Assembly (NCBI GenBank): GCA_963845755.1 | Contig: CAWJTV010000011.1 | Location: 640,001-704,000, forward strand | Reading direction: 5' to 3' | DNA from: an uncultured Planctomycetota bacterium | GTDB lineage: Bacteria > Planctomycetota > Planctomycetia > Isosphaerales > Isosphaeraceae | DNA length: 64,000 nucleotides | Shown here: positions 1 through 64,000 of the stretch, one piece after another | How positions within the stretch are numbered: the first letter of the stretch is position 1 | Layout: each line of letters opens with the position of its first letter | Notes under the pieces: model-generated | The model's database searches: none | The model's input: only the letters and a program-made list of their open reading frames with translations | Told to the model about the DNA's origin: nothing | Made by a program: the position numbers and the translations under genes

Positions 1-279
1 CGCGTCGCCGAGCCATTTGTAATGCTGGGGGTCGCGGAAAAAGTAGGTCTCGTTGGTGGTGATCGCGTCGAGGAACATCGGCATCTCGCCATTGCCGGCG
101 GGCGAGGTCAGGTGGACATAGTATTCGGCAAAGGTGCCGATCCCGGTGGCGCGCAACCGTCGCCGTACGCGGTTGCCGATCATCACCCTCTTGTTCTCGG
201 CGATCCGGATGCCGGCAACCCGGTAGATCAGCTTGCAGAACCTGTCGTACTCGTCATCGGTTAACTCGGTGTTGATCAT
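1..279 (-). CDS. cheR: Chemotaxis methyltransferase CheR (5' part; runs off the window edge)
   Basis: Manual translation from the ATG at 279: MINTELTDDEYDRFCKLIYRVAGIRIAENKRVMIGNRVRRRLRATGIGTFAEY...FLDAITTNETYFFRDPQHY. Contains the CheR TTNETYFFR signature and lies downstream of the MCP and cheW. Confidence 0.9.
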   Translation of the reverse strand, partial: MINTELTDDEYDRFCKLIYRVAGIRIAENKRVMIGNRVRRRLRATGIGTFAEYYVHLTSPAGNGEMPMFLDAITTNETYFFRDPQHYKWLGDA

Positions 280-365
280 GGTTTCGTCTTCGCCGGAGTC
301 CCGCCTTCAGGCGGAACCGGAGCAAGATCTTAGGACCGGCTGAAGCCGGGACTCCAACTCGGGAC

Positions 366-2826
366 TCACACCTTGAACCCCGAGATCACATTCTTGAGCG
401 CCGCGGCCTGCCGCACCAGTTCCTCGGCGCTGGCGGAGAGCTCCTCGGAGCTGGAGGCATTGGTCTCGGTGATGCTGGAGACGTTCTGGATCGCCTTGTT
501 GACCTCGGTGGAGGCCTCGGTCTGCTCCTTGGTGGCCTGGGCGATCTTGGTGATGCTAGCAGCGGTCTCCTCGACGCCCTGAACGATCTTTGCGAGCGAC
601 TCGCCGGCCTTCTGGGAGAGCTGTGCGCCGTCGGCGACGCGCCGAGTCGAACTCCTTGATGAGTGCGGTGATCTCCTTGGCCGCGGCGCTCGAGGCGCTC
701 GGCCAGCTTGCGGACCTCGTCGGCGACGACGGCGAAGCCCAGGCCGTGCTCGCCGGCCCGAGCGGCCTCGATCGCCGCGTTCAAGGCCAGGAGGTTGGTC
801 TGGCTGGCGATCTCGCTGATGACCTGGATGATGTCGCTGACCTGCTCGCTCGATTTCTTGATCAGGACCATGGCCTCGATCGCCTGATCGACCGACTCGC
901 CCCCCTGCTTGGCGAGTTTCGAGGTGGTCGTGGCCTGCGTGCTGGCGACCGAGACGTTCTGGTTGATCTCGACGATCGAGTTGGAGAGTTGCTGGATCGA
1001 CGCGGACATCTCCTCGACGGTGGCCGCCTGGTTCTGCGCCGAGTCGCTCAGATAGTTGGCGCTCTCGGCGACGACGCGCGAGCCCTCGGCGAACTGGCTG
1101 GCCGATTCGATGACCTGGCTGATGATATGCTTGAGGTCGGCGATCATCTGGGAGAGCGCGGCGCCAGACGGCCCATATCGTCGTCCCCCTTGACCTCGAC
1201 GGCGATGGTCAGGTTCCCCTCGGAGGCGGCCTTGGCGACCTTCATGAGCTGGTTGACCTTGATCTCCAGGTCCTTCTTGGCCTGGTCGAGCCGCGTCTGC
1301 TGGTCAACCCGCTCCAGGGCCGTGGAGACCAGCCGGCCGACGTTCCGCAGGGCGTCGATCCGTCCCTCCGACGGCGTGATCGACTCGTCGGTGAGGAAGT
1401 CCATGGTGCCGATGACCTGACCGCCGACGAGGATGGGGAAACCGATGCCCGACTTCAGTCCGGTGCGGCGGGCCGCCGTGGCGCGCAAGAAGTTCTTCGC
1501 ATCGCTCAGGTCGGGGACGAATACCAGGTCGCGCGACTGCCAGGCCTTGCCGTTGATCCCCTCCCCCTCGCGGAACTGCGTCTCGGCCGTCACCCGGCGG
1601 AACTCCTCGCTCACCGAGCCCGCGTCCTGGGCGAACCGCAGCACCTGCTCCTCGGGGTGGAGTTTCCAGAACGTCCCGTAGGTCCAGCCGAACGCCTCGC
1701 GCACGCTGGAGAGCGCCGCGGTGATCACGTCGGATAGGGATCGCGCGCGACCGACCGCCACCAAGAGCTGATTGACCGCCCGGATGTCGGCCGCGGTCTC
1801 CGCCTCGCGCTTCGCCAGCTCGACCTTCTCGGTCACCACCTCCCAGGTGATCATCGGCCCGATGAACTTGCCGTTCTGGTCGGACATCGCGCTGACGCTC
1901 AGCTCGAACAGCTCGGGGCCGACGTTGATCGTCGCGGTGCGGGGCAGGTTGCGGGGGTCAGCCAGCAGCCGGCGCTGATACTCGGGCGCCTTGTGGAACA
2001 CGTCGATCGAGTGGCCGATCATCTCGTTCACCCGGATCGGCAGATGCGCCTCCAGCTTCTTGAGCGTCTGCTCGGCGCGCGGATTCATGTATTGGATCTT
2101 CAGGTCGAGGTCGGCGTACATCAGGTTGATCGGCGCGTTGTCGACCATCTGCTTGATCCGCGCGAGGTCGCCCATCCGCGCCAGGGCGGAGAACTTGTTC
2201 GAGGCCGTGCGGCCGATGATGCGCAGGGCTTCGAGCCGCATGGGGGAGACCTCCACCTCGTGCGTCGAGAAGAAGTCGAGCGTGCCGGCGACCTGGCCGT
2301 CGCGCATCACGGGCAGGGCGACGGCCGCCCGGACCCCGGCGCGGCGCGCCAGGGGGGCGCGGCAGCAGTCGTGCAGGTCGCCGACATCGGCGACGTGGAA
2401 CAGGTCGCGCGACCGCCAGGCTCGTCCGTTGAGGCCCTCACCCTCCTTGAACCGCGCCGTGCGGGTCAGCCGCTGGAACTCGTCGTCCACCCGGCCGGAT
2501 TCCAGCGAGAACACCAGCGCATTCTCCACCGGGTCGACCGTCCAGTAAGACGCATAGGTCCAGCCGAATTCCTTGCGGATCGTGTCGAGCGTGGCGCGGA
2601 CGACGTCTTCGACCGTCTCGGCGCGGATGATCGCGCCCAGCGAGTCGATCATCGCCTGGGTGTTGGCATTGGCCTCCGCCAGCAGGGACTGGGCCTCCTC
2701 GGCGATATCGAGCGACGCGGGCGTGGCCCGCGCGACCTGGTCGTTCACGATGCTCATGACCGGTTTCCTTCTGGCTCTCGCCTTGCTCTGGGCGGGTGAC
2801 GGACGTGGTTCTTGGTCATTCGTCAT
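366..2826 (-). CDS. Cytoplasmic methyl-accepting chemotaxis protein, GAF-PAS-GAF-HAMP-MA (indels near 1150 and 640-700)
   Basis: ORFs 1144..2826 and 386..1147 plus a C-terminus ...[13 protein letters not shown] (stop at 366). MCP hairpin [35 protein letters not shown]; two GAF repeats (F(K/R)EGEG.NG.AW); [18 protein letters not shown]; no transmembrane segment. Confidence 0.92.
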
Positions 2827-2900
2827 GGGTCATTCATCATGGGTCAGTGAACGGACGAGGCGGGACGACCTTCCCGTTCTTGCCACTCGCGACTTGCCAC

Positions 2901-3416
2901 TCACGACTCCTGCCACTGGCCGCTGACCACGGGGCTGTGCTCGTCGAAGAGCTTCTCGATGTCGAGGATGATCAGCAGGCGATCGTCCAGACGGGCGAGG
3001 CCGGAGATGTACTGATGGGCGACCGCCAGAACGGACAGCGGCGGCGGCTGGATCTGGTCGCGGTTGATCCGCATGACCTGGGTGACCGCGTCAACGATGC
3101 AGCCGACCGTCTTATCATGGATATTCACCACGACGGTACGCGTCTCGTCGTCGACCTCGCGGGGCGTCAGGCCGAATCGCTTTCGCAAGTTGATGATCGG
3201 GATGACCGAGCCGCGCAGGTTGATCAGCCCCTCGATGAAGTCGGGCACCTGGGGAATCCGCGTGATCGGCTTCATCAAGATGATTTCCTGGATCTTGGTG
3301 ATGGCGATCGCGTAATCCTCGTTTTCAAGCCGGAAGCCCACGAGCTGGATGATCGGGTTGTCGCCCCGGCGGACGACACCCTCCGCAGACGGGACGTTTC
3401 GAGTTCCAGCGAACAT
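2901..3416 (-). CDS. cheW: Chemotaxis coupling protein CheW
   Basis: QLVGFRLENEDYAIAITKIQEII...ITRIPQVPDFIEGLINLRGSVIPIINLRKRFG is a typical CheW sequence. Confidence 0.95.
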   Translation of the reverse strand: MFAGTRNVPSAEGVVRRGDNPIIQLVGFRLENEDYAIAITKIQEIILMKPITRIPQVPDFIEGLINLRGSVIPIINLRKRFGLTPREVDDETRTVVVNIHDKTVGCIVDAVTQVMRINRDQIQPPPLSVLAVAHQYISGLARLDDRLLIILDIEKLFDEHSPVVSGQWQES

Positions 3417-3568
3417 GGTTGCAATTCCTGGTGTGCAATCGTCAGTCGTCAGTAAGAGTCGATCTTCGGCCGGGCTTTCCTGCTACCTGGATGATCGTTC
3501 CGACTTCGTCACGGCGACAGATGAACAACAGCATCTGTCGGCGCGGAGACCGCGCCGGACCTCGGCGT

Positions 3569-3889
3569 TCATCGCCGCGACGGCCGGCTCATCGGGATGT
3601 CGCAAGAGGACTTTTGTATCTTACATTGGTTTTTCTCTTCTTGCATGACGTCCCCGTCAGAATGATCCGGGATCATGGTGCGGCGTGAGCCCTCGTCGGC
3701 GCGGTCTTCCCACCAGGCTTCGTGGTCGTTGAAGTCGTCATCTTGTGCGCAATCGGCGTGTTCGCGACCCCCTGCCAAGAATCGCGGTCGATCATCCGAC
3801 CGTTTCCTGGGTTCGTTCGGTGGATTCTGGATGAGCTGCTCGTCGCTCACCCCGTGACGATCGCGGGAAGGGTTGGCAACTTTTGGCAT
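3569..3889 (-). CDS. Small hypothetical protein upstream of cheW
   Basis: 106 aa ORF with GAGGA shortly upstream, on the same strand as the che genes; no recognisable domain. Confidence 0.3.
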   Translation of the reverse strand: MPKVANPSRDRHGVSDEQLIQNPPNEPRKRSDDRPRFLAGGREHADCAQDDDFNDHEAWWEDRADEGSRRTMIPDHSDGDVMQEEKNQCKIQKSSCDIPMSRPSRR

Positions 3890-4332
3890 TTTTTGAGAGG
3901 GTCCTCATCTCCGATCTCTCTGGTTGGAATCGAGTTGCGGCGACCCCGCGATTCGATAGGGGCGGCCTGACGGCCTGACTTGGAAGTGATCGCGCGTGGC
4001 TCATACTATTAGGATGCCGCAACTTTTGAAAAACATTAATGCACCTAGCGCGGTTTTCGGGCCGCGCGCCTCCGGAACTCTCGATGTCAACGGCAGATGC
4101 GAAAATCTCAAAAAAATTTTAGTCGGTTGTTTAGATCAGGTACTTATGGCCGGCGCAGGCGCGCGGATTGGCGATTTCTTCCCAAGGCTTCGCATTGCCA
4201 TGATTCGTCTTCGACTCACGGCCAGACTCCCCGGGCGGTCGAATGGGGGTTGACGGGGAGGAGGACCGGTCGTTGGATCCGAACTGAGCACCACCGGAAC
4301 CTTCAACGTACGGGAGACGCGGAGTCATCGAC

Positions 4333-4782
4333 ATGGGATTCATCCCGAAGGGCGCTCGCTGGTACCTGGCCGGTCTCATCCTCGAACACACGATTGAGGG
4401 CGACCCCCGGAACGTCGTCCACGTCAACACGCATCTGATCGAGGCGGATTCTCCCGAGGAGGCGTACCAGAAGGCCAACGCCCAGGGCCGGGCCGGGGAA
4501 ATCGAGTACGCCAACACCGACGGCAGGATGGTCCGCGTCGCCTTCCGCGGCCTGCGGGATCTGGATGTGATCCACGACGACCTGGAGGACGGGGCGGAGC
4601 TGTTCTACGAGGAACGGGTCGGCATCCCCGAGGACGCCTTGGCGGGGTGGGTCACGCCCAAGGAGGAGCTGGCGGTCTTCGCGCCGAGACAGGCCAGGTC
4701 GGGCGGTCCGAATTACCTGCCCCAGGAGATCGCCGAGATGCTGGAGGCGCAGGGGATCTCGCGTCCGGTTGACGAGGGCTGA
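4333..4782 (+). CDS. DUF4288-family protein
   Basis: WYLAGLILEH...VHVNTHLIEADSPEEAYQKA...Y.N.DG..V...FRGLRDL...LEDGAELFYEE resembles DUF4288; GGAG upstream of the ATG. Confidence 0.7.
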   Translation: MGFIPKGARWYLAGLILEHTIEGDPRNVVHVNTHLIEADSPEEAYQKANAQGRAGEIEYANTDGRMVRVAFRGLRDLDVIHDDLEDGAELFYEERVGIPEDALAGWVTPKEELAVFAPRQARSGGPNYLPQEIAEMLEAQGISRPVDEG

Positions 4783-4855
4783 TCCCGGGACTTGCGATCA
4801 TGCAATTGTCTGAGGCCGCCCTGATGGGACGTAGGTCATCGAGGCGTAAAGCCGA

Positions 4856-7800
4856 TCAGCGATAAGTCCTGGCCGGGCGGAAACCGTAGTTGATCATGCG
4901 CATCGACGGCGAGTCCCCGCCAAGGACCGCCGAGCGGTCGTTCGACGGAGGATAGCTGAACGCCCCGCCCCGAAGCATACGAGGGGTGTCGTTATCATAT
5001 ATATCTGATGATATACCAATATCAATTCGCCTGCTTTCTCCGGAAATCCTGGAACGATCCTGACACCACTCCCAGACGTTGCCATGAAGATCGAACAGGC
5101 CGAGATCGTTGGGTTTGAGCCTGCCCACAGGCTGAGTTCTGTCATTGGGCGAGTTCGAGACATACCACCCGTATTTTCCCAGTAACCCCCAGGGCTCGCC
5201 GAAGGAATACCCCGTAGCCGCTCCGGCACGGCATGAGAATTCCCATTCCGCCTCGGTCGGCAGGCGATAGCCCGTTCGGTTCTGAATATCCGAGATCAGC
5301 TTCATGCCCTCGCCGTAGTCTCCCTTCTCATTCGGACCATAGCACCATTGGTCCTCGGGGAATCCCTCCTGCTGGCTCAACCAATTGCAGTAGGCGGCCG
5401 CCGCAAACCAATTGACCGAGTTCATCGGACAGGTTGGCTCAGGACTATATCGCTCTTCGTTCTTGACCTGGAGCCGGGGGTTCTCCTTCAGGCACCGTTG
5501 ATACTGCTCCACGGTGACTTCCTTGTTGGCGATGGCGAAGCTATGACCGATTCGTTCTCGATGTTGGTCCCCTCTCTCCCCCATCTCGGACTCAACCGGA
5601 CCTCGAACGATGACCATCGTCTGACCCTGGCTGTTGACGTACCATTCACGGTGGTTCTCCTGCGAACGTGCTGCACCGTGGTCCCCATCGAGCGTGGGGA
5701 GAGGCCGTTTTGCCAGGTCGTTATCGATCGCCTGGAGTTGAGGCTCACTCCGCCATTGACGGAGCAGCCAGTCCGCCGCCCCGTGAATGCCAGGATCCGG
5801 ATCATTGCGGTAGAGGTCCAGGAGTGTCTTCGCCCAGCCATCCCGCTCGTCGGTCGAAAACCGACCTTCCCCATACTCGCCAAGGCTCAGAATCAACGCC
5901 CTGCGAATGGAAACATCGCCCTCCTGGACCAGTTTGGAAATCAGGAAAACGGGTTCAACTCCCACGGGTCCAAGCCGATGGACCACGTAACTTCGCAGGC
6001 TGGGATCGGGACTGTGTCTCAGCAAGGTCCATGACTTCTCCATTCGTCCCATCCGGATCAAGGCAACTGTTGCGTTCGCTTGCCGCTGGTAGAACTTCTC
6101 CCACGCCTGGTTCTCCAGGTCGGTGGGTATTCCACCTTTTCGGGGAGTCCGCTTCTTCGCGAGTTCGACCTCGAGACGTGGAGCGGTCTGATCCGAACGC
6201 CTTTCGACACTGGGATAGAGTGCGGCGAACGGCTTCTCCGAAGCGTCCATGAGCAGTTGCGCCAACTCATCGGGCCGATCGCGCACGTATTCGGCAAGCG
6301 CACTGGCCGCCAGGGTTCGCTCGGATTCCCCGCGCTTCTCGTCGTGGAAGATGGCGCTCAGAGGCTCGCTGAGCTGGTTGGCAACAGGGCGAAGCGCGTC
6401 GATCCAGCGGGCGACCCCGTAGGCATTCTCGGCGACGAGCCGATTCGCCACGTCGATACGGACCTGCTCCCATCGAGGATTCCTGGGATCGTAGAGTGCC
6501 AGCGCGCCGGCCGCCGGGAGGGCTTTCCCTCGATCTTCCGGTCCCGGCTCCTCCAGCACCCGCCAGCATTCGGCGACGAGGGTGTCCTTGTGCCCGGCCA
6601 GCGCCTGGCGAAGGACCAAGATACTCTGGGCGTCGGCATGGAACAGCCGGTCCATCAGGTAGGGCAATTCCGCGATGCCGTCCCGATCGAGCAGGGCCAG
6701 GGCGGCATGCAAGTGCTTCTCGGATGTCCTGGCCTCCCTGGCTTCGGCATCAGCCTGTCTCAAGAGCGGATCGACCCATTGCCGGTAGGGTTCGAGCTCG
6801 ACGATGATGCCCGGTACGTCCAACAGCGGGGAACCCAGGAGTTTGTCCCGCAACCTCTGGGCTTTCAGCCGGCCATTCGCTTCGTAGCCTCCCCAGGCCA
6901 GGAGGATCAGCATCGTCGCCAGGGTCAACCCTCGAACCCCATACACTCGCCCCGCCCGTCTCATCATCTCGCGTTGCGGATCGGTCCAGTCCTTCTTCCG
7001 GGTCATCAGCCGGATGTTTGCCCACTCCAGGGAGGATGGCAGGTGGCGGTTTTCGGGCCTGGCGTTCCAGAGGGAGGAGCGTTCCGCCAGCCGCAGCTCC
7101 GCACGTCCGCGCCGGGTCTCCCGCTGCTTGCGGGTCAGCCAATCCCGCAGCGAGTGGACCAGGTAGTCGTGGGTGAGCTGGTAGAAGGATTCCGGAAAGG
7201 ATGAAGGATGAAGGCGGAAGGATGAATCAGACCGGTCGGCCTCCGTCGGTGGATTCTTCCCATTCATCCTTCCGCCTTCATCCTTCATCCTTCCGAAGCC
7301 TTCATCCTTTTCCGAGGGGTCTGTCGGCGTGATCAGCCGTAACTCCGGGTCGAGGATGCGGATCAGGTCATCGAAGTCGCCGGGGCGGTTGGCATAGCCG
7401 GAGGCTTCGCACAATTCCTGACGGGACCTCATCTGCCCCTTGATGTCGGTGCCGCTCTCGGGGAGCAGGGCTTTCAAGACGGCCTGGGCGGCCGTCTGGT
7501 GGAAGCGGTGCTCGGCAGGGGCGGTCGCGGCGCTGAAGGTCTCTTCGAGGAACGTCAGGCCGACGCCTTCCATGCCGCCCACCTCCCGGAGCGTGGCCGG
7601 GGTCCAGGGTTTCCCCTTCATCATCTCGGCGAAGAGCGCCAGCCGCACCGAGATGACCTTGCCGTCCTGGGCGAGTCCCGAGATCGCTTGATCCAGAAAC
7701 GTCTCGTGATCCTTGCTGAGATCGCGTACGCTCTCGGGCAATGCCCCGTAGGCCCGCCCGAACGCCATCAGGACCTTCCGGGCATGGCGGGGGTCGAAGA

Positions 7801-9416
7801 GGTCCACCAGGGCGCTGTTGTCGCCTTCGAGCAGGCGGATGTCCAGGTCGCGCAGGAACCGGCTGGCGGCGAGCCAGAAATCATCTCGGACCAGCACCAC
7901 GGCCTGGACGTGCTCGCCATCGCAGTGCCGCAGCGCGGCGACGAGCTCGGCATTCTCCTCACCGCGCCGGGCATGGAGCCACTGCTCGAACTGGTCCAGG
8001 ACCAGCAGCACTTTCCCCTCGGGCGGCAAGAGGCGGCCCCGTCGCAGGTTGGCCAATGAATCGACCAGCCCCGACGATCGGGGCAGCTCCGGACAGACCT
8101 TGCGCACGCCTTTGAGAAGCCGGGCCTCAGTCTCCTCCGGCGTCGCCTCGAGGTAAACCGGCAGGATATGCTTTCCCAGCCGGGGCAAGAGGCCCGCCTT
8201 GACCAGCGACGACTTGCCGCAACCGCTGGGTCCGTAGATCAGCCCCACGCGAAACGTCTGGTCGGGATCGATCGCCTCGATCTTGCGCTTCCAGAACCGG
8301 AGGCTCTCGGGCAGTCCGTCGCGGTCGCGCGGGCCGGGGAGCAGTTCCAGGAAGAAGTCGGCATCGTGCTCGTCGAAGGATCGCAACCCCTTCGGCACGA
8401 TCTTGATCGCTCGTTGATCGGAGTCGGATTGTCGAGAGACGGGCGGCAGTGGAGCGGCTTCCAGGGCTGAGCCGGGCGGCGTGCTGATGGGGACCGCGGG
8501 AGGGGCTGGAGGGGCCGTGGCTGCCTCGGCCTGGAGGAACGCGCGCAGGTCTTCCGCCATGTCCCTGGCGGTGGTGTACCGATCCGAAACCCGCTTCATC
8601 ATGGCCTTGAGGCAGATCCGTTCCAGCTCCCTGGGGATCGTGTCATCGACCTGGCGCGGTGGGCGAGCCTCAGCCCGGGTCACTTGCTCGACGATCTCTC
8701 GAAGCGCGTCCGCCCGGAATGGCTGGCGGCCGGTCAGTAACTCGTAGAAGACCACGCCCAGGCTGAAGACGTCCGAGCGCCCATCGACGAGGTGCCCCTC
8801 GCCGCGGGCCTGTTCGGGGCTCATGTACGCGGGCGTTCCCGCCAGCCCGCTCCCCTTGCCGAAGTCCTCGTCCTTGAGCGCCAGTCCGAAGTCGGCGACC
8901 GAGGGCTGGCCCGAGGCGTCGACGAGGATGTTGGCCGGCTTGATGTCGCGGTGGACCACCCCTCGGGTGTGGGCATAATGCAAGGCGTCGGCGAGGGTGG
9001 CGACCAGCTCCGCCGACTCCCGGAAGGACGGTCGAGCCTGCCGCGATCCGGACCGCCAGGTTGCCGCCTTCCACAAACTTCGATACGACGAAGCAGAATC
9101 CGTCTTCCGTGCGGCCGACATCGAAGACCGGCACGATATGAGGATGGTCGAGCTTGGCCAGCATCCGGGCTTCCGCGAGAAACGCCTCGACATCCTGGGG
9201 ACCTTGGATGTGTTGCCGATTCGGCACCTTGATCGCCACCAACCGGTCGAGGTCGTCGTCGCGGGCCAGATAGACCCGTCCGAACCCGCCCTGACCGAGG
9301 TACCGGTGGATCCGGTAGCGTCCGGTCCTTGTGGGATCGCCATCCGGGGCGCCGCTCGAGCCCGCGGCGTGCGGTTCGACGTCCACGGTTTCCGACAGGT
9401 CCTTCGTCTCATCCAT
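4856..9416 (-). CDS. Ser/Thr protein kinase + STAND-type P-loop NTPase + helical repeats + C-terminal FGE-sulfatase (C-type-lectin fold) domain, copy 1 (indel near 9040)
   Basis: The N-terminus of 8670..9416 (LGQGGFGRVYLA, VAIK) joins 4856..9574: HRDIKPAN, DFGLA, GTPAYMSPEQ; Walker A GPSGCGKSS; Walker B LLVLDQFEQ; FGE motifs YRLPTEAEWE, PNDLGLFDLHGNVWEWCQD, RGG...GFRPART. Confidence 0.9.
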
Positions 9417-9523
9417 CGTTCGGTCCCTGACAGCGATCGATCGCTTTCATGGATGTCAAGCAGAGCCATTGTCGCATCCCCGGCCGGGATGGAACAATGG
9501 GCCACGCGCTTGCCGGCAAGAAC

Positions 9524-9567
9524 GTAGGTCAGGCTTTCCAGCCTGACGTCCGGTCGTGTCAGGCTGG
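9524..9567. repeat. GTAG-type REP hairpin plus a truncated second arm at the duplication junction
   Basis: GTAG-GTCAGGCT-TTCC-AGCCTGAC at 9524-9547, then GTCAGGCTGG at 9558-9567 running directly into the DUF4288 fragment. Confidence 0.6.
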
Positions 9568-9818
9568 TCCGCATCGCTTTCCGCGGCCTGCGGGACCTGG
9601 ATGTGATCCACGATGACCTGGAGGACGGGGCGGAGTTGTTCTACGAGGAAAGGGTGGGTATCCCCGATGACGACCTGGAACGCCGGGTCAAGCCGAAGGA
9701 GGAGCTGGCTGTCGTCGCCCCGAGACGGGTCAGGGCGGACGGGCCGGATTACATGCCCCAGGAAATCGCCGAGATGCCGGAGGCGGAGGGGATCTCGCGT
9801 CCGGTTGACGAGGGCTAA
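9560..9818 (+). pseudogene. 3' fragment of the DUF4288 gene (duplicate of ~4525-4782)
   Basis: Close nucleotide match to 4525-4782, encoding ..VRIAFRGLRDLDVIHDDLEDGAELFYEERVGIP...ISRPVDEG*; the 5' half is absent. Confidence 0.85.
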
Positions 9819-9891
9819 CGCCGGGGTCCCCGATCATCCCATTGTCTGAGGCCGGCCTGAGGGGACGAAGGTCACAAGAGGGTAAAGCCGA

Positions 9892-12800
9892 TCAGTGGTA
9901 AGTCCTGGCGAGGCGAAAACCGCCGTAAGAGCCGCGGACCGACGGCTCGGTCCTGCCACGGTATGCCGACCGGAGGCCCGCCGGCTGAACGACGAACGTC
10001 CCGCCCCGAAGGAGACGAGGGTCCTTGTCAATAATAATTAATGACGGTTTTACATTTATTTCTCTATCTTCTTCTCCAGGCTCCCTGTACCGGTCCTGAC
10101 ACCACTCCCAAAGGTTACCATGAAGATCAAACAGGCCGAGATCGTTGGGTTTGAGCCTGCCCACAGGCTGTGTTCTGTCGTGCGAGTTCGCGTTATACCA
10201 CCCGTATTTTTCCAGTAGCCCCCAGGGCTCGCCGAAGGAATACCCCGTGGCCGCTCCTGCACGGCACGAGTACTCCCATTCCGCCTCGGTCGGCAGGCGA
10301 TAGCCTGTTCGGTCCTGGGTATCCGAGATCAGCTTCATGCCCTCGGCGTAATCTCCCTTCTCATTCGGGCCATAGCACCATTGGTCCTCGGGGAATCCCT
10401 CCTGTTTGCTCAACCAATTGCAGTAGGCGGCGGCAGCATACCAAGTTGCCGCGTTCATCGGGCAGGTTGGCTCAGGACTCAGAAGCTGATTGTTCTTGAC
10501 CTGGATACGGGGGTTCTCTTTCAGAAACCGCTGAAACTGCTCCACGGTGACTTCCTTGCTGGCGATGGCGAAGCGATGACCGATTCGTTCTCGATGCTGA
10601 GTCGCTCCGTCCCCCATATCGAACTGAACCGGACCTCGAACGATGACCATCGTCTGACCTTGGCTGTTGATGTACCATCCACGAGTGTTATCCTGCGAAG
10701 ACGCTGCACCCTGGTCCTCCCCGAGCGTGGGGAGAGGCAGTCTTGCCAGGTCTTTGTCGATCCCTTCGACTTGATCATCGTTCCGCCATTGACGGAGCAG
10801 CCAGTCTGTAGCTCCGTGGATGCCAGGATCCGGATCATTGCGGTAGAGGTCCAGGAATTTCTTCGCCCAGACATCCCGCTCGGTGGTCGAGAGCCGACCT
10901 TCCCCATACGCGCCAAGGCCAAGGATCAACGCCCTGCGAATGGAAACCTCGCCCTCTTGGTGCAGCTTGGCAATCAATAGAGCGGGTTCAACTCCCAGAG
11001 GTCCGAGACGATTGACCAGATAACTTCGCAGGCTGGGATCGGGACTGTGCTTCAGCAGTGTCCACGACTCCTCCATTCGTCCCATACGGATCAAGGCAAC
11101 CGCTGCGGTTGCCTGTCGCTGGTAGAACGTCTCCCATGCCTTGTTATCCACGTCAGTGGGTTCTGCGCCTTTTTGGGAAAGCGGCTTCTTCGCGAGTTCG
11201 ACCTCGAGAAGTGGAGCGGTCTGATCCGACCGTCTTTCGACACTGGGATAGAGTGCGGCGAACGGCTTCTCCGAAGCGTCTATGAGCAGCTCCGCCAATT
11301 CATCGGGCTGATCGCTCGCATATTCGGCAAGCGCACTCGCCGCCAGAGTTCGCTCGGTTTCGGATCGCTCCGTGTCACGGAAGATCGCAGCCAGCGGATC
11401 TCTCAGTTGGTGGGCCATGGGGCGAAGGGCATCGACCCAGCGAGCCAGCACGTAGGCATTCTCGGCAACGAGCCGATTCGCTACGTCGAGACGGACCTTT
11501 TCCCAGAGAGGATTCCTGGGTTCGTAGAGCGCCAATGCGCTGGCCGCCGGGAGTGCTTTCCCCTGATCTTTCGGTTCCGGCTTCTCCAGCACTCGCCAGC
11601 ATTCGGCGACGAGTGTGTCCTGATGACCGGCCAGGGACTGGCGAAGGACCGAGATATCCTGGGCGTCGGCACGGAGCAACCGGGCTTTCAAGTAGGGCAA
11701 TGGCCTCTCGTCCACGGGGAGCAGAGCCAGGGCGGCATGCAACTGCTTCTGGGAGTTCCCGGCCTCTCTGGCTTCGGCATAAGCCTGTTTCAGCAGCGGA
11801 TCGACCCATCCCCGGTAAGGTTCGAGCTCGACAATGATGCTCGGTACGTCCGACAGAGGGGAAGCCAGGAGTTTGTCCCGTAACATCTGGGCTTTCAGGC
11901 GTCCCCTAACCTCGTATCCTCCCCAGACCAGGAGGATCAGCACCGTAGCCAGGGTAAGACCTCGAATCCCATACACTCGCCCCGCCCGTCTCATCATCTT
12001 GCGTTGCGGATCGGTCCAGTCCTTCTTCCGGGTCATCAGCCGGATGGTCGCCCACTCCAGGGAGGATGGCAGGTGGCGGTTTTCGGGCTTGGCGTTCCAG
12101 GAGGAAGAGCGTTCCGCCAGCCGCAGCTCCGCACGTCCGCGCCGGGTCTCCCGCTGCTTGCGGGTTAGCCAATCTCGCAGGGAGTGGACCAGGTAGTCGT
12201 GGGTGAGCTGATAGAAGGATGAAGGACGAAGGATAAAGGATGAATCGGAACCAGGAACGGCCGATTGCTGTTCCGCTGGTTCATCCTTCATCCTTCCGCC
12301 TTCATCCTTTCCTGATGGGTCTGTCGGCGTGATCAGCCGTAACTCCGGGTCGAGGATGTGGATCAGGTCATCGAAGTCGCCGGGGCGGTTGGCATAGCCG
12401 GATGCTTCGAACAGTTCCCGACGGGACCTCATCTGTCCCTTGATGTCGGTGCCGCTCTCGGGCAGCAGGGCTTTCAAGACGGCCTGGGCCGCCTTCTGGT
12501 GGATGCGATGCTCGGGAGGAGCGGTCGAGGCGCTGAAGGTCTCTTCGAGGAACGTCAGGCCGACGCCTTCCGTGCCGCCCACCTCCCTGAGCGTGGCGGG
12601 GGTCCACGGCTTCCCTTTCATCATCTCGGCGAAGAGTGCCAGGCGGACGGAGATGACCTTGCCATCCTGGGCCAATCCCGCAATCGCTTGATCCAGAAAC
12701 GTCTCGTGATCCTTGTGGAGATCGCCCGCGCGTTCGGGCGATGCACCATAGGCCCGCCCGAATGCCAGCAGCACTTTCCGGGCATGACGGAGATCAAAGA

Positions 12801-14418
12801 GGTCCACGAGAGCGCTGTTCTCGCCTTCGACCAGCCTGACTTCCAGGTCGCGCATGAACCGGCTGGCGGCCAACCAGAAATCATCCCGCACCATCGCAAT
12901 CGCTTGAACGTGCTCGCCATCGCAATGACGGAGAGCGGCGACCAGCTCGGTGTTCTCCTCACCGCGCCTGGCATGGAGCCACTGCTCGAACTGGTCCAGG
13001 ACCAGGAGCAACTTCCGCCCGGACTGCAAGAGGCGACCCCTTCGCAAGTTGGCCAGCGAATCGACCAGCCCCGCGGATCGGGACAGTTCCGGACAGACCT
13101 TGCGCACGCCCTTGAGCAGCCGGGCTTCGGTCTCCTCCGGGGTCGCCTCGAGGTAAACCGGCAGGACGTGCCCGGCCAGCCGGGGCAAGAGCCCCGCCTT
13201 GACCAGCGACGACTTGCCGCAGCCACTGGGCCCGTAGATCAGCCCCACGCGAAACGTCTGGTCGGGATCGATCTGCTTCGATCTTTCGCTTCCAGAACCG
13301 GAGGCTCTCGGGCAGTCCGTCCCGGTCGCGCGGGCCGGGGAGCAGCTCCAGGAAGAAGTCGGCATCGTGCTCGTCGAAGGATCGCAGGCCCTTCGGCACG
13401 ATCTTGATCGGCTCGCTGATCGGAGTCGGATTGTCGGGAGGTGGGCGGGAGTGGAGCGGCTTCCAGGGTTGATCCGGGCGGCGTGTTGATGGGAGCCGCG
13501 GGGGCGTCAGGCGGGACCGTGGCTGCCGCGGCCTGGAGGAACACGCGAAGGTCTTCCGCCATGTCCCTGGCGGTGGTGTACCGATCCGACACCCGCTTCA
13601 TCATGGCCTTGAGACAGATCCGTTCCAGCTCCCTGGGGATCGTGTCATCGACCTGGCGCGGTGGGCGAGCCTCAGCCCGGGTTACTTGGTCGATGATCTC
13701 TCGGTAGCGAATCACCCCGGAATGGCCGGCGACCGGTCAGTAGCTCGTAGAGGACCACGCCCAGGCTGAAGATGTCCGAACGCCCATCGACGAGGTGCCC
13801 CTCGCCGCGGGCCTGCTCGGGGCTCATGTAGGCGGGCGTTCCCGCCAGGCCGCCCCCCTTGCCGAAGTCCTCGTCCTTGAGTGCCAGTCCGAAGTCGGCG
13901 ATCGAGGGTTGACTCGAGGCGTCGATGAGGATGTTAGCGGGCTTGATGTCGCGGTGGACCAGCCCCCGGGTGTGGGCATAATGCAAGGCGTCGGCGATGG
14001 TGGCGACCAGCTCCGCCGACTCCCGGAAGGACGGTCGAGCCTGTCGGATCCGGACCGCCAGGTCGCTGCCTTCGACGAACTTGGACACGACGAAGCAGAG
14101 TCCGTCGTCTGTGCGGCCGACGTCGAAGACCGGCACGATCTGGGGATGGTCGAGCTTGGCCAGGGTCCGGGCTTCAACCAGGAATGCCTCGACATCCTCG
14201 GGGCGACTGATGCGTTCCGGCCTCGGCACCTTGATCGCCACCGGCCGGTCGAGGTCGTCGTCGCGGGCCAGATAGACCCGTCCGAACCCGCCCTGACCCA
14301 GGCGCCCGAGGATGCGGTAACGCCCGATCTTCGTGGGATCGCCATCCGGGGAGCCACTCGAACCCGCGGCGGATGGTTCCAGGTCTGCCGTTTCCGATAG
14401 GTCCTTCGTCTCATTCAT
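9892..14418 (-). CDS. Ser/Thr protein kinase + STAND-type NTPase + FGE-sulfatase/CLec protein, copy 2 (indels near 13710, 13410, 13275)
   Basis: ORFs 13672..14418, 13239..13715, 12959..13399 and 9892..13365 join into a protein colinear with copy 1, with the same kinase, GPSGCGKSS and FGE motifs. Confidence 0.9.
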
Positions 14419-14759
14419 CGTTCGGTCCCTGACAGCGATCGATCGCGTTCAAGGCTGCCAAGCAGGGCCATTGTCTCATCCGGAGCGAGGATGGAACAAC
14501 GGTCCAGATCCTTGTGACATCGGGGTTCTGGTGACACTCATCGGCTCCTGAGTGAGCGTCTCGGCCAGATCGGCGCGCACGGGCTGGGCGATGACCCCGC
14601 GGCCTTTTCGACACTTCTCGGTGATCGCCACGATGTGACCACGGTTGTGAGACCGTAGTTCGGACGGGGACCTTTCACCTCGCACGTGAGTGCGACCGCC
14701 TGGCACTCCGGATCGGGCTAGAGTGCTTAACTTTTGCATTGCGCACGCCCTGAGGCGCT

Positions 14760-14866
14760 GCGAATTCACTCCCCCGAACCCCCCTTCGCAAGGGGGGGAC
14801 GGGAAACGGGCTTTTCCCGATCAAGATCCCCCCCTTGCGAAGAGGGGGTTCGGGGGGGTTCTTCGG
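14760..14866. repeat. Palindromic intergenic repeat (CCCCCCTT(C/G)G..AGGGGGG family), copy A
   Basis: GCGAATTCAC.CCCCCGAACCCCCCTTCGCAAGGGGGG...CCCCCCTTGCGAAGAGGGGGTTCGGGGGGGTTCTTCGG; a related copy with the same boundaries lies at ~19885-19990. Confidence 0.75.
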
Positions 14867-15034
14867 GAGCAGGCTGCGAGTGTGTGCCACCCAACTGTGA
14901 GGCTCTCTAACCGCATGATGTCACCGACACGTCGAAGTTGATAAATCTCGACTCGAGAAGCTCAGTTCGTTTCCGAGCCTCCCGGCCACTTTCTTTGCCT
15001 TGACGACGACCGACCCGACCGGACGTTCAACTCC

Positions 15035-16744
15035 CTATCCAGGCGTCGGCCCCAGGCACACCAGGGTGATGTCGTCGGCCTGCGAGTGTTCGGCGGAGAA
15101 CTCACGGATATCCTGGAGGATCGCCCGGCCGACGGCGACCGGCCCGCCAGACGACTGGGCCACTCGTTTGATAAGGCGGTGGTTGCTTTGGGAGTCGTAG
15201 AGCTCATCCGCGCGGCTACGCGCGTCGGTCACACCGTCGGAGTAGATGACGACAACGTCGCCCTGGTTCAACTGGACCTCGGTCTGCTGGTAAACCGAAT
15301 CCTCCATGATACCCAGCGGTAACCCGGAGACCTCCTGGCCGACTTCCTCCGCTCGGCCGTCGGCGCGACGGATAATCACGGGCGTGTGGCCTGCTGATGT
15401 CAAGGTCAGCTTGTGTGTGGAAGTATCGAGCACGCACAGGCCGAGAGTAATGAACTTATCCTCGATCCCGGCGGCGCAGAGCAGGCTGTTCAGACGAGTG
15501 GCGGTCGGCGCGGGGGCATCCTCGGTCAGGATGCAGTACCGCGTGTCACCGGAGAACTTGGCCATCATCAATGCCGCCGCCACACCCTTGCCTGAGACGT
15601 CGCCCAGTGCGACGGCCATGCGGTCGGCAGGGAGAGGCACAAAGTCATAATAGTCACCCCCGACCTCGTAGGTCGGCTGGTAATGAGCGAAGAACTCGTA
15701 GCCTTGGACGGTCGGCACGTCTTGCGGTAAGAACCGCTTCTGCACCTGCTCAGCGAGTTTCAAATCGCGGTTGAGTCGTTCGCGCACCAGGAGCGACTCG
15801 AGCATCGAGGCGTTCTGGATGGAAATCGCCGCCTGGCTCGCGACGGCCGCCAGGACGTCGAGGTCGTCCTCGTTGAACTGGCGGCGGTCGCTCGTGTCGA
15901 GTTGGAGAATCCCCAGCGCCTTGTTGTCCGGCGTCAACAGCGGGACGCACATGACCGAGCGGATTTTCAAGTCGGAGATCGAGGCGCTGCTGGGCAGGTT
16001 CTTGTCGTCGCCAGCGTCCTCGCTCAGCACCGCCTTCTTCTGGCCGAGCACGAAGTCAACGATTGACCGGCTGATGCTCGTCGGGACCTCGTCCTCGGGT
16101 ACGGTTCGGCTGAAAGACGTACGCTTCTGGGGGCGGTACTTGAAAGCCTTACGCACCAGTCGCTTGCTCGAGGGATCCTGCAGCATCAGGAAGAGCCGCT
16201 CGGCACCGGGAAAGATTTCCATCAGCGAGTCGAGGATCTTGGGGGCGACTGTGTCGATCCGCAACTCGTTGGAGAGACTTCGGGTGATCTCGAGGATCGC
16301 TTTGAGCTTCACTTCGGGACGAACCGCACTGGCCGTCGCGCTCGAGCGCGAGGCTTCGAGTGTGCGGAAGTCCCGACTTTCCCTGCCGTCGCTCTCGGTG
16401 ACCACCATGAGGTCGGCGGCGGGTTCGGGCTCCTTTGGCTTGGGCGGCCCAACGGGGTAGTAGACGAACTCGACGCCGCAGATGCTGATCCGGTCGTTCT
16501 CCTTCAGAAGATGCTCGACCCCCCCCTTGAGCGCGGTGTCGTTGACAATCGTCTTGTTCAGCGAGTCGAGATCGACCAAGAAGAAGGCCGGCCCGACCTG
16601 GCGGATCTCGGCATGCCGCCGGCTCACTCCGTTGGTCGCCAGAACAAGGTCACACTCCGGCAAGCGACCGATCACCGTCACGCCGCTTTTGAGATCAACC
16701 AGCGCACCGGCAAGGTCTCCGGTCACCCGTTTCAAAACCGCCAT
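15035..16744 (-). CDS. FHA-GAF-SpoIIE (PP2C-type) phosphatase
   Basis: FHA: IGRLPECDLVL...VSRRHAEI...DLDSLNKT. GAF: RSVMCVPLL...LGILQLD. PP2C: VGGDYYDF, GDVSGKGVAAALMMA, YSDGVTDA, DDIT. Confidence 0.93.
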   Translation of the reverse strand: MAVLKRVTGDLAGALVDLKSGVTVIGRLPECDLVLATNGVSRRHAEIRQVGPAFFLVDLDSLNKTIVNDTALKGGVEHLLKENDRISICGVEFVYYPVGPPKPKEPEPAADLMVVTESDGRESRDFRTLEASRSSATASAVRPEVKLKAILEITRSLSNELRIDTVAPKILDSLMEIFPGAERLFLMLQDPSSKRLVRKAFKYRPQKRTSFSRTVPEDEVPTSISRSIVDFVLGQKKAVLSEDAGDDKNLPSSASISDLKIRSVMCVPLLTPDNKALGILQLDTSDRRQFNEDDLDVLAAVASQAAISIQNASMLESLLVRERLNRDLKLAEQVQKRFLPQDVPTVQGYEFFAHYQPTYEVGGDYYDFVPLPADRMAVALGDVSGKGVAAALMMAKFSGDTRYCILTEDAPAPTATRLNSLLCAAGIEDKFITLGLCVLDTSTHKLTLTSAGHTPVIIRRADGRAEEVGQEVSGLPLGIMEDSVYQQTEVQLNQGDVVVIYSDGVTDARSRADELYDSQSNHRLIKRVAQSSGGPVAVGRAILQDIREFSAEHSQADDITLVCLGPTPG

Positions 16745-16895
16745 TGGACAGTACTCCGACCCGACATGGTCCTCGGAACAGAGGGCGCACGATATAGAGA
16801 TTATGGCCTGGCCGGACCGATTTGTCTGCTAGTCGGTTCGGTCTCCGGAACGAGATTGGCCGACGAGTGGCCGGTTGGAGAAATCGTTTAAACGG

Positions 16896-17067
16896 TCATG
16901 GGCGGGCTCGGAGGGACTCGAGGATCGCCTCGGCTCCGAAGAAACCCAGGACACGGTCGGCCCGCAAACGGCTCCGTACCTCAAGGACCAGGTCCTCGAG
17001 AGCCGCCTTGGTCCGCCGGGTCGTGTGAGGGATTGGCGGGCGATCGCACCCATCGACCCGGTCGAGG
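16896..17067 (-). pseudogene. Probable transposase N-terminal fragment (IS481-like HTH region)
   Basis: Manual translation LDRVDGCDRPPIPHTTRRTKAALEDLVLEVRSRLRADRVLGFFGAEAILESLRARP* resembles the DRSRxP...T...E..VL..R.....G...I pattern of IS481-type transposases; no start codon or catalytic domain. Confidence 0.4.
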
Positions 17068-17109
17068 GTACGCGTTCACACCTCGGTCAACAATTGTCCG
17101 AGATGATCA

Positions 17110-17410
17110 CTCGTTCCCACGCTCGGCGTGGGAATGCCGTCTGCGACGCTCCGCGTCGTCTTCGTCTTGGATTTCCAGCGACCCGTCGGTTGTCACCGAA
17201 ACCCAGGACTCCGTCTCGGCAGGGTTGCGGGCGTCGGAGGATCTCCCAGGCGTCGGATCGAAGGGGAGCCCCGCTCCACCGGGTTCTCGGAGATGGCGCT
17301 CAACTTCTGGCTCATCATCGCGTCGGTCCCAAGGATTCTCGGAGGCCTGACTTCGAAGAGGACGACGCCGAGCGTCGCAGACGGCATTCCCACGCGGGGA
17401 CCGCTGACGA
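17110..17410. repeat. Inverted pair of CTCGTTCCCACG..CGTGGGAATG REP-like repeats
   Basis: CTCGTTCCCACGCTCGGCGTGGGAATGCCGTCTGCGACGCTCCGCGTC at 17110 and the inverted GACGCCGAGCGTCGCAGACGGCATTCCCACGCGG at ~17364; a further half-site at ~17595-17619. Confidence 0.75.
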
Positions 17411-17473
17411 AACAACTTCCCGAAAACTCGCTGGTAAGTACGAGTCTGTCCTGGAAGCCTCAATGGCCGTCTC

Positions 17474-17539
17474 GTAGGGTGCTCTGTGAGCACCGAATTC
17501 GGCAAAGTACACCGGATCGGTGCTCACAGAGCACCCTAC
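17474..17539. repeat. GTAG-family REP doublet
   Basis: GTAGGGTGCTCTGTGAGCACC...GGTGCTCACAGAGCACCCTAC, a perfect inverted pair. Confidence 0.85.
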
Positions 17540-17886
17540 AAAGACCTTCCGAGATAGTCACTAAGTACCTCCGGAATCCGGGAAGTTATTTCGTCGGCAT
17601 TCCGAGCGTGGGAACGAGTCATCGCGTTCCGACGGGGTAATCGGCGGTTTCGATGCCGAATGTCACATAAGCTGACATTGATATTTTCTGATGCCTGAAA
17701 ACCAGGCATCTTACAACTGTTGACCAGGGTGTGAACGGGTACACTCTCTTTTCTGGCAATCTTGAAGACAGACCATAAGAAATACGATCGTGGTTCGTTT
17801 AAGATTGGCGAGGACAGTCGGGCATCGGAGAATGCAAGAACGGATGAACTCGAGACGAGAGTCGGCACTCGGGAGTCCGAGGGACC

Positions 17887-18336
17887 ATGCGCTTATCCAT
17901 TCCCTTCATCCCACTCAGCTTTCGCGTCACCGTCGAAAGACGGCCGTGGCGGAGACTGACAATCTTCGGCCTGATGGTCCTGATCGCCATCCTTGGCATT
18001 GGGCTGGGACTGGTCCGTTTCTCGGAGCGGCGGGCCAACGATTGGGCAATCGACCGGCGGGCTGCCGCGCGGCACGCCCATGAAGCTTCGTTCTACGCGC
18101 AAATGCTGAAGAACACCCGGGTCTATCAGTTGGATCACCCACGAGAACATACCAAGACCTGGGTCATCCATGGGTTGCAGTATCGGGTTGACCAGGACCT
18201 CGACCGATACCTCGAAGCGATGGTCGATTACCACAAGCGTCAGGCCGGGAGGCACGAAGCCGCGATCGGTCGTTGGTGGTCTTCCGTAGCTCCCGAGGCA
18301 CCCCCTGCTGCGCCACCCCGCGTTCCCTTCGATTGA
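17887..18336 (+). CDS. Hypothetical membrane-anchored protein
   Basis: RRLTIFGLMVLIAILGIGLGL transmembrane segment; proline-rich C-terminus; GAGG upstream. Confidence 0.65.
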   Translation: MRLSIPFIPLSFRVTVERRPWRRLTIFGLMVLIAILGIGLGLVRFSERRANDWAIDRRAAARHAHEASFYAQMLKNTRVYQLDHPREHTKTWVIHGLQYRVDQDLDRYLEAMVDYHKRQAGRHEAAIGRWWSSVAPEAPPAAPPRVPFD

Positions 18337-18378
18337 GGCGATTGACGGTCAGAACATTCGTCGCAGGAGAACTGACTC

Positions 18379-19815
18379 ATGTCGCGATGGAGACAGCGTC
18401 GCCAAAGGCTTGCGATGGCAACGATGTGGCTCGCCGTGGCGATCGCGGCGGTTCCCTTCCGGCAGGCGGCCGCCTTGATCACGGGCGGGGAAGGAAACGC
18501 CCCGATCGCGGACCCGGGCTGGCCGAAGGGCGCGGCCGCGATCTTCAACAACAAGGCGCGCATCGCCTGGTGGGAAGGGCCGCCCTTCGGCGGCGGGCAG
18601 TGGCATGCCGAGTATCGCGGTGACGCCAAGGTCTTCAAGTCCGTACTCGATGACTTCGCCAAGCTCGAGGTGAAAACGAAGCGGGTCATCGTCCATGACG
18701 GCGAAGGGGCGAGCTTCTGGCTCAATCCCGATGGTGAGCCGGCGAAGCGAGCCGCCGCGCGGATGGACTGGAGGTTCATGGTCTGGCAACGCGCCAACTG
18801 GGAGCAACTCCGCAAGATGCCGGCCCGTTTCATCCCCGCCGATGCCGGCGATGCCGAGACGGGCCCTCCCTCGCAGATCGATGTTTACACCGGCGGCACC
18901 CTGCGATGGTCCGAGGTCACCGTACCGAAGGGGCTCGAGGTCATCGATCAGCGCCTGGAAGCCCACGGATTCACGATCGCGGACGGGGTCGTGCTCGAAG
19001 GTAAGGTCGTCGATCTGGCGACGAGGCGGCCCATCGCGGCGCGGATGCGATTGCAACGCATCGAACCGCAGTCGAAGGGCGGATATCACGACACGGTCGT
19101 GGCCGAGGCCGTCGCCGATGTACAGGGCCGATGGGTCCTGAAGCGGGCACCCGCGGGTTGGTATCAACTGGTGATCGAGGCGGACGGCTACGTCCCGCGG
19201 ATCGCGGGTTACGCGCGGTTCGACAATCAGCCCCTCTGGCAATCTTACGATAGCGGCCTGTCGCGTCCCGGGCCGGTCTCGGGGCGGGTCGCCGATCACG
19301 ACGGCCGGCCGCTGGTGGGCGTCGAGGTGCATATCGAAGACATCGAGCCGGATGGGGGTGGACGCTATGAATCGCCGCGGGAGGATCCCGTCCGAACCGA
19401 CGCCGACGGCCGCTTCCGCTCGGATCGGCTTCCCATCGGGCGAGCCAGGATCTGGCTCCAGAAATCCGGCTATTGCCGCCTGGGATTGGGCAAGCCGATC
19501 GTGTTGCCGACGAAGGACCTCGAGCTCACGATGATCAAGGCGGCTCAGGTGCGCGTCACGGTCAACTTCTCCGGGACCGATCGTCCCACGGAGTACCTCG
19601 TGCATCTGGAGCCGGAAGGCGGCGAGGCCGTCGGCAAATGGTCGGGGTCGGGGGCCATCGACGCGAAGAATCAGATCGCGTTCGACGACGTGCCGCCGGG
19701 ACGGTATGTCCTCCAGGGACGGCCGAACCCCGGCCGGGTCGATCAGCAGACGCCGCCGATGCCGATCATCCTGAACGTCGGCCGGACGACCGAGGTCACG
19801 CTACGGGCCAAGTGA
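18379..19815 (+). CDS. Secreted protein with carboxypeptidase-regulatory-like (prealbumin-fold) repeats
   Basis: AGGAG RBS and signal peptide; motifs GKVVDLATRRPI, SGRVADHDGRPLVGVEV, TDADGRFR, FDDVPPGRYVL. Confidence 0.75.
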   Translation: MSRWRQRRQRLAMATMWLAVAIAAVPFRQAAALITGGEGNAPIADPGWPKGAAAIFNNKARIAWWEGPPFGGGQWHAEYRGDAKVFKSVLDDFAKLEVKTKRVIVHDGEGASFWLNPDGEPAKRAAARMDWRFMVWQRANWEQLRKMPARFIPADAGDAETGPPSQIDVYTGGTLRWSEVTVPKGLEVIDQRLEAHGFTIADGVVLEGKVVDLATRRPIAARMRLQRIEPQSKGGYHDTVVAEAVADVQGRWVLKRAPAGWYQLVIEADGYVPRIAGYARFDNQPLWQSYDSGLSRPGPVSGRVADHDGRPLVGVEVHIEDIEPDGGGRYESPREDPVRTDADGRFRSDRLPIGRARIWLQKSGYCRLGLGKPIVLPTKDLELTMIKAAQVRVTVNFSGTDRPTEYLVHLEPEGGEAVGKWSGSGAIDAKNQIAFDDVPPGRYVLQGRPNPGRVDQQTPPMPIILNVGRTTEVTLRAK

Positions 19816-19884
19816 AGTCCGGCGGCGAATCGTCGTCGGATTCAGAGCGCGTAACACTTGCGTGGCGCAGACCCGAGGGTCGAT

Positions 19885-19990
19885 GCGAATTCACCCCCCT
19901 GTATCCCCCCTTCGTAAGGGCGGAGGATTGAGACGGAGCGACCCACTCCCCTTCCCCCCTACGAAGGGGGGATACAGGGGGGTTCTTCGG
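19885..19990. repeat. Palindromic intergenic repeat, copy B
   Basis: GCGAATTCACCCCCCTGTATCCCCCCTTCGTAAGGG...CCCCCCTACGAAGGGGGGATACAGGGGGGTTCTTCGG. Confidence 0.75.
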
Positions 19991-20056
19991 AAGAGGGCTT
20001 CGACCGTGCGCAACGCAACTGATAAGCGCTCTACCATCAACAACGGAGCCTCGATC

Positions 20057-20756
20057 ATGAACGCACGTCGCTCGATCGCCATTCTCGCGATCCTCGCGAA
20101 CTCCTGCCTCGCGGCGAGGGCCCAGGATCACCTGGAACCCGAGGAAGGCGCCATCAACACGGCCGATTACCACTTCAGTTACGCGACGAAGATTCGGGAG
20201 ACATTGCTGAAGGGCGGCTCCGACCTATTATCGGGCACGGATGATCTGCCTTCATGCGTTCCAGCCGGAATGGGTCGTCACGGTGATCAGGGAGGACAAA
20301 GGGGGGCTGACCCCCGACGACCAGCCTGCCTACGTCGTGGAATTCGCCCTCGCCGAGGAGAAACTCTGGTCCGCGAAGGATTATCGGAGCATCGCGGTCA
20401 AGCGAGCGCGGGTGCCGATCGATCGGGAGAGCGCCGAGGCCGTTCATGAGGTCTGGCGGCGGATGTTGCGCGGGGTCCGATACCCGAAGGAGCGCCGGTA
20501 CGGAAAAGACGGCGTGGACTACCTCTTCTCCCGGCGCGTGTCCGTCAGCGAGGCAGGAGACCTGGCCGGCTTCGAAGACGGGACGATCTGGACGCCCGAC
20601 GCCGGATCGTTGACAGGCGACCTGGCCGCGATCGGAGAACGATTGAAGACGTATACACTCGCCAAACCCGACGACCGCGATAAGGTCCGGCTGGAGATCC
20701 GGGACAAGGCCAGGCTCCTGAAGGCCAGGCTCGATCGGCCCCGGCCGACGGAATGA
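20057..20756 (+). CDS. Hypothetical secreted protein (indel near 20230)
   Basis: GGAG before MNARRSIAILAILANSCLAARAQDHLEPEEG; continues in ORF 20241..20756. Confidence 0.6.
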
Positions 20757-20852
20757 AGGCGGTTGCCGGGATCAAATCGGTGTGAATCGGAAGGCTCACA
20801 AAGGAGTTAACGGAGCGTCTTGTGTTATGGGCACTTCCATGGATGCCTTTCC

Positions 20853-20991
20853 CTCGTTCCCACGGTCTCCGTGGGAATGCCGTCCTCGACGCCCCGCGTC
20901 GTCCGACCGGACCGGCGGAGGCGGGAAGGACTCGGGCAGCAGGGACGCAGAGCGTCCCAGACGGCATTCCCACGGGGACCGTGGGAACGAG
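20853..20991. repeat. Inverted pair of CTCGTTCCCACG..CGTGGGAATG repeats
   Basis: CTCGTTCCCACGGTCTCCGTGGGAATGCCGTC...GACGGCATTCCCACGGGGACCGTGGGAACGAG. Confidence 0.8.
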
Positions 20992-21207
20992 ATCCCTCCC
21001 ACCGATCGGGGTATCACACTTCCCGGACGAGATCGCCTGCGGATTGCCGGCATTCCCCCAGGAAAACGACGGCCGGCCTTCACAGATCAGGCCCTTATGT
21101 TAACGCCTATGGGGGCTCGAGGGCACATCACTTCCACAGTAGCATTGCCCAACGGTATCGTCAACCAGGTTCAGGTCAGGAGTCTGCGCCGCGGGGATCG
21201 CCCATCC

Positions 21208-22705
21208 ATGGACACGAAACCACCGAAACGCGGCTGTCTTTGGAAAGTCGGCCTGCCCGTGCTCCTGCTGCTCGCGGCCGTGCTCGGGGCCGTGCTGTAC
21301 GTGAAACGCGGCATCGACCGCCGGCTCGCCGACGCGATCGCCGCGGCCGAACGCGTCGATCCCTACTGGCGGCTCGATGACCTGATGGCCCACCGGGAAC
21401 CGGTGCCCCAGGCGGAGAACTCGGCGGGGGTGTTGTCCGATGCCCTCGTCCTGATCCCCGCAAATTGGGCCGATGTTCCCGGGCCGCAACCCGGTGCGCC
21501 GAATCCTTCTCCTTCGAAGGCGTCGAAAGCCTACGAATTCCTGGACACGACGGCCGCCAACATCCGCCTGGATGACGCGGCGGTCGAACGCACTCCGCGG
21601 AGCGCTGAAGACGACCGGCGACGCGGTCAAGATCGCCCGGAACATCGCGGATTATCGTCGAGGCCGGCATGAGGTGATCATCGGTCCGACGGTCATCGAT
21701 ACGCGCCTCGGGCTGACGCAGGAGGCCCGCGGCGTGGCCCGCCTGATGGCGGTCGACGCGGCGGTCCGCGTCCACGACGGTGATCCCGACGGCGCGCTCG
21801 ACTCGTGCCGCGCGATCCTCGGCGCCGGTCGCTCGATCGGCGACGAGCCGTTCCTGATCTCCCAGCTCGTCCGCTTCGCGATCGGGTCGCTCGCGATGAA
21901 GTCCACGCGGCGCGTCCTGGGCCAGGGCGAGCCGTCCGACGCGGCACTCGCCCGGCTCCAGGCCCTCATCCTCGATGAGCTGGATCAGCCCCTGTTGCTC
22001 CATGGAGTGAAGGGAGAACGGGCCGCGCTCACCGAGCTGCTCCGTCGCCTCCGAGACGGCGAAGTGCCGATGTCCGTACTGAGCCAGGGCGGCGTGAGCA
22101 TAGGTCCCGGCGCCTCGATCTCCGCAGCCAGTCCCTGGGCCACACTCTGGTTTGACCAGCAACGGGCGGTCGCGCTGGAATGGATGAACGACGCCGTGGC
22201 CATCGCGCGGCGGCCCGCGACGGCGCGTCTCGCGCTCTGGCGTGCGTGGGAAACGAAGATCGCCCGGGCCAAGGAGGGCGGGGCCGGCACGTCCTCCGCA
22301 ACGCTCGCGTTCCTGCTCGCGCCGGCCCTTTCCAGCGCGAACGCGGCCTTTTCCCGGTACCAGTGCGAGCTGGGCGCGACGGCCATCCTGCTGGCCGCCG
22401 AGCGCCATCGCCGCAAGACGGGTCAGTGGCCCGCATCGGTCGAGGCCATCGATCGGAGCATCCTGCCGCGTGCGCCGGCCGACCCGTTCTCAGGCCAGGC
22501 GTTCCACATGGAGCACCGGGACGGGCAGCTTTTCATCTATTCGATCGGCCCGAATCGGCAGGACGAGCACGGCGACTACGATCCGAAGAAGTGGACGACG
22601 GGCAGGCCCGATGACGTCGGCGCCATCGCGTGGGACGTGCCCTTGCGCGGGCGAATGACCCCGCCCGAAGACAAGGCATCTCACCCCTCGAAGCCCTCGC
22701 CATGA
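21208..22705 (+). CDS. Hypothetical membrane-anchored helical protein with a pseudopilin/GspG-like C-terminal motif (indel near 21590)
   Basis: MDTKPPKRGCLWKVGLPVLLLLAAVLGAVLY transmembrane segment; C-terminus ILLAAERHRRKTGQWPAS...PADPFSGQ..FIYSIGPNRQDEHG. Confidence 0.65.
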
Positions 22706-22842
22706 TGTTCCCTCATCCCTGAGAGATAGACTATGATTCACGCCGGGCACAAGGGATCGAGTCGAGAGCCGAGTCGCCATCGCGAATCGGAGCACGATTC
22801 GCTCTATAATTTTATCATATTTATATTCGCTGGGAAGGACGC

Positions 22843-23274
22843 ATGGATATCGAAGCCGCACTCCAGGGCGGATTAGAGGGATGGCAGTACCGAGAGCCAC
22901 CCGCCGATCCCACGGTGATCGCGGAGCTTTCCGCCGGGTCTTCGATCGCGCTGCCCGAGGAGTATCTGGCCCTGCTGGGTTTCAGCAATGGCGGCGGCGG
23001 CGAGTTGGGCGTCGAGCCGGGGTGGTTCCAGCTCTGGCCAGCCCAAGAGGTACTGACGTTGAACCGCGATTATGGAATCCCCGGGTTCTTGCCCGGCTTC
23101 TTCGGCTTCGGCTCGAATGGCGGTGGAGAACTGCTGGCCCTCGACCTGCGGAGCGGCCCGCCGTATCCGGTCGTCATGGTCCCCTTCATCCCGATGGACG
23201 CCGATGAGGCCGTGATCATTGCCCACGACTTCGCGGAATTCTTGCACGCCCTCGGTCGGATCTGCCCGGATTGA
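22843..23274 (+). CDS. SMI1/KNR4 (SUKH) family protein
   Basis: PPAD...IAEL.....LPEEYLALLGFSNGG...FGSNGGGELLALD...PVVMVPF. Confidence 0.85.
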   Translation: MDIEAALQGGLEGWQYREPPADPTVIAELSAGSSIALPEEYLALLGFSNGGGGELGVEPGWFQLWPAQEVLTLNRDYGIPGFLPGFFGFGSNGGGELLALDLRSGPPYPVVMVPFIPMDADEAVIIAHDFAEFLHALGRICPD

Positions 23275-23369
23275 GTCAAATGGCGACCCAGGCTCGAACC
23301 GACGGCGACGGCGACTGACTCCCCTGGACTGTTGAGCTAACGACGTTTGGTCCCACCGAGGCCTGGGTC

Positions 23370-24098
23370 ATGCGACAATCCCGCGTGCGGTTCACGATCC
23401 GGGGACTCAAGATCGTCATCGCGGCGATGGCGGGGCTGATGGCGCTCGCGGTCACCTCGCCCGGGCTCGCGATCCTGATTCCGATCCCGTGCCTCGCTCT
23501 GATCGGCTCGTGGTGGCTCGTGCGCCGGGGCCTGCGGCGTGTCGCGGGCATCGGCTTCTGGATGCTTGCGATCGCGATCAACGCCTTGTACACCGTGTGG
23601 TGCATCGCGCCGGGCTACCTCTTAGTCCCTGGCCTGTTCCTGGGATCCTGGGTTCTCGCCATGCCGGCGATCGGCGGCCTGGGAGTAGCCTGGGGCATCC
23701 TCTCGACCCGATCGAGTGCGATCCCCCGGCGCCTCCGAGGGTTGGCCGCGACCTCGGTGGTGCTGCTGACCGCGCTGCCGCTCGTGACGGTCAGCACCCT
23801 CTGGCCGCTCCGGATTGCGTTCCTCACGGCCCGGCCGGGCCTGGAGAGGCTGGCCAACCAGGTCGCCGCCGGGACGACCGTGAGCTTTCCTCAACGGGTC
23901 GGCGTGTTCCAGTTCGCGGGCGCGGGCTTCGATCGACCGTCGGGCAACGTTGGCCTGATGATCGACCCGGATCCGAGTGGGCCCATCGGCTTCGTCCGCA
24001 CCCGTCCCGTTCCATTACCGGCGGAGCGCGACCCGATCCACGGGTCGGACCTCTACGTGGAGCTGGGATGGGGATGGTCGTACCGCGTAGAGGATTGA
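23370..24098 (+). CDS. Hypothetical multi-pass membrane protein
   Basis: N-terminus RVRFTIRGLKIVIAAMA followed by several hydrophobic segments. Confidence 0.65.
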   Translation: MRQSRVRFTIRGLKIVIAAMAGLMALAVTSPGLAILIPIPCLALIGSWWLVRRGLRRVAGIGFWMLAIAINALYTVWCIAPGYLLVPGLFLGSWVLAMPAIGGLGVAWGILSTRSSAIPRRLRGLAATSVVLLTALPLVTVSTLWPLRIAFLTARPGLERLANQVAAGTTVSFPQRVGVFQFAGAGFDRPSGNVGLMIDPDPSGPIGFVRTRPVPLPAERDPIHGSDLYVELGWGWSYRVED

Positions 24099-24307
24099 CG
24101 TCGGGTCATCAAAAGAAAAGAGGAAGCCGGCCTTGCGGAGTCCGCGAGGATAGGGTACAAAAATCCATGTAACGCCCTCTCGCGAACACTCGGGACGAGA
24201 CGATGGACGGAGGGCGTCTCGCGTCTCTTTCGGGCCAGATCGAGGAAGCGATTCTCACCCTGGCGGGGATGTCAACAACTGGGTCGGCTTGGCAAGGAGG
24301 GTTTTCG

Positions 24308-24517
24308 ATGCTGGTGCTCAGCCGCAAGCTTGGTGAACGGATTCTGGTTCCGCACTGCGACCTGACGGTTACCGTCGTCGCGATCGAAGGCAACACGGTC
24401 CGGCTGGGCATCTCGGCGCCGGGAGAGATCCGCGTGTACCGGGAAGAACTCTGGCGACAGATCTGCGCGCAGGCGGCGCCACCCGATACCGTGCCAGCGG
24501 GGGCCGCGAAGGAATGA
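24308..24517 (+). CDS. csrA: Carbon storage regulator CsrA
   Basis: AAGGAGG RBS, then MLVLSRKLGERILV...VTVVAIEGNTVRLGISAPGEIRVYREEL. Confidence 0.92.
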   Translation: MLVLSRKLGERILVPHCDLTVTVVAIEGNTVRLGISAPGEIRVYREELWRQICAQAAPPDTVPAGAAKE

Positions 24518-24719
24518 ATCGAGCATCATGGGCCCGGCTCCTTTCCACCTCACCATGCATCCGCGAGTCGAGCGGTTCCACGAGTGCGCTCCGACGGATC
24601 TCACCGCGTCTCCCCTACGCAGGAAGGCGACCACCGTCGGGACCGCGATGACCTGCGCAGCATCAACTCGCTCCGACGATGGCCGTCGGCCGCGGTGATC
24701 GTCTCACAGGCTCTTTCCG

Positions 24720-24774
24720 AAGGGGGACAGGCACCTCGAAGACTCGGAGCCAGTCCCCGTTTTGAAACAGCCTC
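24720..24774. repeat. Palindromic repeat AGGGGGACAGGCACC...GGAGCCAGTCCCCGTTTTGAAA (intact copy)
   Basis: Imperfect hairpin; its reverse complement matches the element split by the MITE at 50147-50440. Confidence 0.75.
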
Positions 24775-25380
24775 TCACGCGAGGAGAAGGGTTTCGAGCA
24801 AGACCAGAAAGATGATCGCGATCCAGAAGATGCCTAGAATCCGCCCAGCGCGGTCGAGCCAGTCTGGCCGTGGCCGCCAGCGGCCCGTCAGGGCCAGCGT
24901 CAGCCAGACGGCCGCCACCGCCGCCCCGCACTGTCCATGGCCGAAAGCCAGGGCTGAGGCCAGGGTGTCGTGTACCCGCACCCCGAACGGGGCGGCGGGA
25001 GAATACGAGTTGTATGACAGGGCGAGGTTCATCGAGCCGACCAGGGCGATCACCATGGCGACCGCGCAACAGGCCGCGAATCCCGGCTGACGCGCGAGTC
25101 GGCGAAGCGGCGGGCGGAAATGAAGGAGTTCCAGGAGAAGAGCAGTCAGCGTCCAGATCGCAACCATGGGTTGGATGGTGAGGTTGCGTACATCCATCGG
25201 TTGGCCGTTGAGGATCCACCGGGCGAAACGGGCCGCTGCGAGAACGGGACTCCTTTGGATCAGATCCTTGTAGTGGCTCTGAACGAACGGTGGCCAGATC
25301 GGCCAGAGCCAGAAGCTGAGTGCCAGGGCCGCCACCACGATCATCAGGTCGCGCAGCGTGAACTTTCGGCGTTCGGACAT
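24775..25380 (-). CDS. Hypothetical multi-pass membrane protein
   Basis: MSERRKFTLRDLMIVVAALAL...GRWRPRPDWLDRAGRILGIFWI. Confidence 0.7.
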   Translation of the reverse strand: MSERRKFTLRDLMIVVAALALSFWLWPIWPPFVQSHYKDLIQRSPVLAAARFARWILNGQPMDVRNLTIQPMVAIWTLTALLLELLHFRPPLRRLARQPGFAACCAVAMVIALVGSMNLALSYNSYSPAAPFGVRVHDTLASALAFGHGQCGAAVAAVWLTLALTGRWRPRPDWLDRAGRILGIFWIAIIFLVLLETLLLA

Positions 25381-25436
25381 GCGAGGAGCCTCGCTCGGGA
25401 CGCAAACAGGTAGCCGTCGTTGCTGGCCACGCACGC

Positions 25437-26107
25437 TTATGATAGGTTCGCCAGAGCCCCGGGGCAATCGATCCTGAGAGGACACTCCTTGCATCGGGGT
25501 TTCGACCTCTTGCACAGCGCCTGACCATGCTGACGCAGCAACTGATGGGCCTTGATGAGCCAGGGATACGCCCGGACCAACTCGTCCTCGATCGCCTCTT
25601 TCACCAGGCGGTAGGTCATCGCATCGTTCGGCTTCTCCTCGCCGAACCCGAGCCGGACCAACACGCGCAGGCCGTTGGACTCGAGCGCCAGGACGGGCAA
25701 GATCTGATTGAAGAGGAGGATCTTCTCGGCGCCGGGGTCGCCGATCGCGGGGAACCGTTTGAGGGCCTTCCTGGCCTGGGCTGTCGGGCGTTTGAGGACC
25801 GTCCGCAGGTCGCCGTCGAACTCGCGGACGGCGATCTCCGCGGCGCGACAGAGCTTCTCCACGGTGTTCGCGGCCAGGATGCCATGTCCGCCCACCGCGA
25901 TCAATCGGTCTCGCGGTGCGGCCAGGATCCGCTCCGGGGCGATCCCGATTTGCTCACGAAGCATCGTCATCGCCTCCCGTCGTCGGCGAGGTAGGCGACG
26001 TTCTCCCAGATGATCATTTCCCAGGGGTCGGTGACCTCCGGCGGGGCGGGCTCACCGAAGTATGCTTCAAGTCGCTCGATGACTCGCGGTAAGCGAATCG
26101 ACGACAT
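25437..26107 (-). CDS. HhH-GPD / endonuclease III-like base-excision glycosylase (indel near 25975)
   Basis: N-terminus MSSIRLPRVIERLEAYFGEP...DPWEMIIWENVAYLADD; HhH LKRFPAIGDPGAEKILLF; C-terminal [4Fe-4S] motif CKRSKPRCKECPLRIDC. Confidence 0.75.
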
Positions 26108-26324
26108 GGCGGCAAGACCTCATCCCCGAGAACCGGTCGAATCGGACAGCATTGCGTCGCGATTGCAACCCAAACCCAATATCCGGCGGATTCTCCGAAG
26201 CAATAACGCTTGACGCATCATCTTTAAATTTAAAGAGTTACAACGGTATTTCGCGGCCGAATTGCTACTGAATTGGGTCCACATTGCGACTATTGGGTCC
26301 TGCCAAGCAATTGCACCCAATCTT

Positions 26325-27954
26325 TCAGCCTGTCTCCAGTCCACCCGATTTTGGGTACCAGCGAGCTGCCCGGGTGGTTCCCACAAATTGAACCTTTCCG
26401 TCGTCTCTGAGCTCCCTTAGCAGAATCTGCACCTGGCCGCGGCTCAAGGCAGGCAGCACGTCCCTGAGATCCTGCAACGGGCTTCCATCCGTCGCGTTCT
26501 CCTGGATGTGTTTCATCAGCAAGCTCTTGTTGGTCTCACGATCGAGGCCCTTCTTGCGGGTATAGGCGCCCTTCTTCCCGACGAAAGAATAGTAGCGTCG
26601 CGAGAGCATGAGTTTGCCCCGCCCCGCCCGCTCGATCGTGCCGATCTCGAGGAGCCTGTCGATGCGAGGCCGGTAGACATCCGGTACTTTCTCGCCGCGG
26701 GCGACGTAGCCGAGGATCATCCAGTCGGCCGTGGAGAAGCTGGCAAGCTGCTCGTTGCCGACCTTCTCCAGGAACCGGACGAACAAAGGATCCTGGATGG
26801 TCCCGTGCAGTGTGAGGGAGACCTGATATCGGTCGGTATCGGTGAAATCCGGGAGTGGTTTGCTCGCGCGGATCGACTCCTCGAAGATCATATTCATCCC
26901 CTGGCCGGAGCGCTCGACAAGACCACATTTCAGGAAGACGTCGGCGAGTCGCCGGTTTCGCGGAGACTGCCGGTCGAGGATGTTCTCCAGGGTGATCGGG
27001 TAGGGGAGGCCACCGGGGCTGGTGATCTCGATGCGGCGCGGATACTGCCGGACGAAGATGTTCGATCCGAGCTGGTAGTCGCGGTGGCTGACGGCGTTGA
27101 GGATCGCCTCGCGGACCGGCCGTTCGGAGAACGTCGCGATATCCAGGATGAAGAGTCCGTCCTGGTAGTGCTGGAGATCGTTCCGCTGATTGATCGTGTT
27201 CCAGAGATCGTCGTAGAAGCGAAAGAAACCGACGCGGTAATCCTTGCGCCTGGGCGGGGCCGGAAGCGTCGGAGGATCGGTATTCAAAGGTGACCTCGGA
27301 TTGCGCCAGGAACCGGCCCAGCGCCCGGTGGGTCCCGAAGAGGATCAGCGCCGCGTAAGTGAGACGTCCATCGATCACCAACTCGGCATCCGTGAGGAGT
27401 TGCTCGGGCGAGAGCGTCGCGAGGGCGTGGTTGCCGGACTTGTGGATCCAGGGCCGCCGGAACTCCTCGATCGCTTCGAGATCGAGGTCGCTGAGCGTCG
27501 CCTCCTTGCAGATCTCGGCGGAGAAGTCCCGCCCGCCCTCGCCGAAGATCAGGCGGAGTTGCTCTTCTCTCATGGGCACGAGGCGATCCCCATCCCGGCT
27601 CCAGTAGATTCCCTTGTCCGCAATGGGGACGCCGACGGGACGGGACGGGATGTGGAACACCAGCACTGGGCCGTCGGGATGCGGGATCTCATCGAAATCG
27701 ATACGCAAGGGAATCCGGTCGCGAAGGCCCATCAACGTTCGCTCGGGCTGGGCGAATGCGCTCGAGCCAACGACTTGACGGGGTCGCTTGTCCGTGACGC
27801 CGAGAATCACCTTGCCTCCGCCGCTGTTCGCCAGGCTGACGCAGTACTTGACCAGTTCCTCAAAGTCGAAGTGTCTCTTGGCTTCCTTGAATTCGCACTG
27901 CTCCCCTTCCTTGCCTTGCATCCAAGCGTCGAGCTGTTCCACGAGCGTGCTCAT
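26325..27954 (-). CDS. AlbA_2 (Schlafen-like) domain + HATPase_c_4 (RecG C-terminal-like) ATP-binding protein with C-terminal HTH (indel near 27250)
   Basis: EGEQCEFKEA...YCVSLANSGGGKVILGVTD (AlbA_2); VREAILNAVSHRDY, IEITSPGG, RNRRLADVF..CGLVERSGQGM. Confidence 0.85.
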
Positions 27955-28157
27955 GCGTCTCCCGTGTCCCCTGGTTTCTCGATGATCGGCGACTGCGAAC
28001 TTCCGACGATCGGATCGGACACAATCACCGTACCAGCCCCTTGTTGCCGGCTCAACGGGCTATTACAGTCCATGTTAGTGGTCGAAGGCTCCCCGGCCGT
28101 GCACGACACGGGGTGAGGAACCGACCGGAGTGTCTTTTTCTCGAGGGAGGTGACGCG

Positions 28158-29481
28158 ATGTCTCGAACCGGACCGCTCACGAAGACGATGATGAGCCGGC
28201 GCGAGTCGCTCAAGACGATGGCCGCGGCCGGCGTGGCCTGCCTGATGCCGACGATCATCCCGGCCTCCGCGCTGGGCCGGGGCGGTGCCGTCGCGCCGAG
28301 CGAGCGCATCGTGCTCGGGGGTATCGGCCTCGGGCCGCGCGGCGAGTACGACCTCAAGTGGATGCTCCGCGAGAAGGACGTGCAATTCGTCGCGATCTGC
28401 GACGCGCGGAAGGTGCGGCGCGAGGCGATCAAGCAGATCGCCGACAAGCATTACGGCAGCTCCGACTGTCAGATGTATCCCGAGATGAAGGAGTTCCTCG
28501 CGACCCGCGACGACATCGACGCCGTGCTGATCGCGACCGGCGACCGCTGGCATTCGCTGGCGACCATCACGGCGATGCGGGCGGGCAAGGATGTGTACTC
28601 CGAGAAGCCGTCGTGCATGACGATCGCCGAGGGCCGCGAGGTCGTGGAGACCGCCCGGCGGTATGGCCGCATCTACCAGACCGGCACCCAGCGGCTCAGC
28701 GAAGGACCGTTCGTCACCGCCATCGAGCTGGCGCGCTCCGGACGGCTCGGACAGGTGCAAACCGTCCGCGCCCACATCGCGCCCTGGGACGCCGCCGAGA
28801 TGAGCCACGCCTGGCTCCCCGAGGAACCCCAGCCCTCCAAGGACGAAGTCGACTGGGACGCCTGGCTCGGCCCCTGCCCCTGGCGGCCGTACAACTCCAC
28901 TTATGTCAAGGGCGGCTGGCGCGGTCATTACGACTTCCACACCAGTTGCATCGGCGAGTGGGCGCGCACACCTTCCCCCAATCCCAGGCCGGCATCGATG
29001 CGCTGACCACCTCGGCCGTCGAATATCAATACGTGAAGAATGCCACCGGCGACGGCATGGTCGTCAAGTTCGGCAACGGCGTGCAGATGGTCCTGTCGCG
29101 GGGCGACAAGTACTGGCACGGGTCCTGCGGGATGCGGTTCGAGGGGACTGAAGGCTGGGTTGCCTGCGCCGACAGTTACAAGAAGCCCGAGGTGTCCAAG
29201 GACAACCTGCTCGAGGACGGCACCAAGCTGCTGGCCGACTACATGGACCGCACCCAGCGCCCATGAACCACGCGCGCAACTTCTTCGATTGCGTCAAGTC
29301 GCGGCAGCAGACCGTGGCCAACCCGGACGTCATGCACCATTCCATGAGCACCGTTCACGGGGCCAATATCTGCATGTGGCTCAAGCGCGACCTGAAATAC
29401 GACCCGGTGAAGGAAGAGTTCAACGACCCCGAGGCCAACCGGCTGCGCACCCGCCGCCAGCGCGAGCCGTACATTTATTGA
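28158..29481 (+). CDS. Gfo/Idh/MocA oxidoreductase with Tat-like leader (indels near 28960 and 29260)
   Basis: SRRESLK leader; GIGLGPRG, DAVLIATGDRWH, GKDVYSEKP, QTGTQRLS, DWDAWLGPCP; C-terminus NHARNFFDCVKSR...DPEANRLRTR. Confidence 0.88.
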
Positions 29482-29558
29482 ACAGTCGTCAGTAGTCAGT
29501 GAAGACAGCGACCAATTCTGCTACTGCCGACTGCCTACGATTCAAGAGGAACACACCC

Positions 29559-30260
29559 ATGACCCGAACGACACTGAGACTCGCATGCCTCGGCCTGGTC
29601 GCGCCGCTGTTCGTGGCTGGCGCGACGGCCTTTGGACAGGAGACTCGCCCCGCCGCGAATGGGCGGGAGGCCGAGCTGATCGCCGTCTTGAAATCGAGCG
29701 CACCGCTGAAACAGAAGGCGGACGCCTGCCGCGAGCTGTCGCTCGTCGGCACCAAGGAATCCGTTGCGCCGCTGGCCGAGTTGCTCGGCGACGAGAAGAT
29801 CGCACACATGGCCCGGTACGCGCTGGAACCGATCCCGGATCCGGCCGTCGACAAGGCACTGCTCAACGCCCTGGGCAAACTCAAGGGACGCCCCCTGATC
29901 GGAGCGATTGGCAGCCTTGGTGTGCGACGGGACACCGATGCCGTCGGACCGCTGGCCACGCTGTTGAACGACCCCGATGCCGGCGTGGTACAGGCCGCCG
30001 CTCGGGCCCTGGGCAGCATCGGCAGTCTGCCTGCCGTGCAGCTCCTGGAGGACGCCCTGGATAAAGCCCCGGCCGCCAATCATGCGGCAATCGCCGAGGG
30101 TCTGTTCCGCTGTGCTGAGACCCTGACGGCCCACAATGAGCGTGGTGCGGCGATCGCCATCTACGCACGCCTGGATCAGCCGAAACTGCCCAAACCCGTC
30201 CGCGACGGCGCCGCGAGCAAGGCCCGCTTCCTGAGCCGGGAAACCGGGCCGACGTTGTAG
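29559..30260 (+). CDS. Secreted HEAT-repeat protein
   Basis: Signal peptide, then KADACRELSLVG, ARYALEPIP, AAARALGSIG repeats. Confidence 0.8.
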   Translation: MTRTTLRLACLGLVAPLFVAGATAFGQETRPAANGREAELIAVLKSSAPLKQKADACRELSLVGTKESVAPLAELLGDEKIAHMARYALEPIPDPAVDKALLNALGKLKGRPLIGAIGSLGVRRDTDAVGPLATLLNDPDAGVVQAAARALGSIGSLPAVQLLEDALDKAPAANHAAIAEGLFRCAETLTAHNERGAAIAIYARLDQPKLPKPVRDGAASKARFLSRETGPTL

Positions 30261-30395
30261 ATTCGAGGAAGTCTCTCACGGGGCCCTCTGGCCGCGCCCG
30301 AACGAGGGATTCCGGAGTCGAGATTCCGGAGTCTCGAATCTCGTTGCGGCTCCGCCGCGTCGGGTTCCTGGAAAAAGATTAGAGGATTCATTCGT

Positions 30396-31495
30396 ATGTT
30401 GATGAATAGACGCGATGTGCTCCGCCGGACGCTCGCGACGGCAGGCCTGGGCGTCGCCGGCCTCGGATCTCGCCGAGCGAGGGCCGAGGCCCCGCCCCGG
30501 GCGCTGCCCGATGCGACACCCCAGCATCTACCGCGCTGGCGCGGGTTCAACCTGCTCGACAAGTTCATGGTCAACTCGCAGAAGCCGTTCGTGGAGCGAG
30601 ACTTCGCGGATATCGCCGAGCTGGGCTTCGACTTCGTCCGGCTGCCGCTGGATTACCGATGCTGGACCGACCCGGCGAAACCACGCGATCTGAAAGAGCC
30701 GATCCTCAAGGAGATCGACCAGGCGGTCGAGTTCGGGCAGAAGCATGGGATTCACGTCCAGCTCAACTTCCACCGAGCGCCGGGGTTCACGGTCGCCAGG
30801 CCGGCGGAGCCGAAGTCGCTCTGGACCGACCCGGAGATCCTCGAGGTCTGCGCCACCATTGGGCGAGCTTCGCGGCGCGATATCAAGGCATCCCGAACAA
30901 CCGGGTCAGCTTCAACCTGTTCAATGAGCCCGACGACAAGGTCAAACCGGACGAGCACCGCCGGGCGGTCGAACGCGTGGCCGGTGCGATCCGCGAGCGC
31001 GATCCGGACCGATTGATCGTCTGCGACGGCCGCGCCTGGGGCACCAAGCCGCCCGAGGAGCTGCTCGGCCTGAAGGTCGCGGCGGCGATGCACGACTACA
31101 CCCCGATGCCGCTGACCCATTACAAGGCGTCGTGGGCCAACTGGGACGAGAGCTGGCCCGAGCCGATCTGGCCGCTCAAGACGAACGATAATAAGTACAT
31201 CACCCGCAAGACCATCGCCCTGGACGTGATCAAGCCCTGGAAGGACTTCGAGGCCAAGGGCGTGGGCGTGATGGTGGGCGAGTTCGGCTGCCATAACATG
31301 GCGCCGCACCGGTTCGTCCTCTCCTGGATGCACGACACGCTCGAGGAGATCAAGAAGGCCGGCTTCGGCTGGGCCCTGTGGAACTTCACCGGGAGCTTCG
31401 GCATCTGCGACAGCGGCCGGTACGACATCGCCTACGAGACCTGGCACGGCCGCCAGCTCGACCGGGCCATGCTCGAGGTGCTCCAGGCGGGGTGA
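30396..31495 (+). CDS. Glycoside hydrolase family 5 (cellulase family) with Tat signal (indel near 30855)
   Basis: NRRDVL Tat motif; WRGFNL, GFDFVRLP, HVQLNFH, catalytic FNEP and GEFG, GWALWNF. Confidence 0.88.
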
Positions 31496-31622
31496 CCCGG
31501 TGCCCGGCCGCTTCGTGTCCGAATCGAGACGGTGCGGGACCACCGAGGAACGGTCTGCGAACGTCCGGTGATGCCTCTCGGACGCCGTTCGGCCCGGTAT
31601 CGTCCTTTTCCCTCGGATGCGA

Positions 31623-32532
31623 TCAAGCCCGGGTCAATCCGACGGTGATCGCCCGGTGGAGGGCGCGGAACTTGGAGGTGAGCCTCTGGATCTTGAAGTC
31701 GAGCCACCGCGCCAACGCCCCCATCCGACCCGTCCTCGCGATCCACTGCTGCTCGCGTTTTTGCCTGGCCGTGCTGCTCCGCTCTTGCCAGGGGAATTGT
31801 CGGGGGATGGTTCGCCGTCGTCCCCGTATGCCGAAAATGAGGACATAGGCGAAGCGAGGTCGATCCGAGCGGTTGGGGCCCGCCGAGTGCAATGTCATCC
31901 CATCGTGGAGTGAGACACCTCCGGCCGGAAAGGGGCAGGCGACGGCCTCGATCGGATCGAATCCTTCGACGCACTCCAGTCCGTGCAGCCGCGGGTCGGC
32001 CTTGGCCGGTCGATGAGGCAGGACCTCCCCGAGGTGGCTGCGGGATGAAGTGCAGGCAGCCATTAGCGATGGTCGCCTCCTGAAGGGGGAGCCAGAAGCT
32101 GACCGCCTCGGAGTCATAGCGCGGATCGCCGAAGGCCGCGTCCTGGTGCCAGGGTGTCGATTCTTCTCCATGTGCAGGCTTGAGCAGCGCCATGGTCGAT
32201 AAGGAACTCTACGTCCGGTCCGAATAACTGCGCACGACGATCTCGGCCCGGGCCAGGAACTGGGCCCTGCGCAGTTCGGGGACGAGGCGTGACGGATGCA
32301 GGATCTGCGGAATCAAGGGTGGACTGTCATCCTCGTCGATCCCGACGAGGTCCAGGTGGTACCCGCGGTCGCGACCGGCTCGCTCCGCAAATAGCTTGGC
32401 GAAGATGCGCCGGAGACGCGCCAACTCCTCCGGGTCGGCGAACTGGTCGATCGTCAAGTAACCGTTCTCGCGATAGGACGCGATCTGGTCCGGACTCAAG
32501 GCCAGACCACATGGCCGTCTCGGCTTCAGCAT
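31623..32532 (-). CDS. Phytanoyl-CoA dioxygenase (PhyH)-family Fe(II)/2OG oxygenase (indels near 32220 and 32035)
   Basis: LSPDQIASYRENGYL; TPWHQDAAF; SFWLPLQEATIANGCLHFIP; LHDGMTLHSAGPNRSDRPR. Confidence 0.85.
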
Positions 32533-32798
32533 CTTCGTTACCCTTGGAGGTGGCAATCGCGGCCGTCGATCATGACATGTCCCGAACGGCACTGCGGCGA
32601 AGGCAGGCCGTTCGCGATCATGGGAACCGCGTATCGCCAAGGATAACTGACCCGTCGCCGAGTCGGAATTGAACTACTGACATTGGCGAACGGATGTTGT
32701 TTTTCCCGACGCAGGATGTTGATTTGCCAAGATGTGCGTCGATTTTTCCAGACATTGCTTCGTGAAGTGACAAGATAATCAACAGCGTTTCGAGTCCA

Positions 32799-32904
32799 GG
32801 GGCGTGGGCGTGATGGTGGGCGAGTTCGGCTGCCATAACACGGCGCCGCACCGGTTCGTCCTCTCCTGGATGCACGACATGCTCGAGGTGCTCCAGGCGG
32901 CGTG
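32799..32904 (+). pseudogene. Internally deleted duplicate of the GH5 3' end
   Basis: Matches ~31258-31346 (GVGVMVGEFGCHN.APHRFVLSWMHD), then jumps via the shared GCTCGAGG to ~31470-31495 (MLEVLQA.*). Confidence 0.85.
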
Positions 32905-32929
32905 AGAGGCTCTCGGCAAGCGGACCCGC

Positions 32930-33277
32930 TCATTCCGCGCTTCGCCCTGTCAGCTCATCGAGCGCAGCCCAGACGGCCTGGAGTACGGCATCTGAGATTC
33001 GACCCAGCCTGGACTGGATGAGGCGCTGGTCCAGGACCGTCATCTGGAACACCAACGCTACGGAGGCTCGCTGCAGGCCATTCTCCGCATCGGCATCAAC
33101 CGGGACCGTGCCGGGGAAGCGAAGGGCCGCGAGTTGCGTGGTCATTGGGATCAGCAAGATGGTGGGGAGGCGTGACGTCGCCGCCGCGTCCTGCGCCACG
33201 ATCGCGGGCCGGCGTCCCGCCTGCGCGTGCCCGTTCCGTGGCGGAAAATCCACCCAGTACACATCGCCCACGTTCAT
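32930..33277 (-). CDS. PemK/MazF family toxin
   Basis: MNVGDVYWVDFPPRNGHAQAGRRPAIVAQD...LLIPMTT...GLQRASVALVFQMTVLDQR...LGRI. Confidence 0.92.
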   Translation of the reverse strand: MNVGDVYWVDFPPRNGHAQAGRRPAIVAQDAAATSRLPTILLIPMTTQLAALRFPGTVPVDADAENGLQRASVALVFQMTVLDQRLIQSRLGRISDAVLQAVWAALDELTGRSAE

Positions 33278-33516
33278 GATGATTCCTCTTCCTCCTCGAA
33301 GGGGAACATCTCCCAGGTTTGCGCGCTCAGGGCCTGCCATTCGGCCAATTCCGCGGCCAGTTCCGCGCTCATCGGTTCATCACTCAATGGAACGAGCAAG
33401 ACCCCTCCACGAGTCTCAAGGATCCGGACGGGAGTCGCCGGCGACATGCCGTATCTCTGCCGCACGCCGTCGGGTAATTCGATTTCACCAGATGGGCCGA
33501 CGATCAAGGTTTCCAT
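33274..33516 (-). CDS. AbrB/MazE-type antitoxin
   Basis: VGPSGEIELPDGVRQRYGMSPATPVRIL; overlaps the toxin start by 4 bp. Confidence 0.8.
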   Translation of the reverse strand: METLIVGPSGEIELPDGVRQRYGMSPATPVRILETRGGVLLVPLSDEPMSAELAAELAEWQALSAQTWEMFPFEEEEESS

Positions 33517-34130
33517 GGCCGGGCTTCCTTACGAATTTCAATCAGGGCAATGCCTGGGTTTCGACAGATCCATAGCTATTGCTACATCTTTCCGCGTGGA
33601 GGGGAAGGCTCGTGGAGAGATGCACCGCGCGAGTGCGACGACCGGCTCGGCCAGCTCAAACACGTTGAGCCCAAGGTTCTCCAGGCAGGGTGATCGACAA
33701 CGTTCATTGTACCGCGAGGGACGGCATCGAGGCAAAACCGATGAGCCCTACGGAGAACCCGAAAGCCCATATGTCCCGAAGTGATGTTTGTATAAACATC
33801 ATATGAATTGTCGCTTGTAAAGTCAAAGCCGCATCACAGGTGTAGAGTCGAAGGACGATGCCAGAAGGAAAACGGCACGGTGAGTTCACCGCGAAGTTAA
33901 CAGCAGGCGATGGGACTCAACATCGCTCCCTCTCGCTCATTTGCGGCAACCGGACACATTCGCGCGCAAGGTTTGGCCCCCAGGGCCACCCGTCGGCGGG
34001 ATGGAGTGCCGAACGACGCTGTTCTACATCGTTCCCACATGGGCGCATGACGCCTGGGCTTTCCGAATAGCCGTGGCGATGTTAAGATATCATATACCTT
34101 CGTTCCAAGGCCACTGGAAATGCCATCGAG

Positions 34131-34538
34131 ATGATTCCACCGTTTGAGGAAAACGGGTACTTGCCGCCGGGACTCCATGGCGCCACGCTCGCTGAGATTG
34201 AAGCCCGCTTCGGCCAGCAGACGGAGCTGCGACAGGTTCAGATGGAATCGCTTCAATGGCTCATGGATCTGGCGAGACGTGCGGGGGTCCAGCGGATCGT
34301 CATCAACGGGAGCTTCGTAACAGACGTGCCTGAACCCAACGATGTGGATTGTGCATTACTCATCAGCCCCGGTTTCCCACACGACCCGAATGCGGAACAA
34401 GAGCTGCTCCAGGGGTTGCCCTTCCTCGATATACATCTGGTGCGGCAGGACGGCTGGGACGAACTAGTGGGGACCGTGTTTGGCACGGACCGGCGCCTCA
34501 ATCCCAAAGGTATGATCGAGATTGTATCATGGAACTGA
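34131..34538 (+). CDS. Nucleotidyltransferase-like protein (DUF6932-like)
   Basis: MIPPF...GYLPPG.H.ATL.E...RFG; NGSFVTD.PEPNDVD (GS...DxD pol-beta motif); C-terminal KGMIEI. Confidence 0.75.
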   Translation: MIPPFEENGYLPPGLHGATLAEIEARFGQQTELRQVQMESLQWLMDLARRAGVQRIVINGSFVTDVPEPNDVDCALLISPGFPHDPNAEQELLQGLPFLDIHLVRQDGWDELVGTVFGTDRRLNPKGMIEIVSWN

Positions 34539-34759
34539 AAGATGAACGTGAGGTCGAGGTCACTCGGGACAAGCTTCGCTCGCTCGAGGCGCGCTATCGA
34601 GCGATCCAGGACGAACCGGGTGAGGACTCCCATATCCAGGAGCTGACCCTGCGATCGCTCAAGCGGATGATCAATCAGATGAAGGAAGAGATCGCACGAT
34701 TCGAGGCGCACCGAACTTCAGGAGCATCCCGCGCCCGCACCACTATCGCGAAGAGTTGA
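34529..34759 (+). CDS. Small coiled-coil protein overlapping the nucleotidyltransferase (putative partner)
   Basis: MELKDEREVEVTRDKLRSLEARY...SLKRMINQMKEEIARFEAH; the start overlaps the upstream gene's end. Confidence 0.7.
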   Translation: MELKDEREVEVTRDKLRSLEARYRAIQDEPGEDSHIQELTLRSLKRMINQMKEEIARFEAHRTSGASRARTTIAKS

Positions 34760-34792
34760 ATACCCTTCGCTTTCACATAGAGTCAAGTCCCG

Positions 34793-37700
34793 CTAACGAC
34801 GCGACAGCCGGACGATCTCATCCTCCGGAATCTGCCGTGGGTTAACCGCGGAGAGAAGCGCCTTCACGGGAGTGACCTCGCCGTCGCGGATGAAACAGAA
34901 CTCGCCGGGCTCTTGTGAGGGCAGGCGGCTGGCGACGTCGATGCGGCAATCGCTGAGCATCGGCTTCATCTTGGCGATCGAGTTGGCTTCCTTCACCTGG
35001 CCGACCAGCCAGGCGCGGATGTTGTCGCGGCACTTGTAATCGAAATCGCCGGGGCTCTGGGTGGCCAGCAGTAGGCCCAGGCCGGCCGATCGCGCCCGCT
35101 TCAGCAGGTGCTCCATCGGCTCCTTGGTCGCCGGTTGTCGCACCGCCGGGAGATACAGGTCGGCCTCGTCGAAGAGGACCACCGCCTGGAGTGTCCCGTC
35201 CGGCGCGGGCGACTTGCTGATCCAGCGCCCCAGGCGCCATCAGGAGCTGCGAGACCCAGAACTGGACGTCCTGGTTGGTCCCCAGGAACTTGGTGCTGAT
35301 GATGCTCAGCCGGGTCTTGCCCGACGTCTGGCCCAGGCCTCGGCCCAGCAGCGCATCGACGTCGAGTGGCTCGCCCTCGGCGGCCAGCAGGTCGCCGCGG
35401 ATGTGTCTCAGGGTCTCCAGGTCCTGGACCAGCCGGTCGAAGAGCTTGACGTCGAGGTGGCCGACCACATTGATCAGGGCGGGGTCCTTCTCGGCAATGA
35501 AGTTGACCAGGGCCTGGATGGATATCGCGGCCCGAGGTTCCTGGCTGAGCAGCTCGATCGCGCGGATCAAGATCGCCAGGCATGATTGATCGCGCTTGTT
35601 ATCCCCGTAATTCATCATGTCTGCCAGGGCCGTGGCGGCGAACTTGGCGGCCTGCTCGCGCTCGTGAGAAGGCAAGGCCCCCAACCCGGCGGGGACCGCG
35701 GCGATCGACAGCGGCCGCCCGTCGGGCCGGCGCGGGGTATACAGGGCGACTTCCACCGAGGAGCGGAGCGTCTCCGCCCGCGCGGCCAGCTCGCGGTCCA
35801 GTCCGGCGCGCAGGCCCAGGTCCGGCCGGGCGTAGGCACACAGGTCGCCCTTGCGGTCGATCAGGATCGCCGGGATTCCCTGGACCAAGAGCTGCTCGAC
35901 GACACCCAGCGCGGCCGTCGTCTTGCCGCTGCCCGGCGCACCCAGGAAGGCGGCATGCCGCGTCAGCTCGGCCGGGTCGATCGCGACCGGCTCGCCGCGG
36001 CGGTCGCTTGTGGTGCCGATGACGATGCGATCGGCCCGGGGCAGGGGGGGGCTCGGCTCCGGCGGCTTGACCGTCGTCGCTCCGGCCGCGGGATTGGAGG
36101 GAACCGACGGTTCGGCGGGTGTCGGGGCGATCGTTGGTGTCGGCTCGGGCCGTCGGTCCAGGTCGAGGATCGCGCGCAGCGACGTGAGACCGGTCAAGGG
36201 CCGGCTCCGCTTGAGCCAGGCCACGAAGGCCGGGTCGGCGTCGATCCCGCGGCCTGTGCGAAACACGGCCAGCGCCATCATCGTTCGCCAGTCGGAGTCC
36301 TCGACCACGACGCGACGGCCGCCCCGGGCGATCAGCTTGCCCAGTTGCTGCGAGACCGCCGCTTTGGGATTCGCCGGGAACGCCGTCGAGCGGACGATGA
36401 CCGGCGTGTGCTCGCCGGCGCGGCGCTCGACCTCCTCGATCTGACGACCCAGCGCGCCGCCCTGGGGACCCTTGTTGCAGACGCCCGCCAGCAGTCGCCC
36501 GACCGAGTTGTCCGCGGCATGGCGCTCGGCGAAGACGAAGCGGCCGGCCGTCTCCGCTTCGAAAACGTCGCCCGCCTCCACTTCGCTCGAGCACGAGATG
36601 ATCGCCGCCGCGAGGATCGCCGCGAGTTCTTCCTCATCGGTGGGGACCACCATCGTCAGGGTCGAGCGCAGCTCGTTCCAGGCCTGCTCGATCTCGACGA
36701 TCTTCGACTCCAGGTCCCGGACGCCGGAGTCAACGCGGGCATCAATAGGGTAATCCGCCATCTTCCCTTTCGCGATGCAATGCTCGCGGTAGACCTGGAC
36801 CGCGCCAGGACATCCCGGCGCGCAGGCCCACCAGCCTGGCGACCATCGCCTCGGGGAGCGGGAACGTCGGCTGGTCGGCCCGGAACGAGACTTCCATCGA
36901 CTCGTACAGATACTTCAGCCGCTGGGCGATGAGCTGCTCGACCTGATCGCGATCGCAGGGGGTCGTCAGGCCGACCGGCGGAGGGTCGGTCTCGATCCGA
37001 TCCTTGATTGGCCTGGTGAGCAACTTCTTCAGCTCTTCGTAGTAATCTTCGAGGCAGGCGATGACCACGATGGCCGAGCGGAGCCGGCTGACGATGTCGC
37101 AGAGCGTGGCCATGGCGCGGCGGAACTTGACGGCCGCATCGTCCAGGTCGAAGACATCCTCGAGCTGGTCGACGCACAGGATCAGCGGGACGTTCTCGAC
37201 GGCCCACATCAATTGCCCCAGCCGTTCGATGAGCCGGTGCGGCGCGTCCGGATACGTGCAGGGGACGATCCCGCCCAGCAGCCGGCGGTCGTGCTCGGTG
37301 AGGTCCTCGCAGCGGAGATACTTGAGCACGCCGCGCCTTGATCCGCGGGTCGTGACCTTGAAGATAGAGCAATGCCTGGATCAAAAAGACGTCGATCGTG
37401 TTGAACCGGTCGTCGAGGATGATCCGATCGGCCATCTCGGCGACCAGTTGATCGAGGCCGGGCTGGTCGAGGCCCCCCTCGCGGAGCCGGTCCAGCCAGT
37501 CGCGCGGGACGTCGCGCGACGATTCGGCCAGGGCGTTCGAGAGCCGCATCAGCCCCGTGGTCTCCGACCGGGACTCGTCGTAGGCCTTGTCGAGCGAGTC
37601 GATCAAGTTGTTGAGCACATAACGGCCATACTGGCCCGTGAACGCAGTCATCTGCAGGTAGCCGCAATATCCCGACGACCGGGCATGGACCCGGTTGCGG

Positions 37701-38002
37701 AAGGCCCGCATGAGATGAGTCTTTCCCGATCCGGCGTCGCCCAGCAAGAGGAGGATCCGGCCCGCCGGCAGCCCCGAGATCTCGCGCACCCGCCCCACGA
37801 TCCGCTGGAACGTCTCGCGCGCGCCGGCGTGGATCGACTCCACGTCGAACGGGTCGCGCCTCCAGATATCGTTGGCGTAGGCAAACGCGTGGAACAGCTC
37901 GGGAAGCGGCCTCGAGCAGAACGCGGCGACACGAGGATCGACCCCGACCGGACCGCCCGGCGACTCGGGGCTCGTTTTCGCACTCATGATAGCTGTCGCC
38001 AT
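34793..38002 (-). CDS. Large double ATPase: N-terminal AAA-like P-loop domain + C-terminal HerA/FtsK-like (DUF87) domain (indels near 37330, 36800, 35235)
   Basis: First domain LLGDAGSGKTHLM and LILCVDQLED; second domain HAAFLGAPGSGKTT, ILIDRKGD, VLFDEADLY, LLKRARSAGLGLLLATQSPGDFDY. Built from ORFs 36656..38002, 36742..37329, 34842..36761 and 34793..35182. Confidence 0.82.
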
Positions 38003-38014
38003 GGAAGACCACCT

Positions 38015-39053
38015 TCAAATTCGGATAAAATGAAATGTGGCGTTGAGGTAACTTACCTCGGACATGCGGACGTCCTCCGGGTCCATGGCCTGGACCAGGT
38101 CGGCCCGGCTCAGGTCGAGCAACCGGGCGTTGTTGGCCGCGGCGAGGAACTCCCGGAATCGATCGAGGCCCATCTCCGCGAAGTCCGGGTCGGATTGGAG
38201 CATCCTCCAGACGTGCACGATGAATACCTTGTTATCGCCGTAGCGTCCGGTCGAGCAGGCGCGGGCGGCGGCCTTGACGCGCTCGGCCAGTTCGGACATG
38301 GGGAGTGCCGTCTTCTCGGGCTGCGAGCTGTGCGGCGGAGATCCCAGCGGGCCGCTGTTCCGGTCAACCCAGTCGCGAAGGACGGCATCGCGGAGCTCTT
38401 TCGAATCATCGCGCCGCGCACCCGCGTTCTGTGCGACCAGACGGCCGGCGGCCTTCTTGAAGTCGGTCGCGCGGCCGTCGCCCAGCGCGGTTCAGTACGG
38501 CCGCCTTGACGTTCTTGAGATCGAATTTCCGGGCTTCGCCCTCGAAGCCGATGAGCTTCCAGGCGAGGGCATCGATGGCATCGTCGAGCGTCTTGGGGAC
38601 CGCGGCGATCGGCAGGTCATACTGGCGCCTGAGCAACACCGCCTTGAAGATGGGGTCCGATCCCATCGCCTTGAGCTGGGCCTCGCCCGAGGCCGGTAGA
38701 CCCAGCACGCTGGCCGGGAGATACGTCTTCCTGATCACGGTCCAGTTCGTCCTGGGCTTGAGCGACTCGACACCCAGGAATTCGAGCCCGCGCCGGCGGC
38801 CCGCCGCGGTCAGCGTGACCTTGGGCGCGGCCTTCCTGGACTTGCCCAGCAGGAAGGCCACCAGCCCGTCGGCCTTGAGCGCCTCGATCGCGTGGTTCAG
38901 CGCGGCGGCCAGCGGTGTGCCCGAGCATCGGTGCGCCAGAAGCGGCTCGAGGTCCTTCTGGATCTTCGAGATCGATTCGCCCTTCTCGCCCGCGACCAGC
39001 AGCCGAATCAGGACCAGGGACCCAATCGCGTCGTGATTCGTCGCAGACGTCAT
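38015..39053 (-). CDS. Hypothetical protein with N-terminal winged-helix-like region and conserved-looking C-terminal domain (indel near 38490)
   Basis: ATG overlaps the DUF559 stop (ATGA at 39050-39053); AIEALKADGLV...VTLTAAGRRRGLEFLG; C-terminus GDNKVFIVHVWR...LDLSRADLVQAMDPEDVRMSE...FHFIRI. Confidence 0.7.
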
Positions 39054-40262
39054 GCGCGCTCCCTCACTTCCTGCCGATGCCGGCAAAACGCGACCGCCGA
39101 CAGGAACGTCTCCAACAGCTCCTCGAGACGCCCGACGACGTCGGCGGCGAGGATCCGCAAGACCAGGTAGCCGCGCTTCTGCAGCTCCAGGTCCTTGCGG
39201 CGGTCGCGGCGGTAAGACTCCGGGTCCTGGAAGTGATAATATCCGTCGATCTCGATGACTAGCTGGAGCGAGCGGGCGACGAGGTCGACCTCGATCGGTC
39301 GGCCGGCACCGAAGTGGAAGTCGAGCGTGGTATTGAGCTCGAACAGCCCGGTGGTCTCGGGCAAGGATTCGAGCAGGTCGAAGACGAATTGCTCGGCGGC
39401 GCTGCGGGCGTCATCCTCGGAAGGATGAAGGATGAAGGATGAAGGATGAGTGAATTCGGCGTGACTCGGCGTGCCCCCTTCAGGTTCCAGCCTTCCCGCC
39501 TCCGGTTCCAACCCGACCTCACGAGGAGGCGGGGAGAGCACCGATCCCCGCAGCAGCGCCTTCGGCGCGCGACTCGGGCGCCTGGTCGAGGTACGCCGCG
39601 AACGCGTCGGGCTCGACGATCAGCCCGAGGGTGGCCTGGGGCTGGGCCTCGGCGAGGTCGGCGAGCAGCCGCGCGAGGCTCACGAGCTGCGAGAGATCTT
39701 GCCCGGCCGGCGCGGCGAGCAGGACGGGCAGGCACTCCTGGGGGACCAGCTCGCCGATGGCCCGATACACGCGGAGCCAGGGCCGGCCGTGCCCTTCGAG
39801 CCCGGCGTTCAGCTCCGGCCCGAGCCCCGCCTTGGACCGCCGGTGCCCCTGGGCCGCCAGCTCGATCAGGCGGCGGACCGCCAGCTCGACGCCCGATTCC
39901 GAGACCAGCGGGACGGCGGAGTCCAGCAGCCTCGCCACGTCATGAGCCGTCATCCCGCGGAGCTGTCGGCCGAGCAGACCGGCAGGCTGATCCCGCCGCT
40001 CCGCCAGCCAGGCGACCGCGGAATCGACCAGATCGCGCCCGGCCGCCAGCCGGTCGACCCACGGAACCACCAGGCTCTCGGCATCCGTTTGCTCCGAGCG
40101 CACCAGCACCATCTCCCGCCCCAGCTCCCACGCCCAGCGCCGGAGGGACTCCAGCACCGGACCGATCGGTCCGGCCAACACCGACACCGTGGGAACCCCG
40201 GCTCGACGACGCTCGTCGTGACGATCGAGCCCATTGTCCATTGCGTCGAGTGCCGAGCCCAT
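39050..40262 (-). CDS. DUF559 (Vsr-like PD-(D/E)XK) endonuclease with a long N-terminal extension (indel near 39550)
   Basis: C-terminus ARSAAEQF...EVDLVARSLQLVIEIDGYYH....YRRDRRKDLELQKRGYLVLRILA; N-terminus from ORF 39519..40517. Confidence 0.8.
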
Positions 40263-40633
40263 CGCCTGCGTCCTCAGCGGATTTCTGGCCTGATTTCGAC
40301 GTCCTCGGTCATGACGACCGCCTTCGCGGTCCCGTCGTGATTCGCGTGGGATCCGATCTGACCGAGGACACCGGACAAAATCACATTCTCCAACAGCCAT
40401 GTGCGACTGTCCACGCGCCAGGCCGTGCAGGTGCGGAATTTGCAGGCAGGTTTCCGTTGCCGTCCGGAGAATCCTGCGCTTTCCACGCGGAACCGAAGCC
40501 CGACGGACGACGAACAACTACCAAAGGACAACGAGAAGCCCCTTGAGAGCTGATCCCCGGCAGGCTAAGGTGCATCCGGTGTCTCTCGAAGGACCCTTGA
40601 ACCTCACGATACCATCAACCAAGGAGACATGAC

Positions 40634-41200
40634 ATGGCGATCACGAAGTGCGTTGCGTCCCTGGCTGCCGGCTCGCTCATCTGCGTCGCGGTCCTGGGAT
40701 TGCGAACGCAGGCCGCCGCGCCGGAGAAGGCGGCTGCCGGAACTCCGGTCACCAAGGCCAGCGCCCAATTGATCCCGACGACCAAGACGCAGAGCACGGT
40801 CAAAGGCACGATAACCTTCACCAAGACCGAGCACGGCGTCCACGTTTCCGGGGAGATCACGGGGTTGACTCCGGGCGAGCACGGCTTCCACGTCCATGAA
40901 TTCGGCATCTGGAACGAGGACGGTACCGCCTCGGGAGGCCACTTCAACCCAACGGGTGCACCGCACGCCGCGCACGACAGCGCGAAGCGGCACGTCGGCG
41001 ATATGGGCAACCTCAAGGCCGACGAGAGCGGCAAAGCCACCGTGGAGCTGGACGATGATCAGATGAGCTTCGAGGGCCCGACCTCGATCCTGGGCCGCGG
41101 CCTGGTCGTCCACGCGAAGGCCGACGACCTCAAGACCCAGCCGTCCGGCGACGCCGGCGGCCGGCTCGCCGTCGCGATCATCGGCGTGGCCAAGCCCTAG
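40634..41200 (+). CDS. sodC: Cu/Zn superoxide dismutase (exported)
   Basis: AAGGAG RBS and signal peptide; HGFHVHE, GGHFNP, RHVGDMGN, GRGLVVHAKADD, GDAGGRLA. Confidence 0.93.
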   Translation: MAITKCVASLAAGSLICVAVLGLRTQAAAPEKAAAGTPVTKASAQLIPTTKTQSTVKGTITFTKTEHGVHVSGEITGLTPGEHGFHVHEFGIWNEDGTASGGHFNPTGAPHAAHDSAKRHVGDMGNLKADESGKATVELDDDQMSFEGPTSILGRGLVVHAKADDLKTQPSGDAGGRLAVAIIGVAKP

Positions 41201-41207
41201 GCTCTCG

Positions 41208-41277
41208 GAAGGATGAAGGATGAAGGATGAAGGATGAAGGATGAGTCCGTAACTGGTCTTATTCAGCCTTCAACCTT
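41208..41277. repeat. Heptamer (GAAGGAT)n tandem with a degenerate inverted arm, downstream of sodC
   Basis: GAAGGAT x5 at ~41208-41242, followed by TTCAGCCTTCAACCTTC. Confidence 0.85.
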
Positions 41278-41296
41278 CTGGCCCGTGGTCTGGGTT

Positions 41297-41355
41297 GGGT
41301 GCCCCGTGAGCACCGGAGCGGGCCGGGCGCGGGGATCGGTGCTCACGGGGCACCC
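41297..41355. repeat. REP-like inverted pair
   Basis: GGGTGCCCCGTGAGCACCG...CGGTGCTCACGGGGCACCC between convergent genes. Confidence 0.8.
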
Positions 41356-41415
41356 GACGCGCCCGGTCGCCACCCCACAGTGAGACGACCTCATTAACGA
41401 CCTCATTACTGATGG

Positions 41416-44400
41416 CTAGATCGAGACGAACTTCGCCTTGAATTCCGGGGACGCGAAGAGGGTCGCGTACAGCGGGACGATGTTCCCCTTGCTGACCTGG
41501 GAACCGTAATGGGCCTGTTCCCTGGCGGTGGCCGGCCGGCGCAGGACGTTCTCGAAGATCGAGTTGACCTCGGCCCGGACACCGCTGGGGCTGGTGATCA
41601 CGCTCAAGGCAACCTGACGCCGGGAGACGCCGCGGCCGATTTCTCGAGCGAGTCGGGCCTGGGTGGCCGGCTGGAACGGAGTGCCGAACCAATCCTGTGC
41701 CAGGGCGTTCAGGAACCCGTCGGTCGTGCCGCCTCCCTGGGTCTTGTAGAACTCCTTGGAGCCGAAGATCTTGGCGTAGAGCGTCGTTGACCGCTCGGTC
41801 CCCGAGGCCAGCGCCTGGTTCAGCTCGGCCGCGGTCGCGGTTCGACCCAGCAGTTGCTGATAGGTCCCTTCGACGGCCTGAATCTTCGCCTGACGGGACT
41901 GGAGGATGAAGGTCGAGACCAGCTTGGGGGAATACCCGCCGTTGATCAGGGCAATCCAGTAGGCGGAACTATAGACGGACGCGATACCCAGGGTGTCCAT
42001 GTAGACCTGGTTGACGAACAGCTCGCTCGGGCTGCCGATCACCATGGCCAGCGGTGTGGAGGTCGCCCCCACGAAATTGGAGTCGCCCGAATAAACCGCC
42101 GTGATCGACTCCGCGCCGACCGGGAGGCTGGAGACCGTGAGCGTGGCCTGGTTGTTGGTCAGCGTGCCGGAGCCCAAGTTGTTGCCCTGGCTGTCGTAGA
42201 ACGTCACGGTGCCCGTGGGCGTGCCCGAGCCGGTGGCCACCCTGACGATCGCCGTCAGCGTCACGGCCTGGAAGCCGAACGGGTTGGTGTTCGAGGCCGA
42301 GAGCACGACCGACGTGGCCCCCTGGGTGACGACCTGGCTGACGGCGGCCGACGTGCTGGTCAGGAAGTTCGTATCACCGGCGTATACCGCCGTCAGCGAG
42401 TCGGTGCCGGCCGGGAGCGTGGTGAGGCTCAGCGTGGCGACGCCGTTGGACAGGGTCCCTGTCCCCAGGCTGGTCGTCCCGTTGTTGAAGAACGTCACGG
42501 CGCTCGTGCCCGTGGGCGTGCCCGAGCCCGGGCTGACCGCCGTGACCGTCGCGGTGAGGGTCACGTCCTGGCCGGCCACCGCCGGATTGAGGCTGCTGGT
42601 CAGCGTGGTCTTCGACGACGCCTGCGCGACCGTCGCCGTGACCGCCGGCGAGGTGCTGGTGGAGTAAGTCGCGTCGCCCGAGTAGACGGCGGTGATCAAG
42701 TTGCTGCCGGTGTTCAACTGGGTCGTGTTCAGCGTGGCGACGCCCGAGCTGTTCACCGTGACGGGAGCACCCAGGTCGGTGCCGCCGTCCAGGAACTGGA
42801 CGGTGCCCGTGGGCGTGGCGCTGCCGCTGGTGTGGCGCGACCGTGGCCGTCAGCGTGACCGACTGGCCGAAGACCTGCGTGGTGGCCACGGGGCTGACCG
42901 TGGTCGTCGTGGGGGTCAGGGTGGTCAGCACGACAGAGTTGCTGCCGGTACCCCCCTTGTAGGTGATCGAGAACTGCTGGCCCGAGAGCGTCAGGATCGC
43001 CCCCTCGGCCAGGCCGGCGAACGTGCCCGTGATCGCCGCAGTGCCGGTATTGTCGATGATCGTGAACTGCTCGCCGGCCGTCGGCGTGAAGCCCGTGCCG
43101 AGCGTGGCGTTGAGCGTCGCACTGCCCAGCGTGATCGCACCCCCGGCCTGCAACTGGCTGTAATTCGTGCCGACGGTGGCGCCATTGATGGGTGCGACGA
43201 ACGTCGAGTGGGAATCGAAGACCGCCGGGCCGGTGTCGATCAGGATGCCGGTGGACGTCGCGGAGTCGCCCGGGCTGATCGTGGCGCCCGCGGCGGTGAC
43301 TGACGCGACAGTCCCGGTCCCGCCCAGCGTGCTCCCGCTGTTGGCGCTGACGCCGCCGATCGCGCCCCCGCTGTTGGCGGTGTTGTCAACCAGCAGCGTG
43401 CCGTCGTCCACCGTGGCCCCGAGGCTGCCGCTATCGGCGGTCAGGTCGAGCACACCCGCGCCCTGCTTGACGAGCCCGCTCGATCCGGTGATCGCCCCGC
43501 TGAGCAACAGAGTCGCCGCCGGGTTGTCGACCGTCACGTTCCCCGCATTGGTGAAGGTCACCGGCAAGGCCACCGTCGAACAGGCCCGAGGTCTGCGAGG
43601 AATCGAGCCCGCCGGCCAACGTCACGGCGTTCCCGGTGATGTCGAAGCCGGTGTCCTGGACCAGGATCGAGATAAGGTCCAGGCCGGTCATATCGTTATC
43701 GCTCTGCTGCTCGGCCGACGTCAGGTCCGGCGGGAAGATGACGTTAAATCCGTTGCTCGGGACGACGCCGTTGAGCCAGTTGGCGGTGTCGGACCAATCG
43801 GGGCTGTTGGCGACATCGCCCCCGCTCCAGGTGGCCGTGGAGACCGTCTTGGCGGTCAGCACCACCGAGTTGTTCAGCGTGCCTCCCTTGTAGCTGATCG
43901 TGAACTGCTGGCCGGAGATCGTGAGCGTCGCCCCTTCCGTGAGGCCCGCAAAGTTCCCCGTGATCGCGCCGGAGCCGGTGTTGTTGAGGATCGTGAACTG
44001 CTCGCCGGAGGTCGGCGTGAACGACGGGCTGAGCGTGACGTCGAGCGTCGCATTGGCGAGGTTGATGGCGCCGGCGACATTCAACTGGCTATAACCCGTA
44101 CCGGCCGTGCCATTGTTGATGGTCGGATCGAAGAAGGACTTGGCGTCGAGCGTCAGGGGGCCGGTATCCTTCAAGACGCCGAGACTCGAGCCGCCCGGGC
44201 TGATGGTGGCCGCCGTCGTGATGATCGAGGCCACCGTTCCCGCCCCGGCCAGCGTCGTGTCCGTTCCGGGCGTGACCGCGCCGACGGTCCCGTCGACCTG
44301 CAACGTGCCGCCATCGATCGCGGTGGTCCCGGTGTAGGTGTTGGCGGCCTCCAGGTCGAGGACACCCGAGCCGTTCTTGGTCAGTCCGTCCGACCCGGAG

Positions 44401-44889
44401 ATCACCCCGCTCATCACGAGAGTCGCCGTCGGGCTGGAGACCGTGACCGACCCCAGGTTCGTGCCCAGGGCGATCGGCAGGCCCAGCGTCGAACTGCTCG
44501 AGGTCTGCGAGTTGAACGATCGGGCCGGTCAGGTCCACGGCGTTGCCGTTGATCGTGTAACCGTTGTTCTGGATCGTGATCGAGTTGAAGTTCGTGTTGG
44601 CCGCGAAGTCGTTCGTGTTCGTCAAGGCCGCGCCCGTCACGCCGGTGGGGAAGACCAGGTCATTCCCCGCGACCGGGGCCACGCTCCCCTGCCAGTTCGC
44701 AGCGTTCGACCAGTTGACGTTGGTCGCCGAACCCGCACCCGTCCAGGTCGATGTCGACAGAACCACCCGCGACTCCAGCGGCTCCAGAGTCAATCCCAAC
44801 GATCGCTGCCCCCTCCTCGTGCCTCCCCGTCTCCCTCGCGATAATGCTCCGAGCTTCCCCTCTTTGAAGCGCCCCGACCAGAACTCCAT
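41416..44889 (-). CDS. Large secreted adhesin-like protein: LEPLESR motif, autotransporter-type beta-strand repeats, Ig-like (Big_3) repeats, DUF4214-like C-terminus (indels near 44520, 43580, 42830)
   Basis: LTLEPLESRVVLS; NWSNAANW; GLTKNGSGVLDLEAANTYTGTT; T.TATV....GTPTGTVTF, ITAVYSGD repeats; FVNQVY...YQQLLGR..SPEF. Confidence 0.85.
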
Positions 44890-45697
44890 GGCCCATCCTC
44901 CCGTTGGGTAGAAGCAACGACTCCCTGCCTCTTAAATGCGTCCAACAACCCGCACCAAGTCCACTCAACTTGCGCGACTTTCCCCACGCCCTCTCGTTCA
45001 ACCCGTGCCCTGCGATTAATCGCACCGGATCAATGCATTGTAGCACGCAATCGAGCCAGGTCAATCGTGCCGATTGGGGCGATTCGGTGGAGGTGAGTTG
45101 GGTCTGTGAGGTCGGAATCGTTTCGAGCGCGGGGGAGCGAGTTGACGGCGAAGACGAAGGCGCCGAGGGACCGTTGGTGCGCAAGGGAGGGGTGGACCGC
45201 TGGCGTCGGGACGGGCCGGGTTGCGGTCTGCGCGGTCGTGCCCGCGCCGGTCCTGGCGACGCGAATCGAGGTGGCGTCACGACGCGGGCTTCCTGGCGGA
45301 GATTCCGGGGCAACCTGACCTGGACTCCCTGCCTCGAGTCGTGCGTCCACCTGCATCCACCGCCTGGCGTCACGCTTGTTGCGCCTCGACGTATCTTAAT
45401 TATGCCGATCTCCTCCTGGGGCCACGACTTCGACGCCGGGGTCTCAACTCGCCGGGCGAACGACGGGTTGAGCGAGCCGCTCCGAGGTTTTCCGATTCTG
45501 GCTTGCAGGAACTCGGGAAAACGCGGTTGAATGAAGAGTCGGGTTGGTCCGGTTACTCTCGCCGGGGCAGTGAACGCCCGATCCCTGGCCTCGTGGTATG
45601 AGCGCCGGGTCCTCGGCGACCGCCCGTCTCTGGAGCCTCTCTGTATCGAGGTTTCTTTTTTTGAATAAATCAGGTCTTTCTAGAAAATGAGAAACCA

Positions 45698-46153
45698 ATG
45701 ATCGGACGTAACAGGGTGTATTCCCTCCTCTCGGCGACCGTCATGGGCCTGGCGATAATCGGCTGCTCCGGGGAGTCCAGCGACAACCTGCCACGCGAGG
45801 CGATCGCGGGGAAGGTGACGATGGACAGCCAGCCGCTGCCCAAGGGGACGATCCTCTTTTTGCCCGAGGGCAATCAGGCTGAGGAGGCGTCCTCGGCCAC
45901 CGGAGAGATCGCGAACGGCGAATTCTCGATTCCCCGTTCGCGAGGGCCGGTGCCGGGCAAGTACAAGGTTTCGATCAGCCATACGGATCAGCCGGAGGGG
46001 CGCGTCAAGATCCAGCTCAAGAAGCCCGGCAAGAAGCCCGCCACCGGCTTCACGGAATTGATCCCGGCGAAGTACAACACCAAGACGGAGCTCAAGGCCG
46101 AGATCCCCAGGGGCGGCAAGAGCGACCTGGATTTCCCGCTCCAATCGAAGTGA
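45698..46153 (+). CDS. Planctomycete-type lipoprotein with a carboxypeptidase-regulatory-like fold
   Basis: Lipobox IIGC; GKVTMDSQPLPKGTILFLP...GPVPGKYKVSI...IPAKYNTKTELKAEI. Confidence 0.8.
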   Translation: MIGRNRVYSLLSATVMGLAIIGCSGESSDNLPREAIAGKVTMDSQPLPKGTILFLPEGNQAEEASSATGEIANGEFSIPRSRGPVPGKYKVSISHTDQPEGRVKIQLKKPGKKPATGFTELIPAKYNTKTELKAEIPRGGKSDLDFPLQSK

Positions 46154-46403
46154 CGCGGAGGATGGCCGTGGCGGGACGACCCGGCCCAAACGGTCCTCTC
46201 CGTCGCATGGGACCTGGCGGATGAACACCTCCGCGGCGCAGCGCCCCCCGGCAGAGGCACGACCTTCCTTCCTCCCCGTGCTCGGGTCATACTGGAATCG
46301 ATGACCCGCGTCACACCGGCGTGCCCTCTCGCCACCGGGCCACGAGACACGGAGGCGCGGGAGGTTCCCCCGGTGGGACACGTACGCCCCAAGGAGATCT
46401 TCA

Positions 46404-47765
46404 ATGACCAGGATTCTGTCGGCCGTCCTCGCGCGGCAACTCGGTGGTACCATTGTCATCCTCGTCATTGCCGGAACGATCGCTCTGGCAGACGACCGGG
46501 TCCCGAAGGCGGAGGAGCAACAACTTCCGCTGGCGATGCACTCCAAGATGAGCGAGCGTCCCAGGATCACCGTCGGCCGGGTCGGGACCGATCTGGTCGG
46601 GGCCGACAACCGGGCACTCCAGGCGGCCGTCGATTATATCGCGGGCCTGGGCGGGGGGACCGTCGAGATCGGGGCGGGCGAGTACCTGATGCGCGATTCC
46701 CTGTATCTGCGTTCGGGCGTAACGGTCCGCGGACAGAAGGGTAAGACGATCCTGCGCAAGGCCGACGCGGCCGTTTCTCCGCTGGCCCTCGACGGCGACT
46801 TTGGCGAGCAGCAGATCACGGTCAAAGTACCGGAGGGCTTCACCGTGGGCGCCGGGGTCGCGATCTGGGACGACCATGCCGGCGGCTTCCATACCACCGT
46901 GGCCCGGATCACCGGAAGCCGCGGGAACACCTTCGCGATCGACGCGCCGCTGATGGCCGACTGCATGGTTGGCAACCATGCCACAGCGGCCACGGTCTTC
47001 CCTGTGGTAAGCGGCACGAACATCCAGGGGGCGAGCGTCGAGGACCTTGTCATCGAGGGGAACAAGGGGGCCAATCCGCAGCTCAATGGATGCCGAGGTG
47101 CGGGGATCTACCTCTACCGCGGATTCGGCACGACGATTCGCGGTTGCGTCGTTCGGAACTATGATGGCGACGGGATCAGCTTCCAGCAGTCGAACGACGT
47201 GACCGTCGTCGACTGCATCAGTGAGGACAACACCGACCTCGGCCTCCACCCCGGCAGTGGCTCACAACGCCCCGTGGTGCGAAACTGCCTGGCCCGCCGC
47301 AATGGCACGGATGGCCTGTTCCTGTGCTGGCGTGTCCGCTACGGCGTGTTCGCGGACAATCGCATGGAGGCGAATGGCCGGTTCGGCATCTCGATCGGCC
47401 ACAAGGATTCGGACAATCTCCTGCGCAACAACGCGGTCATCGGAAACGGTTCGAATGGTGTGTTCTTCCGCGACGAGTCCGAGGGAATGTCGCCGCACCG
47501 CAATCATCTGAAGGACAATCGCATCGAGGACAACGGTCGGGAGACCGGCACCGCGGGCATCCGCATCCGCGGCGAGCCGTCCGGTCTGATCTTCGAGGAC
47601 AACGTGATCCGCGACACGCGCGCAGGCTCGCGTCGGACGCAGACGGTCGGGATCCTGGTCGAAGAGCGGGTCGGCCCGGTGAAGGTCGGAACGAATCGGA
47701 TCGAGGCGAGCCCCGTGATCGACGACCGCCGCCGCGAAGCGTCGGAGTCGGGATCTCCGGAGTGA
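46404..47765 (+). CDS. Secreted right-handed parallel beta-helix (pectin-lyase fold) protein
   Basis: AAGGAG RBS; DNRALQAAVD...GGGTVEIGAGEY; repeated N..DGI/GL...N beta-helix turns. Confidence 0.82.
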   Translation: MTRILSAVLARQLGGTIVILVIAGTIALADDRVPKAEEQQLPLAMHSKMSERPRITVGRVGTDLVGADNRALQAAVDYIAGLGGGTVEIGAGEYLMRDSLYLRSGVTVRGQKGKTILRKADAAVSPLALDGDFGEQQITVKVPEGFTVGAGVAIWDDHAGGFHTTVARITGSRGNTFAIDAPLMADCMVGNHATAATVFPVVSGTNIQGASVEDLVIEGNKGANPQLNGCRGAGIYLYRGFGTTIRGCVVRNYDGDGISFQQSNDVTVVDCISEDNTDLGLHPGSGSQRPVVRNCLARRNGTDGLFLCWRVRYGVFADNRMEANGRFGISIGHKDSDNLLRNNAVIGNGSNGVFFRDESEGMSPHRNHLKDNRIEDNGRETGTAGIRIRGEPSGLIFEDNVIRDTRAGSRRTQTVGILVEERVGPVKVGTNRIEASPVIDDRRREASESGSPE

Positions 47766-47893
47766 CGCCCCGTGTTGCGGAGTCGCCTCCGCAGCGATCG
47801 CATCCCCATTCCGCCCACAAGATCGCTTCAACGACCGCCCCTTGAGCTGAACCCCGGCCGGCCGAGGGGCGGCCGGGTCGCATCGGCGGCGTC

Positions 47894-49001
47894 TCACGAA
47901 GACAGCGCGGCCTGCAACATGGCCCGCGCGTATCCGACGTTGAAGGCGATCGCCGCGTAACCGCCACCGCCCGGGTAGAAGGATCCGAATTTCGTCCTCT
48001 CGCGGTCGTAGTCGAGGGCGCGGGGATGCTCGGGATAGATCAAGCGCGGGTAGCCTTGCCGGACCAGTTCCTTCATCACCAGGAACATGTTGATGTCGCC
48101 CTCGTCCAGGAACACCTCGGTATATTTCTCGTATGGCTTCCGCACCTTCACGTTGCGGTAATGCACGTGGTTGATGCAGTCGCGCCCGCCGAAATAGCGG
48201 CACACCTCGAGCGGATCCTCGCCCAGTTCCCGGGTCACGCCGCAATCGAAGGTAATGCCGTTGGAGGGGCTCTTGACGATGTCGACCAGCCGCTTCCAGC
48301 CCGCCAGAGTGCTCATAATCTGGCCCGATCCCCGGCTGATCGGGGCCGGCGGATCGTTCGGATGCAGCGCCAGGCGCACCCCCGACTGTTCGGCGACCGG
48401 GACGACGGCCTTGAGGAAATACGTGAGGTTGGCCCACATCTTCTCGGCCGAGTGGGCGCCGACCTGCTCCAGCGGAGGCAGGTCCTTGACCTTGTCGTAG
48501 TCGAAGGCCGTCATCCCCGCGCCGGCCCGGCCGATCTCTTCGTAATAGCCTTCGATCAGCCGGTGGGCGTAGAAGTTGTATTCGATGACCGGCAGTCCCA
48601 CCTTGCCGGCCGCGCGGATCGACCGGATGACCTTGTCGATCTCGGCGTCCCGGCCGGGCCTCCCATAGATGGTGTCGGGAAACCCGATGATCATGAGGTT
48701 CCCCACCGTCACGCCGTGGCCTCTCAGGCGATCGATCAGCTCCTTGAGCCGGGCCTCCTCCCACGGGATGGGCCCGGGGTATCGGGCGATCACATGTTCC
48801 ACCCCGAGCTGCTTCACCCGACGAGCCCCGGCCTCGTCATCCGGGCCTACCGCGAGGGGGCTCGTACCGACTTCGAGGCAGATCTTGGGCGTGCCCGCGC
48901 TCATGCCGGGGTCCAGACGCCGTCGCCGCCACGTCCGGCAATGGCAAGGCTGCCACGCCCGCAGCCTGGATGAGTTTCCTCCGAGAGAACGCGTCGCTCA
49001 T
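47894..49001 (-). CDS. uxuA: Mannonate dehydratase family protein (indel near 48925)
   Basis: VIEYNF, LKAVVPVAEQSGVRLALHPNDPP, NGITFDCG, INHVHYRNV, EVFLDEGDINM, PEHP, AFNVGYARAMLQA; leader MSDAFSRRKLIQ after GGAGG. Confidence 0.75.
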
Positions 49002-49081
49002 CGTGTGAACCTCCTTCCGGTTACGGGCGATCATACGCCTCCGCCTGATGGATGACAATGAATGGTCGTGTCCGCATCGCC

Positions 49082-49390
49082 CCCAGCAACTTACTGGACG
49101 GCGCTCCTGGGAACGCCGCAGACGTCCAATACCGGCAGCATCTCGGTCCGCCTGCCTCGCTCGCAGCGGTTCGACGTGGAGCAAGTTCGAGGACTCATGC
49201 AGCGGGTTTCCCGTCAGGAGCCGCTATGAACCCCGCATCGACGCTCCCGAGAGATGTCGTGAACTCGCTGCGCCCGCGGGACGTGCAGCTCGATCTCTCG
49301 AGCCGTGGCTGGAAGTCCAAGCCTTACGGGCCGGATGGGAGAGGGCTCCAGTTCCTCCATCGCGAACCTGTGCGACGCCCTGGTCCTCCG
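49082..49390 (+). pseudogene. Degenerate remnant of a DUF4365/partner gene pair
   Basis: Matches ~51267-51540 (DUF4365 3' end plus partner start MNPASTLPRDV), then jumps to sequence matching ~52095-52130 (ANLCDALVL). Confidence 0.8.
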
Positions 49391-49469
49391 AGGGCCGGCG
49401 GCTCAAGGTTTCCCGCTCCAACCTCACGCGCTTTTTGCCACAACCTGGTCTTTAGTTTGCCGCAAGGGG

Positions 49470-49547
49470 TTAGGCCGCGTCCGGCGTGCCCGGCGACTGC
49501 ATGACCTTGTCGAGCGACGGGAAAACGCCGCCGGTGATCTTCCTCAT
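49470..49547 (-). pseudogene. 5' stub of a dihydrofolate reductase/RibD C-terminal family gene
   Basis: MRKITGGVFPSLDKVMQSPGTPDAA* overlaps the VOC stop (ATGA) and resembles the MRK....F.SLDGVMQAPG N-terminus. Confidence 0.6.
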
Positions 49548-50035
49548 CGGCCTTCGCCCCGGCGCACGGCCTCGATCGTGGCGATGTCGATCTTCTTCAT
49601 CGTCATCATGGCTTCCATTGCGCGCTTCGCGGCGGCGCGATCCGGGTCGGTCGTCGCCTCGAGCAGCACGCGCGGCGTGATCTGCCAGGAGAAGCCCCAG
49701 CGATCCTTGCACCAGCCGCACTGGCTCTCCTCGCCGCCATTGCCAACGATCGCGTTCCAGTAACGATCGGTGTCTTCCTGGTTTTCGGTCAGGATCATGA
49801 AGCTGACCGCCCCGTTCGGCTTGAAATAGGGCCCGCCATTCAGGCCGATGAACGACTGACCCATCACGGTGAACTCGACGGTGAGCTCCTCGCCCACCTT
49901 CGCAGACGGATTGTCCGCAGCGGAGGCGTGGCCTTCCCCGACCCGGCTGTCGGGGAACACGCTCGCGTAGAACTCGGCCGCCTCGCGGGCCTTGCCGTGG
50001 TCGAACCACAGGCAGATGGTCATCATCTTGCTCAT
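49544..50035 (-). CDS. VOC family (PhnB / 3-demethylubiquinone-9 3-methyltransferase-like) protein
   Basis: GAGGAG RBS; CLWFD..AREAAEFYASVFPDS, LNGGP.F, CGWCKDRWGFSWQI, MMTMKKIDIA. Confidence 0.9.
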   Translation of the reverse strand: MSKMMTICLWFDHGKAREAAEFYASVFPDSRVGEGHASAADNPSAKVGEELTVEFTVMGQSFIGLNGGPYFKPNGAVSFMILTENQEDTDRYWNAIVGNGGEESQCGWCKDRWGFSWQITPRVLLEATTDPDRAAAKRAMEAMMTMKKIDIATIEAVRRGEGR

Positions 50036-50167
50036 GTTCGCTCTCCTCACTTGCCGCCGTCGAGCGCGAAGGCAGCGCCTTGGGGGTCGGTACCCATGAT
50101 ATCGCAAAAACTTACAGAGCGGCCAAGGTCAATTTGTAACCAGCTATTTCAAAACGGGGACTGGCTC

Positions 50168-50397
50168 GAATGGCATGAAGTTAATTTTAACTCCTGATCT
50201 CCAAACGGTTTGCGTCTAGCATGTTTTCGGCGATTTGGGCGGAATGTTGATATCTAGCTCGTTCCATGCGGCCTGTATCCAGGGCGTTTTCGATCTGGGC
50301 ATCGAGCGAGCATATCTAAACTATTTCTGATCGTGGAGGGGGAAATCGACCCTAAGTGCAATCGGACACTATCTTTACGCTTAACTTAATGCCATTC
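50168..50397. mobile_element. 230 bp non-autonomous IS4-type MITE with 17 bp IRs and an 11 bp target-site duplication
   Basis: IRL GAATGGCATGAAGTTAA (50168-50184) and IRR TTAACTTAATGCCATTC (50381-50397) match at 16/17; direct repeat GGGACTGGCTC at 50157-50167 and 50398-50408. Confidence 0.88.
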
Positions 50398-50463
50398 GGG
50401 ACTGGCTCCGAATCTTCGAGGTACCTGTCCCCCTTTTGAAGTCGCCGCAGGCGCACCCTGGGA

Positions 50464-50786
50464 TCACGTTCGCGAGATCGCGGCCCGCGCTCGCCCTCGC
50501 CTGTTCGAGTCGGCGCTGACCGGCATCGTGGCCATAGCCGTCCGGATGTGGTGCTTCGACCAGTCGCCGTCGAACCGGCCCACGGCTTCGTCTCCTTCTT
50601 CGTCCTCGGGCCGGCCGCCGCGGGTTCGGCCGAAGGCCAGGTACAACGCCGGCATCAAACCCAGGTTCAGGACCATCGAGGCTACCAACCCGCTCAAGAA
50701 GACGATCGCCATCGGGGGCTCGATCTTATGCCCCGGCTTGTTGCCCGCCCAGGCCAGAGGGACCAGCGCCAGGCCCGTCGCCAGTG
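50464..50786 (-). pseudogene. Diverged duplicate of the cusA/czcA 3' end
   Basis: [66 protein letters not shown] matches the C-terminus encoded at ~55810-56097. Confidence 0.88.
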
Positions 50787-50902
50787 GGTGAAGGGGACCG
50801 AGGAGAAGGGGTGGCACATATCGGTCTCCAATTCTGTATGATTCGTCCCGTCCCCTGGGTTGGTCGGATCCGAACAGCTTAACATCCACTGGAGCCGATC
50901 AG

Positions 50903-51406
50903 GTGACGGTCAACGAGCAGAAGCAGCAGTTGAGCGTGGCCTACGTGCACGCCGTGGCGGCGCGGGCGGGTTATACCTGTCAGGTGCAGACCGTGGACCT
51001 GGATAGCGTGGACGTCAAGATCGGCGCCGTGGGATATGTCCACGATCAGGCCGTCTTCCGCTCTCCCGAGATCGCGGTCCAACTCAAGGCGACGTCCACT
51101 CCGAGGATCGGAGCGAAACACTTGACCTTTCCCCTCAAGCGGAAGAATTAAGACGAGCTTCGCGCGCTAAACCTCATCCCTCGGTTGTTGGTCATCCTGG
51201 TCCTTCCCAAGAACCCGGAGGAGTGGATCGAGACGAGCGAGGAATGTATGATCAGTAGGCGGTGGGCTTACTGGGCGTCACTCCTGGGGATGCCGGAAAC
51301 GTCCAATACCCGCAGCGTCTCGGTCCGCCTGCCCCGCTCGCAACGGTTCGACGTGGAGCCACTTCAACGACTCATGCAGCGGGTATCCCGTCAGGAGCCC
51401 CTATGA
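50903..51406 (+). CDS. DUF4365 (PD-(D/E)XK-like) protein with an in-frame TAA at 51149
   Basis: KQQLSVAYVHAVAARAG, DLDSVDVKI, IAVQLKAT, LKRKN*DELR (normally KNYD), RLLVILVLP, AYWASLLG. Confidence 0.75.
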
Positions 51407-52565
51407 ACGCCGCATCGACGCTCCCGAAGGATGTCGCGACATCGCTGCGCTCGGGGGACGTGCAGCTCTATCTCTCGAGCCGCGGGTGGAAGTCCAAGCC
51501 CTATGGGCCGGATGGTATCGGGCTCCAGTTCGTTCATCCGTCGTTCCCCAAGGTCGATCTCCTCCTACCCCTCAAGCGGGACCTTGGCGACTTCGCCCTC
51601 CGGATGGGAGACCTGGTCGTGGCCCTTGCGACCATCGAGCGGCGCCCGGTCCAGGAGGTCCTCAACGATCTCTCGGGGCCGGCCGGCGATGTCTTCCGGT
51701 TGCGCGTCGCCGGCTCGGTCGCCGCGCTCGGAAATCTCCCCATTGATGAAGCGATCCAGCTCCTCCAGGGGGCAAGGCAATTACTCTGGTCGTCGGCCTT
51801 TAGCGTGATCCGTCCCGAAGCCCTACACCCGATACGGACCAGCAAGCCCATCGAGGCCTTCCTCAATAGCTGCCGCGTGGGGCAGACCGAACGAGGGAGC
51901 TTCGTGGCTACGATCCTGGCACCGGTTCCCCCGGAGATCCAGCCGTCACTTGCGGGCCTGGACGCGGGCCGGTTCGAGCCGGAGCCGCCGTTCCCCCGCC
52001 AGGTGACGACGCGGCTGATGTCCAGTCTGGGGCTAGTCTCTCAGGCGATCCAGACCGGCAAGCCCGAACGCCTACTGGACGCGGTCCCGCAGGGCATCAG
52101 CGCACACCTATGCGACGCACTGGTCCTGATGAAGCCGCCCGGCGACGAGTCGAGCCTCGACATCCGCGTCACCTGGGCCAGGACCCGCCCTCACTTGCCG
52201 GCGGAGGTGCCGAAATCGGTCTCATTCCTCCAGGAGCACTTCACTGTGATCGAAGAAGTCGGCCGACAGCTCCGCACGCGGGCCACGGCACGACCCGAAC
52301 GCTATCACGGGCGCAGTCCTCAGCGTGAAGAAGGCGCTGCGGCCCCTGCTGGCCGACGTGGTCGGCTCGATGGTCCTAGCGGCCGAGGTCGGCGGTGCCC
52401 CGGCGCGGGTGAAGCTCGATCTGCGCGCCGACGAGTTCGCCACGGCCTGTGATGCCCTCCGCGACGAGAAATCGGTCGAACGTGACGGGGACCATACGCC
52501 ACGACGTCAAGGCACGCGAGTATGTCCTCACCGACCCGACGGGCTTCCGGGTCGTCACGGGTTGA
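51403..52565 (+). CDS. Hypothetical partner of DUF4365 (indels near 52310 and 52480)
   Basis: ATG overlaps the DUF4365 stop; YLSSRGWK, CRVGQTERGSFV, ISAHLCDAL; ends ..REYVLTDPTGFRVVTG*. Confidence 0.7.
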
Positions 52566-52816
52566 CTGATCCCCCGCCGATCAGAGGTGACAGCCCGAAA
52601 CACGATCACCACGCGAGGAGCACGAGATCAAGCCCACCGAACCGGAGAAATCTCCGTACCGGGCTCAGGACCAACTCCTGATGTTTTACGAAAGCCCGTA
52701 GGAATTGTGATTCCGGTTTTTGCCGTTGTGGGACGGAGAGAACCACCGCGAACGGCTGCGACAGTCGAGTGGACGCCTCAAGGCGATCCCGGTAAGATGA
52801 TTCGGAGTCGCCTTCG

Positions 52817-53123
52817 ATGGAGGATCCGATGCCCCACGTCACGATTTCGGAAGAGACCTTCCGCCGTCTCGCCTCCCGAGCGTCCGCCCTGAACATCTCG
52901 GTTGACGAACTCGTCAGGCCGGCCCTGGACCGGCTCGCCGAGGCCGGGAACGGGGCCCCTCCGCCCGAGCCGCCGTTGCCGCTCACCGGTGACGCGTGCG
53001 CGCGCGGAGTACGAAGCCTGGAAGCAAGACGCCGAGCGCCTGGCTGATCGCTACCCGCAGGGATTCGTCGTCGATGACAGCCGTGAGACTATTTACCGCG
53101 AGCGGGAAGACGCCCAACTTTGA
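52817..53123 (+). CDS. Putative antitoxin of the PIN toxin (indel near 53000)
   Basis: MPHVTISEETFRRLASRASALNISVDELV...DDSRETIYRERED; its stop overlaps the PIN start. Confidence 0.7.
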
Positions 53124-53590
53124 TCCTCCTCGATAGCAACATCTTGGTCCGACGCGCCCGGACCTCGGACCCGCAATTCGCCACGGTGGATACCGCGATC
53201 AACGCGCTGCACGCCGGCGGCGAGGCGCTCTGCGTGGTCCCCCAGAACGTCTACGAGTTCTGGGCCACCGCCACCCGCCCGATTGCTGCCAATGGGCTCG
53301 GCCTATCGATCCCCGAGTGCCAGGTGCACGTAGCTCGCATCAAGGGGCTCTTTCGCTTCTTCCCGGACCAACCGGCGCTTTATGCCGAGTGGGAAGCGCT
53401 GGTCGGAGCCCACGCCTGCCAGGGCCGCGTCTCGTATGATGCCCGGCTGGTCGCCGCCATGCGGACCCACGGCATCACCCGACTACTGACCTTCAACGGC
53501 CCAGACTTCGCTCGGTTCCCCGGCCTGACCCTCCTCGACCCGGCCCTGATCGCCGCCCCGGCCAACCCTCCGCCGAGTACCACCCCGTGA
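53120..53590 (+). CDS. PIN-domain (VapC-like) toxin
   Basis: ILLDSNILVR, PQNVYEFWATATRP...NGLG, YDARLVAAM..HGI..LLTFN..DF. Confidence 0.9.
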   Translation: MILLDSNILVRRARTSDPQFATVDTAINALHAGGEALCVVPQNVYEFWATATRPIAANGLGLSIPECQVHVARIKGLFRFFPDQPALYAEWEALVGAHACQGRVSYDARLVAAMRTHGITRLLTFNGPDFARFPGLTLLDPALIAAPANPPPSTTP

Positions 53591-53660
53591 CCGGTGAACG
53601 CGACCGCCCTCCTTTTGCCCTTTTTCTCCCCTCGGGAGGTTGATTAATTCGTTCCGTCCC

Positions 53661-55159
53661 GAATGCCACGAAGTTAGTGCACAAATCCTGCCTTCTAAAC
53701 AAGTTGTAGCATCTTGAGCAAAGGAGGGGCTCCGGGCAATCTGGTGGTAGGTCCCAGCCACCCTGACCCCGAAGGAGCCCTCCCGTGCCGGTACGAATTG
53801 TCACCATCTTGGGCCGTCTCAAGCAAGACCTCGCCGACGGGCTTTCTCGCGAGGCCATCGAGCAGGCATGCAAGCAGGAGAAATACTCGTGGCGCCAGCG
53901 GATGCTCGATCCGGTCACGACCGTCTATCTGTTTATCCTCCAGATCCTTCACGGCAACACCGCCTGTTCGCACGTGGTCCACTTCGGCCGATGGAACTTC
54001 ACCGATGCCGCCTACTGTGCCGCGCGGAAGCGGCTCCCCCTGGCGGTCCTCCGCCGCCTTGCTGCGCGGATCGCCGCGAGTGTCCGGACGGCGACGACGG
54101 CCCAATCGACCTGGCACGGCCACCGGGTCTGGCTCCTCGACGGGTCGAGCTTCTCGATGCCCGACACCCGCGAGCTGCAGGAGGCATTCGGCCAGCCCAG
54201 CGGCCAGCGGCGGGGATGCGGCTTCCCGGTCGCCAAGTTTCTGGCACTCTTCGACCTGGCCACCGGCATGCTCCTGCGGGTCGAGCCGGCGCCGCTCCGC
54301 TCGCACGAGATCGCGCAATGCGCCGTGGCCACCTCCGCTCTGAACCCCGGCGACATCGCGCTGGGTGACCGCGCCTTTTGCTCATACGCTCACCTGGCCA
54401 TCCTCCTGAACCGCAAGCAGCACGGGGTCTTCCGCGCGCATCAGCGCCAGATCATCGACTTCACTCCGGGTCGGCCGCAGGCGGTGCGGGGCAAGGGGAA
54501 GAAGCCGCACGAGGCAAAGATCCGTCCGCATTCGCGGTGGGTGCTCTCGCAGGGCGAATCCGATCAAGTAGTCATCTGGTCCAAGCCCAAGTCTCATCCG
54601 AGATGGATCACCAAGGATGAGTATGCGTCACTGCAAGAAGAGATCGCGGTGCGTGAGCTGCGATATAAGGTCTCGACGCCGGGATACCGTGTCGGCGAGG
54701 TGACGCTGGTGACGACGCTCCTGGACGCGTCGGTGTACCCGGCGGAGGCGCTGGCGGATCTGTACTTCCGGCGATGGCAGGTGAAAGTTTATCTGAGAGA
54801 CTTGAAGATCACGTTGAAGATGGATGTGCTGAAGTGCAAGACAGTGGATGGCGTGTTGAAGGAGCTGGCGGTCTTCGCCCTGGTGTACAACCTGGTGCGA
54901 TCGGTGGCGTGCCAGGCGGCGCAGGCTCAGGGCGTGGCTGCGGGCCGGGTGAGCGTGACCGACGCAGTGCGATGGCTGGTGGGCGCCGAAGGGGACGAGG
55001 ATCTGTCGGTGATCTTGACCGTCCCCAAGCGGAAGGGTCGATTCGAGCCGCGCGTCAAGAAGCGCCGCCCGAAACAGTACGATCTGATGACCAAACCCCG
55101 CAGAGAACTACGTAAAGAGCTTCTGGACAACAAGGTTGCAGCTTAAATTCGCGGCATTC
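53661..55159 (+). mobile_element. IS4-family insertion sequence
   Basis: IRL GAATGCCACGAAGTTA (53661) and IRR TAAATTCGCGGCATTC (ends at 55159) enclose a transposase; no exact target duplication. Confidence 0.85.
53785..55146 (+). CDS. IS4-family DDE transposase
   Basis: VWLLDGS, LGDRAF, TLVTTLLD, LYFRRWQVKVYLRDLKITL (YREK region, with K where E is expected), EPRVKKRRPK. Confidence 0.92.
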   Translation: MPVRIVTILGRLKQDLADGLSREAIEQACKQEKYSWRQRMLDPVTTVYLFILQILHGNTACSHVVHFGRWNFTDAAYCAARKRLPLAVLRRLAARIAASVRTATTAQSTWHGHRVWLLDGSSFSMPDTRELQEAFGQPSGQRRGCGFPVAKFLALFDLATGMLLRVEPAPLRSHEIAQCAVATSALNPGDIALGDRAFCSYAHLAILLNRKQHGVFRAHQRQIIDFTPGRPQAVRGKGKKPHEAKIRPHSRWVLSQGESDQVVIWSKPKSHPRWITKDEYASLQEEIAVRELRYKVSTPGYRVGEVTLVTTLLDASVYPAEALADLYFRRWQVKVYLRDLKITLKMDVLKCKTVDGVLKELAVFALVYNLVRSVACQAAQAQGVAAGRVSVTDAVRWLVGAEGDEDLSVILTVPKRKGRFEPRVKKRRPKQYDLMTKPRRELRKELLDNKVAA

Positions 55160-55708
55160 CTCCGCGTCCCCTTTTTCTCCGGGCTTGAGTTCGGCTCCTA
55201 TTACATCTTTCGTAATTCGTGGCTCCTGCTCACAGAATCGGACTATCACAACATTCGCGCACGAATTCGCTTCCGCTTTCAAGACCTTTTCCTAGACGGT
55301 CTCAAGGAATCTGACTTCCCGTTTCTCAATATGTCACTTCGGAGCCAGCACGTACTTGCCATTTGGAGGGGCTATATGGTCATGGTCGGGAGCAATGGCC
55401 ACGTGTGGCGCACAGCGCCCAAGGACGAGAATCTTGGGACGTATGACGACGTCACAGTTGGCCATCTGGACGCCTTCGACTGGCGAAGTCCTGAGTTCAT
55501 CGACCTGACGGTGACGATTGATGACAAGCGGCTTGCAATAAAAGTCGGCAAAGTGGCGCATGAGGTCTTGGTTAAGGACATGCCGTACGGGTATGGCGCC
55601 GGTAAGGTCCGTGTGACAACGTCCAGATGCCGTGTGCGGATTCAAGAGGTTGAACTAACGCCACTACCGTCCAACCAGTCCCGCCGTGGCAAGCGGAAGG
55701 ACCCCTGA
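55160..55708 (+). pseudogene. 3' remnant of a lower-GC hypothetical gene lacking its start (abuts the IS4 right end)
   Basis: Open frame of ~180 codons begins at the IS boundary with no native start; sequence is less GC-rich than the flanks. Confidence 0.45.
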
Positions 55709-55799
55709 CCGAGTTGGGTCGCCCGGTAATATGAGACCAGAAAACCTGGCAATGGATCCTCCCAATCGCGGACGCTACATGCCGCTAGTGGGCTCGTTG

Positions 55800-58700
55800 T
55801 CACCCGTTACCTGCCACCGGATCGGCGTGCACCGGCATGGACGCCATCGGCGCCGGGGCGTGGTGCTTCGACCACTCGCCGTCGAACCGGCCCACCATTT
55901 CGTCGCCTTCCTCGTCCTCGGGCCGGCCGCCGCGGGTGCGGCCGAAGGCCAGGTACAAGGCCGGCATCAGGCCCAGGTTCAGGAGCGTCGAAGTGACCAA
56001 CCCGCCCAGGATGACGATCGCCATCGGGTGCTCGATCTCGTGGCCCGGCTTGTTGCCCGCCCAGGCCAGCGGGACCAGCGCCAGGCCCGTCGCCAGGGCG
56101 GTCATCAAGATCGGGGCCAGCCGCTCCTCCGAGCCGCGGATGACCAGGTTCAGGCCGAATGGCTCGCCCTCCTCCAGCTCCAGGTGCCGGTAGTGGCTGA
56201 CCAGCATGATGCCGTTGCGCGCGGCGATCCCCAGCACCGTCACGAAGCCCACCAGCGAGCCGAGCGACAGCACGCCGCCGCCGAGGATGGCGCCCACCAC
56301 CCCGCCGATCAGGGCGAAGGGGAGCGTCAGGGCGACGAGGGCCGTCAGGCGGAGCGAGCGGAAGTCGGCGTGGATGATCAGCAGGATGCCCAGCAGCGAT
56401 AGGGCGCCCAGGGCCAGCAGGCGACGGCTCGACTCCTCCCGCGCGGCGTATTCGCCCAGGAACTCGGGGTGATACTCGCGCGGGAACTCCAGCGCCGAGA
56501 CGCGTTTCTGGACCTCGCGGGCGACGCTCCCCAGGTCGGCCCCTGGCGCGATGTTGCAGGTCACGTCGATCTTCCGCGAGGCCCCTTCGCGCTTGATCTC
56601 GTTCGCCGCCGGCACCAGCGCGATCTCGGCGACGTCGGAGAGCGGCACGTGCGTCCCCAGCGGGGTCTCCACCGGCAACGTACTCAGCTTTGCGACGTCG
56701 TTGCGGACCTCTTCGGTCCCCCAGATGAACACGTCGAAGATCTTCTGCTCGCGGTAGAGCTCGCCGACCTTCAGGCCCTTGACCAGCGTGGTCGCCGCGC
56801 GGCGGACATCCCCGGCGGTCAGCCCCAGCCGGGCCGAGGCCTCCGGCCGCAGCCGCACGTCCAGTTGCGGCACGAGTAACTGCGGCTCGACCGTCAACTT
56901 CGTGATCCCCTCGATCGGCTCCATCACCTTGGCGACCTCCTGCGCCTTGGCGCGGAGCACGTTCTGGTCGGGGCCGAAGAGCCGCACCACCACCGTGGCC
57001 CCGGCGCCCGTCAACACTTCCTTGATCCGCTCTTTCAGGTAAGTCTGCACATCCTTGTAGAGGCCCGGGTAGCCGTCGACGACGTCCTGGACCTTCGCCA
57101 GGGTCGCGGCGTGGTCGCCCTCGGGGTCGACGCTGATCCAGAGCTCGGTGAAGTTCGGGCCGACGACCTCGTCGGCGACCTCGGCCCGGCCGATGTGCGA
57201 GCCGAAGTTGCGCACGCCGGGCACGGCAGCGCAGCTCCTTGCTGACGTTGACCGTGACCCGCCGCATGGCCTCCAGCGAGGTGCCCGGCTTCTCGATCCA
57301 GTGCATCAGGAAGTCGTTCTCCTGGAAGTCGGGGAGGAACGACTGGCCCAGGCCGTAGACGCCCCATCCCGTCGCGACGAAGGCCGCCAGCAGGATGACC
57401 ACCGCCCAGCCGGGCCGACGCGCCAGCGGAGGCAGGACCGCCCGGTACACCGCCTTGAGCACCCGGACCAGCGGCGACTCGCGCCGGCGCTCCGAGGCCC
57501 CGGTCAGGAGCAACAGCGACAGGGCCGGCGTGACCGTCAGCGCCACCAGCAGCGAGGCGAGGATCGCCAGCACGTAGGCCAGGGCCAGCGGCCGGAAGAA
57601 CGAACCCGAGAGCCCGTCGAGGAAGAAGACCGGGACGAACACCAGGATCACGATCAGGCTGGCATAGACCACGGCGCTGCGGACCTCGAGCGAGGCGTCC
57701 AGGACGACCCGGAAGGCCGACCGCGGCCGGGCCGCGGTGCGGTTGAGCCGCAGCCGCCGCACGATGTTCTCCACGTCGATGATCGCGTCGTCCACCACTT
57801 CCCCCATCGCGATCACCAGCCCGGCGATCACCATGGTGTTCAAGGTCGCGCCCATCGCCGTCAGCACCAGGGTCGCGGCGATCAGCGACAGCGGGATCGC
57901 CGTCAGGCTGATCACCGCCGTGCGCCAGTCGAAGAGGAAGGTCACCAGGATCAGGATCACCAGGGCACAGCCGACGAGCATCGCCTCACCGAGGTTCTCC
58001 AGCGACCGCTCGATGAACCCGGCCGGGCGGAAGATCGTCGGGTCGACGTCGACCCCCTTGAGGCCGGGCTTGAGGGCCTCGAGGGCCTTCTCGACTTCCT
58101 TGGTCACTTGCAGGGTATTGCCGGTCGGCTGCTTCTCGACGATCAGCAAGAGGCCCTCGCCGTCGTTGATCACGGCGTCGCCGATCGGCGGCGGGAAGCC
58201 GACCTTGATCTCGGCGACGTCCCCCAGGCGCAGGGGTGCTCCGTTGCGGAACGCGACGGTCATCTTCGCCAGGTCCTCGGGCTCCTCGATCGCCGCGCTA
58301 TGGCGGACCGCGATCCGCTGGTTGGGCATGTCGACGAACCCGCCGCCGGCCACGGTCGCCGCGTCGGTCACCGCCTTGACGATGGTGTCGAGCGTCACGC
58401 CGTTGAGACGGAGCCGACCCGGGTCGACCAGCACCTGGTACTGGCGGTCGCGCTGGCCCCAGATCGCCACGTTCGCCACGCCGGGGATCGCCATCAGCCG
58501 CGGGCGGATCGTCCACTTCGCCAGCAGGGTCAGGTCCATCTGCGAGAGCGTCTTGGACGAGACCCCGATCTTCAGCAGCCGGCTGGTCGAGGACAGTGGC
58601 GAGAGGATCACCGGCACTCGGGCCGCCGCCGGCAGCCGGGACGCCTCCACCGCCAACCGCTCCTGAACCACCTGCCGCGCCGACATCAGGTCGGTCCCCT

Positions 58701-58995
58701 CCTTGAGGATCAGCACCACGCTCGAGAGCCCCAGCACCGACTTCGACCGGATCGTCTTGAGCCCGATCGTACCGTTGAGCGCGTTCTCCAGCGGCACGCT
58801 GATCAGGCTCTCGACCTCCTCGGTCGACAGGCCCGGTGCCTCGGTCTGGATCTCGACCAGGGGCGGCGCGAACTCGGGGAACACGTCCAGCGGAGCCGTG
58901 CGCGCCTTCTGGATGCCCACGATCATGAGCACCACCGCCATGGCCAGCACCATCACCCGCAGGCGTAATGATGTCGAGACGATCCAGTTCATCAT
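55800..58995 (-). CDS. CusA/CzcA-family heavy-metal RND efflux permease (indel near 57230)
   Basis: [73 protein letters not shown]. Confidence 0.92.
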
Positions 58996-59694
58996 TTGTC
59001 TTTTGTCCTTTGTCCTTTGTCCTTGGTCCCTGGTCCCTTGTGGAGGAATGCGGTGTCCTGGCTGATGGCCTGGGGCAGGCTCTCCAGGCGGAATGTATTG
59101 AAATATCTCAGTATGATTGGTGGTAGTGCATTTCGATCGTCGGCGACCCAATAGATCAAACGATACCACGCGCCATCCCTCTGGAATGCGAGCAAATCGA
59201 TGAAACGCGGCGGACGGCGGTCGGGGAAGGCTCCGTTACCCGGATACGTCGAGATCCTCTCATAGGCGGCCTTCCCTTGAAACATGGTCGGCTTGAAGTC
59301 GGCCAGGTCGGGCGGCTGTTCTTCGGGCCGTCTTTCAACGGCGAAAGCGGCGGACCACTTGCTCGGGATGAGCATCCGGGGATTCGCCGAGATCCCCGCG
59401 AACTCCTTCCAATCCTCAACGTCGAATTCCCAGTTTGGCGGAAGGACGATCGAGAAGCCCTTGGGGTGGACGACGCGATTGGCCTCAACGGGTAGCTGGT
59501 CGGGAATCGCGAGACCCGCGCGGCTTGCCGAAGTTCGGAGACGTCAGGATCGGCGAGAGCATGCAACCGACGATCGGGCTGATGATGCCGAGGGTGATCA
59601 GGGTTTTGACAAGGCGCCGGGGTTTCGGCTCGCCTTCCTCGCGGCCCTTGGCGGGCGCGTCGAATTCGGGATCGAAGGCAACGCGGGACTTCAT
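58992..59694 (-). CDS. Hypothetical membrane-anchored protein between the RND adaptor and permease (indel near 59500)
   Basis: [14 protein letters not shown]...[19 protein letters not shown], continuing as ..[22 protein letters not shown]; stop overlaps the permease start. Confidence 0.55.
58996..59040. repeat. Heptamer tandem (TTTGTCC)n/(CTTGGTC)n at a gene junction
   Basis: TTTGTCTTTTGTCCTTTGTCCTTTGTCCTTGGTCCCTGGTCCCTTG immediately 5' of the RND permease start. Confidence 0.8.
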
Positions 59695-59730
59695 GGCGAT
59701 GTCACCCACGGCAAGGATACCACCGAGCCT

Positions 59731-59791
59731 GTAGGGTGGGTGAAACCCACCGGGAAGAGACACGATCATCGGTGGGTTTCACCCACCCTAC
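59731..59791. repeat. GTAG-family REP doublet
   Basis: GTAGGGTGGGTGAAACCCACC...GGTGGGTTTCACCCACCCTAC. Confidence 0.85.
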
Positions 59792-59799
59792 AAGAACGC

Positions 59800-61065
59800 T
59801 CATTTCTGCCCCCCGAACTCGGCGCCGTAGAGCTCGGCCGCGCCCTGGCTGACGACCTTGGCGCCGGGCTTGAGCCCGCCGGAGAGCGCAGCGAGATCGC
59901 CGACGACGCGGTCAACAAAGACGCGGCGGCGGGAATAGGCGTGGGGTGCGATGTTCTCATAAACCCAGGTGCCGCCGAGAGCGTCGCGGATCAAGGCAGA
60001 GCGTGGGACGGCCAGGCTGTGTTCGTCGCCGCTCAAGGGGAGGGTGACGCCGACCCGCTGGCCGGGTCGGAGGGCGTGGCCGTGGTTCTCGACCTCGTAG
60101 TAGAGGAAGACGGTCGCCGCCAGCGGGTCGCCCGAGGGTGGCGCGGTGACCGGCCGGGCCGCCTTGACACCGACCCCGGGCGCCGCGGACAGGCTGCCGA
60201 CGCCCGCCGGCTTGTCGGCCGCCAGCCGCTCCAGGTCGCCGACATATACCGGCACCCGGACCCAGATCGGGTCCAGCTCGGCCACGTCGAACAGGGGCGC
60301 GGCGACCGGGACCGGCTGGCCCTCCTGGGCGTGGACGTTCTGGAGGATGCCCTTGACCGGCGCCCGGAACGTGAGCGTGGTCATACCGCTGCCGGCCTCA
60401 GGGTCCAGCGCGATCTTCCGCAGCTCGTCGCGCCGCTCCTCGGCGGCCTTGACGGCCGTCTGCGCCACGTCGAACTGCGCCTTGGCGTCGATCAGCGCGG
60501 CGGCCGGCAGCAGCTTATCGCGGACCGCATTTTCCGCCCGGTCCAGGGCGATCCTGGCGATCTTGAGCTGCTCCTGCGCCGTCCTGACCTGGCCGTCGGC
60601 CTCCTTCAGCAACGGCGCCATCGTGGCGCGGGCCTCGGGCGAGAGGATCGGCTTGACGACGAAGATCGGCTGTCCCTGGCTGACCAGGCTCCCGGGGAGA
60701 GGGACCTTCGCGCCCGGCGGGGCCTCGACCGTCCCCAGGAACGGCGAGGCGACGATGATCAACCGGCCGGTGGGGATCATCACCTCTCCGCCGTAGCTCA
60801 CCGCGCGCGGGACCGGCTGGCGCTTCGCCTCGACCGCGACGATCCCCAGCCGGTGCTCGGCCTGTTCCGTCAGGTCCAGCTTGGCCAGGTCCGCCTCCTT
60901 GACGGCGCCGGTCACCTTCGACGGACCCGATGCCTTGGTGCCGGCCGGGGGCGACCCGGCCGCAGCCTTGGGTGCCGCCGGCTGGCAGCCCGGCCCGGTC
61001 GCGTACGCCAGCGAGGCCAGGCCGCCCAGCATCAGCAGCCGGCGGCCCGAGTTGCATCTCATCAT
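59800..61065 (-). CDS. RND efflux periplasmic adaptor (membrane fusion protein)
   Basis: VASPFLGTV, RAPVKGIL, LDPIWVRVPV, LRPGQRV, VPRSAL, GLKPGAKVVSQGA. Confidence 0.9.
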   Translation of the reverse strand: MMRCNSGRRLLMLGGLASLAYATGPGCQPAAPKAAAGSPPAGTKASGPSKVTGAVKEADLAKLDLTEQAEHRLGIVAVEAKRQPVPRAVSYGGEVMIPTGRLIIVASPFLGTVEAPPGAKVPLPGSLVSQGQPIFVVKPILSPEARATMAPLLKEADGQVRTAQEQLKIARIALDRAENAVRDKLLPAAALIDAKAQFDVAQTAVKAAEERRDELRKIALDPEAGSGMTTLTFRAPVKGILQNVHAQEGQPVPVAAPLFDVAELDPIWVRVPVYVGDLERLAADKPAGVGSLSAAPGVGVKAARPVTAPPSGDPLAATVFLYYEVENHGHALRPGQRVGVTLPLSGDEHSLAVPRSALIRDALGGTWVYENIAPHAYSRRRVFVDRVVGDLAALSGGLKPGAKVVSQGAAELYGAEFGGQK

Positions 61066-61398
61066 GGCTTCAATCTTCCTCTCGTGCCCGAGTTCGAGTG
61101 GCATGTTGCTGCTCTGAAAACCGGTCGCACATTGTAACCCGGCGGTGGCAGACATCATCTCAGATCCGGCGGTTCACCGTCCGTCCGCGCCCCACCGGCG
61201 GCCAGGTCCAGCGGTTCGAACGAGTTGCGGTCAACTCAAAATCTATGAATTTCAAAACATTTAATCTATATAACAAACTTCGCTGCATTTAGTGTACGAT
61301 TGATCCATCTGTTAATCACCTGTTCTCAGGTGAGCGGGCCTGGAGCGTTTCGCGCCTGGTTCGTGCATGAGCCGCACGAGTGCCGCGGCGTACGCAGC

Positions 61399-62814
61399 TC
61401 ATTCGTGCGGCGATCTAGGATCGCGGGGCACCTCCATCGTGTCGAAGAGCGGGGAGGACGAGCGTGACGCGGGTCCCGCTCCCGGAGCCGCTGTCGATCC
61501 CGAGTCGGCCGCCGTGGGCCTCGGCGATCGAGCGGCAGATGGCCAGGCCCAGTCCGCTCCCCTCGATCTCGGGAGACCGTGCGGGATCGACGCGATAGAA
61601 CCGCTCGAAGACGTGGGGCAGGTGATCGGCCGGAATGCCGATCCCCGAGTCGTCGACCGCGATGCGGATCTGGCCGTGGGACGACTCACCCTGAACGGCC
61701 ACGGTGCCGCCGGGCGGCGTGTACTTGATGGCGTTGTCGAGCAGGTTGAAGAAGAGCTGGCGCAGGCGGTCCGCGTCCCCCTGGACTGGGAACGAGCCGG
61801 GCAGGTCGACCGACAAGCCCACCCCCTTCTCCTGCGCGGCGACGCCCATGTGTTCGCCCACCTCGGAGACCAGGTCCTCCAGCCGGATGGTCTGGTCCTC
61901 CCCGGTGCCGATGCCCGCGTCCTCGCGGCAGAGGAACAGGAGCTGAGAGACCAGTCGCGTGAGCCGCTCCATTTCCTCGAGGAGGTTCTCGAGCATGCGC
62001 TGGTCGCGTTCGGGCGAGCGCGGCGACCGGAGGGCGACCTCGGCTTCGGTGCGCATGGCGGCCAGCGGGGTGCGGAGCTCGTGGGCGGCGTCGGCGGTGA
62101 AGCGCCGGACCTCCTCGAAGGACCGCTGGAGCCGCTCGATCATCGCGTTGAAGGTCCGGGCCAGGCCGTCCAGCTCGTCGTCGGTGCCGGGTGTTTCCAG
62201 GCGGCGGTCCAGCCGGTTGGACGTGATCTCGGCCGCCGTGGCGGCCATCCGATCGATGGGCTCCAGTGCCTTGCGGGCCAGCCAGTAACCGCCGCCGAGA
62301 GTGCAGGCCAGCGCCAGGGGACCGATCGTCAGGAGCACGACCACCAGCTCGCGCAAGGCAGGGCGCTCGGGGCCAGGCTGGCGGCCACCTGGAGCAAGAG
62401 CGGGCCGGACGGCCCGCGAACCACGCCGCCGGCCAGGTGCACCCGACCCAGTCGCTCCAGCGTGACGCTCCGCAACACCGGCCCTAGGTCGCCGACGTCG
62501 GGGCGCGGCAGCCCCGTCGGCTCAACGCCTCCGCTCCGGAATACAAGCTCACCCGCCGGAGTGGTGAGGTCGAATTCGTGGCCCTCTACCGCAGAGAAGC
62601 GCGCGTGCAGGAGATCGGGCAGCGCGGAGAGGCTGCCGGCCCTCCCGACCTCGTCTCCAAACTCGGTGAACTCGCCCCGCAGCGCGGCATCGGTCAGGGC
62701 GAACAAGTGGTGCTGCATCAGCAGGTAGACCGCCACGCTGAAGCCGGCCAGGATCGCAGATAGCACGGCGCCGTACCAGGCCGTCAGTCGCCAGCGGATG
62801 CTCAGATTGGTCAT
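61399..62814 (-). CDS. Heavy-metal-type sensor histidine kinase (CusS-like; indel near 62360, 3' end uncertain)
   Basis: LSIRWRLTAWY transmembrane segment; HAMP; FTADAAHELRTPLA; NLLDNAIKY; DSGIGI; FERFYRVD; GSGLGLAI. Confidence 0.9.
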
Positions 62815-62863
62815 TGGTCATTGGTCAGAAACGAAACGGCCATGAAGACCGGATTCCCACTCC

Positions 62864-63541
62864 TTACTCCCCACTTCTCAAGACATAGCCCACGCCCCGA
62901 ACCGTCTGGATCAGCGCCGCCCGGCCGGTGCGGTCGATCTTCTTTCGGAGGGCGTTGATGTACACGTCGATGATTCGCGTCATGGCTCCGGTCGCCTCCT
63001 TCCAGACGTCCAGGGCGATCATGTGACGCGTGACGACCTCATTCTTGTGGCGGATGAGATACTCCAGCAGTTCGAACTCGCGTCCGGTGAGCTCCAGCTC
63101 GGCCCCGGCCCGAGTCACCCGGCGGTCGACCAGGTCCACGACCAGGTCGCCCGCCCGCATGACCAATTCCCGGCCCGAGGTGTCCCGTCTCAGCAGGGCA
63201 CGGAGCCGGGCGAGGAACTCGGCGAAGGCGAACGGCTTGACTAGGTAGTCGTTGGCCCCTTCGTCCAGGCCCCGGACGCGGTCCTCGACGGCGTCACGCG
63301 CCGAGAGGATGAGGATCGGCTTGGTGAAGCCGGTGGTCCGAAGCTCCCGCAGCAGGCTCATCCCGTCCCGGCCCGGCAGCATCAGGTCGAGCACGATCGC
63401 ATCGATCGCATCGCCGGCCGCCATCGCCAGGCCCTCCTCACCCGTCGAGGCCGTGATCACATCATAGCCTTCGGCCTCCAGGCCGCGCCGCAGGCTGTCC
63501 AGGTGCCGCTTCTGATCTTCCACGACAAGGACGCGCGCCAT
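62864..63541 (-). CDS. OmpR-family response regulator (CusR-like)
   Basis: VLVVED, LDLMLPGRDG, GANDYLVKPFAF, LTGREFELLEYL, IQTVRGVGY. Confidence 0.95.
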   Translation of the reverse strand: MARVLVVEDQKRHLDSLRRGLEAEGYDVITASTGEEGLAMAAGDAIDAIVLDLMLPGRDGMSLLRELRTTGFTKPILILSARDAVEDRVRGLDEGANDYLVKPFAFAEFLARLRALLRRDTSGRELVMRAGDLVVDLVDRRVTRAGAELELTGREFELLEYLIRHKNEVVTRHMIALDVWKEATGAMTRIIDVYINALRKKIDRTGRAALIQTVRGVGYVLRSGE

Positions 63542-64000
63542 CGCCAGACCCCGCGGCCCAGACACCCCAATCGGCAGCCCCAACTTAGTCTATCGGCCGC
63601 ACGTCCAGGTCGCATGGGGAGTTCGGTTAATTCTTCTTAACAATGGGATCCCGCGGTTTTTGACGCCGATAATCAATGCGCGGATTGGAGCCGCTCCGTG
63701 CCTTGGCCGAACTGGTCCGCGGAAGCGGGACAGCGGTCGGCTGACACCATCTAAAGGGAACCTCGGGCAGGAAGCTATTTCCCATGCGCCGATTCACTCG
63801 ATACGTTACGCTCGCGCTGCTCGGCAGCCTGGCGGTTGGGTCGGTCCGGACAGTTGCCCAGGACGCCTCGCCGGACAATTCGTCCCGGCCCGCAACGCCA
63901 GCCCAATCCACCACTCCGCGCCAGCCGTCAACCTTCGGCGGGTCTCGCAGCCCTATGAGTCTGAGCGTCCAACAAGCCACGCCCGGCTCCGGTTCGTCCC

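What the first reader, a model, noticed from the sequence alone, without database searches (positions are those of the whole stretch)
4856..10020. Two tandem kinase-STAND-CLec receptors whose C-termini carry a DGR variable-region signature
Seen: the paralogs are close along most of their length, but the last ~40 codons (4856-4985 vs 9892-10020) diverge in a patterned way. Scaffold codons are identical (CGG GGC GGG..TTC, CCG TCG, GGT TT. CGC, GCC AGG ACT TA.). Most variable codons differ at positions 1-2 and keep the third base: AGC/GTC, TAT/GTT, AAC/GGC, GAC/CTC, GTC/TAC, GAC/ACC, AAC/TAC, TAC/GGC. A few do not fit (ATG/GGC, ATC/TCT). The proteins read RGGAFSYPPSNDRSAVLGGDSPSMRMINYGFR vs RGGTFVVQPAGLRSAYRGRTEPSVRGSYGGFR. 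Both stops are followed by TCGGCTTTAC and a GC-rich near-palindrome. Known: DGRs mutate template adenines (AAC/AAT to NNC/NNT) in the C-terminus of FGE-sulfatase/CLec domains. Inference: these are remote or formerly active DGR targets, i.e. NLR-like intracellular sensors with a hypermutable ligand-binding tip.
Basis: partly seen in the sequence, partly recalled or inferred. Interest (0 to 1): 0.85.

Follow-up and report, generated by a model that had tools for sequence, protein, structure and literature searches.

The report
Orphaned DGR targets in receptor kinases
Two neighbouring sensor-kinase genes end in a short stretch that looks rewritten by a diversity-generating retroelement, but the retroelement itself is found only in the sister species, so here the tips appear to be frozen relics of a known system.

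Summary
Two tandem minus-strand genes (9416-4856 and 14418-9892) encode Pkinase-nSTAND1-(candidate TM)-HEAT-like-FGE-sulfatase/CLec proteins. They are 77-96% identical in every 120-nt window except the last ~240 nt, where identity drops to 0.60-0.72.

The last 122 nt of each gene (4864-4985, 9900-10021) align base for base with the template repeat (TR) of a complete Avd-RT-TR cassette in the only other genome of the genus (G001).
- VR1 and VR2 differ at 19 of 25 TR-adenine positions, against 19 of 97 other positions.
- Codons opposite TR AAC keep their final C in 8 of 8 (VR2) and 6 of 8 (VR1) cases.
- dN/dS is 1.68 in the VR against 0.33 elsewhere, while dS stays at background.

This genome's assembly (88% complete) holds no DGR reverse transcriptase, no Avd and no TR. 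At the syntenic site, about 140 bp replace the 2.07-kb cassette. Non-adenine mismatches (about 11%) and the missing downstream hairpin argue against current retrohoming.

Best reading: former DGR targets, now orphaned. Kinase/STAND-CLec DGR targets are already published, so this is a new member of a known kind. The frameshifts in both genes are probably assembly errors, because rpoB and rpoC are split too.

The parts
4856..9416 (-). Gene 1: Ser/Thr kinase - nSTAND1 NTPase - hydrophobic stretch - HEAT-like region - FGE-sulfatase/CLec domain. It reads in two frames because of one extra base near 9043.
   Evidence: ORFs; Pfam (Pkinase 8.5e-29, nSTAND1 2.2e-19, FGE-sulfatase 5.2e-37; kinase N-lobe in ORF 8670-9416). 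Indel. N-lobe sequence.
4864..4985 (-). VR1: 122 nt that align without gaps to the TR of the sister species (G001). Stop codon at 4856-4858.
   Evidence: 12 of 25 TR-adenine positions differ, against 11 of 97 others (Fisher p 1.4e-4). Codon lists.
4986..5055 (-). AT-rich (27-47% GC), indel-prone hypervariable loop directly 5' of VR1. The TR does not cover it.
   Evidence: alignment and GC; identity 0.60-0.69; dN 0.62, dS 1.0; variable in length and sequence across 60 homologs.
9892..14418 (-). Gene 2: paralog of gene 1 with the same architecture. It has three private 1-nt insertions near 13705, 13411 and 13274.
   Evidence: indels. Kinase piece 13672-14418 has Pkinase 1.4e-44 with GQGGFG, VAIK, HRD, DFG and SPE (motif names recalled).
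9900..10021 (-). VR2: 122 nt that align without gaps to the G001 TR. Stop codon at 9892-9894.
   Evidence: 18 of 25 TR-adenine positions differ, against 11 of 97 others (p 5e-9); 8 of 8 codons opposite TR AAC end in C (expected 3.7, P 0.0017).
10022..10090 (-). AT-rich hypervariable loop 5' of VR2.
6884..6934 (-). Candidate transmembrane helix of gene 1 (residues about 881-897, GLTLATMLILLAWGGY). The matching stretch in gene 2 is at 11914-11964.
   Evidence: the single hydropathy peak (KD 1.48 in gene 1, 1.74 in gene 2), with basic residues on both sides. No TM predictor was run, so this is inference.
7058..8392 (-). nSTAND1 NTPase domain of gene 1 (Walker A GPSGCGKSS).
   Evidence: residues 395-839; sequence.
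4333..4782 (+). Convergent DUF4288 gene. Its 3' end belongs to the duplicated unit, and a remnant copy lies at 9740-9817.
   Evidence: DUF4288, 1.4e-19; flank identity.
15035..16744 (-). FHA-GAF-PP2C (SpoIIE) phosphatase gene directly upstream of gene 2. It is a possible partner of the kinases.
   Evidence: SpoIIE 9.2e-46, FHA 3.2e-17, GAF_2 2.8e-14. The partnership is inferred from adjacency only.

Best explanation
Genes 1 and 2 belong to a seven-member family in this genome of Ser/Thr-kinase - nSTAND1 - FGE-sulfatase/CLec receptor proteins. Their last 122 nt are variable regions (VRs) of a diversity-generating retroelement (DGR).

Proposed history (inferred):
1. In the ancestor of this genus an Avd-RT-TR cassette sat next to one family member, the ortholog at C11:829.9-834.3 kb.
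2. The cassette copied its TR into the 3' ends of family members, randomising TR adenines. These are mainly positions 1 and 2 of AAC codons. This gave each paralog a different ligand-binding surface on the CLec fold.
3. This happened at about the time of the gene1/gene2 duplication and the species split.
4. Homing into these two genes then stopped, and their VRs have since drifted at the ordinary rate.
5. This species no longer carries the cassette; it is absent at the syntenic site. VR1 and VR2 are therefore fixed, germline-encoded specificities.

Proposed function (inferred from domains): ligand binding at the CLec tip controls STAND oligomerisation and kinase output, and the adjacent FHA-PP2C phosphatase may reverse that output.

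What is shown: the architecture, the cognate TR in the sister species, the adenine bias, and the absence of the machinery from this assembly. What is inferred: the historical order, the ligand sensing and the signalling.
For: (1) Cognate TR in the sister species.
- Brt of phage BPP-1 finds RTs at E 2e-37 to 7e-49 in 7 of 60 relatives, including the only same-genus genome G001.
- G001:C13 carries bAvd (PF22296, 1.2e-21), an RVT_1 RT with LGNQTSQ and YVDD, and a 122-nt TR in the RT's 3' end.
- In G001, two VRs differ from that TR at 7 and 12 adenines and at 0 and 1 other core positions.
- The TR scaffold equals that of VR1 and VR2.

(2) Adenine bias.
- VR1 against TR: 12/25 adenine positions differ, against 11/97 others.
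- VR2 against TR: 18/25 against 11/97.
- VR1 against VR2: 19/25 against 19/97 (p 2e-7). At codon positions 1-2 only: 18/24 against 11/56 (p 4e-6).
- VR1 against its G001 ortholog (88% identical overall): 13/25 against 17/97.

(3) The third base C is kept opposite TR AAC codons.
- VR2: 8/8 (expected 3.7, P 0.0017).
- VR1: 6/8 (P 0.026).
- Ortholog: 8/8 (P 0.0075).

(4) dN/dS is 1.68 in the VR against 0.33 in the rest. VR dS (0.28) matches the background (0.31).

(5) The best solved relative by sequence is the DGR variable protein TvpA (2Y3C, E 1.5e-18), ahead of the FGE enzymes at about 1e-7.

(6) The machinery is missing from this assembly.
- The 42 RVT_1 matches are group-II or retron-like.
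- Best Brt hit is E 2e-10 at 25% identity.
- The G001 Avd and RT find nothing DGR-like, and the TR matches only VRs.
- There is no bAvd.
- A VR-profile nhmmer search finds 7 sites at E <= 1.6e-10, all at the ends of FGE ORFs.

(7) Synteny. G001 L033:4471-9008 matches C11:829892-834414 at 88%, and homology resumes at L033:11086 = C11:834558. About 143 bp therefore stand in for the 2.07-kb cassette.
Against: - VR-TR mismatches are not confined to adenines: 11 of 23 (VR1) and 11 of 29 (VR2) lie at other bases. An active target would show almost none.
- The TR used for comparison is from another species. This genome's own TR has never been seen.
- TR adenines sit in exactly the codons that vary across the whole family. 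Selection on binding-site residues would therefore also enrich differences there.
- Starting from ancestral AAC codons, ordinary point mutation under selection would also tend to keep the final C.
- In G001, where the cassette is present, the ortholog of gene 1 has 10 non-adenine mismatches to the TR. It is not visibly targeted there now.
- VR1 and VR2 lack the downstream hairpin shared by the clean G001 targets and by C11:834 kb.
- The assembly is only 87.9% complete by marker genes. A cassette elsewhere cannot be excluded.
- Loss in G000 rather than gain in G001 was not tested with an outgroup.
Confidence: 0.72

Rival explanations
1. Ordinary paralog divergence. The CLec binding-site residues, ancestrally Asn-rich as in many FGE-sulfatase domains, evolved under diversifying selection by point mutation. 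No retroelement ever acted on these two genes. The G001 TR merely descends from the same scaffold.
For: - The variable columns are the same across 60 metagenomic homologs. This is what a tolerant binding surface would show.
- Non-adenine mismatches run at 11-20%.
- The adjacent AT-rich loop is just as variable without any TR.
- No DGR machinery is present in this assembly.
Against: - Within codons that carry TR adenines, adenine positions differ in 18/24 cases but third positions in only 4/15.
- C-ending codons exceed the codon-usage expectation given the amino acids.
- VR dS equals background while dN is 4.6-fold higher.
- Orthologs that are 88% identical share no more adenine-site states than independent draws would (my count from the codon lists: 2 shared of 8 co-mutated sites).
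- A working cassette with this exact scaffold sits beside a family member in the sister species.
Confidence: 0.17
2. VR1 and VR2 are still diversified in trans by a DGR cassette that lies in the unassembled part of this genome.
For: - Marker-gene completeness is 87.9% in 49 contigs.
- Remote targets acted on in trans are described in other bacteria (PMC10907252 and PMC7517822; passages read).
- IMH-like ends are kept with one change each.
Against: - The syntenic site is contiguous and lacks the cassette.
- The locus of G001's second DGR is also missing, while its flanks are present on C38.
- VR1 and VR2 differ from each other at 19/97 non-adenine positions, and VR dS equals background. Recent homing from one TR would have erased such differences.
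- There is no family hairpin downstream.
Confidence: 0.08
3. Assembly artefact. The divergent ends would come from mis-assembly or sequencing error in a repeat family.
For: The assembly has many 1-nt indels: rpoB is split in two frames and rpoC in three pieces. Each of gene 1, gene 2 and the G001 ortholog has private indels.
Against: The differences are substitutions in a codon-patterned, frame-preserving arrangement. They are flanked on both sides by 83-96% identical sequence. The same pattern appears in an independent genome, G001. Short metagenome contigs match other parts of gene 1 exactly (table 8).
Confidence: 0.03

Closest known systems
DGR-diversified STAND NTPase-CLec 'antigen sensors' of multicellular bacteria (Thiohalocapsa PB-PSB1 DGR 3 and 6, clade 5D; PMC10907252, passages read)
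   Same: - Central nSTAND1 or NACHT NTPase with a C-terminal FGE-type CLec that carries the VR.
- Duplicated targets, remote or incomplete loci, and Pkinase among the listed target domains.
- Variable positions at codon positions 1-2.
- Planctomycetes are mentioned among the hosts.
   Different: - No RT, Avd or TR is found in this genome.
- The VRs carry about 11% non-adenine mismatches to the nearest TR, which is in another species.
- No read-level diversification could be shown.
- The N-terminal effector is a kinase, not an EAD, TIR or protease adaptor.
Cyanobacterial kinase-CLec DGR variable proteins and their 'remote VPs' (PMC7517822, passages read)
   Same: - N-terminal Ser/Thr kinase grafted to a C-terminal CLec, with the VR at the 3' terminus.
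- Paralogs dispersed in the genome with graded VR/TR homology.
- Proposed role in tuning signalling.
   Different: - A different phylum; source names of homologs point to Planctomycetes.
- An added nSTAND1 NTPase and a candidate TM segment.
- The cassette is absent from the genome.
Treponema denticola TvpA (PDB 2Y3C)
   Same: Best solved relative by sequence (E 1.5e-18; query residues 67-290 against chain 59-291). It is an FGE-type CLec fold with the VR at the C-terminus.
   Different: TvpA is a small single-domain protein of 294 residues in the solved chain, described from recall as a surface lipoprotein. Here the domain ends a protein of about 1,500 aa with kinase and STAND domains.
Bordetella phage BPP-1 Mtd / Avd (bbp7) / TR / Brt cassette (AY029185)
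   Same: The G001 cassette has the same parts. Its RT is 36-48% identical to Brt over the matched parts, it has a bAvd, and its TR differs from the VRs at adenines.
   Different: The G001 order is target-Avd-RT-TR, with the TR inside the 3' end of the RT reading frame. BPP-1 has mtd-avd-TR-brt. The window itself has only the target part.
Formylglycine-generating enzymes (SUMF1/FGE, PvdO, EgtB)
   Same: Pfam FGE-sulfatase domain.
   Different: Far weaker similarity (about 1e-7) than to TvpA. There is no cysteine in the last 45 residues of either protein, which is where the FGE catalytic cysteine pair lies (position recalled). The domain is therefore a binding domain, not the enzyme.

Membership tests
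DGR target gene (variable protein) | VR at the 3' end of an ORF encoding a CLec/FGE-type fold | tested here: met
   FGE-sulfatase Pfam hit reaches residue 1569 of 1572 in gene 1 and 1154 of 1157 in gene 2. TvpA is the best PDB relative.
DGR target gene (variable protein) | A cognate TR in the same genome | tested here: not met
   blastn, nhmmer and the G001 TR find only 3' ends of FGE ORFs in G000. The assembly is 87.9% complete. A cognate TR exists in the same-genus genome G001.
DGR target gene (variable protein) | VR-TR mismatches (almost) only at TR adenines | tested here: inconclusive
   Against the G001 TR, VR1 has 12 of 23 mismatches at A and VR2 has 18 of 29, while A makes up 25 of 122 TR bases. 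This is strongly enriched (p 1e-4 and 5e-9) but not exclusive. The genome's own TR is unknown.
DGR target gene (variable protein) | DGR-type reverse transcriptase in the genome | tested here: not met
   The 42 RVT_1 matches are all group-II or retron-like. Brt's best hit is E 2e-10, against 1e-38 to 1e-49 for true DGR RTs in relatives. The G001 RT finds <=28% identity hits only.
DGR target gene (variable protein) | Accessory protein Avd | tested here: not met
   PF22296 gives 0 matches in G000. tblastn with the G001 Avd gives none.
DGR target gene (variable protein) | IMH at the VR 3' end and a downstream hairpin/cruciform | tested here: not met
   An IMH-like end is kept with one change each. 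The hairpin CCCGGCG(A/T)AGCCGGG, shared by the clean G001 targets and by C11:834 kb, is absent. The VR1 and VR2 flanks fold no better than shuffles.
DGR target gene (variable protein) | Within-population variation at VR adenine-derived positions | not testable with these tools
   Only low-depth contigs of three soil runs from one study were available, and none covers the VRs.
STAND NTPase (nSTAND1, PF20703) | Pfam match above the gathering score, and a P-loop | tested here: met
   70.8 and 72.5 bits against a cut-off of 27.1. GPSGCGKSS is present in both proteins.
Hanks-type Ser/Thr protein kinase | Pkinase match and catalytic motifs (G-loop, VAIK Lys, HRD, DFG, APE-like) | tested here: met
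   Pkinase at 1.4e-44 for the gene 2 piece. GQGGFG, VAIK, HRDIKPAN, DFG and SPE are present. Motif definitions are recalled.
Formylglycine-generating enzyme (catalytic) | Catalytic cysteine pair in the C-terminal segment | tested here: not met
   No Cys in the last 45 residues of either protein. The position of the FGE cysteines is recalled, not taken from a call.

The most novel reading that the evidence does not exclude
The ~70-nt AT-rich, indel-prone segment that abuts the 5' boundary of every VR in this family is a second diversification module. It would be produced by the retrohoming process itself, through imprecise or template-independent resolution of the 5' cDNA junction. The family's binding tip would then be varied by two mechanisms, and the loop's scars would remain after the cassette was lost. 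The evidence does not exclude this. The loop is unalignable among copies that are about 88% identical elsewhere. It has raised dS (1.0) as well as dN, starts exactly where TR homology ends, and varies in length across 60 homologs. A plainer reading is a fast-evolving surface loop that drifts toward AT under mutation bias.
Probability: 0.1. Interest if true: 0.6.

Novelty: new member of a known kind. Interest (0 to 1): 0.35.

Why it matters
This case shows what is left when a bacterium loses its targeted-hypermutation machine. Seven receptor-kinase paralogs remain, each holding a different, now hard-wired binding tip. The sister species still has the Avd-RT-TR cassette and freshly rewritten targets. 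The species pair is therefore a natural comparison between a mutable and a fixed sensor repertoire.

It also gives a practical rule for annotation. Orphan VRs can be recognised through a relative's TR even when the genome itself fails every DGR-finder criterion.

The kind of system, DGR-diversified kinase/STAND-CLec sensors, is already described, so the gain is incremental.

Tried and rejected
- Public reads. No RNA holder was listed. Three DNA runs of one soil study hold small shares of the sampled words (0.18, 0.06, 0.05) as short low-depth contigs. One contig ends at 4868, and none covers 4864-4985 or 9900-10021. Nothing can be said on VR polymorphism or on the frameshifts from these.\n- A-biased repeat pairs within 6 kb of the six RTs outside the two large multi-copy RT families, searched against the whole genome. 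Five short marginal pairs turned up, none TR/VR-like.\n- A [IVL]GxxxSQ motif hit in the C22 RT. It proved spurious: that RT is group-II-like (QGSPI...SPLLANIYM) and is interrupted by an inserted recombinase-like gene.\n- NCBIfam gave no DGR-specific RT model among its hits. I therefore used Brt of phage BPP-1 as a yardstick.\n- One search used a mis-registered slice of the G001 ortholog, off by two bases. Its ortholog rows are void and were redone.\n- One search failed on a script error and was repeated.\n- Earlier findings of this scan: none for this genome.\n- Considered and not run:\n - structure prediction of the CLec domain, because the tool returns no coordinates to measure loop-VR proximity and the sequence hit to TvpA is already clear;\n - complex prediction;\n - a TM predictor, because none is on hand;\n - an outgroup test of loss against gain of the cassette.

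Full report
WHAT IS THERE

The window is G000:C11:640001-704000. Two tandem genes lie on the minus strand. ORF 4856..9574 gives 1572 aa as read and ORF 9892..13365 gives 1157 aa.

Pfam finds Pkinase, nSTAND1, a weak HEAT_2 hit and FGE-sulfatase in gene 1, and nSTAND1 plus FGE-sulfatase in gene 2. The missing kinase parts lie in other frames just upstream, in ORFs 8670..9416 and 13672..14418. The true genes therefore run 9416->4856 and 14418->9892.

The proteins are 80% identical (907/1138). The kinase motifs GQGGFG, VAIK, HRD, DFG and SPE are present, as is the P-loop GPSGCGKSS (motif names recalled). One hydrophobic stretch (GLTLATMLILLAWGGY) is the only hydropathy peak and sits between the STAND and the C-terminal half. 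This is a candidate membrane span, and no TM predictor was available.

THE FRAMESHIFTS ARE PROBABLY ASSEMBLY ERRORS

I aligned gene 1, gene 2 and the G001 ortholog.
- Gene 1 has one private extra base near 9043.
- Gene 2 has three, near 13705, 13411 and 13274.
- The ortholog has three private missing bases.

In this assembly rpoB is split into two frames and rpoC into pieces in two frames. I therefore treat these indels as probable assembly errors, not as pseudogenisation. This is not proven.

CHECKING THE OBSERVATION

In 120-nt windows, gene1-gene2 identity is 0.77-0.96 throughout. The exceptions are the two windows starting at 5049 and 4932 (about 5049-4813), at 0.60 and 0.72. The 3' flank returns to 0.85. 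Both comparisons with the G001 ortholog dip at the same place.

| Segment | Codons | dN | dS | dN/dS |
|---|---|---|---|---|
| Rest of gene | 1064 | 0.10 | 0.31 | 0.33 |
| Last 42 codons (VR) | 42 | 0.47 | 0.28 | 1.68 |

The shared TCGGCTTTAC after the stop codons is part of a duplicated flank that also holds the tail of a convergent DUF4288 gene. The supposed palindrome does not fold better than shuffled sequence (z +0.63 and +2.43).

LOOKING FOR THE DGR IN THIS GENOME

I searched for a template repeat.
- blastn with both ends, and an nhmmer profile of them, find seven sites in the 14.27-Mb assembly at E <= 1.6e-10. The next hit is at 7.7e-4.
- All seven are 3' ends of FGE-domain ORFs.
- Five of the seven have the kinase, and six have most of the nSTAND1 domain upstream.
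- No free-standing template repeat exists.

I searched for the reverse transcriptase.
- RVT_1 has 42 matches.
- They fall into two multi-copy families of 18 and 7 plus a few singletons.
- NCBIfam scores representatives of the large family and the remaining RTs that were scanned as group-II-intron or retron-like, and none has the DGR-type SQ motif (motif recalled).
- With Brt of phage BPP-1 as a yardstick, the best hit in this genome is E 2.2e-10 at 25% identity. Genuine DGR RTs in relatives score 2e-37 to 7e-49.

There is no bAvd. No A-biased repeat pairs lie near the RTs outside the two large families.

THE SISTER SPECIES HAS THE MISSING MACHINE

Among 60 relatives, 7 have RTs at E <= 3e-37 to Brt. 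One of them is G001, the only other genome of the genus.

G001:C13 (locus L033) carries, in order:
- a target gene ending at 8918;
- a bAvd gene at 9158-9514 (PF22296, 1.2e-21);
- an RT (RVT_1; LGNQTSQFFANVYL, YVDD);
- a 122-nt TR at 10573-10694, inside the 3' end of the RT frame.

Two G001 VRs differ from this TR at 7 and 12 adenines, and at 0 and 1 other positions outside the last 17 nt. The element therefore looks active there.

The TR scaffold is the scaffold of VR1 and VR2. Both align to the TR over all 122 nt without gaps.

ADENINE BIAS

| Comparison | TR-adenine positions differing | Other positions differing | p |
|---|---|---|---|
| VR1 vs G001 TR | 12/25 | 11/97 | 1.4e-4 |
| VR2 vs G001 TR | 18/25 | 11/97 | 5e-9 |
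| VR1 vs VR2 | 19/25 | 19/97 | 2e-7 |
| VR1 vs VR2, codon positions 1-2 only | 18/24 | 11/56 | 4e-6 |
| VR1 vs G001 ortholog | 13/25 | 17/97 | 8e-4 |

The only close G001 counterpart is the ortholog of gene 1 (C13:272730-277916, 88% identical).

Within TR codons that carry adenines, VR1 and VR2 differ at 18/24 adenine sites but at only 4/15 third positions. Opposite the eight TR AAC codons:
- VR2 keeps the C in 8/8 (expected 3.7 from these genes' own codon usage given the amino acids, P 0.0017);
- VR1 keeps it in 6/8 (P 0.026);
- the ortholog keeps it in 8/8 (P 0.0075).

This is the footprint expected of adenine-directed mutagenesis. Selection alone explains it less well.

WHY 'RELIC' RATHER THAN 'ACTIVE'

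(i) At the syntenic locus, G000 C11:829892-834414 matches L033:4471-9008 at 88%, up to and including the post-VR hairpin. Homology resumes at C11:834558 = L033:11086. About 143 bp thus replace the 2.07-kb Avd-RT-TR segment.

(ii) The locus of G001's second DGR is also missing, while its flanks are present on C38.

(iii) Non-adenine mismatches to the TR are about 11%, similar to the 12% divergence of orthologous genes. VR1 and VR2 also differ from each other at 20% of non-adenine sites, and their dS equals the gene-wide value. Recent homing from one TR would have reset these positions.

(iv) The hairpin CCCGGCG(A/T)AGCCGGG follows both clean G001 targets and the C11:834-kb ortholog. It is absent after VR1 and VR2.

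(v) Even in G001, the ortholog of gene 1 has 10 non-adenine mismatches to the resident TR.

The simplest history is this. Homing into this branch of the family took place around the time of the duplication and the species split; all three pairwise identities are about 0.87-0.89. Homing then stopped, and G000 later lost, or at least does not show, the cassette. Loss in G000 rather than gain in G001 was not tested with an outgroup.

COUNTER-ARGUMENTS

- The TR adenines sit in the very columns that vary across 60 metagenomic homologs. Selection on a tolerant binding surface would therefore give some of the same enrichment.
- From ancestral AAC codons, point mutation would also tend to keep the C.
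- The TR compared is from another species.
- The assembly is 87.9% complete.

I give the selection-only reading 0.17 and an unassembled active cassette 0.08.

FUNCTION (INFERRED)

- The best solved relative of the C-terminal domain is the DGR variable protein TvpA (2Y3C, E 1.5e-18). FGE enzymes score about 1e-7.
- There is no cysteine where the FGE catalytic pair lies (position recalled). The domain is therefore a binding module.
- By analogy with published STAND-CLec and kinase-CLec DGR targets (PMC10907252, PMC7517822, PMC7159879; passages read), ligand binding at the variable tip would control STAND assembly and kinase signalling.
- An FHA-GAF-PP2C phosphatase gene lies directly upstream (15035-16744) and is a plausible partner.
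- If the hydrophobic stretch spans the membrane, the CLec domain faces outward and the 'intracellular NLR' picture does not hold.

HOW COMMON THE ARCHITECTURE IS

Of the 120 best database relatives of the C-terminal domain, 50 carry Pkinase + nSTAND1 + FGE-sulfatase at about 1,400-1,900 aa. This count includes the window's own protein. Where sources give names, they point to Planctomycetes.

NOVELTY

The system type is published. A full-text search for DGR + planctomycet + variable region + template repeat listed 32 papers (listing only), and I read none of them for orphaned VRs. The new element is the pairing of a cassette-bearing species with a cassette-less sister species that keeps differently 'frozen' VRs. 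I file it as a new member of a known kind, with interest 0.35.

UNEXPLAINED

The ~70 nt directly 5' of each VR are AT-rich (27-47% GC in a region of about 60-70%). They cannot be aligned among copies that are about 88% identical elsewhere, they vary in length across the family, and both dN and dS are raised. The TR does not cover this segment.

Noticed in passing
window 4986-5055 and 10022-10090: An AT-rich (27-47% GC), indel-prone segment lies directly 5' of each VR. It cannot be aligned among gene 1, gene 2 and the G001 ortholog, although they are about 88% identical elsewhere. Both dS (1.0) and dN (0.62) are raised. It begins exactly where TR homology ends and varies in length across 60 homologs.
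   Followed up: partly
G000:C34:79366-83015 (rpoB) and C34:567489-571586 (rpoC); window ~9043, ~13705, ~13411, ~13274: Essential genes rpoB and rpoC are split by frameshifts in this assembly. Single-base indels therefore seem common. Several of those in genes 1 and 2 lie next to GATC. Marker-gene completeness (87.9%) may be depressed for the same reason.
   Followed up: partly
G000:C11:834196-834326: The ortholog of the G001 DGR-proximal target keeps a nearly unmutated VR (4 adenine and 5 other mismatches to the G001 TR) and the downstream hairpin. It has a 1-nt insertion inside the VR that shifts the frame.
   Followed up: partly
L033:12085-12394 (G001:C13): A second copy of the RT 3' end plus TR, 85% identical over 311 nt, lies 1.7 kb downstream of the first. 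Its TR-like part differs from the TR at 13/25 adenines and 9/96 other positions. It looks like a mutagenised or decaying TR copy.
   Followed up: no
L032 (G001:C12:162000-181999) and G000:C38: G001's second DGR has an RGGSW-type TR at L032:11239-11369 and a VR at 9466-9597, with 9 of 10 mismatches at A. It has no counterpart in G000. Its flanks are present on C38 but about 60 kb apart.
   Followed up: partly
G000 genome-wide (e.g. C41:22498-24600, C47:18050-20152, C34:521811-523739): Two multi-copy RT gene families are present, with 18 and 7 copies or fragments; the scanned representative of the 18-copy family is group-II-intron-like. Many lie at contig ends. One further group-II-like RT (C22:186-3600) is interrupted by a recombinase-like insertion.
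   Followed up: partly
window 15035-16744 (-): An FHA-GAF-PP2C (SpoIIE) phosphatase gene lies directly upstream of gene 2. It is a possible phospho-signalling partner of the receptor kinases.
   Followed up: no
window 386-3416 (-): Chemotaxis-type genes lie just downstream of the pair: an MCP signalling domain, a GAF-PAS protein and CheW.
   Followed up: no
P0027 (metagenomic homolog): One close homolog reads out of frame through its VR and continues into unrelated sequence. This is another frameshifted VR in this family.
   Followed up: no

Follow-up and report, generated by a model that had tools for sequence, protein, structure and literature searches.

The minus strand of positions 34793-40262 of the window, the 64,000-nucleotide stretch of DNA that was analysed, carries three co-oriented, coupled genes in the order A, B, C, encoding a nuclease, a winged-helix protein and a fused double ATPase. 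With a probability of roughly 0.6, we read them as a conserved, horizontally spread cassette of the Orc/CDC6-coupled 'HerA/FtsK capture' type, a candidate anti-invader (phage or plasmid) defence system in which the frame shifts of this copy are assembly errors. An anti-phage or anti-plasmid role is the most likely prediction for the cassette, whose kind has so far been predicted by comparative genomics only.

A coupled three-gene operon

The co-oriented trio, its ATGA overlap and its 12 bp gap were located with the coordinates and junctions given in a preliminary description of this DNA (Table 1). Among relatives, the distance from the stop of A to the start of B ranges from -32 to +29 nt (29 loci). 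That description had staked its proposal beforehand on the three genes keeping company in other genomes, and they do: in each of the 64 loci that offer enough sequence, B lies directly 5' of C, and a DUF559 match precedes B in 51 of 59 loci, including a 50-codon remnant in L006. A, B and C are translationally coupled and co-inherited. The single promoter-type match upstream of A, set against 0.4 expected from shuffles, is no evidence of function.

Table 1. Positions of the cassette genes, their domains and motifs, and the frame shifts in the window
Feature	Position	Strand	Details
Sigma-70-like promoter match, 5' of A	40385..40413	-	TGGACA, 17 nt, GAGAAT; weak consensus match
Gene A	39050..40262	-	About 404 codons read through; ORFs; ATG at 40262
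Frame shift in A	39555..39567	-	Directly after conserved ...APESRA motif; homologue aligns in frame 1 before, frame 2 after
DUF559/Vsr-like nuclease domain of A	39053..39400	-	Pfam DUF559 8.5e-8; motifs; fold matches
Nuclease motifs of A	39281..39295; 39230..39256; 39191..39211	-	IEVDL; IEIDGYYHF; RRDRRKD
ATGA overlap	39050..39053	-	A stop (TGA) / B start (ATG)
Gene B	38015..39053	-	About 345 codons read through; stop codon 38017-38015
Frame shift in B	38480..38490	-	Near 38485
Motifs of B C-terminal domain	38198..38215; 38018..38041	-	HVWRML; ATFHFIRI
B-C spacer	38003..38014	-	12 nt, AGGTGGTCTTCC, with Shine-Dalgarno-like AGGTGG
Gene C	34793..38002	-	About 1070 codons read through; ATG at 38002; stop 34795-34793
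First P-loop module of C	37156..37741	-	Walker A GDAGSGKT 37718-37741; Walker B VDQLED 37156-37173
Frame shift 1 in C	37329..37331	-	
Frame shift 2 in C	36800..36817	-	One or two indels close by
Middle domain of C	36050..36800	-	Alignment block; VVVEDSDWR 36285-36311
HerA/FtsK-type module of C	34796..35942	-	Walker A GAPGSGKT 35919-35942; Walker B FDEAD 35159-35173
Further motifs of HerA/FtsK module	35844..35861; 35051..35065	-	IDRKGD; ATQSP
Frame shift 3 in C	35229..35236	-	

The encoded proteins

Protein A begins with an AAA+-like domain devoid of a Walker A motif, which a variable linker joins to a DUF559/Vsr-type PD-(D/E)xK nuclease at the C-terminus; intact homologues have 375-461 aa. The Vsr-like nuclease with a long N-terminal extension, as first described, was borne out by the DUF559 match and the Vsr-type fold, and the extension is the AAA+-like domain. 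The columns matching the nuclease motifs (D348, E359, D361, H365, R373 and K378) do not vary across 32 homologues. An AlphaFold model of the Singulisphaera acidiphila homologue (pLDDT 88.2) places the C-terminal domain close to 3hrl_A (Z 10.4, rmsd 2.1, 94 aligned), the catalytic domain of the homing endonuclease I-Bth0305I (3r3p_B, Z 10.0) and Vsr (1cw0_A, Z 8.2), and the N-terminal domain close to Cdc6 (1fnn_B, Z 10.9, rmsd 7.0, 196 aligned), RdrA (8fnt_B, Z 10.1), TnsC (7rzy_1, Z 10.0), BrxC (9zll_A, Z 9.7) and MuB (Z 9.0). The AAA+ region has the consensus ...PTLSVLxGP... in place of the Walker A motif, and this domain is therefore probably not an enzyme. Profile comparison found no sequence kinship between the N-terminal domain of A and C (E 0.054), and neither PADLOC nor NCBIfam holds a model for A or B.

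In protein B, an N-terminal winged helix-turn-helix (wHTH) precedes a helical middle region, and a disordered linker leads on to the conserved alpha/beta domain at the C-terminus. Searches of Pfam, PADLOC and NCBIfam returned no family for it; a structure model (pLDDT 88.7) supports the earlier label of a wHTH-like protein, with 3df8_A as the best fold match of the N-terminal domain (Z 11.5, rmsd 2.4, 89 aligned) and resemblance to HxlR/MarR/PadR winged helices from Z 11.5 down to 9.3. In an alignment of 41 homologues the mean column identity is 37%, the DNA-binding end being variable and the C-terminal domain strongly conserved.

Protein C starts with an ATPase of the AAA_16/AAA_22 type, continues with an alpha/beta domain in the middle and a linker rich in proline, and ends in an ATPase of the HerA/FtsK type; its full-length homologues span 1049-1272 aa. 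Every motif named for the protein of roughly 1070 aa with two complete P-loop modules was located, and Pfam recognised AAA_16 (8e-8), DUF87 (2.2e-7) and HerA_C (5.2e-5) in C, and AAA_16, AAA_22, DUF87 and HerA_C in an intact homologue. Both Walker A/B pairs are conserved among homologues, and in the first module none of 39 homologues departs from G-x-x-G-x-G-K-T and D-Q-x-E. C thus carries an AAA_16/ORC-STAND-like and a HerA/FtsK-like ATPase module, both with intact Walker motifs. For the latter, PDB profile searches matched HerA (8wiv_A, 1.6e-6) and YjgR (11kk_A, 1.6e-6), and its insert of about 100 residues between the Walker motifs is probably helical, judging from the sequence. The middle domain may be a restriction-endonuclease-like fold without activity, in which an invariant Cys (in 'CNK') takes the place expected for E-x-K.

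Complex prediction of B with residues 1-630 of C gave a score of 0.47, against 0.00 for the best of three controls, in a range (≤0.60) where passes came from 18 of 157 solved complexes and from both passing mismatches; overall, 116 of the solved complexes passed the mark, compared with 2 of 215 mismatched pairs. With contact agreement between runs of at least 69% and partner pLDDT of at least 76, the models weakly suggest a B-C contact.

Frame shifts in the window copy

None of the three genes has a single open frame in the assembly. Indels had been flagged in the preliminary description, and shifts were mapped in all three genes (Table 1). The pieces of C fall on positions 1-224, 223-395, 401-926 and 926-1074 of a family profile of 1076 positions, with no in-frame loss of coverage; since the profile is covered end to end, nothing is missing from C except the frame shifts. 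Two further genes in the window, a GH5 cellulase and an AlbA_2/HATPase_c_4 gene, are likewise split between frames, and the orthologous locus of a same-genus genome (about 86% DNA identity) is shifted at other sites, with A intact and C continuous over 1-737. Because the neighbours are split too and the same-genus shifts sit elsewhere, the shifts are most likely long-read assembly indels rather than decay.

The opposite reading, in which the cassette of this genome is a decaying pseudogene cluster with five or six real frame-shift mutations, would account for the interruption of all three genes, and short-read contigs do not span the shift sites. We nevertheless consider it distinctly improbable: besides the split of unrelated neighbours and the different sites in the same-genus genome, ten loci from metagenome assemblies of the same kind show fragmentation (L004, L005, L026, L028, L029, L031, L046, L049, L053 and L074) while isolates such as S. 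acidiphila DSM 18658 have each gene as one unbroken ORF, and the pieces of C cover its profile while the window pieces remain 71-88% identical to the closest homologue.

Distribution and genomic context

Loci were found in Planctomycetota, Myxococcota, Desulfobacterales, Gammaproteobacteria, Betaproteobacteria and Cyanobacteria, with Thiocystis, Nitrosomonas and Verrucomicrobium among the sources, and relatives at 40-50% identity occur in at least five phyla beyond Planctomycetota. The window's own family has the cassette in 60 of 120 other genomes (28 of 53 genera), compared with 2 of 300 sampled genomes in the rest of the phylum. This patchy, transfer-like distribution suggests that the cassette has spread horizontally. 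Its frequency within the family and its frequent adjacency to sodC (in the window, L003, L006, L007, L013, L014 and L023) look like those of a resident, vertically kept gene and not of a mobile defence island. Searches of 72,556 plasmid and 50,697 phage records turned up no full-length relative.

Flanking genes vary by lineage and are mostly housekeeping (26 loci); nrdR and glyA/SHMT flank it in Thiocystis. With regard to defence islands, whose enrichment the preliminary description had proposed to check, the context is mixed: just 7 of the 26 loci have a defence- or mobility-type Pfam family within a distance of three ORFs, crudely called, to the left or right. The cassette adjoins NERD, TIR and SIR2 genes in one Nitrosomonas, BrxL and Uma2 in one cyanobacterium, and a Dcm methylase in two Myxococcus, one of them also with Vsr and an Eco29kI-like gene. 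Eight loci have B and C without A, and two checked genomes retain B with the AAA+ half of C alone. As the nuclease-less loci keep intact B and C, cutting by A is not the whole function.

Several of these observations would also fit a cellular module of large-genome bacteria, acting in repair, processing of recombination intermediates or chromosome handling rather than immunity, in which a loader-type ATPase and a HerA pump work on host DNA and the Vsr-like nuclease is a processing enzyme. Archaeal HerA-NurA, a repair machine, sets a precedent, and the abundance in the family, the recurrent sodC neighbour (seven loci), the housekeeping flanks, the purely chromosomal occurrence and the retention of B-C where the nuclease is absent all point the same way. 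We regard this reading as unlikely, however, given the near absence elsewhere in the phylum together with relatives in other phyla, the lineage-dependent flanks, including insertion between nrdR and glyA, and the variable DNA-binding end of B, with its mean column identity of 37%; moreover, half of the family lacks the cassette, which is therefore dispensable.

A mobile-element module that is domesticated or remains selfish, and whose nuclease upholds the cassette through addiction or homing and not host defence, is very improbable. In this reading the ORC/Cdc6-class ATPases would be akin to the transposition target selectors TnsC and MuB, both matched by the N-terminal domain of A, and the C-terminal domain matches a homing endonuclease; the cassette also occupies different sites in different lineages, and neighbourhoods of capture systems are termed 'mobile' in the text of PMC10853773. 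Yet the conserved unit has no transposase, integrase or recombinase, just 2 of the 26 loci have transposase fragments next to it, a search of the window for terminal repeats on its flanks gave none, and the cassette is single-copy in this genome.

Comparison with known systems

PADLOC, run as the preliminary description had suggested, gave no system-level match, and no named or experimentally tested system matches the cassette. The earlier statement that it resembled no nameable system has to be revised, as it fits the Orc/CDC6-coupled 'HerA/FtsK capture systems' that Rakesh, Aravind and Krishnan predicted by comparative genomics alone (Nucleic Acids Res 2024, PMC10853773). As described there, this class comprises Orc/CDC6 AAA+, HerA/FtsK, REase and wHTH components 'in single or multiple polypeptides', and the cassette shares with it an ORC/Cdc6-class AAA+, a HerA/FtsK ATPase, an active REase-fold nuclease and a wHTH protein. 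The helical-bundle insert of one HerA version in that account has a possible counterpart in the insert of C, and the proposed logic (localise, pump, cut) is common to both. The main text of PMC10853773, however, makes no mention of DUF559/Vsr or of the taxa found here; the inactive REase that it describes as inserted in the ORC/Cdc6 protein is at best tentatively recognisable in C, a wHTH was not apparent where the AAA+ half of C ends, and nuclease A has a degenerate AAA+ domain of its own. In fold order, A resembles the 'CR-effector'-like proteins of the same account, which join an ORC/Cdc6 NTPase to a C-terminal REase, but A lacks a Walker A motif.

For the HerA half of C (residues 666-1035), the best PADLOC match was mad8 (7.9e-24, positions 10-287 of 314) of MADS from Pseudomonas aeruginosa, in which MAD7/MAD8 are described as an ATPase-nuclease module required for defence (PMC13662399). 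MADS is nevertheless an eight-gene, methylation-based system, whereas the cassette includes neither a methyltransferase nor a kinase nor any other mad gene, none of the mad models matches A or B, and the 314-position mad8 model compares with about 1070 residues of fused C. Sir2-HerA, DUF4297-HerA (Gao_Her) and archaeal NurA-HerA likewise pair a HerA-type P-loop motor with an adjacent effector gene; the cassette is none of these, as first proposed, since it has no Sir2, DUF4297 or NurA domain, and its HerA module is fused behind a second ATPase. HerA models of PADLOC and NCBIfam gave local matches far under cut-off (e.g. HerA_antiphage, 26 bits vs 800). DndH, a weak local PADLOC match, also carries a C-terminal HerA/FtsK domain on a large multidomain protein and occurs with wHTH proteins and a nuclease, but the cassette has no DndF/DndG relatives, SWI2/SNF2 remnant or phosphorothioation genes, and no PADLOC model of DndG/DptG/SspB matches B at E up to 0.01.

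Under the capture-type defence reading, B and the AAA+ half of C would form a persistent sensing and loading core, with the variable winged helix of B positioning it on particular DNA. The HerA half of C, presumably ring-forming, would then pump the B-bound DNA. A would be the effector nuclease, possibly docked or gated through a putative contact of its degenerate AAA+ domain with C, which would make cutting dependent on assembly and ATP.

Next to the cassette, the MazF noted earlier was recovered as a MazF/PemK match at 32933-33340 (1.1e-22), and the supposed nucleotidyltransferase-like pair corresponds to a DUF6932 ORF (34131-34538, 1e-24) and a small ORF.

Sequence and reading frames of the cassette

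The preliminary description proposed an unassigned anti-phage or DNA-processing operon, here treated as genes A, B and C on the minus strand. The feature is real and was well described, and every motif listed for it was found and is now placed on the sequence, together with the neighbouring genes discussed below (see table). Pfam analysis of the window's pieces of C returned AAA_16 (8e-8), DUF87 (2.2e-7) and HerA_C (5.2e-5), as well as nSTAND1 under the Pfam cut-off (2e-5). DUF559 was matched in A (8.5e-8), whose window copy retains IEVDL, IEIDGYYHF and RRDRRKD, while neither B nor the N-terminal 330 residues of A had a Pfam match. A terminator scan found 3 candidates against 2.9 expected, none of them sited after C, and a repeat search of the window revealed no terminal inverted or direct repeats flanking the cassette.

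Positions of the cassette features and of neighbouring genes in the window
Feature	Position	Strand	Detail
Gene A start	40262	minus	ATG
A/B junction	39053-39050	minus	TGA of A and ATG of B overlap as ATGA
Gene B stop	38017-38015	minus	TGA
B-C spacer		minus	twelve bases AGGTGGTCTTCC between B stop and C start
Gene C start	38002	minus	ATG
Gene C stop	34795-34793	minus	
C motif GDAGSGKT	37718-37741		
C motif VDQLED	37156-37173		
C motif GAPGSGKT	35919-35942		
C motif IDRKGD	35844-35861		
C motif FDEAD	35159-35173		
C motif ATQSP	35051-35065		
sodC	40601-41197	plus	Cu/Zn superoxide dismutase
DUF6932 ORF and overlapping small ORF	34131-34759	plus	Pfam 1e-24
MazF/PemK toxin gene	32933-33340	minus	1.1e-22
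GH5 cellulase, frame 1	30261-31013		profile 22-87
GH5 cellulase, frame 2	30410-31492		profile 107-269
GFO_IDH_MocA gene	27891-29266		
AlbA_2/HATPase_c_4 gene, piece 1	26539-27954		
AlbA_2/HATPase_c_4 gene, piece 2	26328-27344	minus	

None of the three genes is a single open frame in the window's assembly. The family profile of C runs over four successive pieces (positions 1-224, 223-395, 401-926 and 926-1074 of 1076), with frame changes near 37330, 36800-36817 and 35229-35236 and no other fault against the profile; A has one shift near 39555-39567, directly past a conserved APESRA motif, and B has one near 38485. Evidence on the origin of these shifts came from split Pfam domains and comparison with a sister genome. 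The neighbouring GH5 cellulase gene is split over two overlapping frames, as are the AlbA_2/HATPase_c_4 gene and the GFO_IDH_MocA gene, in which the C-terminal domain match ends at profile position 88 of 254. The orthologous locus of G346, a genome of the same genus, is syntenic, with approximately 86% DNA identity, and is also shifted, but at different sites: A is in one frame, C is unbroken over residues 1-737, which span two of the window's shift sites, and the breaks near residues 737-741 and 895-901 fall where the window's C is continuous. Among the 80 related loci described below, the genes are single ORFs in isolate genomes, whereas they are fragmented in ten metagenome bins that share a naming style (L004, L005, L026, L028, L029, L031, L046, L049, L053 and L074). 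Given the split neighbours, the differing shift sites in G346 and the contrast between isolates and bins, the shifts are probably indel errors of long-read assembly, and real decay of the window's copy, the other way of reading its broken frames, is very unlikely. Indel density seems to reach about one per kilobase in places. Short, low-depth contigs from three soil-metagenome DNA runs of one study shared 0.05-0.06 of the stretch, spanned no shift site and showed no listed indel; no RNA run was among the listed matches. With frequent single-base indels in this assembly, broken genes here should not be taken as pseudogenes without better reads.

Gene order is conserved across related loci

A piece of C used as query matched 474 proteins at E up to 0.001 (8000 scored candidates), many of them 1050-1100 aa in length and annotated no more precisely than as "helicase HerA-like domain-containing protein" or "putative ATPase". 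Among species-representative genomes, 182 stretches were identified that encode a relative; the 80 best were retrieved together with flanks of 7 kb and searched with the window's pieces by tblastn. The 5' end of C is held by 70 of these loci, and gene order was counted where at least 1150 nt (for B) or at least 2500 nt (for A) lay upstream. B is directly upstream of C in all 64 loci of the first kind, and a DUF559 match precedes B in 51 of the 59 loci of the second kind, one of which (L006) is a remnant. The genes are tightly spaced, with -32 to +29 nt between the A stop and the B start (29 loci) and -59 to +99 nt between the B stop and the C start (44 loci). The ORFs of Singulisphaera acidiphila DSM 18658 (L015, 4609-10213) encode 428-431, 361 and 1074-1080 aa and have overlapping stop and start codons; like this isolate, the cultured, non-pathogenic Thiocystis minor DSM 178, Cystobacter fuscus and Nitrosomonas nitrosa carry intact copies.

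Within the window's family, 60 of 120 other genomes and 28 of 53 genera have C at an E-value of 1e-80 or lower (among high-quality genomes 18 of 47, including the window's own). When the phylum was sampled evenly, C was found in 2 of 300 other genomes. Elsewhere, relatives with 39-47% identity occur in Myxococcota, Desulfobacterales, Thiocystis, Nitrosomonas, Cyanobacteria and a Verrucomicrobium. A search of 72,556 plasmids yielded no full-length relative and three partial matches to the HerA domain, which span 34-38% of the query, and 50,697 phage records yielded no match, full-length or partial.

To describe the flanks, 143 ORFs were scanned from 26 of the 80 loci, picked for an intact C and taxonomic spread, using a crude calling procedure (longest ORFs with a GC3 filter). 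Families of a defence or mobility type lie within three ORFs in seven of the 26 loci: PIN (L038), DDE transposase (L040), NERD, TIR_2 and SIR2_2 (L048), two Uma2 and BrxL (L061), a DDE_3 fragment (L064), C5 methylase (L069), and Vsr, C5 methylase and an Eco29kI-like gene (L079). Two loci have ambiguous flanks (Prok-RING_4 in L033; TPR and HATPase_c_3 in L020), and the remainder have housekeeping flanks that differ by lineage. These are rhaA and an aldolase in Singulisphaera, nrdR and glyA (SHMT) with ribD beyond in Thiocystis (L044 and L045, 4030-11597), glutathione synthetase in Archangium and Cystobacter, anthranilate synthase in Myxococcus, and smpB and recN in one gammaproteobacterium. In the window, the DUF6932 ORF directly downstream of C matches the PADLOC candidate PDC-M63A over nearly its full length (4.6e-8), and approximately 1.5 kb beyond it lies the MazF/PemK toxin gene; of the MazEF pair noted earlier as a neighbour, MazF was thus recovered while a MazE partner was not confirmed. 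On the other side are sodC and a Big_3_5 protein. The overall picture is of a self-contained unit that has landed at differing places, with a long and common presence in one family, and that is no classic resident of defence islands.

Variants without the nuclease or the HerA half

In eight loci (L007, L013, L014, L019, L023, L025, L028 and L033), A is absent while B and C are intact. Downstream ORFs could be called in seven of the loci lacking A, and are convergent in four (L007, L013, L014 and L023), which therefore have no alternative nuclease gene joined to the cassette. In L006, the space between sodC and B contains a 150-nt remnant (2262-2411) with 58% identity to the DUF559 domain of the window, a trace of the deletion of A.

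A second kind of variant emerged from the family-wide search (E up to 1e-80), in which 17 of 61 matching genomes show only the first 620-650 positions of C. Two of these were checked: in both L086 (genome G389, 6402-9376) and L087 (genome G368, 3316-6531), the gene after B encodes an AAA_16 protein of 621 or 675 aa corresponding to the first half of C, and tblastn (E up to 1e-4) found neither a HerA half nor A in the vicinity. The ORFs downstream are unrelated, one encoding 602 aa without a Pfam family and the other featuring Abhydrolase_11. Judging from their partial matches, the other fifteen genomes may be alike. Based on the loci without A and these HerA-less variants, the most persistent pair is B with the AAA+ half of C, while HerA and the nuclease look like add-ons. 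Such natural variants provide a ready-made dissection of the cassette.

Predicted structures and domains of the three proteins

The model of A (pLDDT 88.2) indicates two domains. Residues 5-327 resemble AAA+ folds of the initiator/loader kind, with matches to Cdc6 (1fnn_B, Z 10.9, rmsd 7.0, 196 aligned), RdrA (Z 10.1), ORC/Cdc6 (7jgr_C, Z 10.1), TnsC (Z 10.0) and BrxC (Z 9.7); the P-loop position reads ...PTLSVLxGP... and lacks GK[ST]. Residues 304-417 resemble Vsr-type nucleases (3hrl_A, Z 10.4, rmsd 2.1, 94 aligned; I-Bth0305I, Z 10.0; Vsr, Z 8.2), and the nuclease columns D348, E359, D361, H365, R373 and K378 are invariant across 32 sequences. Foldseek gave concordant, weaker matches for A.

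B has no Pfam, PADLOC or NCBIfam family. In its AlphaFold model (41 sequences, pLDDT 88.7), residues 1-117 form a predicted winged helix of the HxlR, MarR and PadR kind (3df8_A, Z 11.5, rmsd 2.4, 89 aligned), and matches to this N-terminal domain fill the list of the VIA search, still at Z 9.3 at rank 50, while Foldseek against the PDB returned nothing at E up to 0.001. In the model, a helical middle then leads through a disordered linker (236-265) to an alpha/beta domain at the C-terminus. This domain is the best conserved part of B (...GRFGDxKVFISHVW...LSRADLVxAMDP...ATFHFIR), and its helix/strand order may be read as wHTH-like. Profile-profile comparisons of C with A (E 0.054) and with B (E 0.23) revealed no significant relation. 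Joint folding of B with C(1-630) scored 0.47, while the best of 3 controls scored 0.00; the runs agree in at least 69% of contacts and the partner pLDDT is at least 76. Of 157 solved complexes, 116 reach the mark used, as do 2 of 215 mismatches, and passing scores up to 0.60 comprise just 18 of those 157 complexes and both passing mismatches, so this predicted contact lends weak support to an association.

An intact homologue of C features AAA_22 (4e-10) and AAA_16 (4.4e-8) at residues ~66-293, above the Pfam cut-off, and DUF87, HerA_C and TrwB_AAD_bind from residue 659, with DUF87 and HerA_C exceeding their cut-offs (38.8 and 41 bits). Weak nSTAND, NACHT and Hda matches accompany those of the first module, and these profiles place it in the ORC/STAND-like P-loop group, which stops short of showing the Orc/CDC6 family as such. 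The HerA half has PDB profile matches to HerA and YjgR. Among PADLOC models, mad8 fits it best (7.9e-24), aligning residues 666-1035 with positions 10-287 of its 314; the remaining PADLOC HerA models match C only locally, and all NCBIfam matches are far under cut-off. Both Walker A/Walker B pairs are invariant in 39 homologues. Between the modules is a conserved, alpha/beta-looking region of ~200 residues followed by a variable proline-rich linker. This region features an invariant Cys in "CNK" at the E-x-K position of PD-(D/E)xK enzymes and has no Pfam match, and an ESM Atlas search with residues 335-655 returned unnamed clusters only (scores up to 0.83). It is a possible inactive REase.

The cassette fits a predicted class of capture systems

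A literature search on HerA with DUF559 or Cdc6, anti-phage, nuclease and operon returned two relevant papers (PMC10853773 and PMC12839542) and no experimental paper on this class. In the portions consulted, PMC10853773 predicts Orc/CDC6-coupled "HerA/FtsK capture systems", which sometimes also include a fast-evolving multi-wHTH protein and in one version of HerA a helical-bundle insert, and proposes that the AAA+ part localises the apparatus while HerA pumps invader DNA to a nuclease; the corresponding part of PMC12839542 repeats the theme. The cassette fits this class feature by feature where tested: a HerA/FtsK-type ATPase is present in C, the N-terminal domain of B would supply the wHTH DNA-binding component, and A, a DUF559 protein with invariant D, E-x-D and H columns, is predicted to be the active REase-fold nuclease nearby. 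The class requires an Orc/CDC6-family AAA+, and in its model the N-terminal domain of A matches Cdc6/ORC folds (Z 10.9), while the module of C is AAA_16/AAA_22. Where capture systems have an inactive REase inserted after the AAA+ core, C has its conserved ~200-residue region, a possible counterpart. The main text of PMC10853773 mentions neither DUF559/Vsr nor any of these taxa. The preliminary description held that the operon matched no nameable system, and no named system does fit, but the predicted capture class does. The cassette is a probable new member of this class, a kind that is in print as a prediction but still lacks a name, and its anti-invader function is predicted.

Assignment to Sir2-HerA, DUF4297-HerA, NurA-HerA, DndFGH or MADS was rejected because their defining partners are absent. 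The Sir2 or DUF4297 effector that adjoins a stand-alone HerA in the first two is missing from A, B and C, and in place of NurA the cassette has a DUF559/Vsr-like nuclease. DndFGH is represented by a weak local DndH match in the HerA region of C (E 8e-4 and 2.7e-4), without matches to DndF or DndG. MADS is an eight-gene operon including a methyltransferase, a kinase, Mad3/Mad4 and Mad7/Mad8, compared with three genes here, and its mad8 model alone matches, on part of C, while A and B match no mad model. The MAD7/MAD8 ATPase-nuclease module of MADS, reported in the consulted part of PMC13662399 to be required for defence, is the nearest tested relative of the HerA half of C.

Defence is the best-supported function of the cassette, with a probability of roughly 0.6. 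A role in cellular DNA handling would accord with its family-wide prevalence, its housekeeping contexts and the variants without a nuclease, and we consider it unlikely. As a mechanism for the defensive function, we tentatively suggest a modular "load-pump-cut" immune machine, a scheme that is possible but doubtful as a whole. The winged-helix adaptor B and the ORC-like ATPase would form the invariant core, since this pair persists without HerA or the nuclease, and two exchangeable additions to it would be the HerA pump and the nuclease attached to an inactive AAA+ domain. In A, this inactive domain might insert into or cap the ATPase assembly of C, so that DNA cleavage would be licensed only on captured foreign DNA. 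If true, immunity would here couple a replication-loader-type switch in a new way to a DNA translocase. The capture class was defined by comparative genomics alone, and its three-gene form is compact and widespread (182 stretches; half of one planctomycete family). Having intact copies in culture, the cassette is a practical test case for whether a loader-type AAA+ fused to a DNA pump serves phage or plasmid defence, what the conserved adaptor B recognises and what purpose a nuclease with a degenerate AAA+ domain has.

Additional observations at the locus

The sodC gene is divergent to the cassette in the window and also adjoins it divergently in six related loci: L003 (3712-4275), L006, L007, L013, L014 and L023. 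In five of these (L006 and four of the eight loci without A), A is missing or a remnant and sodC lies directly upstream of B, which suggests that the position of sodC is old and vertically kept in part of the family and that A was lost later.

An exact 34-nt direct repeat, composed of CTCGGAA and then GGATGAA heptamers, occurs at 39416-39449 and 41204-41237, the second array extending to 41251. The first copy lies within the linker of A, where the in-frame reading is ...HPSSFILHPS..., and the second begins 7 nt past the sodC stop codon, so that the copies enclose the N-terminal two thirds of A and sodC. The 14.27-Mb genome has just these two exact copies and 20 arrays of at least three such heptamers, and the array was not seen at the sister-genome locus L085. 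Local duplication, gene conversion and assembly artefact are candidate origins, and slippage could readily affect the array in the coding linker of A.

In the AlbA_2 (Schlafen-like) gene, the HATPase_c_4 part matches PADLOC Aga_SIR2-...-PNTD models (1.6e-8), which describe a domain found in SIR2 proteins associated with Argonaute. Contig C42 of the window's own genome carries a second, distant gene of the HerA type (104162-105351; profile E 1.4e-22, positions 739-974).
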